A stretch of 61,928 nt of DNA, counting the filler, from Basidiobolus meristosporus CBS 931.73 (lineage: Eukaryota > Fungi > Basidiobolomycota), in the NCBI GenBank assembly GCA_002104905.1. It is 2 parts of 2 records of this genome, joined end to end, with 100 filler letters (N's around TTAATTAATTAA, not from the genome) between each part and the next. Parts side by side here need not be neighbours in the genome. Positions count along the whole stretch, not along the records: positions 31,285 to 61,928 come from MCFE01000847.1; 1 more part is not named here. One strand, 5' to 3'. A program made the translations under genes and the position numbers. The stretch's first letter is position 1; each line of letters starts with the position of its first letter. Of this stretch, positions 1-61,928 are shown piece by piece. A model generated the notes under the pieces. It was not told the DNA's origin. It made no database searches and saw only the letters and a program-made list of their open reading frames with translations.

Positions 1-147
1 ATGGTTTTTTTCTCTTCTCTTACGGCATTGTGTCAAAGTAGTTTTGTCCAAGGGGCAAACAGTTTGACCTTCGACAACATAAAGCTATTTTGTCACTTTT
101 TGGTCAATACTCATGTGAAGTTAAGACAGTCCTGTATTTGTGACATT
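1..147 (+). repeat. Upstream (promoter-side) fragment of the orphan-gene repeat element
   Basis: About 25-147 is the reverse complement (~85% identity by eye) of 22409-22534, the region upstream of the orphan gene at 22282. Confidence 0.75.
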
Positions 148-171
148 AGACTTGTTCTGTTGAATAGTGCC
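148..171 (+). repeat. Left TIR of DNA transposon
   Basis: Pairs with 2907-2930 and matches both MITE ends (4298 and 5010). Confidence 0.8.
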
Positions 172-302
172 ACATAGTGCCAGATCAATCTGGCACCATC
201 TGGCACTATAATTCCACCATCATGCCAGTGGTAGGCTATAGTTAATGGTGATTTTACTCAGTCTTACATATATTGCTCAGAGTAGTGCTTTCCTTGCTTT
301 AT

Positions 303-1185
303 TTACTCTTCATAATGCTCCAGACACATTTCTCTCAGTGGATGTCTTCTTGTATGAATATACTGTGCATTGATAAGTATCTTAACTATTTTACCTATTC
401 TACTGTTTTTTCCTATATCTGACTTTCCTCTATATATACCTGCCAGTATGCTGAATCTTTTCAGAAATCCAAGTGTATGCTCTACCCTCACTCGGAAATG
501 ATTAAATATCTCATTGAAGAGCTTCTGCTTCCTGCTAAGCACACCATCCCTTGGCTTCCTATAAGCTGTAATACATCCTAATCTCTGACAATCCTTTCCT
601 ATATAAGCTAAGTCTGCCATACATTTCTCCCCTCTACTGAATTCTGGATGATTCTCTTCCCAGAGTGCTTTGTCATGCCTACTTCCAGCAAATGGCCCAC
701 TAAACCGGTTGATGTTACCCCAATGACCAACAGTGCTTGAAACTTCACACAGTATGCCTTGTACTTGCCAGAATAAAGGTTCCTCTGCCCTCTAGAAGGT
801 CTGCTAATCCTGACTGGGAGGTATCCCAAATACTCCTTATATGGAACCTGTAACTGAACACTCTGGGATATGGAAGTCTATTGGAGCTTCTAAACCTAGT
901 ACTCCAAGCTTGCTCTAAGTCATTCATACCCTCTGCAAGGTGGTTCTCCATTGCTGTCAGCTGGGAATGAAAGCTTCTAGGACTTTTGTTGCCATGTATG
1001 GTGGGATGAAACCTTGTAGGGCAATAGTTCCTGTAATAGCAGAGAAGCTTAACAATGGATCTCCTTGAGTAGATTGGGGTAGATGGACCACAGTACTTGG
1101 TAAAGATCTCCTCTAGTGTGTCAAAAGGAAATCCAGTGGTAGTGATGGGATTGATGAGAGAAGACCATTCAGATGAGTAAGTCAT
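303..1185 (-). pseudogene. Frameshifted DDE_Tnp_4 (IS5/PIF-Harbinger-like) transposase
   Basis: Motifs RISRP..QRNLYSGKYKAYCVKFQ, ADLAYIG and KLFNEIFNHFRVRVEHTLGFLKRFSIL spread over three frames; probable ATG at 1185. Confidence 0.85.
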
Positions 1186-1543
1186 AATAAAATTGGTAAG
1201 GATTGGGCTGAGATGATTTGGTTTGACTTGGCGCAATCAGCTTTATTTATCTGATATTCCATGCATTATGATTAAATCTCCTTCAATTACCATGTATTGC
1301 ATCTTTATGTTGCAAACATCATCCTCAAACAATGACTGGGTATTTTTATTGATGTTTTAGACACAAGTCTATAATCAAATAGGAAATTGTCAATTGATAT
1401 GATCTGATCTGTGTCAATGCAATCCAAGATGCATCATGCATAATATATGAAAAATTCAACAATCAAATTAGTTTTCATATATATTTCATATAAGACCAGG
1501 TTGATGCCAATACACCACTGTATAAGTATCCAAATCCATCACT

Positions 1544-2170
1544 ATGGTCCCTATACCAAGTCTCAACTCATCATTAGTTCAACCTAGACAAAACCCATCC
1601 CCCAGCTCACAAGCACAGTCTGGACCAGAAAAGGCAATGTTGGATCCGTTGGAGTTTTTGCCAAATGATCTCAGTATGGCCCAAGTGTCTATGATGAGCC
1701 TTCATACAGATATTTGGGCACTGCTCATTAATCTAGCAGAACTAGTTACCTTGGAGAGTCAACAGAGATGGAAGAACCTGATTAGAAAGCTGTGGCATGA
1801 GTTTTACATCAAGATCTCAGTGGATGTATGTAAGAAGATACATAACAAGACAAGTATTGAAATCAAGAATGAGCTGAGAGTGAGGGGATGTGATGAGGAA
1901 GCTGCACAGGAATGATTTTGCGCGCAATTTACACAGTACAGAGCGGACATGTCCGTTTGTGCCTTGACTTTGGGAACCAAAGAGATTTTGAACAAGTTTT
2001 TGCCTCAAATGACAAATGTATTATGTGATATATTAGTAGAGCTAAGTGACTTCCAAGAGCAATATACACAGGCCTCATCCAGGCAACAGTTGCAAATTAT
2101 TAGACAGAGGGTAAGTGAATACCTTGAGGAATCACTACCAACTGCTTCAGTAGTTATCCCTGTGAGATAA
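1544..2170 (+). pseudogene. Second (accessory) ORF of the DNA transposon, ~208 codons, unknown function
   Basis: ORFs 1544-1915 and 1949-2170 are in one frame, separated by a single TGA (1913-1915); divergent from the transposase and inside the TIRs. Confidence 0.55.
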
Positions 2171-2906
2171 AAGCCTAGGAGAAGATAATGCAATTGCATT
2201 CAATTGCTATGATTTGTAATGATCCAAACAACACATTTTTTTTGCGATCTGCATTGAAATGTCGCAAATCAGTGATCACTAAATTTTTGATATAAGCAAT
2301 ATTAAGGTTGTCTCACATTTGAGACAGGACCCCTATAAATAAACACCCTGCATACAAATACATCATCTGTGGCACCAGTGCAGCCATTTGATCCAATTTG
2401 CACACATACAATTGGTTGCGTGCTAGCTATGACACCTTGTTAATCACTAGGATCAGGAATTTACTTGCATTATGGGCAAAATGGAATATTTGATGGCAAA
2501 TCAGGTGGCTTGTGTATTGGTCAAAAAGCCAATTGGGGGCTGAGAGCTTCAGGATACTTTTGGACCAATTAACCACTGAGATACCATCCATTTGGAGTGA
2601 TGGTAATCAAAATGGTAAGTATCAGTGTAGTTTATAGTGTGATACGCATTTATTTCCATTGACACTAAAGAAACATATCCAAATACCAAATTTTACCTAC
2701 CATAATAGTGGTAACCAAATGCGCACATGATGCCAACCTTACAAGTGGGCGCAATCATTTGTGCTAACCTCACTGTGTAAGATTGTGCCATAGTGTGCAA
2801 GATTGTCCCACATGGTGCAAAATCATCCAAGAGCAATCCTGCCTACTGGTAGCTACAATATTGCGCCTGATTGTTCTTTGAGACTGCAGATTGAGCCGCA
2901 CACCCT

Positions 2907-2930
2907 GGCATTGTACAATGGAACAAGTCT
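2907..2930 (-). repeat. Right TIR of DNA transposon
   Basis: GGCATTGTACAATGGAACAAGTCT, reverse complement of the left TIR with 5 mismatches. Confidence 0.8.
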
Positions 2931-4297
2931 AGTGAGTTGCAATTGGATATTCTCTGATGATCCTAAAAGGTCCAGTCCATTGCTGGTTAAACTTCAACTG
3001 TCAATGATTCTGGTGATATAGTCTTATCAAATACCTGCTTCATCTTTTCTGCACTTTGAGATACTTTAGCCTGTGCCTCTTGATGTCTTTGTTCCAGCAG
3101 CTGGTGACTACTTGGCTGACTGAGTTCATCTACTGAGGTGTCTGTAAGCTTTGGTTGTGTGAGATCTCCTGGAATTCTTGGCTCCCATCTATAAACTTAG
3201 TAAAGTGGTGATTGTTGGGCAGTGTTGGGTACTCTAACTCTGAATGCAAAAAATGCTTGGTCTATATACTCATCCCATCTACTGACAGCTCCATTTGCAT
3301 ACTTGGACATCATTTTTCCAAATTATCCATTAAGTTGCTCAGTGATTCCATTAGATCTAGAGTGTTATGCCAAGGTTTTCAAGTGTCTCATGTGCTGCAT
3401 TTCCAGGTAGGCTTCCAATGTCTTTGCCATAACATTTGCTCCTTGATCAGATAGAATCTCTGCAGGGCATCCAAGCTTCATAAGGATCTTGTGGTAGATG
3501 AAACTTGCAACTTCTTGTTCACTGGCTACAGGTACTGCTTTAGCCACTGGCTATTTGGTGGCATGGTCAATTGCTACCAGAATCCAACTGTTGTGTTCCT
3601 TGTAGTTGGCAGTCTTCCAATAAAGTCAATTCCCCAGCTTTCAAATGATCTTACAGGCTCCAAGGGAAAGAGTTCAGCAATTCTTTGTGGTTGACCTTGG
3701 TTAATTTGGTAATTTGAGCTTGTTTTCACTAGCTTCTCAGTGTCTTGTTTCATTCTGGGGCACCATGCTTTGGCTTTCACAAGGCAATAGGTTCCTTCAA
3801 CTCCAAGATGTCCCTATCCATTGTGTAGCTTATGTATTAAATCCAGGCAAGCGCCATATGGGCAATAGGCAATAGGGCTTCCATCAACAATTTGGTAGAG
3901 TGTTTCATCCTGCACCACAAATTTGCTGGCTTCATTCTGAATGATCTTCTTGATATCTTCATCCACCTCATTAGAAGTGGCTTGGTCCTCCAAGTACTCT
4001 GGTAATAGGCTAGGTCAATCTGATTTATGCACTAAGTTGGATTGTGCTACTTCTACTAATCTTGATAAGGCCTCAGCAAACATGTTGTTTTTCTCAGGGC
4101 AGTAGACAATCTCCAAGTCAAATTACTGGGTGTATTTACTCCATCTTGTCAATCTTCTGGAGAGTACCTTCTTAGTGAATATATACTTGAGAGAGGTGTG
4201 ATCAGTCTTCACAGTGCATCGACTCCTTCAATATAGCATCTCCATGTCTTCAAGTAGTGTATTATAGCAAGCATCTCCTTCTCATGCACTGGATAGT

Positions 4298-5010
4298 AGA
4301 CTTGCTCCGTTGGATAGTGTCACATTAAGCCATAAGCGCCAAATGATGCCATAGTGTGCCAGGGGGACCTAGTGAACCTATACTTGGCCACAGAGTGTGA
4401 AACATTGCTCTACATCTTCATGCAGAGCCGCCCCTGTGTTTCACCCATTGTGTCGGAGAAAATCCATTTTTAAACCTTTTTTTTAGATCAATGTTGTACA
4501 GAATGTGTAAGAGCACAAAGGGATTGAAGACATGCATCAGGTACTCAATACCCATGGCACTCTGAATCTAGCTCCTGTGGCTTGTCTCATGTCAGAAAGA
4601 TGCATGGCACTATCTTGGTCCACTGTTACCATCTGGCACTATAAGTGCATTGTATAGATCTTACTTTAGGGCTAATATTTAAATATAGTGCCAGATGGTA
4701 ACAGTGGACCAAGATAGTGCCATGCATCTTTCTGACATGAGACAAGCCACAGGAGCTAGATTCAGAGTGCCATGGGTATTGAGTACCTGATGCATGTCTT
4801 CAATCCCTTTGTGCTCTTACGCATCCTGCACAACATTGACCTAAAAAAAAGGTTAAAAAATGGATTTTCTTATGCATCATAGGTGAAACACTGGGGCTGC
4901 TTTGCATGCAGATGCAGAGCTATGTTCCACACTTTGTGGCCAAGTATAGGCTCACTTGTCCTCTCTGGCACACTATGGCATCATTTGGTACTATCCAGCA
5001 GAACAAGTTT
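4298..5010. mobile_element. Foldback MITE (713 bp), non-autonomous partner of the 148-2930 transposon
   Basis: Whole-length inverted repeat with a 40-bp loop (4644-4683); inner arms 4507-4643 and 4684-4820 are perfect; AGT TSD at 4295-4297 and 5011-5013, whose removal restores Gypsy RNase H EQNYPVHEK. Confidence 0.92.
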
Positions 5011-7665
5011 AGTTTTGTTCTGTTGAGTTCAGTTTCTTGAATTCAAAGGCTACTGAGTAGTCCTTTCCCTTGTGTTCTTGGCTCAACACTCCACCAATTG
5101 CATAATCTAAAGCATCTGTGCACAGAGTAAACTCTTTTCTGAGGTCAGGTATTCTTAAGCTTGGCAGCTTAGCAGGTTCATTCTTGAGTGTTTGAAGGGC
5201 AGTGTCACAAGCTATGTCCTACTTGTAGGTATTGTCTTTTTTGAGGATATCAGTCAAAGGGGCTGCAATACTTGCAAAGGACTTGACAAATCTCCAATAA
5301 TAGGACACCACTCCAAGGAATGATCCGAGTTCTGATATGTTATGAGGCTGCTCAGATTCTTGATACCTTCAACCTTATTAGGGTCTAAGATCACTCCTGT
5401 GCTGGTCATTATGCGTCCCAGATATTCAATGTGCTCATTGAGTATTCACACTTGGGTAGCTTGCCATATAGCTTGCTCACTCTTAGCTTCTTGAAGACTT
5501 TTTCAACATGCACCAAGTGATCCTCTTGTGTCTTGCTATATATCAATATGGCATCTAGGTAGATTATCACAAACTTGTCTAAGTAATCCTGGAAGACAGT
5601 CTGCATCAGGGTCATAAATGTTGCAGGGGCATTGGTGAGCCCAAAACACATGACTAAGCACTTGTAATGTCCATATCTGGTCCTAAATGCTGTCTTAGGG
5701 ATGTCTTCTGGCTTCACCCTAATCTGGTTGTATCCTGACATGAGGTCAATCTTGCTGAATATAGTGCACCATTGAGTTGGTCCAAAAGCTCATCAATCCA
5801 AGCTGTGGGGTACTTATTCTTCACAGTAAGTGATTTGAGGGCTCTGTAGTCAATGCACATCCTAAGTGTTCCATCCTTCTACTTCACAAAAAGTACTGGT
5901 GCTCCTAAAGGTGACTTGCTGGGCCTTATATATCCTTGCTTCAATAACTGATCTATTTGTTTCTTCATCTGTTGCAACTCTAATGGACTCATTCTGTAAG
6001 GTGTCTTACCCACTGGAGGGCTATCTCCTGTGTCAATGGCATGATCCATGTCTCTGACTGGTGGTAGGCTTACAACTTCATCTGGAAATATGTCAGAGTA
6101 TTCCTTCAAAAGAATCTGGGCTCTCTGGGGTACTGGAGCAGAGGAATCCCCCTGTAATACCACCATGAGGAACATCTGGGTGCCTTTTCCATGTGCTCTA
6201 CAGAACTACATCTTGCCAAGTTCACTTGTTTCACACACACTGGAGTTGATTAAGTTGAAATCAAGTCTGCCAGGTAATAGCTCAAAGGTCTTATTGTCCT
6301 TCTGGATCTGAGTAGCATGGGCTCTCCAGTTGATTGATGGATTACAACAAAATAGGCAGGTTTTTCCAAGTACAAGGTCAAATTAGCAGTTCCCAAATAT
6401 ATAGGCCTGTAGGTCTTCTTCATAGTCATTCATTATCATCCTTACTGGCTGAGTAATATGTTTAATTATGTAAGAGTTACCATCAGGTGTTGGGACTGAA
6501 GTTGATTTGAGAGGTTCCAAGTTGATTCCAGCCTTCAAAGAAGATTGCTCTGACATGTACTCATGCAATGCTCCTGAGTCAATCATGATCTTGACAGGTA
6601 CTCCATTAATTACTCCATTCAGGTATAATAGCTTTCCTGAGTTTGAGGTCAACTGGGATAGGCATTTTTCTGTTGTATGGAAGGTGAGATCTGAGTCTTC
6701 TTCAATTTTATCCTCCATGTTACTATGCTCAACGGCTTCAATATAGCTTAAGGCTCTTGACGGATGGTGTCCATTTCTTCTCTGTGGGCAGTGCTTTGCA
6801 ATATGTCCCTGCTGGTGGCAATTAAAGCAAATTGCTTTCTTCTAACATTCTTCTGAGGTAAGATTCTTCTGCATAGCATTCATTTCCATTGATGCTGCTT
6901 CTGATTGTCTTCTTTCATAGTGATTGTTGCCTTTCTGGTTGGTCATTGTAGGCTTCACAACTCCAAAATAGCTGAATTATAGTCAATGACAATCTTGATG
7001 GCTTCTTCATTATTCTGAAGTCTTTGAAAATTGACTTCCTTGCAAGTTCTTTCTTTCAACCTATCAATAAAGTATCCAACTTGATCCAAGGAATTCATTT
7101 TTCAATTTGTCCAATTAGACATCTATATTCATGGGTGTACTCTTGAACCATTCCTCTCTGTCTGAGTGTCTTCATCTTTCATCTTAGTAGTGTCTGCTGG
7201 TTTGGAAGTTCAAAAGCATCCTGAATTTGCAACACAAACTCATCCCAGGTAGAGATTGTAGAGCATCCCATCATTGTGGCTGACCTGATCTTGTTATGGT
7301 ATTACTGTACAGCTACATCTGCCAGGTAAGAGGCTGCATAATGTAAATTGCTTTCTGGAGCAATTCCCTTAGCCTTGAAAGCTTCTTCAATCTGGAAGAG
7401 CCAAGTTCCCAGGATTTCATTGACTCTACCATAATAAATACTAAGATTGCTCTTGACAGGGTTTTGCTGGCTCTGAGCCATGGTAGTCATTCCTTGCTAC
7501 TGCCGGCTAAGGATCTGGAGTAACTGTTGTGGTTGGGCCAGAATTTGCTGCAAAGCATTCTTCCATTCTTGATTTTTGGATATCTTGAGGGAGCCTTCTT
7601 CTTTCTTTAGGACAGAGGTTTTGGGTTATTGCTGCTACCTATGTTACAAGTCTGGGTACAAGTGA

Positions 7666-8010
7666 TGTAGAGGAATAGTGAGTTTAACTAGTATTGTATT
7701 CACTAAAACTGGAACTGACTTTTATTGAGGTTCCAGCAGCTCCTCATGTACATTTTGCCAGATCAATTGCTGACTAATTGTATTTCCTAATGTAAGTTGT
7801 GGCTAATGGCTCATTTGATTGCATCATCATCACCCCATAAGATCCTATTTAATATATCTATTCCTGTCTGATTAGGATCTGCTGACTCATTTGCTGGCTG
7901 CTGCTATTGATTTGATAGATAACACCAATATACTGATGGGCTAAGCATATCCATAATTGACTTGACTAAAAACTAATCTAACTTTAACATTCAAGTAGTT
8001 GATTATAGCA
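7666..8010 (-). repeat. 5' LTR of G1 (345 bp)
   Basis: TG...CA ends; homologous to 9066-9364 and 14546-14890; lies upstream of gag. Confidence 0.8.
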
Positions 8011-8470
8011 CTGCAATTCCTAAAGAGCATTGCTCAGGACAGCACATTTGAATATTGCAAGGATTTATTGCAGAAGCTAGCAGAAATGGTGCTAGATCTT
8101 GCATTGCTAGCTGAAAACCAAGATGTATGGGAACCAGTGAATGAACAGTGGCAAAAGCCACAGGGTGCTTGCTGAAATCATGGAAAGAGGGCATTGCAGC
8201 AGCAATATTAGTTGAATGGTTGATTGTAATGGAGTACTTGTTAAGTGTGGAGTAGGGCTTAATGTTGATGTAGGGTTTAGAGACTTATGTAAGTCAGCAG
8301 AATTGTGAATTGAGGTAAAACTGAAGTTTCAATGCAAATAAATCACTCACCATGCATGAAAAGCAGAAAAATTGGCTGAGTCATGAAGTAGGGAGTGAGG
8401 AAAAGAAGGTATAGCCAATAAATGTTCAAAAAAATTGGAGGTGAGGCACAGTTAGTTTTGCAGAGTGCAT
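8011..8470 (+). pseudogene. 3' fragment of the orphan-gene repeat element
   Basis: Translates EYCKDLLQKLAEMVLDLALLAENQDVWEPVNEQW, matching EYCKDLLQRLADEELDLAVPAEDQDMWEPVNEQ at 20415-20530; 3' UTR also aligns to 20110-20380 (reverse complement). Confidence 0.8.
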
Positions 8471-8479
8471 GACTTGCTC

Positions 8480-10130
8480 AATGTAGCATCTACATTTCTT
8501 AGTTAGGGTTTTACAGCCAGCATATCCTTCTCATGCACTGGGTGAGGTTTGGCTGAGGTTAGATTAATGAGCTCAAAAGCAACTTGGTATTCCTTTCCTT
8601 CATGTTTTTGGGTCATTACTCTGCTAATTGAACAATCTGCAGTATCTGTGCACAAATTAAGCTCTTTTCTGAAATCTGGTATTCTTGAACTTGGCAGCTT
8701 AGCCAGTTCATTCCAGAGCATCTGAAAGACAATCTAACAGGCTATGTTCCACCTCTAGGTAGCGTTGCTTTTTAGGATATCAGTCCAAAGGACTGCAAAA
8801 AGTGGCAATAACATGACAAATCTTCAGTAATAGAACTCAATTCCAAGGATTAACCTGAGCTCTGATTTTCTATGGGGCTGCTTAGGATTCTTAGTGACTT
8901 CAACATTATTAGGCTTAAGAGAACTCTGATGCCAGGCACTATGTGTCCCAGATATTAAACAATTTCTCAGAAGTGCTCCCACTTTGCAAATCCTATATGT
9001 AGCTAATTCTCCCTTAGCTTCTTCAAGACCTTTTTGGCATGTGTTGCAAGTCTTGACTTAGGAGTTGTAGAGGAATAGGGAGTTTAGCTAGTAATGTATT
9101 CACAAAAACTGAACTCCTTTTTATTGAGGTTCCTGCAGGTCCTTATATCTATTTTTCCAGACCAATTGCTGACTAATTGTATTTCCCTATGTAGGTTGTG
9201 GCTGATGACTCTTTTGATTGCATCATCATCACCCAATATAATACTTAATATAGCTATTTCTGTCTGATAAGGATCTGCTGGCCCATTTGCTGACTAATGC
9301 TACTAATTTGATAGACAACACTGATACTGAACTAACTCAAGCATTCAAGCAATAGATGGTAACACCTGCACCAAGTGGTCTTCTTGTGTCTTGCTCTATA
9401 TCAATATGTCATCTAGACAGTTTACCACAAAGGTGTCTAGGTATATATGGTAAATGGCACAAATCAAGGTCATGAATGTTGCAGGGGCATTAGTAAGGCT
9501 AAAACTCATGACCAAGTACTCATAGTGTCAATATCTGTTTCTGAGTGCATTCTTGAGGATATTGCCTGGTTTCACCCCAATCTGTTTGTATCCACACAAG
9601 TGGTCAATATTGCTTAAAATGGTGTCTTTGTTGAATTGGTACTAAAGCTCATCAATCTAGGCTATGGGGTACCAATTCTTCATAGTAACTGAGTGCACAG
9701 CTCTGTAACTTATGCACATCCTGAGTGTTTCATCCTTCATCATAAAAGCATGGGTGGGCCCCCAGGTAACTTACTAAGCCTGATATATCCTTGTAGCAGT
9801 AAATTGTCAATTTGTCTTCATCTCCCCTAATTCTGATGGACTCCTTCTTTAAGGTGTCTTGCTCACAGGGAGGTTATCCTCTGTGTCAATGACATGTTTA
9901 TCTTCTCTAGTTGATGGTTGATTCACAAGTTCAGTGGCAAACATATTTGAATAGTCCTTGGAAATATTCTGGACTCTTTGGGTAAGTGGGACAGAATAAG
10001 CACCTTGCAAAATATAGTAAGCCTAGGAATTATATGCTCAATATGAAGTAGAAGCTCTGCAAGATGATCAAACTTTGCAGCTTGAGAGTCAAGCAAACTG
10101 CTGCAATTTGAGAAGTGTTTGAGTAAGAGG
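8480..10130 (-). mobile_element. Ty3/Gypsy fragment G2 (RT-RNase H), same family as G1
   Basis: RNase H KEYQVAFE...HPVHEKDML and RT remnants parallel to 5050-6200. Confidence 0.85.
9066..9364 (-). repeat. G1-family LTR (internally deleted) inside the G2 RT
   Basis: Starts TGTAGAGGAATAG like 7666 and ends GGTAACA; no matching TSD. Confidence 0.75.
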
Positions 10131-10860
10131 GACTGACAAGAAATAGCAGTGGTGATGAGACAATTGTTTACTCATTAAGAAGCTCAGTATTGATACCTTT
10201 GTTGATACAGGCATATATTCATCTAAAGAAAATCAGCTTGCTGGCAGACCAAGACAAAGAAAAGTTGTAAATGTGAGAAGATAGTAGAATAGACAAAATA
10301 GTCAAAATACCTCTCAATGCACAGTATACTTCTATAGAAAGACACCAACTGATAGATATATGTCTGGAGCACTATAACAATGAACCCTAAGAAAAAATTG
10401 ACAAAAGGCCAGCAAAATATCTTCATAGTATCAGCTGAATTCCAAGTTTCTCAAAATTGACAACTCTCAATATCTCTGTTCTGAGCTGATGTGCAGGTAG
10501 GAAATCAAGTTCTGTAGGAGGAGACTAGGCAAACTAGCATCCTTACCAGATTCAGTAATTAGCTGCCCATTACTTCCATCAAAAGTTGGGTTTGAAATTT
10601 TGAACTCAAAACTCCAGCTGAATACCAGCAAAATACCACTAGAATACCAGCAGAATACCAGCTAAAAATCAGATGCATTCCAAGTTTGAGCCTCTTCATA
10701 GGGGAAATTAAGTAAGTAAAATTTGATTAATAGCAACTTAAGTCTAGTTGGGCATAAATATGATTAAATATATCCAACCTCAGGCTCATGGTAGAGATCT
10801 TTGTGACAGCTAATGCCATAAAGTGCCACACTAATCTAGCATTATAACCTAGCCAGCAAT

Positions 10861-12580
10861 ATGTGGCAATGTCTACCATATGAAATATTTTAGTGATGAT
10901 CCTATCAATAGACTTTCACAAATTCAAAGTCCAGGGAATAAGAGGTACTGGTCCCACAAGGACACCATGCAAACACAATAAAAAATAATTGTGCACAGAT
11001 TTCACAAAAAACTTGGTCAAAGTATTCATTGTAACAATTCAAAAGTGGCTTTTATTTGGTTCCCTGCAAATTTTCTCACTTTCTGATCCCACTCATGCTA
11101 TTGCCTCCTGCATTTGTGTGCATTGATTAGCTAATGTCTCTTTTGCACACTTACTTCCTGACTCAATCATTTCTCTTGCATACAAATTGACTTATTTCCA
11201 CTGAAACTTCAGTTATACCTCAATTGCCAATTATGTTGACCTATAGAAGTTCTATCCTAACCCTATCCTAAGCCAACATTGAGCCCAACCCTACACTCAA
11301 CCAGTAACTCCATAAAAATTCCCCTCTCAATAAGTGTTTCTGCTGTAATGCTCTTTTTCCATCACTTTGGCAGGCACACTACAGCCTTATGCCACTGCTC
11401 ATTCAGTGGTTTACATGTCAAGAATGGTGGACATGGAGTCTGTAGTAGACAAATTGCCTTTCTCTGCATATTCATCTACCTCACTGAAGTGTAGCTCAAC
11501 TGGCTGTGCTTCCAACTCTTACAAAAGCAGCTGATTGTTCAATGATAATTATTCCTGGCTATGATGGGACTTTGTCTGTTCCAGGTTGACAAAATTAATT
11601 GGCAAGAACACAACTTTTTTCTCACATTTCCCTGTCTCTGGCTTGGGTAGACTTTTTTCTGCTTACCTTTTAGCTTATCACTGTAAGGTCTTTCATTTCT
11701 ACATTGTCTGAGTGCTTCTTGTATTGAACTACATTTTCCCCTTGATAAATGCTGCTCTACTCTATCTGTTATGGCTTCCTTGTCCCGTTCTGCAATCTGC
11801 AGGCTACCTAACTCAGCTTTCCTGCTTGTGTCAAGCTCTCAGCTCATTATGTGACAGGCTCCTGAGGTAGCCACTGGCTGTTATCACTGCCAGAACCTTC
11901 ACTGCTATTTTCACTGAGTGTGTCTTGAGTGGACCTAAACTTTTCCTTGATTAATGTTGTGCTGGTGCATCTGTGTCTGCCTGCTTTTCACATATTGGCA
12001 CTCTTCCAGCTCCCTGATGTCTCTTTGACACTGGTTTGGAGCTTTTGGCCTTGCCTGTAATGGGCTCTTGAGCAAGCCTCTAGGTTTTAGCCACTGTGCC
12101 GTTGTTCTTCTGCATGTGATAGTTTCTGCTATCCTTGAGATACTTTCTCAGCATACCTATGCTGACAAAGAATCTATTTGCTTGTTTGAATCCAGGATAA
12201 TCCTGATAGAGTAAGTCAAGTACATTGTGCTTGGCCTTGCATTCCTAATGGTTCCATGGTATGCTGGCCTTAAGGTGTTGGCATGCTTGACTTCTAGCAG
12301 TGTCCTGAATATTAACCCACTGCTCATCATTGAACTCAACAGCTTAACAGATCTCCAATGTCTTTTGCTTTTTAGGATTTGGTATAAACACTACATTCTC
12401 TCACTCCCATGCTGTGATAGGCTTTCTGTAGGCTTTATCATTGGGCACTGTTGTTGTGCTTCAAGAACTGCATGTTGTTTCTCTACTGCTACATTGGGAA
12501 ACAGCTCAATTCTTAACTTTGGCATTGAGCTACTTGTGTTTCTTCTTTGTACCAAAGATACTGCTTTCTCTTCCTGGGAC
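10861..12580 (-). mobile_element. Older degenerate copy of the orphan-gene repeat element (5'-truncated)
   Basis: Continuous homology to ~19893-21800; almost CpG-free. Confidence 0.8.
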
Positions 12581-12998
12581 CTGAAATAGTTACTCTTACT
12601 AAGATAGCAACACTAAAACTGAATGTTAACGCCATATAAGAAGTAGAAGTAAAGCTATAAGAACCATTCCTAATAAATTTGAGAATAGAATAAAGTTAAA
12701 TAAAGCAAATATGAATGGTAAGTATTGCTCATTTACTTGACCATCTCCTATTTGATCTCTTACTAATGAATGTACTGAGCTATAAGCTGATTCTTGGAAG
12801 ACTGAGCTTTTACTTGCTAACACTTTTCTTTGACTTACTGTAAAATAAGCTAAAGCTAAAAGTAATGAGCTTGCTATAATAGTTTGTAAACCTATGTCTG
12901 TAATAATCAAAATCTCTGAAGATAAAGGTCCTCCAAAGATTGGTGCTCATATTGTTAATAAGTTGTAAATTTCAAATTGCTCTAATGGGTTTAAAATT
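12581..12998 (-). pseudogene. atp6: NUMT: 5' part of mitochondrial ATP synthase subunit 6
   Basis: NPLEQFEI...QESAYSSVHSLVRDQI...YLPFIFALFNFILFSNLLGMV, then after a 1-bp deletion (P)YSFTSTSYMALTFSFS; AT-rich TTA/ATA codon use; in-frame TGA at 12947-12949. Confidence 0.93.
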
Positions 12999-13129
12999 GT
13001 AAGAGGCACTCTAACAATTCTAAGATTCTGCACTTGATTGTACCTTTGGTTCAGTTGAATCATTCAAGAGCCTTATTGAACTTTTCTCTTGGAAATAGTA
13101 AGTATTGTAAGGATCATGGTCCAAGTTTT

Positions 13130-14890
13130 GCCACACAAGTTATATGTGACCATTAATTAGTCACTACTGTGCCAACACTATCTTGCCAGCCAGTTAGTAC
13201 TTCTATATCTGTACCTGCCCATTCTTGTCACCTTGTGCAAGCTTACAGCAAAATAGCCAGGCTTTTTCAAGTACAAGGTCAAACTTGTACTTCCCAAATA
13301 TAAAGGCCTGAGTTCTTTTTCATAGTCATTGATCCTCATTCCTACTAGCTGAGTAATATGGCTAATTATGTGAAAGCTCCCATCTGCTTTTAAGACAGAT
13401 GTTGATTCAGTGGGCTCCAAGTTGATCCCAGTTTTCAAAGCAAACTGCTTGGATATATATTCATGCAATGCTCCAGAGTCAATGATGATTTTGGCAGGTA
13501 CTCCATTGATTACTACATTGAAGTATAATAGCTTTCCTGATTTTGGGGTTATTTGGGATAGGTGTTCTTTGGTCATATGGAAGGGGAGTTCTGAGTCTTT
13601 TCAAGTTCTTCCACTATGCCACTATGCTCAAGTGCTTCAATATGGTAAAAGGTTCTTGATGACTGGTGTCCATTTCTTCACTAAGGACAGTATTGTGCAA
13701 TATGTCCTTGCTGGTGGCAATTAAAGCAACATCCTTTCTTCTTAATTTCTTCCAAGGTCAGGCTCTTCTGCATAGCGTCCATTTCCATAGATGCTGCTTC
13801 TGCTTGTCTTCTTTCATAGTGATTGTTTCCTTTCTGGTTGGTCATTGCAGGCTTCCCAACTCCAAAATAGCTGGATTATAGTGAATGACAATCTTGATGG
13901 CTTCTTCAATAGGCCAAGGTCTTTGATAATGGACTTCCTTGCAAGTTCTTTCTTTCAGCCCATCAATAAAGTCCTCAGCTTGATTCCAGGGGCCCATTCT
14001 TTTAATTTGTTCAAGTAGTCATCTATATTCATAGGTGTGCTCTTGAACCATTCCTTTCTGCCTGAGTATCTTCATCTTTCATCTTAGTAGTGTCTGCTGG
14101 TGTGGGGGCTCAAAAGCATTCTGAATTTCCAGCATAAACTCATCCTAGGAGCAGATTGTAGAGCATCCCATCATGGTGGCTGACCTTATCTTATTGTGGA
14201 ACCACAGTAAAGCTGCATCTACCAGGTAAGAAGCTGCATAATATAACTTGCTTTCTAGAGCATTTACCTTACCCTTGAATGCTTCTTCAATCTGAAGAGC
14301 CAAGTTCCCAGGTTCTCATTGACTCTACCTTAGTACTAGTTGACCCTCACACTAAAGTTGCTTTTGACAGGGTTCTGCTTTCTCTGGGCCATGGTAGTCA
14401 TTCCTTGTTGCTGCTGGGCCAGGATTTGTTGCATAGCATTCATCCATTCTTGATTTTTGGACATATTGAGGAAGGGTTCTTCTTTCTTCAAGAGGGATGC
14501 TTCTGATTATTGCCTCTTCTATTGTTACAGCTCTTGGACTAAGAGTGGCAGAGGAATAGGGAGTTTAGCTAGTATTGTATTCACTAAAACTTGAACTCCT
14601 TATTATTGAGGTTCCAGCCGCTCCTTATATAAATTTTTCCAGATCAATTGCTGACAATAGTATTTCCTAATGTAGGTTGTGGCTGATGACTCATTCAATT
14701 GCATCATCATCACCCAATACAATTCTACCTAATATAGCTATTTCTGTCAGATAACAATCTGCTGGCTTATTTGCTGACTAATGCTACTAATATGATAGCC
14801 AACACTAACACACTGATGGGCTAAGCATATAACTAATTGATTTGATTAATAACTGATCTAACTCAAATACTCAAGCAGAAGATCATAACA
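13130..14890 (-). mobile_element. Ty3/Gypsy fragment G3 (5' LTR, gag, protease)
   Basis: Collinear with 6350-8010; protease IIDSGA; LTR 14546-14890. Confidence 0.85.
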
Positions 14891-15757
14891 ACTTATAGAT
14901 GCTATTATAACTCAAAAACCAACACTAAGAATACTACCTTTCTGCAAGGAGAGCATACAGAAGTCAGCATGCAAATGCAGCAAAGTTGCCAAGCTTTAGG
15001 CCATCAGCTAGAATATGAATTAGTTGAAAGCTGGAGATACTTGAAACAAAGGGTATCTGTTGGAGCAATGCTTGCATCTAGGAGCAGTGCATTTGCTTTT
15101 AGATAATATCCCTTTACTGATAACAAGTTGTACATGTGGCATTTCAAGCTAAATGTGCCCTTCAATATACTGGAAAAACTTGACAGAAGTTACAAGAAAC
15201 TACAGAGTATCTGGTACCCTGAGTACATATTAATGGCTCCAAACCTGGTTTGTATGCACATATGACAATACAAGTGAAAGGACTGGATGAACTGTATATG
15301 CATTTAGTCAAGTGGCCCACTGAAGCCATTTCTACCAAGAGTACATTGGAAGCATTGGGAGTCATAAGTAGGCTTTGTAGGAATGTTTATCAAGGAGCAG
15401 ATTGTCAATACCAACTTGACACATCTACTGCTTTTATGTCAGGAGTTTGTGATAGGATAAGAGAGGCTATACTACAAGTGTAAAGCTGAACATGTAGATC
15501 TCTGCCACAGCTGTATCCATTTGCTATTTCTTCTTGCTTGGTGTGTGGAGAATATTGGGCCTTGCTTCACCATTTGGGAGATTCCTAAGGAGCAGATGTG
15601 TGGGGAGATAGGAATACAAGTTAAACTTCATGTACTACCATTTCACAGGCACATCAAGAAAATTATCTTCAAGTCTGTTGTGCATTTGATGAGTTGACTC
15701 ATTGAGGACAGCCAGGAAAAGCCGGAAAATACCAAGGACAGAAGTGCACATGGAGAC

Positions 15758-16198
15758 TGTTGTAATTTAAGAAGTGATTTGGATATAAGGAACTTATCAA
15801 GCTATAGTGATAATGGATGAACTGTTGTTAATGTTGAAAAATTGGACTATTTGGTATCATTCTGCAGCTAAAAATTTACTTAACAATTCTGAACTAGTCT
15901 GGGTCACTGTGGGACTAATTTACAGCTCTAACTTTGCTACTTTCTCCAGATCTATGATCTTATGATTATTCCCCTATAGTCAGGATAAATTAGCACTAAT
16001 ACTAACTATCATGTACTAAACCTGAAACTGTTACAGAATGCTCCTGAATATTGAGAAAACCTCCTTACTTAGTGCTACAGCTGTATTACTTCTAAAAGGT
16101 ATAAATACCAAGCTTCTTTAATAATAAACAACAGTTCAACTATTATCACTACTTCTTGATAAGTTCCTTGTATCTAAATCACTTCTTAAATTGCAACA
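15758..16198 (+). repeat. 5' LTR of C1 (441 bp) with ~72-bp terminal inverted repeats
   Basis: 15758-15829 vs reverse complement of 16127-16198 has 8 mismatches; TATAAA ~16100, AATAAA ~16123; PBS follows directly. Confidence 0.8.
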
Positions 16199-16210
16199 GG
16201 TTATGAGCCC
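16199..16210 (+). promoter_or_regulatory. Copia primer-binding site (tRNAiMet half-molecule type)
   Basis: GGTTATGAGCCC directly after the LTR CA; same type as Drosophila copia GGTTATGGGCCC. Confidence 0.85.
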
Positions 16211-19200
16211 TAATTGCCTCAATCTATTCTAAAGATGACTTCTACCAGCAAACAGAACAACACAAACATCTTCCCTGTAAAGAAGATGTTTGATGGAAAG
16301 AATTACAGACTTTGGAGAATCAAGATGCAGACCCACCTTGAGGAAAGGAAGCTTTGGAATATAGTAACAGGAAAAGAAGTTGAGCTCAAAGGAACAGCAG
16401 AAGACATGGAGATGTTTGAAGAGAAGGAGAGAAACGCCTTTAATGCCATACGTATCAATGTGCAAGATTCCTTCATTGGACAAATCCATGCCTCAGATAC
16501 TGCCAAAACACCATGGGAATCCTTAGAGAAGATCCTAAGAGCAAAGTTAGTATCAGGCAAGCTTTATCTAAAACAAAAGTTTGTCAACATGAGGAAGAAG
16601 CCAGATGATAACATGCTACAACTCATTACCAAAATGAAGACACTTGCACAAGAGCTTTACAGTATTAGTGCTGGTGTAGATGATGAAGAAAAGATACTCT
16701 GTCTGCTTTGCAGCCTACCAGACAAGTATGAACCACTCATACTCTCTTTTGAAAGCAGAGAAGACAATTTGACTTTAGACTAGGTCAAAGGAAGACTTTG
16801 CTATGAAGAACTCAAACATAATGATCAAGCAGAGAAAATTGAAGATAATGCTTTATTCAGTTCAGATAGGCAAACAGAAAAGAAGGGAAACCAACAAAAC
16901 TAAAGAAAACCTGGCTGCTGCAACTTTTGTAAAAAGCCAGGAAACTGGGCAAGAGAATGCAAGAAGAAACAAGCAGATGAAAAACAGTGACCAGAGCAGG
17001 CAAACCATATAACTACTGATGAACAGTTATTTGTAACTGTACAAGAGAGTGCAAGTAGCCAAAGTAATGAGTGATATACTGACTCTGAAGCCTCACAGCA
17101 TATTTGTGGTATAGAGGAGTGGTTCAGCAACTTAAAGACTATTCCCGTAAGAAAGGCTTATCTGGGAGATAACTCTGCTCCGGAAGCTGCTGCAAGTGGG
17201 TGTATACAACTAAATATGAGTAATAGCTCAGGGGCAACAATAGCAAAACTCACTGACGTACACTATGTGCCTGGAATAGCTAAGAACCTACTCTCAGTCA
17301 GTAAAGCAACTGCTCAGGGATTGAAATTTGTTTTTACTAAAATGAGCTGCTCAATATTGAGCAAGAATGGACAAAAATTAGCATTGGGAATCAGAGATTG
17401 CAATTTATTCAAGTTACAATGCAAGATCATTGTACCTGAGTATGTCCACATTGCTTAAGCTGATGAAACCTACTGGGAGACGTGGCATAGGAGGCTAGGA
17501 CACATTGGGGAACAGAAAATGAGCCAATTGGTAAAAAATCAGCTTGTTTTGAGCCTAAAATACTCAATTCCAATCATATTGAATATTTGTAAGGGATGTT
17601 CATATGGCAAACAAGCTAGGCAATGTTTCAAGAGCTCAGAAGGCATCAGCACCACTGAGATATTGGATGTTGTACACTCAGACATATGTGGCCCCATGAG
17701 AACACTGTCCTTTGGAGCCAAGAGCTACTCTATGATGTTTATTGATGACAAAACAAGATATACATTGGTGTACTTCCTCTAAACAAAGGATGAAGCTTTA
17801 GAGATGTTTAAGCACTTCAAGAACATAGCAGAAACACTAACTGGGCTTAAATTTAAGGTACTACAACGTGACAATGGAGGAGAATACCGTTCAAAGGAAT
17901 TTGCAAAATACTGCTTGTCTACTGCTATACTTCAACAGACCACAGTTCCTCATACTTCACAGCAAAATGGAGTAGCAGAGTGTGCAAATAGAACAATAGT
18001 GGACATGGGAAGATATATGCTATGTGATGAGGAAATGGACTGCAAGTTCTGTGCTGAATCTGTTGCTACCGCATTATACATCATAAACAGATGCCCAACA
18101 ACAGCATTATGTGAATCTACAACCTTTGAAGCATATACAGGCAAAAAAGCAGATGTTCAGCACCTCAAGATCTTTGGCAGTGATGTTTTTTGTCAAATCC
18201 CTGACAGAAACGCTCAAAGTTGGAACTAAAGAGTAGGAAAGGGATCTTTATTAGGTATTGTGAAGATACTAAAGGGTTTAGAGTGTATGATGGCAAAATT
18301 CAGAAGCTGATCAAGAGCAGGGATGTTGTATTTGAGGAGAATTCAAATCAGAAAGCCACAGAAATCATTGGCCAGCTGCCTGATGATGCAATCAACACTA
18401 ATGAGGAAGATACATGCCAAATCCAGCCAGATACGGGAGATACTTCTACCGGTTCCAGATCAGAACAGATTATCCCAGTTAGGAGATCTACCAGAATAAG
18501 AAATGCCCCTGGATCCTGATGGCAGACATCCAATGATCATGAAGAAGCTTATCTTGCCTCAGGTGCCAAACCTCAGAATCCAGAACAGGCAATGCAAAGT
18601 CCAGATGCTACTATGTGTCAACAAGCTATGCAGGAGGAGTACTAATCACTGATCAAGGCAAAGATGTGGGAACTGATAGATTTTCTAAATGGGAGTGAGC
18701 CAACAGGATATAGATGGGTCTACAAGATCAAGATAACCTCAAATGGTGCCGTTGATAAGTACAAGGCTAGATTAGTGACTAAAGGCTATTCCCAGATCCA
18801 GGGACTAGACTTTAAGGAAACATTTGCTCCGGTTGTCAAGTTTAACTCCATTAGGACAGTTTTAGCACTGACAGCTGTACACACTCTAGATCTACACCAT
18901 ATTGACGTCAAAACAGCCTTTCAAAATGGGGACTTGAAAGAAACTCTATATATGGAGCAACCAGAAGGTTTTACCAATCTAAAAGACCCCCATAAGGTGT
19001 GCAAACTTAAAAGCTTGTTGTATGGGCATAAGCAGGCACCTAGAGCATAGTATAACAAGATTGACACATATCTAGAGGAAACTGGGTTCTCTCATAGCAC
19101 TACAGATCACAATATACATGTCAAACATCTCAAAAAGGGCTTGATCATCCTAGTTCTTTATGTGGATGACCTAATTATAGCTACAAGTGACCAAGAGACA

Positions 19201-19892
19201 CTTAAACAGAGAGAATCAGATCTCTTCACCAAGTTTGAGACAAAAGATCTTGGAAAATTGAGCTATTTTCTTGGAATTGAGGTTGAATTTGACATACCTA
19301 CGCAGAAAATTGTGCTGAATCAGTCTAAGTACATCATGAACATTGTTAGAGGCTACAAAATGGAAAATTGCAGACCTGCAGCTACCCCTATTGACAATAA
19401 CCTGAAATGAAGCAAATCTCAGCCAGTTAAACGGCCCAAATATGGACCAAAACCTTCCCTATCAATCAATGGTTGGTAGCCTAATGTACTTGATGGTATC
19501 TACAGGTCCAGATATTGCAGTGGCAGTTGGAATAGTCAGTCCATTCATGCAGAATTATGGTTCATATCAAATAGCAGCAGTTAAGCCAATTTTCAGATAT
19601 CTACAAGGTACCTTAAATATGGTACTGGAATATTTGGGAGCAGCTAATAGGCATGAACTTGATGGTTATAGTGATTCAGGTTGGGGTAGGGAGCTGATTG
19701 ACAGACGCTCTACCACAGGCTATGTATTACTTTATGCTGGTGCAGCTATTATGTGGAACTGCAAAAACAACCAACAGTGGCCCTATCTACAACTGAAGCA
19801 GAATATATGGCTGCATGGCAAGCAACTAAGAAGGCTATATGGCTACAAAAACTATTCAAAGACTTAGGTTTCAACTCAGATGAATCAACTTC

Positions 19893-22534
19893 CCTATGAA
19901 AAATTATTGAGATGATCCCGTCAAAAGGCCATCACAAAGTTAATGTCCCATGACTGAGAGGTACTGATCTTGTCAGGACTCTGTCCAGAGACTGTTGAAT
20001 AATAATTGCACCCCAGATTTCACAAAAAACTTCGTCAAAATTTTTCATCACAACAGTGCATAAGTGGCTTTTGATTGGTTCCCTGCCAATTTGCTCACTT
20101 TCTGATCCCAGACACTCTATTGCCTCCTACGTTTGTGTGAATTGATTGGCTAGTGCCTCTTTTTCACACTCCTCACTTCCTGACTCAGCCATTTCTCTTA
20201 CTTTTCATGCATTCAAATTGATTTATTTCCGTTGAAACTTCAGTTGTACCTCAATTGCCAATTGTATTGACCTATACAAGTCTCTATACCCTACACTAAC
20301 ATTAAGGCCAACCCCACACTCAACAAGTAACTCCATTAAAATCCACCACTCAATAAGTATTTCTGCTGTAATGCTCTGGTACCACAACTTTGGTGGGAAC
20401 CCAATGGCTTTATGTCACTGTTCATTCACTGGTTCCCACATGTCCTGGTCTTCAGCTGGCACTGCAAGGTCTAGCTCCTCATCTGCCAGTCTTTGCAATA
20501 AATCCTTGCAATATTCCAGTGTGTTTTCTTGAGCACTGCTCTTGAAGAAGTGCTGCAACCTCTTGGTGTACCTATAAATGTTCCAAAACTCCACTGAAGG
20601 CATTGTGATAGTCTTTTGAGCTCTTGACATTGTAGCCTTGTCTGTCAGTGGGATCTCCACTCTGTCAACAATGGAGGCTGTGGTAGACAAATTGCCTTTT
20701 TCAGCAAACTCATCTACCTTGCTGGAGTGTAGCTCAACTGGATGCACTTCCAACTCTTGTGAAAGCAGCTATTTTCTTGTTGGTAATTCTTCTTGGCTAT
20801 GATGGGACTCAGTCTGTTCCTGGCTTGCAGCGTTAATTGGCAAGAACTGCAGTTTTTTTTGCATGCCTCCCTGTCTCAGGCTTGGGTAGACATTTTTCCC
20901 TTTACCTTTTCCTCTATCACTACCAGGTCTTTCACTGCTACTTTGTCTGAGTGCTTCTTGTAAAGAACTACATTTTCTCCTGGATAAATTCTGCTCTGAC
21001 GCATCTGTTTTGGCCTGCTTGTCCCTTGCTGGCACTCTTCTGGCAACCTGACATTTCTTTTCAGCTTGTTTTGAGCTCTCAACCATAGTTGTAACAGGCT
21101 CCTGTAAAAGTGGCTGGTTTTTATCACTGCCAGTTCCTTCACTGCTACTTTGACTGGGTACTTCTTGAGTGGTACTACGCTTTTTCCTTGATAAATGTTG
21201 CGCTAGTGCATCCATATCTGCCTGCTTGTCCTTAATTGGCACTCTTCCAGCTGCCTGACATCTCTTTGATGCTTGTTTGGAGCTTTTGGCCCTGCTTGTA
21301 ATGGGCTCTTGAGGAAGCCGCTGGTTATTAGCCATGGCACCTTTGTTCTTCTGCCTTTGATAATTTCTGCTATTCTTAAGATACTTTCTTAGCATACCAA
21401 TGCTGGCCCAAAATCCTTTTGCCCGTTTGAATCCAGGATAATGCTCATGGAACAAGTCAAGTGCATTCTGCTTGGCCTTGAGTTCCTGATGGTCCCATGG
21501 TATATTGGCCTTAAGGTGATGGCGTGCTAGACTTCTGACAGCCTCTTGTATATTAGCCCACTCTTCATTATTGCACTCAATGGCTTCATGGATCTTCAAT
21601 GTCTTTTGATTTTTAGGCTTTGGTATAAACCCCACATTGTCTCCCTCCCATGCTGTGATAGGTTTTCTGTGGGCTTTATCTTTGGGCACTGTTGTTGTGC
21701 TTCAAAGACAGTGTGGTGTTCCTCTGCTGTTACATCAGGAAATGGCTCAATTCTTGGCTGTGACATTGAGCTACTTGAGCTCATTCTTTGCAGCAAAGAT
21801 ACTGCTTTCTCTACCTGGGATATTGATTGCTCTACATGTATTATCTGCTCATCCTGTTTCTGGACTACTTCCTGATTTCTCTGGGCCATTGCATCTATCC
21901 TATCAGCCATTGCACCTAATTGCTTCATTAATGCTTTGGTATGAGCTGACAACATACTTGCTAATATGGGTGGTGGTGATGTTATCATGGCCACTTGCTG
22001 ATTTTCAATAGAGGGTACTGAGTTTGCTACATCCTCATCTGCCTGAGCATAATAGCCAGCTTGTGGCTCTGCAGAGGTTCTCAATTGCCTACTTGACTGA
22101 GAGCCTGAGGGGTCCGCATTATTACCTTCAATGGGCACACTGTTCACAGGGCCTTTTTTGGATGTAGCCCCGCTTGTTGCACTGAATGTCAAAGCAAGCT
22201 GTGGTCAAACCGTTCTTCTGTTGCTGTCAGCGGTGGGGTTTAGTTGAGAACCAGATGACTTTGCTTTATTTTTAGGCAGCATATATATGGAAGTGAGTCA
22301 AACCAAAGGGGAAATAGAGTTACATATACGTGTGTATGTGGTGCCACAACTTTATTTATAATGCTTACTATGGCAGGTCATCATTGAATCTTACATTCAT
22401 GTAGGTGCAATGTCTCAAATACAAGACTGTCTTAAGTTCACATGAGTATTGACCAAAAAGTGATATAATAGCGTTACGTTGTTGAAGGTCAAACTGTTTG
22501 CCCCATGGACAAGACTACTTTGACTCAACGCTGT
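19893..22534 (-). mobile_element. Best-preserved copy of an unclassified repeat element carrying an orphan gene
   Basis: Four homologous fragments in the window; no transposase, LTR or TIR seen; interrupted at 22535 by a Gypsy LTR. Confidence 0.65.
20223..22282 (-). pseudogene. Orphan gene, ancestrally ~690 codons (coiled coil, helical W-rich domain, basic linker, C-terminal helical domain)
   Basis: ATG 22282 (MLPKNKAK); stops at 22205 (TGA), 20769 (TAG; CAG in the 11.5-kb copy) and 20415 (TGA; TGG in two other copies); frame change near 21690-21600; reading continues to TAA 20223. Confidence 0.65.
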
Positions 22535-23604
22535 TGTGGTGGTGTATAGGTCCAAGGGAGAGATACGTCCAACACTTCTCTAGTGTTTTGCGTGTGGGGT
22601 GTTCACTGGGTGCAATAACCTCTGTCAAAAGCTTGCTAGGAATACTTGGGTTCTGTCTCTAATCTAATGTGAAGGGGAATAAAGCCACAAGTTTGTCAAG
22701 GGAAAACTACTGAGCTACAATCCCCAACTTAGTTGGCGTCTTAACAAAAGTATGTGCTGGGTTCAGCATCCTTTGAGATGACAATGTACTAAAGCTTCCA
22801 AAGCCAAAACAACTGTAAACCCCACCAGCAGGGACTTGATAAGAATGCAGCTGTGGTCAATAGTTACAGAGACAGAAAAGTATCTTTGCCTGTACAAGAA
22901 CAAACTTGGGAAAGAATCAAATATAACAAAAGATACCTACTCTGAGTATTCCTCACAAGTAGTGCCTCCAAGGTCAGTTGGCTGTCAGCGCGGTTTCCTG
23001 GGAGTGTCCTGTGGTCTGGGGTTGGAAGTTCAGGTAGCAGCAGGTAGCAGTGATCACACTAATCAACAAGTTGGTATATTGATAAAAGGGATGATGATGT
23101 ATTGTTGAGTGATAGCCTCCCTTATATACTTTTCTTACTGGCTAAGTGATTACTAATCTTGGTGTTCCAGAAGGTTCCGGATATCAATAGAAATCTTAAT
23201 GACATCAGAATGACCTAAGAATGCTCTAAGTAGGTGCCAGAAGGTTCTAAGAGGCACAGCACATCCAACCAATCAGGAATCAGTATTCTGAAGCCTGTGT
23301 AACATAGGGATACCATATATGGTATGGAAATGGTAGGTATGGTGACATGGGTTGATCATGCATCACGGGTACTGGCACGGGTACTTGCCTAAAATATAAG
23401 CGCTTATAGCTAGTAATCTACATAAAGTGAGGGGTAACTTATGTAATAAGGTAAGCAGGGGTGATAGTCAACCAGCTTATGGGATAGTACTGATTGAGTA
23501 AGACAAATGGGATAAAACTAAAATAAATGTAGTAGAGATATAGGGAAGTAGAAAATGAGGGAATGAGCACATCTGTCAGTGGGTGTCACTGTCACCCCAC
23601 TACA
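22535..23604 (-). repeat. 3' LTR of G4 (~1070 bp)
   Basis: TGTGGTGG...CCACTACA ends; next to the PPT; left end falls where homology to window position 1-147 stops. Confidence 0.65.
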
Positions 23605-23821
23605 TCCACCCCCCTCTCAGCTTTGAACTTGGGTCAAAGCAAACTACTCTTGATGTGCAAAATTCCTATTCTTGAATAACTTAAGTTGGTTTCCAATAAC
23701 TGGTGCTCTCAACTGGGTGTTGTCAAGCTCAGATATGTAATAACTTCCATTTCCAATCACTTTGGAAATGAGGTAGGGGCCAGTCCATTTGTTGTCAAAC
23801 TTCCGACTCCATTGTTTGTCC

Positions 23822-24170
23822 TGTTGTAAGAGTCTTGGAGATATTGGAAGTGATTTGGAGAACAAGTAGATTATATGGTTTTCACTTAATGATTTATTGA
23901 ATGTAAAAGTAGTATTTATACTTTTACCTGGTCTTGGCATTACAAACACGTAGGATAGATTAAGGAAGGTCCCAAGAACATGTGTGCAAAGTTTGGGGCT
24001 GTTTGGACAACTTTGAGAATTTTCATGTTCTAGGTACCTGGTATTTTGGTGAAAATATTCTAAGTAAATCCCAACAAGGAATTTGGTCAGTATTCTCTAG
24101 GATTTGAGGGTGATGATATAAGTGACTAAGTAAGGTGAATATTTAGGTGGAAATACAAATTTTTACAACA
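23822..24170 (-). repeat. 3' LTR of C2
   Basis: TGTTGTAA...TTACAACA; PPT TGAGTGGGAG next to it on the minus strand. Confidence 0.95.
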
Positions 24171-27100
24171 CTCCCACTCAGCTAAATGTTCATACTGACT
24201 AGTCCTAATTTTGACCTAGGATATTCAAACTTGTCTCTAGCTAATGGTTTGGTAAATATGTCTGCAATCATTTCATTTGTAGGACAGTAAACTAAGCTAA
24301 CTAAGCTATTCTCTATAGCTTCACGTATGAAATGATGTCTAATATCTATGTGCTTGGTTCTAGCATGAAAAGTTGGATTTCTACCTAATTGTATACATCC
24401 TTGATTATCTAGAAATAAAGTAATAGGCGTTTTTTGACATAGGCCTAAATCTGTAAGGAGCTTTCTTGACCACATTGCTTCTTCTGTAGCTTCAAAGGCT
24501 GCCATATACTCTGCCTCTGTAGTAGAAAGTGCTACGGTTGGTTGCTTTCTTGAATTCCATGAAATTGCTCCTTTACATTAAAGAAAGGTGTATCCTGTGG
24601 TGGATCTTCTGTCTTCCAAATTTCGTCCCCAATCAGCATTAGAGTATCCCACAAGATCCTGTTCTGAATCCTTATAAGTGTATCTTAAGCAGATATCAGC
24701 AGTTCCTTTTAGGTATCTAAAAATCCGCTTAACTGCTGCAATATGATCAGATCCATAATTCTGATTATGTTGGCTGACAACTCCCACTAAATATGAGATA
24801 TCTGGACGTGTTCCAAGCATGATATACATCAGACTGCCAACCATAGATTGATAAGGAAAGTCAGGGCTTTCAGACAGCCACAAGCTCTCTTGATTTGGTT
24901 GAGTTTTCACCAAGTTAAGGTTTGTCTCCATTGGGGTAGCTGCCGGTTTACAGTCTTCCATTTTGTACTTCTTTAGTATATGTTGAATATACTTGGATTG
25001 GCTTAGGGTAATAGTCTGGGTACTTCTGTCTATGGAGAACTTAATCCCTAAGTAGCAACTAAGTTCTCCTAGATCAGACATCTTGACCTCCTTAGATAGG
25101 CTGGATTTAGTCTCTTCCAATGTTTCTAGGTTATTGGTCGCTATAATAAGATCATCCACATATAGAGCTAATAGAACTGGATTTGCTCTATCTGGCTTAT
25201 AGTATATACTATAGTCAGCATTACTTCTTTTGAAACTCAAAGATTCCAAGTAAGAATCTATCTTGCAATTCCAGGCTCTTGATGATTGTTTGAGACCATA
25301 TAGTGACTTTTCAAGCTTGCAGACCAAATGGGGGTTATCTTGGTCAACAAACCCATCAGGCTGGTCCATATACATGTCCTCATTAAGTTCTCCATTCAAA
25401 AATGCAGTTTTTACATCCATTTGATGAATAAAAAACTTATATTTGGCTGCAATAGCCAATATTAATCTGATGGAGTTAAACTTGGCTACCGGTGCAATGG
25501 TCTCAGTATAGTCAAGTCCTTTTGTTTGAGAGTATTCTTTGGCTACAAGTCTTGCTTTGTATCTTTCAATTGTACCATCAGCCTTGTATTTTGTCTAGAA
25601 GACCCATCTGCACCCAATTGATTTTTGGTTGATTGGTAATTTGACTAAGTCCCAAGTTTGATTTTCCATCAGTGCCTGATATTCCTCAGTCATTGCAGAT
25701 CTCCAAAACTTTGTCTGAGGGCTATTTAGGGCCTCTTTTACAGTCTGGGGCTCATCAACATGGACTGAATAGGCATAGGTCAAGTTTGTACCCTCATTGA
25801 TATAGTAATTTGGGCTATTTCTTGTCCAATTGGATCTCCGGGCATTTGATACTGGAATGATCACTTCTGGGATATTCCTGGGCACTGATTCTGGCTTAAC
25901 CATGGTTGTAGAGTCCTCTGGAGTGAAAAAATTTTCATTGTTTTGCTCTGATTCAATGCTGACAATTGGTGGACTTGAGATCAAATTTTTGTCATCATCT
26001 GATGTCATTTTTTGTGAAAATTTTGAATTTTCATCAAACAACACATCCCTGGACTTGATCAGCTTCTTTGCTTTGGTATTGTAGAGTCTGTATGCCCTAC
26101 TCTCATTGCAGTAGCCCAAAAATATGCATTTTACACTTTTTGGCTCAAATTTTGCCTGATTTCCGGCCAGTTTTTTGGCATATGCTGTACACCCAAATAT
26201 TCTTAGATGTTCTGCACTTGGTCTTTATCCATACCATGCTTCAAATGGAGTAGAATCACGAAGTATTCTGTTATAACTCCTATTTTTAAGGTATACAGCA
26301 GTGGCAACTGATTCCGCCCAAAAATCATAGGATAATTTTTGATCATGGATCATAGATCTTGGCATATCAATTATTGATCTGTTAGCTTGTTCTGCTACTC
26401 CATTTTGCTGTGGGGAGTATGGTACAGTAGTCTCTTGCTTTATCACATGAATTTTGCAGAAGTGGATGAAGAGTTTTGAGGTATATTCTCCACCATTGTC
26501 AGAGCGTATTTTCTTGATTTTTTCACCAGTTTCTCTCTCCACCATGGCTTTAAGCTCCCTGGACTTAGACAGAGCTTCTTCCTTTCTCTCCATGAAGTAG
26601 ACCCATGTGTATCTTGTATAATCATCAATAAAAGTGATTAAATACTTCATCCCACCTAAGGATAAATTTTGCATAGGTCCACACATATCTGAGTGAATTA
26701 GATCTAATTTTTTCTTAGTTTTGATTAACCCAGAGCTCTTGAACGGTTGTCTGGCTTGTTACCCATATATGCAGGCTTCACAGTGCTCCAAATTAGCTGG
26801 GGGATCAATTTTCACTCCAGAAATTAGCTGATCTTTGATCATTTTGCGCAAATAATCAAAATTGATGTACCCAAATCTCCTGTGCCAAAGCATTGGTGTT
26901 TCTTCATTTAAGTTACTTATATTGGCGTCCAGATATGATGGAATATAAGTCAACTTGTATGGATTCTGATCTCTGATGCCTGAAGCAATATGAGCACCAT
27001 TTTGATCAGTGATCCTGCATCCAGAATTGTCAAAACTGAAACTGAGTCCTTCTGCTGTGGCCTTGCTTACAGAGAGTAGGTTCTTGGCTATTTCTGGTAC

Positions 27101-28157
27101 ATAGAGTACTTCTTTAAAGGTCAGTGTATGGCTTCCTTCACTGCTTCTAAGGCTTACTTGGATAGTTCCTTCTCCCACTGCATCAAGTGTTCTATTGTCA
27201 ACCATGAAAACCTTCTTAATTGGAATTTCTTGATATAGGGTAATAGGTTCTTTTTGGTGTGTAAAGTGTTGAGAAGCTCCAGAGTCAATATACAACGTCT
27301 GAGAATCCTTGTTTGTCATCATACTTAGTGCAGATATGAATAGTCTATCTTCAGTTGTTGCAGCATTCCCATATTCAGGCTTCTTTTGCTGATAATCTCT
27401 CTTTTTGAGACACCGGTCTGATGTGTGTCCTTTCCTTTTGCAGTAGTTGCAAAATAGGTTGCTGTTGCCTTTGCAGGGTCTTGGGTACCTCCTTTGTTGG
27501 TTATCATTGCTTATTAAAGCATTTTCTTCTTCCTTCTTATTGGCGCTTGATTTTCTTAATTCTTCATCCAGGAGCCTTCCATATATGTAATTTAAGGACA
27601 AATCTTCAGTTATGGACTCTAGGGCTGATATAAGGCCCTGAAACTTGTCTGTCAGGCAATTCAGGATGGTAACTATCACATCCTTTTCAGTAGTTGGTAC
27701 ACCCACAGATTCCATCTCATCTACCAGCAGGGTAATTCTGTTAATTAGATTTTTCATTTCTTCTCCTGGCAGCATCTTTGTAGTATAGAATTTTCTTTGC
27801 AGATACAATTTCTTGGCAGCTGAACATGACTGGTAGGTGTCTTCTAATGCCTTTCAGGCATTCTTTGCCGTTTTTGCTCTTGAGCATTGAATTAGCAATT
27901 TGTCCTTGACATTAAGGTAAATGCAGTTAAAGGCCCTTTGTTCTTTCTTCTGGTACTTTAAGGCTTCCTCTCCCACATTTTTAGGAGGGCATTCTTCTCC
28001 CATGACAATATCGCAAAGGCCTCTTTCTTGTAGCAGTATCTTCATCTTCACCTTCCACACTTGGTAGTTAGAGTCATCCAACTTTTCAGCAGAGGGAAAA
28101 ATTCCAGTAATAGTAGTAGTAGACATTGCAGAGAGTGACAGCTCAGGGCTCATAACC

Positions 28158-28506
28158 TGTAGTAAGAGTCTAGGAGATATTGGAAGTGATTTAGAGAACA
28201 AGTAGATTATGTGGTTTTCACTTAATGATTTATTGAATGTAAAAGTAGTATTTATACTTTTACCTGGTCCTGGCATTACAAACACATAGGATAGGTTAAG
28301 GAAGGTCCCAAGAACATGTGTGCAAAGTTTGGGGCTGTTTGGACAATTTTGAGAATTTTCATGTTCTGGGTACCTGGTATTTTGGTGAAAATATTCTAAG
28401 TAAATCCCAACAAGGAATCTGGTCAGTATTCTCTAGGATTTGAAGGTGATGATCTAAGTGACCAAGTTAGGTGAATATTTTGGTGGAAATACAAATTTTT
28501 ACAACA
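28158..28506 (-). repeat. 5' LTR of C2
   Basis: ~96% identical to 23822-24170; followed on the minus strand by PBS GGTTATGAGCCCTG. Confidence 0.95.
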
Positions 28507-31184
28507 TGTCCAAGGTGGAATCATAGAGTAATACTGGGTCTCCTAGTGATAGTGGTTTTGGTCTTGTTGCGTGTGATTTGTCAAAGGGCACCTTGTTCTT
28601 CAGTTGTGTATCCTTAAGTTGTTCAGCAGCTCTGCTGATATTCAAGCCATGGTGATCAAGTTGCTGTATGCAAGTTGCAAGGAGGTCTTCAGTCTGCATA
28701 TAGGATCTCCAATTCAATGAGTTCCAAGTGACTGTGTTTAACTCAACTGGTAGTATGCAGTCATGTCCATAGAGTAGTTTGAGTGGCAATAATCCAGTTG
28801 TTCTCTTGGTAGTAATTCTATCTGCCCAGAGTGCAAGATGTAATTGTTGTGGCCACAGTGTTGTGTTATTCTCACAGGCCTTGACAAGAGAGTTCACCAA
28901 TGGTCCATGTCCTCTCTCTATCATTCCATTGGCTTGAGGGTGGTAAGCTGTTGTAAAAGCAATGTATATCTTGTACTTTGAGCACAACTCCTGGATCATT
29001 TGGGATGTCATCTCTCCTCTGTCAGCAACAAACTGTTGGATGCAGCCAAATCTGCAGATGATGTCTTCAAGTATAAATCTCCATATGGTATGGCTCTTGT
29101 TGTTGGGCAAGGCTCAAGCCTCTGCCCATCCACTGAGGTCATCTCTAGCAACAATCAGGTACTTTTTTGATCCAGCTGTTGGCATGTGGACAAGGTTAAT
29201 ACCAACCTTTTGCCATAGACAGATTTTGTAAGTAGGATGCAGTGGTTCTTCATAACGCTTGGAGGATCTCTTCTGGCAGGCTACACATGACTCAACAAAG
29301 TGTTGAATATCATAGTACATGTTTTCCCAGTAGTACCTCTGAGCTGTGGTATTGTAGGTGGCTTCTTGTCCTCTAGGTCCTCCTGGTTCTCCTTGGTGTC
29401 ATGATGTTCAGTTGCTCTTGAGGGGTAGTGACTACTCTTCTTGGCATAAGTCCAGGCTTCACTTGCTTAAAGAGAAGATCATCTTTAAGAGAGTAGTGGT
29501 GTGCCTTCTTCCTGACTTTTCTAAACTCCTGAATTTCCATCCAACTAGGTTTCTTAAGTGTCCTTAGATATTCCTTGATCAGACTCCAGGTAGTTCTCTC
29601 TTGGTCTTTGATGGCAATCTGTCGGATCTCTGCATCAATAATATCATCACAGTGAGGGTCCAAGTCTTCAATTAATTGTGGTCCCTTCCTGGAGAGTGCA
29701 TCAGCCACAACATTTGTCTTGCCAGGGATATGTCTGACCTCAAAGTCAAACATTTTCAGCCATGCCATCCATTGGTTTGTGGCATCTTCAGGTAGGTCAG
29801 GCTTGTTGATCATTCCTACAAGTGGCTTGGCATCTGTCTCCAGGATAAAATGTGTCATGTAGAGTTGTGACTTCAGTTTCCTCAGCATCTTTGCAACTCC
29901 TATTAGTTCTCTCTAATCTGTGAGTATCTTTGTTCTCTAGGAGAGAACAGGCAGCTCTCATATCTGCAGGCATAGCAGTTGCCATTTTCATCATCTTGTC
30001 CAAGTAGTGTTCCAGCTCCTATAAGGCTTGCATCCACTGTCAAAATAGGTGGGCATTTGTGTTTTGATAGTCAAAAGGTCTTAGAACTGGTGGAGTTACT
30101 AAGGCCTCTTTCAGTAATTGCATGGCTTCTTCTTGCTCTTCTCCCCAGATAAATGGGGTATTCTTTTCTGTAGTTGGTAGATTGGTTCTGCTATTGCAGA
30201 GAATCTTGGGATCCAGATCCTGAAGAACCCACAAGCTGCCACAAAGCCACAAGCTTGTGTTAGACTTGTGGGGGTAGGCCAGTTGCATATCTTTTGTGTC
30301 TTGGAATCTCCAGGTGAACAACCAAAGGTGTTGCATTTTTGTCCAACAATGGATATCTCTGATACACCAAAGCTGCTTTTCTCACCACTGATGGTGAGTC
30401 CAGCTTCTTCAATGGCTCCTAATATGGCATCATTGTCTGATATATGGTCATAGACAAACTTTCTTACTCCAGGCATGACTTCAGTGGTGTCCCAGGTTTT
30501 TGGTCCTTTGATGCCTATGTCATCAACAAAGACAGCAAGTTTCTCAGGTATAAACTGGTATAGCACATTCACCATGCATCTCTGGAACTGAGCCACAGAG
30601 TTTGTAGCCCCTTGGCTGAGTCTTGTCATCCTTAAAAGTCCAAATGGTGACTGTAGTGCAAGCATATCTCTTGATGTCTCATCAAGGGGAATCTGGCCAT
30701 ATCCTGAGTAGAGATCATATGTTGAGTAGATGGAGTGGCCACTAAAGCTTTCTGCAAAGTCATCAATAGATGGAGGTATAGCAGCATCTCTGATAGTGAC
30801 AGCATTTGCAGGTTGCATGTCTTGAATGAATTGGAGCTTTCCATTCTTCTTTTTGGTCACAAACCATCTGTTAGCATAGGGTCCATGGCAAGGTTCTAGG
30901 ATACCAGCTTCTATCTTCTTCTTAAGTAGGTCATGCACATCAGCTTGGAGTCCTCTGGGCAGTGGGTAAGGCTTAAATGACTAGGGTGTGTGGGGCACTG
31001 TATGAATCTTGATAGGTGTTTCAACGAGTGTCTTTAAGAGCCCCATCTCCTTGTAAATATATGAGAAAACCTTATCATGCCTTTTCAAGGTTTCTTCAAA
31101 TAATAGTATCTCTTCTGGTGTAAGATTTCCATCAGCAAAGAGGTTCGTCAACGTCAACATAGGTGGAGAGGCTGATAATATTGG

Positions 31185-31284
31185 NNNNNNNNNNNNNNNN
31201 NNNNNNNNNNNNNNNNNNNNNNNNNNNNTTAATTAATTAANNNNNNNNNNNNNNNNNNNNNNNNNNNNNNNNNNNNNNNNNNNN
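31185..31284. other. Artificial contig spacer
   Basis: 44 N + TTAATTAATTAA (stops in all six frames) + 44 N = exactly 100 bp. Confidence 0.97.
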
Positions 31285-31399
31285 TCATCAATAACCTCAT
31301 TGATTGGTTAGCAGTGTTTGGAGTCAATGGATAGTAAAGCACAACATACTCACACTTGTAGCGTGCTTTTTTCACTGAAATAAGATGACCTGTTGGTGA

Positions 31400-32150
31400 C
31401 TGTCTCCCCCCCCTACCGGTATGTAGTTTGCCAACTATTGTTCTCTGAATTTCACTACTTGGAGAACGTCACTGTTGATCATTTTATCTTGCCTGACCTG
31501 TCTACCGGCTGAAGCATGTTGAAAAATATTTGTCTTGCTTGCTGCTTCCACTATAGATAAGACCATTAGGATTACTCTTGACCACATCCGCGCACTTGCT
31601 TCCACGCCAATTGTGCAAGAGAACAACACCACAGAGATGAAGAATCCATATGATGGCTTTCCTGTTTGTAATCCCGCATGGTTCTCTAGGGAGGTGGTGT
31701 CTGGACAAGCCCCTTCAGCCATTGAGGATAGCAATGTAGCCAATGGTGCTTATCACACATCCAAAGTTTAGGCAGTGTGCAAACATTGAGAATAACGGAA
31801 GTCATCTATTGCTTTCATGGCAAGTCCCCTGTTTTGGAGAGCGAGTTTGCATGATCCCACATGGCCCTGGCTCTTAATATAACACAATCATCCCTGCTGT
31901 CTCCGCTCTGATTGACACCGCCATTGTCATTACCTTCAAAATCACAGCTTCCAGCCCCATTTCCGTTATTACCACCATCGCCAACCCCTCTGCTCCCACC
32001 ATCACTACCGCCGCTACTGTTACCAGTAGTAAAAGCACTACTACCATAACTACCATTCCTATTATCACCACTGATACCGCTATTTCCATTGCCAGTGCTG
32101 CCACCTCCTAGTTTTAGCCATCAAGGCCTTTTCCTCCGCATTATTTAAGC
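31400..32150. other. CpG-containing host-like segment with a low-complexity tract (S/T/I-rich on +, G/N/S-rich on -); possible gene fragment
   Basis: Many CpGs, unlike the flanking TEs; GTATGT donor-like site at ~31419; no recognisable domain. Confidence 0.25.
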
Positions 32151-33604
32151 AGGCTCTGTTACATGGCTGCGTACAATTGACCAATGGATGACTGAAACTA
32201 ATTTTATGTGATATATGATACCTGTTGCTTGACTAGTATGAAGTTAGTGTCACAAATAAATCAATGGTAACTTGAGTAGCATAGAGAAAGCAGTAGAAGT
32301 ATGGCAACTTTCTGAGGGAATTTGCCATCCAGTCACGCAGCATTCCTTCCTCTTGCTTGTTGCAGCAATCATATCTTTGTGAATCTCAGGTATCTCACAC
32401 CAACAACATATGTGCTGAGCAGTTGGGAGCATGTTATCAGGAGGCAGTGGCTTCCAACAAAGAAGACCAATCCTTGACTGAGAATGAAGGCGACTTAGAT
32501 ATGAGTGATAGAGCACTGATAAATAAAGTTGTAAAGAATTAACATTTTTAATGACTGCTTTTCCAGTAAGGCCAATGCATTATTGAACCTTAAGTAGTTT
32601 GACAAAGCATAGGTCATCAATTAGACCCTCTGTCCACCCATCATGAATGTAAGAGATTTGCTTGGTGGTTATACTCTGACTTGCCAGCCTCATGTGCTTT
32701 GAAGTCATTAAAAGCCATTGTTGAGTACTATATAGAACAATGCACCTCAATATGGCTTCATGTTCCTGTGTGCTATTAGCCAGCCTTTGCTCCTTTCATA
32801 AGTAAGTAAACAACTGAGTTCCATACCAATCACACACAAGAATGAAGGCAGCAAGTGAAGCTAAGATATAAACATTTTGAATATCTTTATGTACATTCAG
32901 ATCTACCACCACATGCATATACAGAAAGTTTGGAACACAGAATTTCCAGCAGTTCTCATCTAGCATATGCACTCATTTATAGCACCTCTAGGCCACATCA
33001 AAGAGTCAGCTTGTAATTCTCAAGCTCATACTGGTTTATAAATTTTGCTTCAAATATTGTTTTATTTACCAAAGTGATATTGTGTAGCTATAGTAGCAGA
33101 GTCGCTTTCCTCTGCACTGAATACTTGCATCTTAAATTGAAACTATTGATTCATGACTAAGCAATACAGTTGTTCTATTGTTGGTATATATTGGTGACTA
33201 TTTATGGCTCAATCAATGTGGTATTATTTATGATATACATAGATCACTTTTGTCAGTATACACACATATTCTGAAGAGCATTACCAACATGCACTGGAAC
33301 TAAGGCATCTCACTCATTGCAATGTTATATAAAATCAAGGAGTGCTCAGCATCCTGAAGGAGCCCAACACTCAATACAATATGCCTAATTCACCAGGTTG
33401 CATGAGTATCCATACCTTGTGCACCATCAAGATTCTCAAGGATACATTGAATTCACCCTAATATAGATGGGCTAGTCTTTATGAGTAATGATGAAAGGCT
33501 GCTATGTATTGGTAATATCCATGGTAAGTGTTGAAGGAATGCCTAAAATTGTAGACAAAGGCAGCTAAACTTTATGTGAGCAACTTAGACACATGCTATC
33601 AGTT

Positions 33605-33947
33605 TGTTGCAGGAGTCTTGGAGATATTGGAGTTTATTGAGTAAGTAGATTATTTAGCATTCACTTGATGATATGTTTTAAGTAAAAGTAGTATTTGTAC
33701 TTTTGGACACTTTTTGCAAGACAAGCAAGTAAAATATACTTAGGAATGTTCCAAGAGTATGTGTGCAAAGTTTGGGGCTGTATTGGCTACTTGGAGACAT
33801 TTCATTTCCTAAGTGCCTGTACTTTGGGGTGGAGCTATTCCAAGTGAACCCCAACAAGGAACTTGGTTGGAGCTCTCTTAGACCTGTAGGCTATAATCTA
33901 AGTGATCAAGTTAGGTGGATGTTTAGGTGTAATTACAAGATTTACCA
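33605..33947 (-). repeat. Degenerate LTR of the C2/C3 family
   Basis: Roughly 75-80% similar to 23822-24170 throughout; no TSD match. Confidence 0.75.
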
Positions 33948-35574
33948 TGTAATATATTTGCTGTAGACAATAGTTTTGAGTGCTTGCATATCTAGTTCAT
34001 TGTCTTGAGCATACATTAGAAGACACAATGCAATATGCATGGAGCTCTGGGCCCAGTATACTTTGTCAGGAGTATAACCCCAGCTTCAGTGATCCAACCA
34101 AAAAGCACCTGTATAGTACACCCAGCCCTCCATTTGGTTTTTGATATTACCATATCCTATTCTCTTCTACTGCCTTTTGGTTCAGTCCAATCTTGACTAT
34201 ATAAGCTCCCAAGCTTCAGGTCTAGCAAATTTCTGGTTGAGGCAGAGAGATGATGGTAAAGAAAATGCTGTGTACCTGAATCATAAGCATTATCACTGTC
34301 AAAACTTAATTGTTCATATATGGTTAGAACTGATTAACAGAGTCAAAAAATCTTTTAATAGGTTCATTGTCTCATCATGGTAATGGTAAATGCCAAATGT
34401 TGACCTCTAAGTGCTCACTCAACTCAAGTGACCCTGGTGAAGCGGTACCAATGCAGTGCCCTTGCCTCCCCATGACAGTCTAAAATGCAATCCTGAACAA
34501 GGAGTGAAGGAACATACTGCGGGCCTTTACATCAAGAAATTGGCCAGGATTGACTTCATTACCCTGACATTCAATGCCGCCAACCAAGGCAAGAATGAAG
34601 GTCTCAACCACAGCGTGAAGGACTTAAATCTAGCTATCTTGGATGAGGCTGATACCTCTGCATCAGGAGGATATGCCACATGTGTCGTATAAACTTATTT
34701 TATGGGGAGAAGCTATGCATAGCAGTCATTTATTCAATGACTTGGAGTGTGGCGCCTTCCTGCTTAGTGATGGAACATGGGTACCAATGGGCTCGCATAT
34801 CAAACCCTCATTCAGGCAAGCTACACTGATAAATTAATTGTGGAAATCACGGAGTTTGATAGAACGCCCTCCAGGTTTTCGAGTGTATTGGCACAGTCAA
34901 TGCCGAACACATATAACTAATCAAAAGTGCGTATATTGCAACAAGAAAGCCCAAGGTAACCTCAACTAATCCATGTACTATCCACTCAATATTGTCGACT
35001 CTTGACAAATAACAAATAAATTTATTCTCACCATAACCATGACCGTCGTAGGTGCTCACCAATCAGCAACAACTGTAAATTCTTGTTATAACAGGTTAAT
35101 TTGATAAGCTTGACTGTAGTGACTGAGCTCGTAACTCGGCGCTGTTCTCTAGTTGCGGCAGGGTCAAGTCAACACCTTCCAGGGAATGAGTAAGAGACAC
35201 TTGGCTTAGAGGTGGAACAAAGATACCAGAGCGCGTGCATATTAAGCTCACAGGCCCAAATAAGCTACATTGATACAAATACCCATTGAAGTGGTCCGTT
35301 ATGACTTTGGAATCTATCGGCAGTAATTTTAAGCTCGGGGTTACTTCCCATTAGTAAATAATACGGACAGTTTAGGCAAACACAGATAATTTTGAATGTT
35401 ATTAAGGATATCATTGACCAGATCGCCCGCGTTCTTCACACTACGAAGTGCAATCTATACTGCGTAGCTTTGGTACGAAGAAGTATGGTAGCAAACGGTA
35501 AGGCAACCAGGTCAAATCAATCTAGCTTGCATAAAGCTAGTGCTATGAGCGAAGCCTAATTCAGTGGGATCGAG

Positions 35575-35587
35575 AAGGTGATATAAA
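35575..35587 (+). promoter_or_regulatory. Extended TATA motif AAGGTGATATAAA of gene A
   Basis: 35 bp before the ATG; recurs at ~38096, ~46269 and ~49689, in variant form at ~43190, and on the minus strand at 41729-41741. Confidence 0.6.
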
Positions 35588-35622
35588 TCGAGAAAATTCA
35601 CACGAGACTCCACCAGCCAGTC

Positions 35623-36147
35623 ATGCAGCTTTCCCTCCTTTTGCTAGTTTCCGCCATCGCTTCGTTGCAAGCAATCTCCGCTTCCCCACTCGGTGACTCC
35701 CAGGTAGCGTTCACCAATGAGCCGTGTGTCGAACAACAGGATGCTTGTTATCAGAACACTTCGGCCCCCAGTCAAGAATACCAGCCATCAACTGAGGAGG
35801 GGGATGATTCGGAGATGAGTGAGCCAATGCAAACAAGCGAGAGTTCGGGTGAGCAGCCAGGATTCTCTGGGTTGCAAGGGTTCGACATTTCCAACCTTCA
35901 ACCATCTCAGGCCTTACTGGACGACATCAATGGTCATTCCTCCAGTAAAGCCAATGCCTTGTCCAACTCAAACCAGTTCGACCAAGCGCAAGTCATCGAC
36001 CAAACCCTCTACCAGCCCAAGCAGCAACAGTCACAAATTATCATCACTCAGCCAGCAGCGCGTGCGCTTAGAGGTGGGTACAAGAAGTATAAGAGATCTG
36101 CTCGTCGCCACTTCAAAGTTAGATATTTCAGTGGAAACAGACATTAA
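35623..36147 (+). CDS. Secreted protein A1 (174 aa): signal peptide, PC-x6-CYQN loop, acidic/Q-rich body, cationic C-tail
   Basis: Hydrophobic N-terminus MQLSLLLLVSAIASLQAISA|SP; ORF conserved in the A2 copy (12 aa differences, no frameshift); TATA upstream. Confidence 0.85.
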   Translation: MQLSLLLLVSAIASLQAISASPLGDSQVAFTNEPCVEQQDACYQNTSAPSQEYQPSTEEGDDSEMSEPMQTSESSGEQPGFSGLQGFDISNLQPSQALLDDINGHSSSKANALSNSNQFDQAQVIDQTLYQPKQQQSQIIITQPAARALRGGYKKYKRSARRHFKVRYFSGNRH

Positions 36148-36487
36148 GTCTAGTAAAAGTAAATTTACCAAATAAAATGGGCAACATATTACTCGGTATA
36201 CTGATAATGTACAGTACTCAAGAATTTGCTGATATGCACACGCAGAAATAGCGTCCCTTATCGTTGTATATATTGAAGAGAATTATGGGCAGCGGTGATA
36301 GAACCATGTATATACACAGAGGCTGTCATTCCAGTACATGCGTTTTATATGTTACAGGTTTCCTCTGCAAAGTCCATAACAGAATGTAACAAGACTCACT
36401 TTATGCCCTCGGCTTAACCTTATTATATAGCCTCCCATGCTATATAGCGGCCTATGCAACTAACTTATTTCTCAGCTATTCTTCAGC

Positions 36488-36985
36488 ATGCGCTCTACTA
36501 CCATAACAGTGATTCTAAGCCTTGCCGCTCTTCAAGTTGCCGTTGCTGCCCCAATCGGCTGTTCTTCTCCATGCACTCGCGAGTATAGAAGGGTGCATTA
36601 TCGCAGCTTACCATGTGCACAGTATGCGAGTGATTGCTACCAAAACGCTCGAGTTTTGCCTGTCGTTAAGACAACGAATGTCCAATCCCCGTTATTGCGC
36701 CAGGTTTTCACCACTGTGACCAGAAAGCACGATAACCTGAACATTGCTAACGCCAACAGCAACAAAGGCTTCAATGTCAAGTATCAAGCAGGACCCAGTC
36801 TCGAACTGGAGGGCGGGGCCAAGGCATTAGAATACGCCAAGCAAAAGGGAGCGGAACACTCGGACGATAGCTCTTTCTCTCCCTACGTTCTGATGCAGCC
36901 CACCCAAGATGTACAATACACAACCCCTGTGGCAGAGATGCAATGCGTAGAAGATTGTCCAGAGCAAAACGTTCAATACAATTAG
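36488..36985 (+). CDS. Secreted protein B1 (165 aa, 6 Cys)
   Basis: Signal peptide MRSTTITVILSLAALQVAVA|AP; ORF conserved in B3 (5 aa differences); TATA-like motifs at ~36422-36447. Confidence 0.85.
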   Translation: MRSTTITVILSLAALQVAVAAPIGCSSPCTREYRRVHYRSLPCAQYASDCYQNARVLPVVKTTNVQSPLLRQVFTTVTRKHDNLNIANANSNKGFNVKYQAGPSLELEGGAKALEYAKQKGAEHSDDSSFSPYVLMQPTQDVQYTTPVAEMQCVEDCPEQNVQYN

Positions 36986-37324
36986 TGCGATGACATGAGC
37001 TGAAGATGTAGGTAGTCATCACCACGCTACAACTGAAAATTCTCAATCAATAAAATTCAAATGACATCCTTATATTTGTTGTTACTTATGATTAGCTTTT
37101 TACTTGCACGCACCTGTATCATGATCAGAGCTGCGGGCATTAATATTAGATTTTCGCTTACGTACTAAAATACTCACCCTCAGTCTTTAGCAATGCTGCC
37201 CTCCACCGAAAAAGTTGATATTAGAGAGACTGTCAGACTGCTCAGTGACTGTTAGCATTGTGATATCACCTCTTAAGGTTGCTGCAATCATTTTTTTTGC
37301 AAGCTTTTAGGAACACAATAAAAA

Positions 37325-37406
37325 TAATGAGGGTGGGGTTCGAACCCACGCCTCCGAAGAGACTGCGACCTGAACGCAGCGCCTTAGACCACTCGGCCAC
37401 CTCACC
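37325..37406 (-). tRNA. trnL(CAG): tRNA-Leu(CAG), intronless, G1:U72 variant
   Basis: GGTGAGG acceptor, D-loop GAGTGGTCTAAGG, anticodon stem CTGCG/CGCAG with loop TTCAGGT, long variable arm, GTTCGAA T-loop, A73, then a T5 terminator. Confidence 0.95.
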
Positions 37407-38372
37407 AGCTTATTTTTGGTACAAAGTACGGAGTCAGTCGATGTTAAGTGACATCAACGCGTACAAAGACTACCCAGTAGCCCAAAAGAAAGACAAATCG
37501 CACAACGTGATCAATATTTGAGCAGACAGCAAAAAACTGCGAGAACTCAAACCTCGTCTGTGGGATTAATAAGCAAAAAGACGGCAAGGATATTTGCGGC
37601 TGTAACAAAGGTTACTGCTGGAGAAGAGTAAGTTGCTATGGAATTTCCTGTACAGAAACCGTAATTTACAAGGTATTCAGTGCCATGGGGGAGTAGGGAT
37701 TATCTCGTTTAGCATTGGATATGCAGCAAAGTGCACCAGAGTGGTGTTACATCAATATTCAAAGGTAGCATATAGGTTTCATTCAGTTAGTTTGCACCCT
37801 TACTGACGCTAAAGTCTTCTTGCAGTGGCTCCGAACATCAGACATGCACCAAGGACTCGGACTGCGTTTTTGACAACACTAATTGCGCCAAGAACTTCTA
37901 AGCATCACTATTCCCAACGTCTACTTTTACTTTTTCAGCGGCTATTGCTAGCTTTATACTATAAAGCACTTGGTTGGCATTAAATGCTGATTACTATTTC
38001 GTATATGCACTGTCTCACATAAAGTAAAGTAGCAAACGGCGAGGCACCCAGGTTAAATGAATCTAGCTCGCATAAGGCTAATTGAGTGGGATCGAGAAGG
38101 TGATATAAATCGGGAGTACAAGAAGTCACGCCACTCTAAAGATACTAGGATTAGCACTAGTATGCTCCAGAAAATCATGGTGAGTTCCACAAAATAATGG
38201 AAGAAATTGAAAAAACAATGACTGAAGGGAATGCAAAATACCGATGGTACTCAAACAGCATAGTAATTGTGTGAGTAATGACCTGATTAATCCATGAAAT
38301 ATAAATTAGCAATTTTCCAGCTAACCCATTTTGTATGCTATCAACAGCCCACAAATACGTTATTCGCTCCAC

Positions 38373-38830
38373 ATGCGCTTCATTACTGTAGGCCTTGTCG
38401 CGAATCAAGTTACCGTTGCTGCCCCAATCGGTTGTTCTTCCCAATGCACTCGCGAGTATAGAAGGGTTCATTATCGCAGTTTACCATGTGTACAGTATGC
38501 GAACGATTACTACCAAAACGTTCGAGTTTTACCTGTCTTTAAGACGCCCAATGTCCAATCCCCGTTATTGCGTCAGGTTTTCACTACCGTGATCCGAAAG
38601 CACGATAGCCTGAACATTGCTAATGCCAGCAGAAAGAAAGGCTTCAGTGTCAAGCAGGGCCCAGTCTTGAACTGGAGGGTCGGGACAACGCATTAGAATG
38701 TGCCAAGCAAAAGGACTATAGTTCTTTCTCTCCCTACGTTCTGATGCAGCCCACTCAAGATGTACAGTACACAACCCCAGTAATAGAGACAATGCGTGAA
38801 AGAACAAAATATTCAATACACTCATTGTGC
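38373..38830 (+). pseudogene. B2, degenerate copy of secreted protein B
   Basis: Shortened signal peptide, loop Cys changed to Tyr, frameshift giving a stop at 38696; preceded by the A promoter plus a residual A tail (38030-38150). Confidence 0.8.
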
Positions 38831-40929
38831 TGACAATGGACACAGTGTACCAGTCCAAGAAGAATCGACATTTTACAATACCTCACAATGACACACACGG
38901 GAGAAACGGGGACGCTTTACATTTGGTTGGTGGCAAGGGTGAAATAGTGCTTGCAACATAGCCCGATAGAGAAGCTCAATCAGCGTTGTGCATCAACTAC
39001 CGCATCTGGAAAACTGTTTGAACGCCATTTTCAATGTTTATCTACTCATTCCATCGAACTGTAAATAATTGTACCGATATTTGGGGTCAAAATTCCGTAG
39101 ATGTGATTTTTGGTGTTATTCGTGAGACGCAAAACGACTCATACTACGATTTCTCAAGCAAGGGCTTGAAGCGTGCACACAGGAATGGCACTGTTCTCAC
39201 GTAGTTAGTTATTTCATAGTCAATTAATCTGGTCCGGAGTAGTATATATAATACTGTTATTTTCGTCGATTTCAATATTATGGGATTTGTCCACCAAATG
39301 AGTGAAAATTTTTATCGATTTTTCTCCTATAAATAGGAAGCATCTGTCGTTTGGTATCGTTACGACTGTACTTTACAGGATTATGTATATAGTACATTCC
39401 CAGTCTTTGTTTCCCAACAAAGACACTAAAGATGAGATGTAGTGCGCTGTCCGTAAAGGGAAGTGTGAGCAGTGGCCGATCGGTCTTTCGGGGCCATAGG
39501 ACCTGTTCAGTTGATGAACTTGCCGACTGATTATTCCAACAGCCTGGCGAGGACGGTCTGCACATTCTGACAGCTTGTTTTTACCCAACTATCATTGAAA
39601 AATCAAATCAAAATACCAATCTCTCCCGCTACATATTCATATTGAAAATCAGCAAGCAAAGAAAAGAAAAATTATTAAAATTTTGATTGCAAAATGACAT
39701 ACTTGTTTGATTACGATTACAGTTTTCTGATCATTAAAATCAAATTCATAACTGAATGTTTAAATGGGCACACAACTTTGCATAAAAGTAGGAAAAGAGT
39801 AAGTCGGTAGTCGGACTTTATTGTAGCGGCTACTGGTGACCATCCACTCAGACTTGCCAACCTCTGACTGCTCCAGTGCGCTTGGTTTTCGTTGCTCTGT
39901 TGCCAGCCTCACGCGTTCCCCAAGTCTTTAATAACCTTGCCATCTCACAATTACTTGAAGATGCCAATGTCAACACTAGGCTCCAGAGGACAACGCCCTC
40001 GACATGGATCGAAATCATCAGCAGGGACCCACTACTCAAGCCTTCACCCAACCAGTTCTCCAGAAGCTTGAGCTACAGATAGACGCCACTCTATCCAACT
40101 GCTCACTTGTTCGAAAATCAAAATATAACGAAAGATAGGATGAAGGGGCTAAAAGTTATGGGATTGAGATTATTTATTGTAATGTTTTAATATTTATTAC
40201 CATCGCTTTAAGCTACCTTTACTGTTCCTTAGTAGATCCGTACCACACTCACATACCTCAGGAATGACTGTATGGCGACGTAATGATTTTGGGCAATAGC
40301 TATCTGTGCCGGGGCATAAGGCCAGTGGGGGTGAGTACAGAGAGGCATTGTAATTATCAATCTACTTATCCAGCTTCTAGCTCGATCCCCTAGAACTATA
40401 TATCCCCTAGTACCACAGACACTGGTTCAAAGGTGAGGTCCAAAAGCGTAGGTGTTCTCTTAAAAATATGGCTTTCATTGCTGTATACTACACTCACATC
40501 CCAGTAACCATGGTCTGTGGGTAGACAGATGCGCCAAAGAGAACGCTCAATCCGGAAGAAGAGTGTTTGACACGGTTATTCTGGAGATTGCCGACTTGAT
40601 TCCCCATAGCTCATCTCATAATGGAGAGTGTGGAGTTTGGCTGGCATATTACCGTACTTCTATTTCTCCTCCAAAAAGGCTTCATTGAAATAAATGAACA
40701 AACCTGCGGTGTTATGTACGCAGTGGATTGTAGCCTCGATTCGGGTTTATCATCTCACTACTATGCCAATACTTAACCCAGAGACATGAATGTTCCAGCG
40801 TGAAAGTATGGACTGATGGCCTAACTGAATATTTTGTTGAGAAAGACAATGAACAGCACTTATTGATTCATTGTATACAAAGCATCTGTTTGCAATCTTG
40901 TGAAGACAAAAGTAGTTGCGCATAAACAA

Positions 40930-41173
40930 GTAGAGTCTTGGGATATCGGGTCTTCACTCAAACATGAGAGTATTTTCTATACTTCTACGTGTGTCCAAAT
41001 TTTGGGCTAAATTTTCTGTCTTAGGTAGCTCATATTCCAAGTATCTCTCAACAGGAATATGGCTGGAACTCTCTAAGTGTACAGAAAGCATAACTGCCAC
41101 ATGGTTACTAATAGTAATAGTGCAGATGGTAGATGACTTAATATAAGTGGCATCGTAGTGGCATTGTAGTAAC
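40930..41173. repeat. Highly degenerate Copia-LTR-like remnant
   Basis: Patches resembling the C2 LTR (GAGTCTTGGGATATCGG, TGTGTCCAAATTTTGGGCT); shares GTGTACAGAAAGCATA with ~53707; ends TAGTAACA. Confidence 0.35.
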
Positions 41174-41454
41174 ATTTCCAGGGTATATTTCTATGGGTAA
41201 AGTCTAAGTCGCTACAGACACTACATGGCAGTTGTACACGTATATCTGATCAAAAGCATTTAAAACTCTGCTCTCACGCTATACTTGGACAATCAAAGTA
41301 GCAGTTCGCACATATCTAATAAAGTGCAATGAGCATAACACAGCTGGGTCAAAGGAATGCGGACCGAACTCATTTATTTCACAATGCTTCAGCTAAATAT
41401 CCTTAACAGCAACATCTCCAAGAGTTCACCGGCTACGTAGGCACCAACCAAACC

Positions 41455-41673
41455 CTACGAGATTACCCATGTCTGGCTATCCACGCAGGCGGTTCCCTTT
41501 CTCCCTTCGAGGATCTGCTTGAAAGACAGCTCGCCAGTTCCGGGTCCTCTCCAAGTCCAGCGAATCCCTTTGACTGTGACTGAGGCGTAGTTCCCGTTGT
41601 TAGCTCTCTTGGCTCTGGCAATTTCTTCTCTGACATCAGCAGAGTACAAACGGGCTTCTTGATCGGATACCAT
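41455..41673 (-). CDS. Small orphan protein (72 aa, MVSDQEARLYSADVREEIARAKRANNG...WVIS)
   Basis: ATG in GCCATGG context 55 bp after the AAGGTGATATAAA motif; protein-like composition; single copy, no homology check possible. Confidence 0.5.
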   Translation of the reverse strand: MVSDQEARLYSADVREEIARAKRANNGNYASVTVKGIRWTWRGPGTGELSFKQILEGRKGTACVDSQTWVIS

Positions 41674-43236
41674 GGCTGAGGAAGTGGAGTGCAATAAGTC
41701 TTAAGACTGACAAGCCCACACCTGCTGCTTTATATCACCTTGTCTAGGTGGTGGCTTAGTGTTGTGTAATTATACTCACGGCTGCTTCATGTGCCCTTTT
41801 CTACTAAGTATAGCGGCTTCCCACCTAAAGTGCTGAGTCTTAGGCCAAGCTTGGAGAAATGATCTAGAAATCATGAATGACTACAGTTGAGGCCAAATCT
41901 GCAACTTTACCTGAGGAAACAAGTTTTACAACATGTTCGCTGACAATGATTCAATGAGTAATTGCACGGAAAATATATGAATCACTATCCTTCTCAACAT
42001 ACTTTTCTATTGAATAGCGAGGCAAGGAGCGTAATTAACTTCAATTCTGAGGCCATAGCCCATCGCCAAAATTCACCAACAGAAAGTTAACCCAAAGCCG
42101 TTAGAATCAATACACATAAGTCTCTATGGCCCTGGCTGATGTCTTACCGTACTGGCTAAACACAACCGCGAATAATTCCTTCTTGCCGGCACCGTCTCTA
42201 CGCACCATGCCGGTCATTAGCGACAAGGGTTTGCACCAATCAGCAATGAGTCTGTTCTTGTAATAACAGGTTATATAATAAACCTTCCCAAAAGAATGAC
42301 CGTGGTATTCGGTGGCTGAGCTCTTAATCCGACGCTGTACTCCATCTGTGGCAGGGTGAAGTTAGCAATTGATAAGAGTATGTGTCTAGCAAGAAAACAT
42401 CGCCATCCAAGCCATCGATTGTAGTAGCATAATTAAGTGAACAGTTACATTTGGCTTGTTTCTTGACAAATAACTAATTGAAAACGCGTGTACTACAATA
42501 AGAAATTCCAAAGCAGCCTCAACTATCCAAGGCACTATCCACTCAATATTCCCAACTCTTGGCGAACAGCTAATCAATTTATTCTCGCCTGTACTGTGCT
42601 GTACACCCCATGACAGTCGTATCGTTCACCAATCAGCAACAACCCTAGGTTCTTGTAATAACTGGTTAATTTAATAAGCCTGCCCCAAAGCTTGACTGTG
42701 GTGGCTGCTCTCCAGTTGCGGCAGGGTCAGATCAGCAATATATTTAATCATGTGTACAGCAAGAAAACAGCACTACCAAAGGACAATACCTTCCAGGCAA
42801 TGACAGGACTATTGTAAGAGACACTTGCCTTAAAGATGGAATAAAGATACCAAAAGTGCATGTTAAGCTCACAGGACTACACTGATACAAAGGAGTACCA
42901 AAACCCATTGAAATTGACCGCAACGACCTTGGACTTTCTCGACGGTAACCCTTAAGCTCATTAGTAAAAAATTACCAAAGTCCTTACTAACACGGTTAGT
43001 TATTGCAAAAACTGAGAGAATTTTGAATGATATTAAGGATATCATTGACCAGATCGCCTTCATTCTTCACACTTTGAAGTGCAGCCTATACTATGTAGCC
43101 CTGGTACGAAGAGGTAAAGTAGCAAAGGTTAAATCAATCTAGCTCGCATAAAGCTAGCGCTATGAACAAAGCCTAATTGAGTGGGATCGAGGTGATATAA
43201 ATCGGCAAAATTCGCATGAGACTCCACCAGCCAGTC

Positions 43237-43761
43237 ATGCAGCTTTCCTTCCTCTTGCTAGTTTCCGCCATCGCTTCGTTGCAAGCAATTTCCGCTACCC
43301 CACTCGGTGAATCCCAGGTGGGCTACACCAATGAGCCATGTGTTGGACAACAGGGTGCTTGTTATCAGGACACTTCGGCCCCCAGTCAAGAATACCAGCC
43401 ATCAACTGAGGAGGGGGATGATTCGGAGATGAGTGAGCCAATGCAGACAAGCGAGACTTTGGGTGAGCAGCCAGGATTCTCTGGGTTGCAAGGGTTCGAT
43501 ATTTCAAATTTACAACCATCCCAAGCCTTGTTGGACAACATCAATGGCCATTCCTCCAGTAAAGCCAATGCCCTGTCCAACTCAAACCAGTTCGACCAAG
43601 CGCAAGTCATCGACCAAACCCTGTACCAGCCCAAGCAGCAACAGCCACAAATTATCATCACTCAGCCAGCAGCGCGTGCGCTTAGAGGTGGGTACAAGAA
43701 GTATAAGAGATCTGCTCGTCGCCACTTCAAAGTTAGATATTTCAGTGGAAACAGACATTAA
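43237..43761 (+). CDS. Secreted protein A2 (174 aa)
   Basis: Intact paralog of A1; the ORF-track start 43216 is an extra upstream ATG (CACGAG in A1 vs CATGAG here). Confidence 0.85.
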   Translation: MQLSFLLLVSAIASLQAISATPLGESQVGYTNEPCVGQQGACYQDTSAPSQEYQPSTEEGDDSEMSEPMQTSETLGEQPGFSGLQGFDISNLQPSQALLDNINGHSSSKANALSNSNQFDQAQVIDQTLYQPKQQQPQIIITQPAARALRGGYKKYKRSARRHFKVRYFSGNRH

Positions 43762-44116
43762 GTCTAGTAAAAGTAAATTTACCAAATAAAATGAGCAACA
43801 TATTACTCGGTATACTGATGATGTACAGTACTCAAGAATTTGCTGATATGCACACACGGAAACAGTGGCACTTATCGTTGTACACAATGTCATTGTGAGT
43901 ATTGAAGAGAAGTATGGGCAGCGGTGATAGAGCCATGCATATACACAGAGGCTGTCATTCCAGTACATGCGTTTTATATGTTACAGGTTTCCTCTGCAAA
44001 GTCCATAACAGAATGTAACAAGACTCACTTTATGCCCTCGGCTTAACCTTATTATATAGCCTCCCATGCTATATAGCGGCCTATGCAACTAACTTATTTC
44101 TCAGCTATTCTTCAGC

Positions 44117-44614
44117 ATGCGCTCTACTACCATAACAGTGATTCTAAGCCTTGCCGCTCTTCAAGTTGCCGTTGCTGCCCCAATCGGCTGTTCTTCTCCA
44201 TGCACTCGCGAGTATAGAAGGGTGCATTATCGCAGCTTACCATGTGCACAGTATGCGAGCGGTTGCTACCAAAACGCTCGAGTTTTGCCTGTCGTTAAGA
44301 CGACGAATGTCCAATCCCCGTTATTGCGCCAGGTTTTCACCACGGTGACCAGAAAGCACGATAACCTGAACATTGCTAACGCCAACAGTAATAAAGGCTT
44401 CAATGTCAAGTATCAAGCAGGACCCAGTCTCGAACTGGAGGGTGGGGCCAATGCATTAGAATATGCTAAGCAAAAGGGAGCGGAACACTTGGAAGATAGT
44501 TCTTTCTCTCCCTACGTCCTGATGCAGCCCACCCAAGATATACAATACACAACCCCTGTGGCAGAGATGCAATGCGTAGAAGATTGTCCAGAGCAAAACG
44601 TTCAATACAATTAG
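44117..44614 (+). CDS. Secreted protein B3 (165 aa)
   Basis: Intact paralog of B1. Confidence 0.85.
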   Translation: MRSTTITVILSLAALQVAVAAPIGCSSPCTREYRRVHYRSLPCAQYASGCYQNARVLPVVKTTNVQSPLLRQVFTTVTRKHDNLNIANANSNKGFNVKYQAGPSLELEGGANALEYAKQKGAEHLEDSSFSPYVLMQPTQDIQYTTPVAEMQCVEDCPEQNVQYN

Positions 44615-44983
44615 TGCGATGGCATGAGCTGAAGATGTAGGTAGTCATCACCACGCTACAACTGAAAATTCTCAATCAATAAAATCCAAATGACATTCTT
44701 ATACTTGTTGTTACTTGTGATTAGCTTTTTACTTGCACACACCTGTATCATGATCAGAGCTGCGAGCATTAATATTAGATATTCGCTTACGTACTAACAT
44801 ACTCACCCTCAGTCTTTAGTGATGCTGCCCTCCACCGAAAAGCTTGATATTAGAGAGAATGTCTGGCAGGATACCGGATTGACTTTGGTAACACAAAGAT
44901 TCGAGATTGACAGACTGCCCAGTGACTGTTAGCATTGTGATATTTCCTCTTATCGTTTTTGTGCAAGCTAAGAGTAAAATGGA

Positions 44984-45065
44984 TGATGAGGGTGGGGTTC
45001 GAACCCACGCCTCCGAAGAGACTGCGACCTGAACGCAGCGCCTTAGACCACTCGGCCACCTCACC
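44984..45065 (-). tRNA. trnL(CAG): tRNA-Leu(CAG), intronless, canonical G1:C72
   Basis: Identical to 37325-37406 except C72; T4 run downstream. Confidence 0.97.
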
Positions 45066-45419
45066 AGCTTGTACTTGGTCATTACGAAAGAGTTTGAAAG
45101 CAAATATTCTTGAAGTACTACCTTCGCTCGAAGCAAGCATCATAAAGTATCTTTACCTATTGTTTTGTCGTAATTGTCTAGATGATACTGAGTAGTGAGT
45201 AATGGTCGTTCAAGACACTGTTGTTATCGATGCACAAATGTAAGAGATATGGCTTAGTAATGAATCCAATCCAAGAAAAGTACTACTTTATACCGGATGA
45301 ACCAGACTGTTTAAATCATTTCTGGGTTCTTCCCAAACGTGATTGATATTAAAGTTGCATGTTGTGTGACTTATAAACCAAGAAGGTATAATAACGAATA
45401 TAAAGGCCGTAGAGGAGTG

Positions 45420-45910
45420 TCTACTCAAGATATCCTCTTAGCCAGTGCTTTGATACTTGCATCCTCTTTTGCCGCTCCTCTTGAATGCAACCAACCCAAT
45501 ACTACGGCAACCCCCGAGTATGTAGAGCTATATAAAAACGTAAAGGCGTGTAATGAAGAATTTCTATCTTCATTCTGGACACGAAGTAAGGTTCGCAGAA
45601 TGCGTGAGGATGATCAAGGAGCTTTCTCAAAGCCTAGGTACACAGAGTGGAAGCGTGGCAAAGCGTGTTCTTGATGCAACTAATGGGATTGACGTTTTTT
45701 TTGTCGCCCTGGATCGCTTTTAGAAGACAGAAAAAGCCGGGAGAACTTAAGCCTAGTCTGTGGAGTTACCCAGCAAAAAGGCGGCAATGATATTTGCGGT
45801 TGTAACAAAGATTGCTGCGGGAGAGGAGCCAGTTGGCACGGAACTTCCCGTGCGGAGACAGTAACTTTCAAAGAATTTAGTGGCATGGTGGAGTAGGGAT
45901 TATCTCGTAT
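45420..45910 (+). pseudogene. Possible decayed third secreted-protein gene (C)
   Basis: TATAAA at ~45399, then LLASALILASSFAAPLEC with no ATG; the downstream part aligns with 37525-37700 and the two copies have stops at different positions. Confidence 0.35.
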
Positions 45911-46389
45911 AGTATTGGATATGCAGCACAAAATGGTATTACATCAACAATATACAAGGGCAGCATATAAGTATCATTCGGTCACTCTTACTAACGCTTA
46001 AGTCATGTTGTAGTGGCTCCGAATATCAGACACGTACCAAGGACTCGGACTGTTGCGCCAAGAACATCTAAGCATCACTATCGCCAACGTCGCCTTTCCC
46101 TTTCTTCAGTGTCTACTTCTAGCTTTATACTATAAAGCATCTGGTTGACATTAAATGCTGATTACTATTTCGTGTATGCACTGTCTCACTTACGAGAATC
46201 ACCAGCTAGGCATAAGGATCATTTTTAAGAAATAGCAACACCCAGGCTAAATCAAGAGTGGGATCGAGAAGGTGATATAAAGCGATAGTGTGAGTAATGA
46301 CCTGATATGTCAACGAAAGGTGAGATATGAAATAGCAATTTGTCCAGCCAAGCCTATATACCAGCCCACAAATACGTTATTCACTTCAC

Positions 46390-46823
46390 ATGCGCTCTTT
46401 TACCGTAGCAGTGATTCTAGACCTTGCCGCAATCGGCGGTTACTCTCCATTCACTCGCGAGTATAGAGGGGTTCATTATCGCAGTTTACCATGTGTTTAG
46501 TATGCGAATGGTTGCTACCAAAACGTTCGAGTTTTGCCTATTGTTAAGTCGTCCAATGCTCAATCCCCGTTATTGTGCCAGATTTGACCACGGTGACCAG
46601 AAAGCACAATAACCTGAACATTGCTAATGCCAACAGCAATAAAGGCTTCAATGTCAAGTATCAAGCAGGACCCAGTCTCGAACCGGAGGGTGGGGCCAAC
46701 GCACTGAAATACGCCAAGCAAAAGGGAGCGAAACACCCGGACAATAGCTCTTCGTATCCCTACGTTCTGATGTAGTCCACCCAAGATGTAGCAGAGACCG
46801 AACAAAATGCTCAATACAATTAG
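46390..46823 (+). pseudogene. B4, degenerate copy of secreted protein B
   Basis: Deletion in the signal peptide, TAG at 46498-46500, further indels; the A promoter lies directly upstream with A fully deleted. Confidence 0.85.
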
Positions 46824-47464
46824 TGTGCTGACAATTGCGCCTATCAGATAAATCAACCTAAACTGAGGATATTGGGTAGGCAAAACAAATAAACATTCTT
46901 TGCACGACTACTCTACTCTCACAGTCTCATTGACTATCAATCCATCGCAGATACAGTGTACTGGTCCAAAAAAAATCGACAGACACCAAAGGAATAGGGG
47001 CACTCCACATTTGGTTGGTGGCAAGAGAGAAGTCCAAACAGCGTTGTGTATCAACAACGCATTGAGATACTTTGGGATGTCAGCAAGCTCTTGTGAGCGC
47101 CAGTTTCAACGTTTACATACTTACTCCATCGAACTTTAAAATAAATGTATCAATATTGGGAGGTAAATTGCCGTTTAAGTCAACATACCATTGTATTATT
47201 CGTGAGACGCAAAACGACTCGTACTACGATCTTTCAAGCGTGCACTCAGGAATGGCACTTTGCTTACGTAGTTGGTTAATTCATAGTCAATGTTTGCAGT
47301 CCCGAGCAGTATACAGAATACAGTTATCCAACATTACCCAAGAAACATAGTTTAACTTAGATTATTTACTCAAGATTCAAAAACTCTTAGCTGACTGGCA
47401 GATCTGCTAATTCTGAAGAAATATATTGCTATACATTGCGGGTACAAATCTCTACATTTTGTTT

Positions 47465-48442
47465 CTATGCTACAAGTTCTGGATACTTCACCAAATCTTC
47501 ACTCAGCTTCCAAAGTTGTTGGGCATTAGAGTCATCCAAAGCATAAGGCCGCGCGGTCTCATTGCTAACCTTTGCATCTTCAAGATATGAGCCAGACTGA
47601 TTTACAATCGAGGGGTCAAAGGCAGCAACAATGTGAGTTGCCGCTCCCTGAGGGATGGTTTTCCAAGTAAGGGATTTCAGAACCTCTTCTGACATCCAGG
47701 GCTGGCCATCAGCATCCAGGAAGTTCTCCTTAAATTCGTCGGCGAGATTCAAGTGATTTGCTAAGTTTGTGGATATAACACCAGGGTGAAGACTGAAGGC
47801 CACTAGTCCCTTACTTTTGTAGCGGTTGCTCAACTCCTTTGTAAAGAGAATAATGGCGGTTTTAGACTGACCATAGGCCTGCCATTTTTCGTACGTTCTG
47901 CCGTCGGAAAACCCAGGATCTGCAAAGCGGATTTTGGATATTTGATGGCCTGAGCTAGATACATTAACTACGCGTGGACCTTGGGAGGAAGCCAAGAGCC
48001 GATCTAGTATCAGGTTTGTGAAAAGGAAAGGTGCCAAGTAATTAATCCCAAACTGCGCTTCAAACCCATCCTTTGTTCTACTGTATGGTGCAGCCATGAT
48101 TGCGGCATTGTTGATTAGCACGTCAATAGGCTCGGTATATTCATTCACCTCCTTGGCTGCATCTCGAACCGAATCCAAAGAGGCAAGATCGATCACGAGC
48201 GATCGTAGGTTTGCACTTGGTGTCTCTTGCTTGATTTTCCCAATGGTCTCGTCGAGAGAACTCTGTCTCCTGCCTGCAACGATCACCAGCTTGGCACCGT
48301 ACTTTGCAATTACTCTGGCGGCTTCGGCACCAAGGCCACCCCAAGTAGCACCTGTGATAAGCACAGTTTTTCCCTTGATGCTGTCAGAGAACACCATAGC
48401 GGCCTCCTCAGATGTAGTGTCTTTTCCGAAAGTGTGGGACAT
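47465..48442 (-). CDS. Short-chain dehydrogenase/reductase (classical SDR, retinol dehydrogenase/WWOX-like), 325 aa, intronless
   Basis: TGATWGGLG (TGxxxGxG), NNAA, VSS, YGQSK (YxxxK), HPG; the track start is a GTG, and ATG 48442 has ATCAAAATG context. Confidence 0.93.
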   Translation of the reverse strand: MSHTFGKDTTSEEAAMVFSDSIKGKTVLITGATWGGLGAEAARVIAKYGAKLVIVAGRRQSSLDETIGKIKQETPSANLRSLVIDLASLDSVRDAAKEVNEYTEPIDVLINNAAIMAAPYSRTKDGFEAQFGINYLAPFLFTNLILDRLLASSQGPRVVNVSSSGHQISKIRFADPGFSDGRTYEKWQAYGQSKTAIILFTKELSNRYKSKGLVAFSLHPGVISTNLANHLNLADEFKENFLDADGQPWMSEEVLKSLTWKTIPQGAATHIVAAFDPSIVNQSGSYLEDAKVSNETARPYALDDSNAQQLWKLSEDLVKYPELVA

Positions 48443-49078
48443 TTTGATTGACTCAGTCTTCAGGCGAAGGTGGCAATAAATAGGAGTCACCAAGTGCAGG
48501 CCCATGTGATCATCTTTCTCAGCAGCTTTTTGTGGGTGGTGAGCGGCCACTTAGAATGTAATGTTCCCAATTCGTGGGACATCCGCAGCATTTACTGGAA
48601 GTCTACTTGTGTGCCCAATCACACTCGGATCTGATGGTAATGTCGCGGTATTGGGTATATACATAGGCCACATACAGAAGCTTATCAACATGAACAGTTG
48701 GCAGTCATATCACCCGAAATCCGCAGTAAGGTTACTGACCCAAATTTACGGATAATCAATACCCGAGTTTGTGGAAAATCACAGCCCATGACAAGCTGAC
48801 TATTCCATATGGAGAATGTTTCCGATTGATTGCGGATTGATGTTTAGATCTATGCAAACGTTCCCGTGGTTAAGAGTTTAGCCAGCAAATTTGTTTAGTT
48901 GGCTAATGTGCATATTAATCGTCAATAAACAACTACTAGAGGCAAATGTGAATATCAATCATCATTAAACAGCTACTATATTGCCACGTAGATATCCATT
49001 TTGAAGCCGCGGAAAAATCTATGTAATTGCTAATAAACTCGGATATGCTGTGCCGCTTAACATACCAAATGATATGTA

Positions 49079-49427
49079 TGTTGTAAGAGTCTTGGAGATA
49101 TTGGAAGTGATTGGGAGAACAAGTAGATTATGTGGTTTTCACTTGATGATTTATCGAATGTAAAAGTAGTATTTATACTTTTACCTGGTCTTGGCATTAC
49201 AAACACGTAGAATAGGTTAAGGAAGGTCCTAAGAACATGTGTGCAAAGTTGGGGACTGTTTGAACAACTTTGTGAATTTTCATGTTCTTGGTACCTGGTA
49301 TCTTGGTGAAAATATTCTAAGTAAATCCCAACAAGGAATTTGGTCAGTATTCTCTAAGATTTGAGGGTAATGATCTAAGTGACTAAGTTAGGTGAATATT
49401 TAGGTGGAATTACGAATTTTTACAACA
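49079..49427 (-). mobile_element. Solo LTR of the C2/C3 Copia family
   Basis: 349 bp, TGTTGTAA...TTACAACA; flanks ATGTA/GTGTA (4/5 TSD). Confidence 0.93.
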
Positions 49428-49736
49428 GTGTAGAGTAACGATGCTAACCCACTACGAAATGTTGACCACAAACAGTTACCATTGTCAATAAGGCAATGCA
49501 CAACCTCACTACATTGCATTGGCCATGATTAACCAACAGTACTTATAGAGGATATCTCTTTCAACCAGATCACCCTCATTCTTAACACTTTGAGGTGCAG
49601 CTTATACTCTATTTCCTTGGTACGAAGAGGTAAAGTAGCAAAGGTTAAATCAATTTAGCTTGCACAAAGCTAATTGAGTGGGATCGAGAAGGTGATATAA
49701 ATCGGGAAAGTTCGCACAAGACTCCACCAGCCAGTC

Positions 49737-50185
49737 ATGCAGCTTTCCTTCCTCTTGCTAGTTTCCGCTACCCCACTCGGTGACTCCCAGGTAGCCGACA
49801 CCAATGAGCCATATGTCGAATAATAGGGTGCTTGTTATCAGGACACCTCGGTCCCCACTCAAGAATACCAGCCATCAATTGAGGAGGGGGATGATTCGGA
49901 GATGGGTGAGCCAATGCAGACAAGCGAGACCTCGGGTGAGCAAACAGGATTCTCTGGGTTGCATGGGTTCGATATTTCAAATTTACAACCATCCCAAGCC
50001 TTGCTGGACAACATAAATGGCCATTCCTCCAGTAAAGCCAATGCCTTGTCCTACTCAAACCAGTTCGATCAGGGGCAAGTCGTTGATCAAGCCCTCTACC
50101 AGCCCAAGCAGCAACAGCCACAAATTATCATCACTCAGCCAGCATGAAGTATAAGCGATCTGCTTGTCGCCACTTCAAAGATACT
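49737..50185 (+). pseudogene. A3, inactivated copy of secreted protein A
   Basis: 27-bp deletion between TCCGC microhomologies in the signal peptide, Cys changed to Tyr, TAA at codon 29, deletion in the cationic tail. Confidence 0.88.
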
Positions 50186-50419
50186 AGGATTAGCAATAGA
50201 AAATAAAGACGAAATATAAGGTTTGGTCATGGTGAGTTCCACCAAATAATAGAAGAAAATTGAAAAAATAGGAGAATGCAAAATACGGATGATACTCAAA
50301 CAGCATTGTAATAGTGTGAGTAATGACCTGATTAATCCATGAAATATATAATAGCATTTTGGCCAGCTAAACCATATCATATGCTATATAACAGCCCACA
50401 AATACGTTATCCACTCCAC

Positions 50420-50824
50420 ATGCGCTTTATTACCGTAGCAGTAATTCTAGGCCATGCCACCATTCAAGATGCCGTTGATGCCCCAATCGGCTGTCATTCT
50501 CCATGCACTCGCGAGTATAGAAGGGTGCATTATCGCAGCTTACCATGCGCACAGTATGCGAACGATTGCTACCAAAACGTTCGAGTTTTGCCTGTCGTTA
50601 AGACGTCGAATGCCCAATCCCCGTTATTGCTTCAGGTTTTCAGCACGGTGACCAGAAAGCACGATAGCCTGAACATCGCTAATGCCAGCAGCAATAAAGG
50701 CTTCAACGTCAAGTATCAAGTAAGACCCAGTCTCGACCTGGAGGGTGGGGCCAACGCGCTGGAATACGCCAAGCAAAAGGAAGCGAAAACCCAGATAATA
50801 GCTCTTCATATCTCTACGTTCTGA
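50420..50824 (+). pseudogene. B5, copy of B with a damaged signal peptide and frameshifted C-terminus (134 aa)
   Basis: All four N-terminal Cys kept; H/D substitutions in the signal; frameshift removes the C-terminal CxxxC. Confidence 0.7.
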
Positions 50825-53417
50825 CGCAGTCCACCCAAGTTGTACAATACACAACCCCTTAGCAGAGGCAGAACAATACGTTCAATACAATTGGTGTGCT
50901 GACAGTTCCCCCCAACAGATAAATCAACCTAAACGGAGGACTTTGGGTAGGCAAAACAAATAAACATTCTTTGCACGACTACTCTACTCTCACAGTCTCA
51001 TTGACTATCAATCCATCGCAGATACAGTGTACTGGTCCAAAAAAAATCGACAGACACCAAAGGCATAGGGGCACTGCACATTTGGTTGGTGGCAAGAGAG
51101 AAGTCCAAACAGCGTTGTGTATCAACAACCGCATTTGAAGATACTTTGGGATGTCAGTAAAGCCATGTTCAATGTTTACATACTTACTCCATCGAACTTT
51201 AAAATGAATGTATCGATTTTGGGAGTTAAATTGCCGTTTAAGTCAACATACCATTGTATTATTCGTGAGACGCAAAACGACTCGTACTATGATCTTTCAA
51301 GCAAGGACTTGAAGCGTGCACTCAGGAATGGCACTGGTTATTTCATAGTCAATGTTAGCAGTCCACAACAGTACATGTAATTCATTTATTTTCGTCGATT
51401 TCAATATTATGGGATTAGGCAACGAAATGAGTGAAAATTTCTATAAATAATAAATAGAGAGCATCTGTACTTTACAGGATTATGCATATAGTACATTCCC
51501 AGTACGCTCATTCTGACAGCTTGCTGTTATCCAACTATCATTCAAAATATCAATTTATATTGCTACAAAATCACTTTGAAAGGAAAAATGCTTAAAATTT
51601 TGATTGCAAAATGACATACTTGTTTGATTACGATTACAGTTTTCTGATCTTTAAAATCAAAATTCATAACTGAATGTTTAAGCGGACACACAACTTTGCA
51701 TAAAAATCGGAAAAGAGTAAGTCGATAGTCTCACTTTGTTTTAGTGCCTACTGATGACCATCCACTCAGACTGCTCCAGTGCGCTTGGTTCTAGTTGCTC
51801 TGTTGCCAGCCTCACGCGTTCCCCAAGTCTTTAATAACCTTGCCATCTCGCAATTACTTGAAGATGCCCATGTCAACACTAGGCTCTAAAAAACATGGAT
51901 AGAAATCATCAGCAGTGACCCACTACTCAAGCCTTCACCCAACCAGTTCTCCAGAAGCTTGAGCTACAGATTGACGCCACTCTACCCAACTGTTAACTTA
52001 TTCAAAAATCAAAATGAAGGGGCAATGAGCTTATTTATTGCAATGCTTTAATATGTATTATCAACGCTTTAAGCTTCCTTTGCTGTTCCTCCCTACGGAT
52101 TCTCGTATATTGCACAAGAATATGTAAAATATTTGATGTTGTAGTACGCACTGGGCGGGTTACTGTATTGATATATGGACCAAGTAGATCCATACCACAC
52201 CCACATACCTCAGGAATGACTGTATGGTGACACTCCTGCATATGCAAGCCTTTCATAATGATTTTGGTCAATAATTATCTGTGCCGGGGCATAGGTTCAG
52301 TGGGGGGGGGGTAAAGAGAGGCATTGTAATTATCAACTAGCTCAATTCCCTAGTACTACAGACACTATTTCGATGTCATTTCCGGGTGAAGTCCTCACTC
52401 CGGTCCAAACGCCTACGTGTTCTCTTTGAAATACGCCTTTCTTTGCTGTACACCACAATCCCATCTCAATAATTATGGTCAATGGGTAGGCAGATGCTCC
52501 AAAGAAAACGCTCAATCCGGAAGAAAAGTGTTTGACACCGTTATTCTGGAGATTACAAACTCAATTTCTATAGCTCATCTTATGACGGAGTAGCGCAGAA
52601 GATCTACACAATGATTCATCAGAAAGTGTGGAGTTTGCTTAGCATATGAACGCAGACACCGAAATATTGAGGATGCGTAGTGTTACCGTACATCTATTCC
52701 TCATCCAACAAGGCTTCATTGAAATGAATGAACAAACCTGCAGTGTTAGATGTACTGACATCGCTTTCAGTTTTCTTCCTACCGTTGCAGTGACTGCATC
52801 CTCAATCTGAGTCTATCATCTCAGCTTGCCACTGCACCTACAATGCCAATACTTAGCCCACAGCTGATGCAACACTTTAGAGACTCAAATAACCGGAAAG
52901 TTCCAGCTTTGAAATATAGACTGATGGCCTGATTGAATAACTGATGTGCTTTGACTAGGATAATGACTATAATTCTGACAATGATGAGCACTTGTCAATC
53001 CATAGAATGGAGAAGCTCTAGTAACCAGACAGCTGTGCCCAGTGCTGCTATCACAGCACTTCATACTGCTTAGTTGGTTTGGGCACCTGAGGAATACAAA
53101 GTGAAACATTGGTAGCTTACATTGCTCACTCCTCCAGTACTCAGTTGTGCAGCATTGAATGACAGCATATATATGGCTAATAGGATGACTTATTCTACTT
53201 CAGGCAAGGCAAAAATGGCAAAACCAGCACCATTCAAGAGTCTAGGAATTAAACTAAGCAACAGACTTGAGATGTCCAAGGTGTAGTGACACAACTTGCA
53301 AAGTAAAAGCAACTGCTTGTAGGCTGAAGAAGTATTTAGGCTCTTGTGAGGACACAAATAGCTGAGCATAAGCAAATTGGATGAAAATAAGAGTGGTTGT
53401 GCAGACTATGGGTATAA

Positions 53418-53760
53418 TGTTTCAAGAGCCTTGGAGATACTGAAAGTGAATGGGAGAACAAGCAGAATTTGCAGTCTGCTCCTAATTACTCATCAAATAT
53501 AAGAGTGTTATCTTTACTTTGACATGGTCTTAGCAATGCTAACATGAAGAATACAATTATGATGGTTCTTAGAACATGTGTGTAAGGTTTGGCGCTGTTT
53601 GGACAACTTTCAAATATTTCATGTATTATGTATCTGATACTTGTTCTTAGTGACTAAGTACAAGGTCAATGACTAGAGCTCTCAAAGATCTGTATGTTAC
53701 AACCTAGGTGTACAGAAAGCATAGCTGTTACATATCTATGAGATATTTCAGACTTGGAAT
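53418..53760. repeat. Degenerate Copia-family LTR
   Basis: TGTTTCAAGAGCCTTGGAGATACTGAAAGTG and GAACATGTGTGTAAGGTTTGG resemble the C2 LTR. Confidence 0.55.
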
Positions 53761-55227
53761 TCATCAGATAATCAGCTGGTCTTCTGCTGGTGTTCCAATG
53801 GTATTTTGCTGACATTCTGCTGGTGTTTTTCCTTGAGATTTCTAGTTGCAATCCTAGAGGCAAGTAGAGACTAGCTGATGATCAGGTTTGGTATGAGGGC
53901 CAGTTGGTCTTGTGTCCACCTGACAATTATGTCTGCAAAATAATAGTACCTTATATGCAGAGAGCTGTAAGTTTAGTGAGACTTGGAATCCAACTGATAT
54001 GCATCAGTATTCCAATGGTCCTTTCTTGTCCTTGTCTCAAAGCATCAGCACTACAGGTAAAGTGGGAAGAATGCAAAAAGCATCAACAATAGTCTACATT
54101 ATCCAACCAAGCTCTCTAGTAGCTATTTTTCATTTTGTACAAATTTCTGTACTGGAGTTCAAGAGCAGCACCAAATGCACTTACACTAAGTGCTAATACT
54201 GGTCAACAGACCCCTGATGACCTCCATATGTATGCATATTACCAGTTTGGCTGTTGCACACCAGCTTTGCACTTCCACTGTTTAATTTGTTACTCTTAGC
54301 CAATGATGTATTTGACCTAGGCTAGTGTATGCAATAGAGGATACTTTCAGAGTGCATGGCTGGATAGAAAGGAGGCCAATGGACAATGCATCAGTGCCTC
54401 TGCAAAATTTCAGGTACCCTATATAGTACTGACTGCTGTGCATCAACATTTAAAACTTAGCCAATTTTATTCAATTAGAAAATCTAGTACCCTAGCCAAT
54501 TTTCCCTAACCCAGGCATAACTGATCCCTGTAATGGTTTATTTTATCACTTCTCAGAATCTGTTTTTAGCTGTCACACCTGATCATTTTCATGTGGTCAT
54601 TATGTTCTCAATTGATCTGCTAAGCTGTTCTAAGTGATTAGTTCTCTGAGATCTATCTAACTACTTAGCAGTTACTAAGACACCAGCTGATCAATGATGC
54701 AATTTTCATTTATCTTATGTGCTTGTCAACATCTAAACTGATTTCAATTAGTCCAGTCGCTTGGCACTTACTAATTCAACTTGATCAGAAAAGTATAAGT
54801 AAAGCTTACTGAACCTTTTGGTTTAGTGTGTGTCTCAACAAAATTAAGATTGTGTCTCAGCAAAATCTAGAATTCAGCAATTCTGTTCTAGTTTCTACCC
54901 AAGCCTAGTATATATAGCACTCCCAAAAACACCAAACCTAGCCTGCATAGCAAACCAACTCTGTTGCCTTTATAGCCAAACCCAACTATATACAAGACCA
55001 ATATTAGACCAGAACCTCTCTGCTGATATTTCCACCACTCTCTGACAATTCCAAGATTCTGCACTTAGTTGTTACTTGGGTTCAGTTAAACCATTCAAGA
55101 GTCTAATTACACTTTTCTCTTAAATGCAACACTGACTTACTCTGTCTGCAGAGTTGTTTGATCTTGCACTACCATGTTGTAAGCTACTTATAGAGCAATA
55201 TTACTATATTATGATTATATTGTTTGA

Positions 55228-55764
55228 TGTTATGTATGTCATGATCACATGACAACCATGAACACCCATGCCAAGTTTCAGTTTCCTAGCTCAATTTCTA
55301 AAAGATTTCTTCTGGAACCTTTTACCACCTTCCAGAAAGTTCCTGACCATTCCAAACCCTTGTTACATAATGGAACCTTCCATGGAAGCTTCCCATTGTA
55401 TTTTTCATAGTCCAGTACCATATATGGAAATACCGGGTCACATGACTTATTCACATGATCAGGTGACCCAATCCATATCCCCATCCTGTCTCAGTGCCTT
55501 GCCTTCTATATTATTATCCCCAGCACATTGCTGTGCCTCACCCCACAACCCCATTAGTATTAGCCAATATCTCTTGGCATCAGTATAATCAAAAAGTATA
55601 TATAGTCCTATCCCCCCTTAAGTATTCCTCAGTCTGATAAACACAGGTCTTGAATAAACAGCCTTGCCTTGGAAATCTGCCTTGCCTTGTTGATCCACAC
55701 CTAAATCCTTTCCTTGTCCTGCCTTGCCTAGCTCTACTCTCCTGCCTTGTGTATATTCATAACA
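55228..55764 (+). repeat. Probable solo LTR of another (Gypsy-like) family
   Basis: TGTTATG...CATAACA ends, TATATA box ~55598, AATAAA ~55653; no TSD match. Confidence 0.45.
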
Positions 55765-57907
55765 ATGTATGGACAACAACCATTGAAAGAAGTACGTGCA
55801 ACAGTGCACTAAAGGTATACACCTATTTAGCTGCTCAATGTCATCCATATATTACCTCCCTGTAGTAATAATGCAAAGAAATCTTGCAGTTTCTATCATG
55901 TGTGCATTTCTCATGGATAGCATCAGCTCTGAGGTTCTATGTGCACATTTATTTGATGACCAGGCCAACAAAAGTGCTCCTTATGTACCTTTGGTAGCTA
56001 TCCCTCTGTTGAAGATCAGTTTTTTGCACACTGATTGTATTCTGGCCATAAATACTACGTCTGGGCAATACAGGTATCAGAGCACTCGGCTTATAACCTC
56101 TCTACCTCTGATATGTCAAATGCCTGTGAGTATATAGGTGTTTTGGAGTCCATGATTTGATCACAATGTAGTTTACTTTGGTACTGAGCTAAGAGAGCAT
56201 CTCTAGGTGACATTATATCTTCAGTCATATATTTGACTGCTAGATTGCATTCAACCAGGCTTTGCAACAAGAAAAGCTAAAGACCTGATGATAATGCCTC
56301 TTTTGTTGCTTGTTATAGGTGCACACTTGTATTCTTGTGTACTTTCAGTGGCTTTCCCTTGAGTTGAAGCTTTGGTACCTAGATATTGGATGAAGTTCTG
56401 GCCAAACATGCTCTATCTAATTGCTACAAATTTCAGAGCAGTAAGTACATCTATTACTTATTACTAGCTACAGAATGTCTCAGTGAAGATGCATATGCAT
56501 ATGGCAAAGCCCATTATTATCCACAAGGCACTTAACTCTTTTGGAGGAGCTAGATACATATTTATCTAACTGGCCATCTAAAGCAACTTTACTCTGAGTT
56601 CATTGGAAGCATTAGGTGTCATATACTGACAGTGTTAGAGAAAGTGCCCAGAAGCTGCCAATCAATGGCAATTTGATGCATCTACTGATTTTATGCAAGG
56701 AGCTTTCAACAATACTGGAAGGTTTTGCTGCAAGCATAAGGATGCACATATAGATCTCTGATGTATGGTTTCTCTACTTTCTACTAGATGTAGAGAGAAC
56801 TTAGGTGTATGTTCACCTGGAATCTCCCAAGGTGTGGATATGTAAGGAGAAAGGAAGAAGAACAAATTACAGGTTCTGCCATATTCAAGTCCCATCAGAA
56901 ATACTACATTCTAGTACATCTGCAATCCAAAGAGTGACTGATGGAGGAACATCAAGTACAGTAGACAAGAAGTGAGCAAATATCCCTTTGGCATTGAGAA
57001 GCACAACAGCCTCAGTAAGTGTATAGTAAGTCAAATAAGGCAAGGCATGGTTTGGCACAACAAATAAGTATTACTTCTGAAGACAACCATATCAAGGTAT
57101 GTCAGGTAACTCTTGCATGTCAGCCAACTTAAATGCCTTTTCAAATGTAATTGCACAAAAAGGGATGGGACTACACTCATACAGGGGACCAGAATGAAGT
57201 AGGGAAAGGAAGTTTTTTAGCCAGGAGTCTGAGAGTATTTTGAGATATTAAGCAGGTACTCTTTGCCAAGTGATGGCAGCTTGATGTACATTTGTCAAAG
57301 GCATACTTTACCAGTAATTCAAGGCATACAGCAAGTTTACAAGTATTACACTGAGAAACCACATGTTTGTGGTATTAGGACTGTTACCACTGCAAGTACT
57401 GCCAAGTTTTGTACCACATTAGACAGTCTAGTTAGCAATACTATTACAATGCCTCTGTAAGTAAATTGAGAGCAGCACAAGTTTGTACTTGCTGGTATTG
57501 CAGTGGTGTCAATGTGGGATCCTGATGGCAAATATGGATTGGATCCACCTGCAGGACCAAATTACTTATTACATGGTCAAAGTAGGTGGTAAATGTAGCC
57601 CTAAAACATCCCTGACATCCGCATGTGGAGTACGTTATCAAAGTCCTGAATACAAGCTACCTTCACTTCCTTCACCCAATGAAAAAAAATCTCTTGGAAA
57701 AGACCAAGCATACTAGAACCTGGGAGCATACTGCACTGTATGACACAGTATGGCACTAGAAGGCCACAATCATTTGGTTGTACAATACATAAGCAGGAAT
57801 TCTTTGTAGTGGTACTCATGTATTCAAGGTTGAACTATAATTTGTTTATTTGCTCCTCTTAGTGGTGCATAACTATCCTTTGTAATGGATGTCTACTTGG
57901 ATGGATA

Positions 57908-60900
57908 TGTTGTAAGAGTCTTGGAGATATTGGAAGTGATTGGGAGAACAAGTAGATTATGTGGTTTTCACTTAATGATTTATTGAATGTAAAAGTGGTA
58001 TTTATACTTTTACCGGGTCTTGGCATTACAAACACGTAGAATAGGTTAAGGAAGGTCCCAAGAACATGTGTGCAAAGTTTGGGGCTGTTTGGACAACTTT
58101 GAGAATTTTCATGTTCTGGGTACCTGGTATTTTGGTGAAAATATTCTAAGTAAATCCCGACAAGGAATTTGGTCAGTATTCTCTAGGATTTGAAGGTGAT
58201 GATCTAAGTGACTAAGTTAGGTGAATATTTAGGTGGAATTACAAATTTTTACAACACTCCCACTCAGCTAAATGTTCATACTGACTAATCCTAATTTTGA
58301 CCTAAGATATTCAAACTTGTCTCTAGCTAATGGTTTGGTAAATATGTCTGCAATCATTTCATCTGTAGGACAGTAAACTAAGCTAACTAAGTTATTCTCT
58401 ATAGCTTCACGTATGAAATGATGTCTAATATCTATGTGCTTGGTTCTAGCATGAAAAGTTGAATTTCTACCTAATTGTATACATCCTTGATTATCTTGAA
58501 ATAAAGTAATAGGCGTTTTTTGACATAGGCCTAAATCTGTAAAGAGCTTTCTTAACCACATTGCTTCTTTTGTAGCTTCACAGGCTGCCATATACTCTGC
58601 CTCTGTAGTAGAAAGTGCTATGGTTGGTTGCTTTCTTGAATTCCATGAAATTGCTCCTTGACAGTAAAGAAAGGTGTATCCTGTGGTGGATCTTCTGTCT
58701 TCTAAATTTTGTCCCCAATCTGCATCAGAGTATCCCACAAGATCTTGTTCTGAGTCCTTATAAGTGTATCTTAAGCAGATATCAGAAGTTCCTTTTAGGT
58801 ATCTAAAAATCCGCTTAACTGCTGCAATATGATCAGATCCATAGCTCTGATTATGTTGGCTGACAACTCCCACTGAATATGAGATATCTGGACGTGTTCC
58901 AAGCATGATATACATCAGACTGCCGATCATAGATTGATAAGGAAAGTCAGGGCTTTCAGATGACACCAAGCTCTCTTGATTTGGTTGAGTTTTGACCAAG
59001 TTAAGGTTTGTCTCCATTGGGGTAGCTGCCGGTTTACAGTCTTCCATTTTGTACTTCTTTAGTATATCTTGAATATACTTGGATTGGCTTAGGGTAATAG
59101 TCTGGGTACTTCTCTCTATGGAGAACTTAATCCCTAAGTAGTAACTAAGTTCTCCTAGATTGGACATCTTGAACTCCTTAGATAGGCTGGATTTAGTCTC
59201 TTCCAATGTTTCTAGGTTATTGGCGGCTATAATAAGATCATCCACATATAGAGCTAATAGAACTGGATTTGCTCTATCTGGCTTATAGTATATACTATAG
59301 TCAGCATTACTTCTTTTGAAACTCAAAGATTCCAAATAAGAATCTATCTTGCAATTCCAGGCTCTCGGTGATTGTTTGAGACCATATAGTGACTTTTTAA
59401 GCTTGCAGACCAAATGGGGGTTATTTTGGTCAACAAACCCATCAGGCTGGTCCATATACACGTCCTCATCAAGTTCTCCATTCAAAAATGCAGTTTTTAC
59501 ATCCATTTGATGAATAAAAAACTTATATTTGGCTGCAATAGCCAATATTAATCTGATGGAATTAAACTTGGCTACCGGTGCAAAGGTCTCAGTATAGTCA
59601 AGTCCTTTTGTTTGAGAGTATCCTTTGGCTACAAGTCTTGCTTTGTATCTTTCAATTGTACCATCAGCCTTGTATTTTGTTTTGAAGACCCATCTGCATC
59701 CAATTGATTTTCGGTTGATTGGTAATTTGACTAAGTCCCAAGTTTGATTTTCCATCAGGGCCTGATATTCCTCAGTCATTGCAGATCTCCAAAACTTTGT
59801 CTGAGGGCTATTTAGGGCCTCTTTTACAGTCTGGGGTTCATCAATATGGACTGAGTAGGCATAGGCTAAGTTTGTACCCTCATTGATATAGTAATTTGGG
59901 CTATTTCTTGTCCAATTTGATCTCTGGGCATTTGATACTGGAATGATCACTTCTGGGATATTCCTGGGCACTGATTCTGGCTGAACCACGGTTGTAGAGT
60001 CCTCTGGAGTGAAAAAATTTTCATTGTTTTGCTCTGATTCAATCCTGACAATTGGTGGACTTGAGATCAAATTTTGTTCTGCACTTGGTCTGTATCCATA
60101 CCATGTTTCAAATGGAGTAGAGTCATGAAGTATTCTGTTATAACTCCTATTTCTAAGATATACAGCAGTGGCAACTGATTCTGCCCAAAAATCATAGGAT
60201 AATTTTTGATCATGGATCATAGATCTTGCCATATCAATTATTGATCTGTTAGCTTGTTCTGCTACTCCATTTTGCTGTGGGGAGTATGGTACAGTAGTCT
60301 CTTGCTTTATCCCATGAATTTTGCAGAAGTGGATGAAGAGTTTTGAGGTATATTCTCCACCATTGTCAGAGCGTATTTTCTTGATTTTTTCACCAGTTTC
60401 TCTCTCCACCATGGCTTTAAACTCCCTGAGCTTAGACAGAGCTTCTTCCTTTCTCTCCATGAAGTAGACCCATGTGTATCTTGTATAATCATCAATAAAA
60501 GTGATTAAATACTTCATCCCACCTAAGGATTAATTTTGCATAGGTCCACACAGATCTGAGTGAATTAGATCTAATTTTTTCTTAGTTTTGATTAACCCAG
60601 AGCTCTTGAACGGTTGTCTGGCTTGTTTCCCATATATGCAGGCTTCACAATGCTCCAAATTAGCTGGGGGATCAATTTTCACTCCAGAAATTAGCTGATC
60701 TTTGATCATTTTACGCAAATAATCAAAATAGATGTGTCCAAATCTCCTGTGCCAAAGCATTGGTGTTTCTTCATTTAAGTTACCTATATTGGCTTCCAGA
60801 TATGATGGAACATAAGTCAACTTGTATAGATTCTGATCTCTGATGCCTGAAGCAATATGGGCACCATTTTGATCAGTGATCCTGCATCCAGAATTGTCAA

Positions 60901-61928
60901 AACTGAAACTGAGTCCTTCTGCAGTGGCCTTGCTTACAGAGAGTAGGTTCTTGGCTATTTCTGGTACATAGAGTACTTCTTTAAAGGTCAGTGTATGGCT
61001 TCCTTCACTGCTTCTAAGGTTTACTTGGATAGTTCCTTCTCCCACTGCATCAAGTGTTCTATTGTCACCCATGAAAACCTTCTTAATTGCAATTTCTTGA
61101 TATTGGGTAAAAAGTTCTTTTTGGTGTGTAAAGTGTTGGGATGCTCCAGACTCAATATACCACGTCTGAGAATCCTTGTTTGTGGTCATATTTAGTGCAG
61201 ATATGAATAGTCTATCTTCAGTTGTTGCAGCATTTCCATATTCAGGCTTCTTTTGCTGATAATCTCTCTTTTTGAGACACCGGTCTGATGTGTGTCCTTT
61301 CCTTTTGCAGTAGTTGCAAAATAGGTTGCTGTTGCCTTTGTAGGGTCTTGGGTACCTCCTTTGTTGGTTATCATTGCTTATTAAAGCATTTTCTTCTTCC
61401 TTCTTATTGGCGCTTGATTTTCTTAATTCTTCATCCAGGAGCCTTCCATATACGTAATTTAAGGTCAGATCTTCAGTTCTGGACTCTAGGGCTGATACAA
61501 GGCCCTGAAACTTGTCTGTCAGGCTATTCAGGATAGTAACTATCACATCCTCATCAGTAGTTGGTACGCCCACAGATTCCATCTCATCTACCAGCAGGGT
61601 AATTCTGTTAATTAGATTTTTCATTTCTTCTCCTGGCAGCATCTTTGTAGTAAAGAATTTTCTTCTCAGATACATCTTCTTGGCAGCTGAACATGACTGG
61701 CAGGTGTCTTCCAATGCTTTCCAGGCATTTTTTGCCGTTTTTGCTCTTGAGCATTGAATTAGCAATTTGTCCTTGACATTAAGGCAAATGCAGTTAAAGG
61801 CACTTTGTTCTTTCTTCTGGTACTTTAAGGCTTTCTCTCCCACGTTTTTAGGAGGGCATTCTTCTCCCATGACAATATCCCAAAGGCCTCTTTCTTGTAG
61901 CAGCATCTTCATCTTCACCTTCCACACT
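57908..61928 (-). mobile_element. Ty1/Copia C3, young copy of the C2 family, continuing beyond the window
   Basis: 3' LTR 57908-58256, PPT 58257-58267, long open gag-pol frames. Confidence 0.97.
58268..61927 (-). pseudogene. Copia gag-pol with one nonsense change and an in-frame 219-bp deletion
   Basis: The 465-aa and 749-aa ORFs share a frame and are split by TAA at 60530-60532 (TTA in C2); the segment corresponding to C2 25990-26208 is absent. Confidence 0.9.

Follow-up and report, generated by a model that had tools for sequence, protein, structure and literature searches.

A tandem array of predicted small secreted-protein genes in Basidiobolus meristosporus: probable birth-and-death evolution of a genus-restricted family

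The window analysed here (61,928 nucleotides of Basidiobolus meristosporus CBS 931.73, two genome parts joined by filler) includes a 30.6-kb scaffold that carries a tandem array of genes for two types of small, predicted secreted proteins, A and B. In the array, A is represented by two intact genes, a pseudogene and two promoter leftovers, with a B copy behind each, two of the B copies being intact and three damaged:

32330..32700 (approx.), + strand: A0, degenerate relic of the A family (tblastn, three-frame translation)
35562..35586, + strand: A-type promoter element, a TATA-containing 25-mer, upstream of A1 (pattern search, alignment)
35623..36147, + strand: A1, intact, 174 aa (ORF, family alignment)
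36488..36985, + strand: B1, intact, 165 aa (ORF, family alignment)
38050..38175, + strand: A leftover of module 2 (self-blastn, alignment, pattern search)
38373..38860, + strand: B2, pseudogene (DNA alignment of the five B copies)
43237..43761, + strand: A3, intact, 174 aa (ORF; start at the ATG homologous to that of A1)
44117..44614, + strand: B3, intact, 165 aa (ORF, DNA alignment)
46256..46280, + strand: A leftover of module 4, the 25-mer alone, the entire A coding region being gone (pattern search, alignment)
46390..46850, + strand: B4, pseudogene (DNA alignment of the five B copies)
49676..50230, + strand: A part of module 5, with the promoter element at 49676–49700 and the A5 pseudogene from 49737 (alignment, pattern search)
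50420..50867, + strand: B5 (DNA alignment of the five B copies)

The initial annotation described five B copies, each behind an A gene or the leftover of an A promoter, and all these elements are present. The intact A genes are indeed each paired with an intact B gene (A1–B1 and A3–B3, according to the ORFs), the 25-nt element search and alignment confirm that modules 2 and 4 retain the promoter of A but not its coding region, and, on the alignments of the A and B copies, a damaged or missing A is always followed by a damaged B within the window. In module 2, A is reduced to the 25-mer (38084–38108) and ~40 nt from the end of an A5-type coding sequence; everything else is deleted. The A3 ORF has an alternative opening at 43216. 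The A0 relic, a sixth A element lying beyond the range originally considered, contains stops and frameshifts, and no B relic is seen behind it (~32.3 kb).

The DNA alignments show that the frameshifts and stops differ between B2, B4, B5, and A5, that is, the lesions are independent. B2 is frameshifted by a 7-nt deletion and also lacks 12 nt of the signal peptide; in B4, 24 nt of the signal peptide are gone, cysteines have been lost, and an in-frame TAG and a deletion of 1 nt are present; A5 (~49737–50230) has a 27-nt signal-peptide deletion, a Cys-to-Tyr replacement, and two adjacent stops, and lacks another 25 nt close to the 3' end. The conserved core of B5 is still readable, as its lesions are limited to signal-peptide substitutions and a single 1-nt frameshift near codon 123. 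Degenerate modules with the same frameshift occur on several other scaffolds. Public gene models at the locus are unreliable, one being chimeric and two spliced around stop codons: P0087 combines A1, some of B1, and antisense sequence of the tRNA gene, and P0041 splices around the A5 stops; the public annotation of B5, P0014, has a 134-aa product.

The 25-nt TATA-containing A-type promoter element was found at 35562, 38084, 46256, and 49676 (four matches vs. zero expected by chance, pattern search), and a version with a 3-nt deletion precedes A3 according to the alignment. Each gene, A or B, has a separate TATA-type promoter conserved across loci, and no upstream motif common to A and B is evident.

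The array is interspersed with other genes and repeats:

37324..37407, - strand: tRNA-Leu(CAG), within a duplicated block (ARAGORN; Rfam tRNA, 53.3 bits)
37517..38018, no strand: spacer "X" of the larger duplicated unit, matching 45718–46189 at 78% (self-blastn)
39362..39570, + strand: U3 snoRNA gene, flank of module 2 (Rfam RF00012, 50.7 bits)
39800..40099, - strand: SRP RNA gene, inside the block common to modules 2 and 5 (Rfam RF00017, 169.6 bits)
44980..45066, - strand: tRNA-Leu(CAG), second copy (ARAGORN, Rfam)
47465..48550, - strand: unrelated short-chain dehydrogenase gene between modules 4 and 5 (Pfam adh_short, 1.4e-30)
49077..49427, no strand: LTR-like repeat, 95% identical to 57906–58256 beside the copia element
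51718..51990, - strand: second, weaker copy of SRP RNA, flank of module 5 (Rfam, 109.3 bits)
58268..61927, - strand: Ty1/copia-type retrotransposon with gag, integrase, and reverse transcriptase (Pfam RVT_2, 1.9e-86; rve; Retrotran_gag_2), truncated by the scaffold end

Self-blastn reveals how the array grew, namely by segmental duplication: the copied blocks span several kilobases and include the tRNA-Leu, SRP RNA, and U3 genes as well. Segments 34909–39315 and 42466–47327 represent two copies of a single larger unit [A-B-tRNA-X-(deleted A)-B], with 35190–37234 matching 42814–44863 at 90.8% identity and the tRNA-Leu at 37324..37407 being 98.9% identical to the copy at 44983–45070. Module 5 with its flank (49564–52748) matches module 2 with its flank (38050–40714); in particular, 38175–40714 matches 50227–52748, and the block around the SRP RNA gene (39661–40714) matches 51578–52748. 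A further match is that of 46425–47239 to 50479–51302. Hence, the five modules are not independent. B1 and B3 are 97% identical, vs. 79–86% among B2, B4, and B5, and the latter three have a common 5' flank different from that of B1 and B3. The A–B spacers of modules 1 and 3 share 98% identity, vs. 78–80% in the neutral portions of this larger unit, which points to gene conversion or later re-duplication. Modules 1 and 3 are probably a pair that is young or has been homogenised, with purifying selection acting on it, and modules 2, 4, and 5 probably form an older lineage in decay.

A1 consists of a predicted signal peptide, a two-Cys motif, an acidic stretch, the conserved A core, and a basic, Lys/Arg/Tyr-rich C-terminal tail, and B1, of a predicted signal peptide, a basic four-Cys N-terminal part, the conserved B core, and an acidic C-terminal part with C-x3-C. 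The N-terminal part of A has net charge -14, and its tail, +11; in B the N-terminal part is basic and the C-terminal part, acidic. A related leader, i.e., the signal peptide with the two-cysteine motif, is common to both (hhalign, residues 1–55, probability 79%, E 1.6e-5). Both proteins are assembled from a small set of conserved modules (leader, B core, A core, basic tail): gene A is composed of the leader, acidic spacer, A core, and tail, and gene B, of the related leader, B core, and acidic Cys-containing tail.

The predicted signal peptides of A and B have hydrophobic cores of 2.5–3.0 (Kyte–Doolittle, window of nine residues), the predicted cleavage site is preceded by small residues, residues 3–19 form a lone helix in the AlphaFold models, and several relatives are named "Secreted protein" in UniRef. 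Going by the hydrophobic cores and the UniRef names, the signal peptides noticed initially on both proteins appear to be typical N-terminal ones, and we infer from sequence that A and B are secreted. Both apparently are disordered, the AlphaFold2 models being mostly coil with mean pLDDT of 41 for B and 53 for A, values that may stem from shallow alignments (15–18 sequences) rather than from true disorder. The intact copies are under purifying selection: dN/dS among intact paralogues is 0.10–0.25 (0.18 for A1 vs. A3, 0.14 for B1 vs. B3), with synonymous divergence saturated between distant paralogues. The family alignments show the A core and the B core to be nearly invariant across B. meristosporus and B. 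ranarum.

All relatives found, approximately 30 of A and 30 of B, come from these two species. A profile search against 1.84 billion representatives yielded 28 matches; each one looked up belongs to Basidiobolus. The one outlier is a 3445-aa repetitive protein that also matches many unrelated Pfam families. In agreement with the initial annotation, no known domain or fold was found for A or B in Pfam, PDB sequences, or the Atlas, AlphaFold gave no confident fold, and Pfam revealed no transposon domains. Two candidate assignments of B were rejected: Myticin-prepro (PF10690) scores 17.8 and 17.3 bits vs. the gathering cut-off of 28.5 (14–14.5 bits in relatives), and the CBM1 fungal cellulose-binding domain, named in UniRef for some B relatives, has no CBM_1 match at E up to 1 in P0003, P0007, P0065, or the B genes of the window. 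Judging by these searches, A and B form an undescribed, putatively secreted protein family restricted to the genus Basidiobolus.

The array shows multi-gene blocks of graded identity, and intact copies under purifying selection mixed with independently lesioned pseudogenes, both expected of a tandem birth-and-death array made by segmental duplication, and the proposal that birth and death proceed here among transposable elements holds, given the copia element and LTRs nearby (self-blastn, Pfam). We thus regard the array as probably a tandem birth-and-death cluster of this previously undescribed, Basidiobolus-only family, in which A and B are not an obligate adjacent pair.

The main competing explanation, which we consider rather unlikely, is a true two-component system, in which A and B are co-expressed from neighbouring promoters, secreted jointly, and form a hetero-complex, so that loss of one makes the other useless; for instance, oppositely charged partners could build an adhesive or surface layer. 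The complementary charge layouts of A and B fit it, as does the correlated decay. This correlation is real in the window, but is weak evidence of partnership, given few modules that are moreover not independent copies: two intact/intact and three damaged/damaged modules give one-sided Fisher p = 0.10 even assuming independence, and the correlation is mainly due to whole-block history, that is, the two duplication lineages. A point in favour of the pair is that B again lies next to A at other, divergent loci of B. meristosporus (L004–L007; the order is A-B-A-B at L004), where B-B runs also occur. However, loss of one partner does not always accompany loss of the other, as at L005 an intact A (P0039) lies between two frameshifted B copies, and at L006 and L007 intact B genes stand in direct succession, without an intervening A. 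In B. ranarum, L001 contains B genes only and L002, A genes only; A and B being unlinked or single in relatives was named initially as grounds for rejecting the pair, and these arrays show just that, but on short contigs ending inside the arrays, so that the two could be neighbours in the genome. The separate promoters without an evident common motif also argue against a two-component system.

A functional link between A and B is favoured by uninterrupted ORFs fusing the B core to the A core in several architectures and in both species. In four of these, the gene span equals the protein length multiplied by three plus the stop:

L008, 3770–4735: fusion P0066, B. ranarum
L009, 5900–6985: fusion P0063, B. 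ranarum
L011, 5003–6106: fusion P0082, B. ranarum
L010, 4656–5726: fusion P0081, B. meristosporus

Further fused ORFs in B. ranarum are P0068 and P0030, and L003 has three tandem 255-aa fusions. The fusion parts align to B (1e-18) and A (3e-19) of the window. Same-strand neighbours can, however, also fuse via a simple deletion with no such link needed. Since the cores are repeatedly joined in one polypeptide, it is probable that A and B share a place of action outside the cell, where they would most likely be surface or matrix components, or pro-proteins releasing the basic tail. Still, the locus itself is a case of ordinary block duplication and decay, not a demonstrated two-component system.

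A more speculative possibility, to which we give little credence, is that one ancestral secreted protein (leader, B core, spacer, A core, basic tail) was split into A and B as its complementary halves, and that the undivided form persists in B. ranarum. The halves would re-associate extracellularly through the conserved cores and opposite charge blocks into a Basidiobolus-specific surface or adhesive material, e.g., on conidia. If true, this would be a natural example of gene fission leading to an extracellular two-part assembly.

Equally doubtful is that A and B are pro-proteins cut at dibasic sites by a Kex2-type protease into short cationic antimicrobial or signalling peptides for the gut or soil niche, the active products being, from A, its conserved C-terminal tail of 15–16 residues and, from B, the basic N-terminal part with its Cys residues. 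In both species A keeps the dibasic site that precedes its tail, the tail ends in a near-invariant motif, the B layout (signal peptide, cationic Cys part, anionic part) is that of many antimicrobial peptide precursors, Myticin-prepro gives its sub-threshold match to B, and secreted precursors processed by Kex2 are common across fungi (PMC7329392). On the other hand, conservation is strongest in the uncharged A and B cores rather than in the candidate peptides, the Myticin match is below the cut-off, and the conserved dibasic site is single; a Kex2-processed repeat protein was rejected, as A has one conserved dibasic cluster (residues 154–162) and no repeated peptide units.

Finally, transposable elements and repeats abound at the locus, some public models such as P0087 are clearly wrong, and degenerate modules recur elsewhere, but the idea that the ORFs are non-functional, i.e., repeated non-coding or transposon-derived sequence open by chance in two copies, is hardly credible, being largely refuted by the selection analysis (low dN/dS, saturated synonymous divergence) and opposed by the invariant cores of both families in the second species, the lack of transposon domains in Pfam, and the conserved promoters of individual genes.

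Returning to the birth-and-death cluster, it defines an undescribed genus-restricted family with two strongly conserved cores, which occur both apart and fused, and with each genome containing dozens of copies, possibly a source of genus-specific markers. Basidiobolus lives in association with the gut and occasionally causes disease in humans and animals. Given this biology, the abundance of the family, and the purifying selection, the putatively secreted A and B are reasonable candidates for roles in the cell surface, adhesion, or niche interaction.

Several known systems can be compared with the A/B family. The Rosetta-stone principle, that two separate genes of one genome are found fused in another, is established in comparative genomics; similarly, the B and A cores are separate neighbours in the window and one uninterrupted ORF elsewhere. 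Unlike classical pairs, the fused and split forms coexist here in the same genomes, and, given their related leaders, A and B may both be partial copies of a single ancestral gene that complement each other, as opposed to unrelated partners. A resembles Kex2-processed fungal precursors (PMC7329392) in its predicted signal peptide, apparently disordered body, conserved dibasic site, and short conserved basic C-terminal segment, but lacks tandem peptide repeats flanked by dibasic sites. The Myticin pre-proprotein (PF10690), the only Pfam model scoring at all for B, resembles the predicted layout of B, a signal peptide followed by a cationic cysteine-containing part and an anionic C-terminal part, but the number and spacing of cysteines differ, and B is not a member. 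Zygomycete genomes contain thousands of unannotated secreted-protein groups (PMC9391592). Compared with fungal clusters of lineage-specific small secreted proteins (candidate effectors), which have expanded through tandem duplication in regions rich in transposons, intact A and B copies are under purifying (dN/dS 0.10–0.25), not diversifying, selection, have few cysteines and low-confidence, mostly coil AlphaFold models, and belong to a gut-associated saprobe with no host target implied; like those clusters, they are small, domain-less, single-genus proteins with predicted signal peptides, encoded in tandem arrays with pseudogenes beside retrotransposon remains.

The initial annotation described five tandem modules, in each of which a small secreted-type gene A, or what is left of it, is followed by a second such gene, B. 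This description proved correct, the intact and damaged copies having been verified by the ORF list, DNA alignments and a 25-nt upstream element. Modules and their genes are numbered 1 to 5 along the 30.6-kb scaffold.

Intact copies and neighbouring features of the array
35623-36147, A1, intact, 174 aa (ORF list)
36488-36985, B1, intact, 165 aa (ORF list)
37324-37407, minus strand, tRNA-Leu(CAG), repeated flank
39362-39570, plus strand, U3 snoRNA
39800-40099, minus strand, SRP RNA (169.6 bits)
43237-43761, A3, intact, 174 aa (ORF list)
44117-44614, B3, intact, 165 aa (ORF list)
44980-45066, minus strand, tRNA-Leu(CAG), repeated flank
51718-51990, minus strand, SRP RNA, second copy (109.3 bits)
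58268-61927, minus strand, copia-type retrotransposon, cut off by the scaffold end

According to the DNA alignments, B2 has lost 12 nt of the signal peptide and carries a 7-nt frameshifting deletion; B4 lacks 24 nt of the signal peptide, has lost cysteines and carries a 1-nt deletion as well as an in-frame TAG; B5 shows signal-peptide substitutions and a single 1-nt frameshift near codon 123. In A5 the signal peptide lacks 27 nt, a Cys has become Tyr, two stops stand side by side and another 25 nt are deleted. The TATA-containing 25-nt element upstream of A1 recurs as exact copies at 38084, 46256 and 49676 (chance expectation 0), and upstream of A3 it is present with a 3-nt deletion; thus, at modules 2 and 4 the A promoter has been kept without the A coding region. 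Beyond the five modules, a sixth, heavily degraded relic of A lies at approximately 32330-32700.

Several public gene models are faulty here. In K493DRAFT_363113 (protein P0087, 328 aa; 35623-37521), A1, part of B1 and an antisense translation of tRNA-Leu are joined into one chimeric product; P0041 avoids the stop codons of A5 by splicing, and P0014 corresponds to a truncated B5. On other scaffolds, the models P0006, P0025 and P0056 fuse a frameshifted A to B, and therefore already-degenerate modules have been copied elsewhere in the genome.

By self-comparison, the five modules are not independent of each other. Blocks 34909-39315 and 42466-47327 are two copies of a single larger unit, arranged as A, B, minus-strand tRNA-Leu(CAG), a spacer X, an A-promoter leftover and a second B. 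A further match pairs 49564-52748, which spans module 5 and the flank downstream of it, with 38050-40714, the stretch of module 2 and its flank. B1 and B3 are 97% identical, B2, B4 and B5 are 79-86% identical among themselves, and the latter three share a 5' flank that differs from that of the other B copies. Because of the self-comparison blocks, the B identities and this distinct flank, the modules are assigned by sequence to two lineages: modules 1 and 3, young or homogenised and intact, and modules 2, 4 and 5, older and decaying. The A–B spacers of modules 1 and 3 (36261-36560 and 43890-44189) are 98% identical, whereas identity is just 78-80% in the rest of the non-coding sequence of this larger unit, suggesting that the A–B segment underwent gene conversion or was duplicated again later. 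The second larger unit also contains a 111-aa ORF (45339-45674, plus strand) with a signal-peptide-like segment and without a Pfam match, in a region that the first unit lacks.

Each intact B is followed, some 340-370 bp further downstream, by one of the two tRNA-Leu(CAG) genes; these are 98.9% identical, conserved far above the adjoining spacer (78-80%). The SRP RNA and U3 genes lie within the blocks copied together with modules 2 and 5, so the segmental duplications also copy housekeeping RNA genes; the second SRP RNA copy is probably degraded. An unrelated short-chain dehydrogenase gene separates modules 4 and 5. The LTR-like sequence at 57906-58256, beside the copia element, has a 95%-identical copy at 49077-49427; those at 33602-33945 and 53417-53624 are older, at ~75%.

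Correlated decay of A and B had been taken as a possible sign of partnership. In the window, two modules are intact for both genes and three are damaged for both (Fisher p = 0.10, before allowing for shared ancestry), and the history of whole blocks explains the pattern adequately, so that it does not demonstrate a pair.

Other loci show that A–B adjacency is common, not obligatory, and that an intact gene of one kind may have a broken copy of the other kind beside it, or none. In B. meristosporus, the gene order is A-B-A-B at L004 and A-B-B-B at L006 and L007, and at L005 an intact A (P0039) lies between two frameshifted B copies. In B. ranarum, one contig (L001) carries a tandem run of five or six B genes and zero A, a second (L002) about nine tandem A genes and zero B, both being short contigs that end inside their arrays, and on a third (L003) three genes of 255 aa stand in tandem, all of them encoding a B core and, after it, an A core. 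L004, L006 and L007 also contain a third, related family, "C" (~125 aa), whose proteins have a signal peptide, then a segment resembling the A core, an acidic stretch and finally a tail of Cys, Arg and Tyr. Its genes follow B genes downstream, on the opposite strand, at L006 and L007 interspersed with the array, and are absent from the window. At both L006 and L007 the genes run C, A, B, C, B, B, C, B; dS is ~0.025, and the two look like allelic or very recently duplicated assembly regions.

Family C genes (all minus strand)
L004 6849-7283
L006 8862-9233
L006 13386-13766
L007 10884-11264

Further ORFs unite both cores in one polypeptide. They are uninterrupted, the gene span of each being equal to protein length × 3 plus the stop.

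Fused B-core/A-core ORFs
P0066, L008 3770-4735, B. ranarum, uninterrupted
P0063, L009 5900-6985, B. ranarum, uninterrupted
P0082, L011 5003-6106, B. ranarum, uninterrupted
P0068, B. ranarum, uninterrupted
P0081, L010 4656-5726, B. meristosporus, uninterrupted, complete B in frame with A without its signal peptide

The B core precedes the A core in every fusion. Those of B. ranarum consist of an A-like leader, the B core, a long spacer, the A core and an A-type tail, and P0066 aligns with the window B at 1e-18 and with the window A at 3e-19. As Rosetta-stone-type evidence, the fusions speak for a shared place and process of action of the two cores; they are suggestive, not conclusive, since a simple deletion can fuse neighbouring same-strand genes. 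They would equally fit a longer ancestral gene of which A and B are complementary partial copies. In a tree of the A core and tail, drawn for the ancestry of the fused form, 12 of 20 inner branches are weak; the A part of the B. meristosporus fusion P0081/P0065 falls within a weakly supported (62/93) group holding the B. meristosporus A genes.

TATA-type elements are conserved within each family, the A and B promoters being separate, and no shared A–B motif stood out in the 130 nt upstream of the genes across loci. Complex prediction for mature A with mature B yielded ipSAE 0.00, which we counted neither for nor against binding.

Judging from substitution patterns, A and B are real, constrained protein-coding genes, because dN/dS is 0.10-0.25 among intact paralogues, with synonymous sites often saturated, and their cores are near-invariant in ~15-18 aligned relatives from two species. 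Both begin with a hydrophobic, signal-peptide-like segment. The N-terminal part of A is acidic (net -14), its conserved core is uncharged and rich in Gln/Asn, and its tail is basic (net +11); B has four Cys in a basic N-terminal part, then a conserved core, and its C-terminal part is acidic. By profile–profile comparison the leader of the two families is related, since their first 55 residues, i.e., the signal peptide and a two-Cys motif, align with a probability of 79% (E 1.6e-5). Neither protein matched a Pfam family above threshold (Myticin-prepro was rejected for B, at 17.8 bits vs 28.5), sequence-profile searches of PDB gave chance-level matches (E 0.37-4.3), and look-ups in the protein Atlas gave no usable match. 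AlphaFold2 with family alignments predicted the signal-peptide helix alone, the mean pLDDT of 41 (B) and 53 (A) being too uncertain for fold searches.

In the protein collection each family numbers ~30 proteins; B. meristosporus supplies almost all of them and B. ranarum the few others. The A-core profile found 28 proteins among 1.84 billion representative ones, and all ten matches looked up belong to these two species. P0073 (3445 aa, repetitive) was discarded as a low-complexity artefact that matches many unrelated Pfam families as well. As far as the searches reach, the family is confined to Basidiobolus, and literature searches found no paper describing it.

Taking all this into account, part of the initial interpretation stands: the proteins are of secreted type by their signal-peptide-like starts, have no known domain in Pfam, PDB or the Atlas, and undergo birth and death among transposable elements. 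Its two-component reading is indirect, drawing solely on the fusions and adjacency and not on correlated decay. Most likely, A and B would represent a modular, genus-restricted family of secreted, apparently disordered proteins, grown and eroded by block duplication, and their function is probably extracellular and common to both. The locus itself is of a well-known kind.
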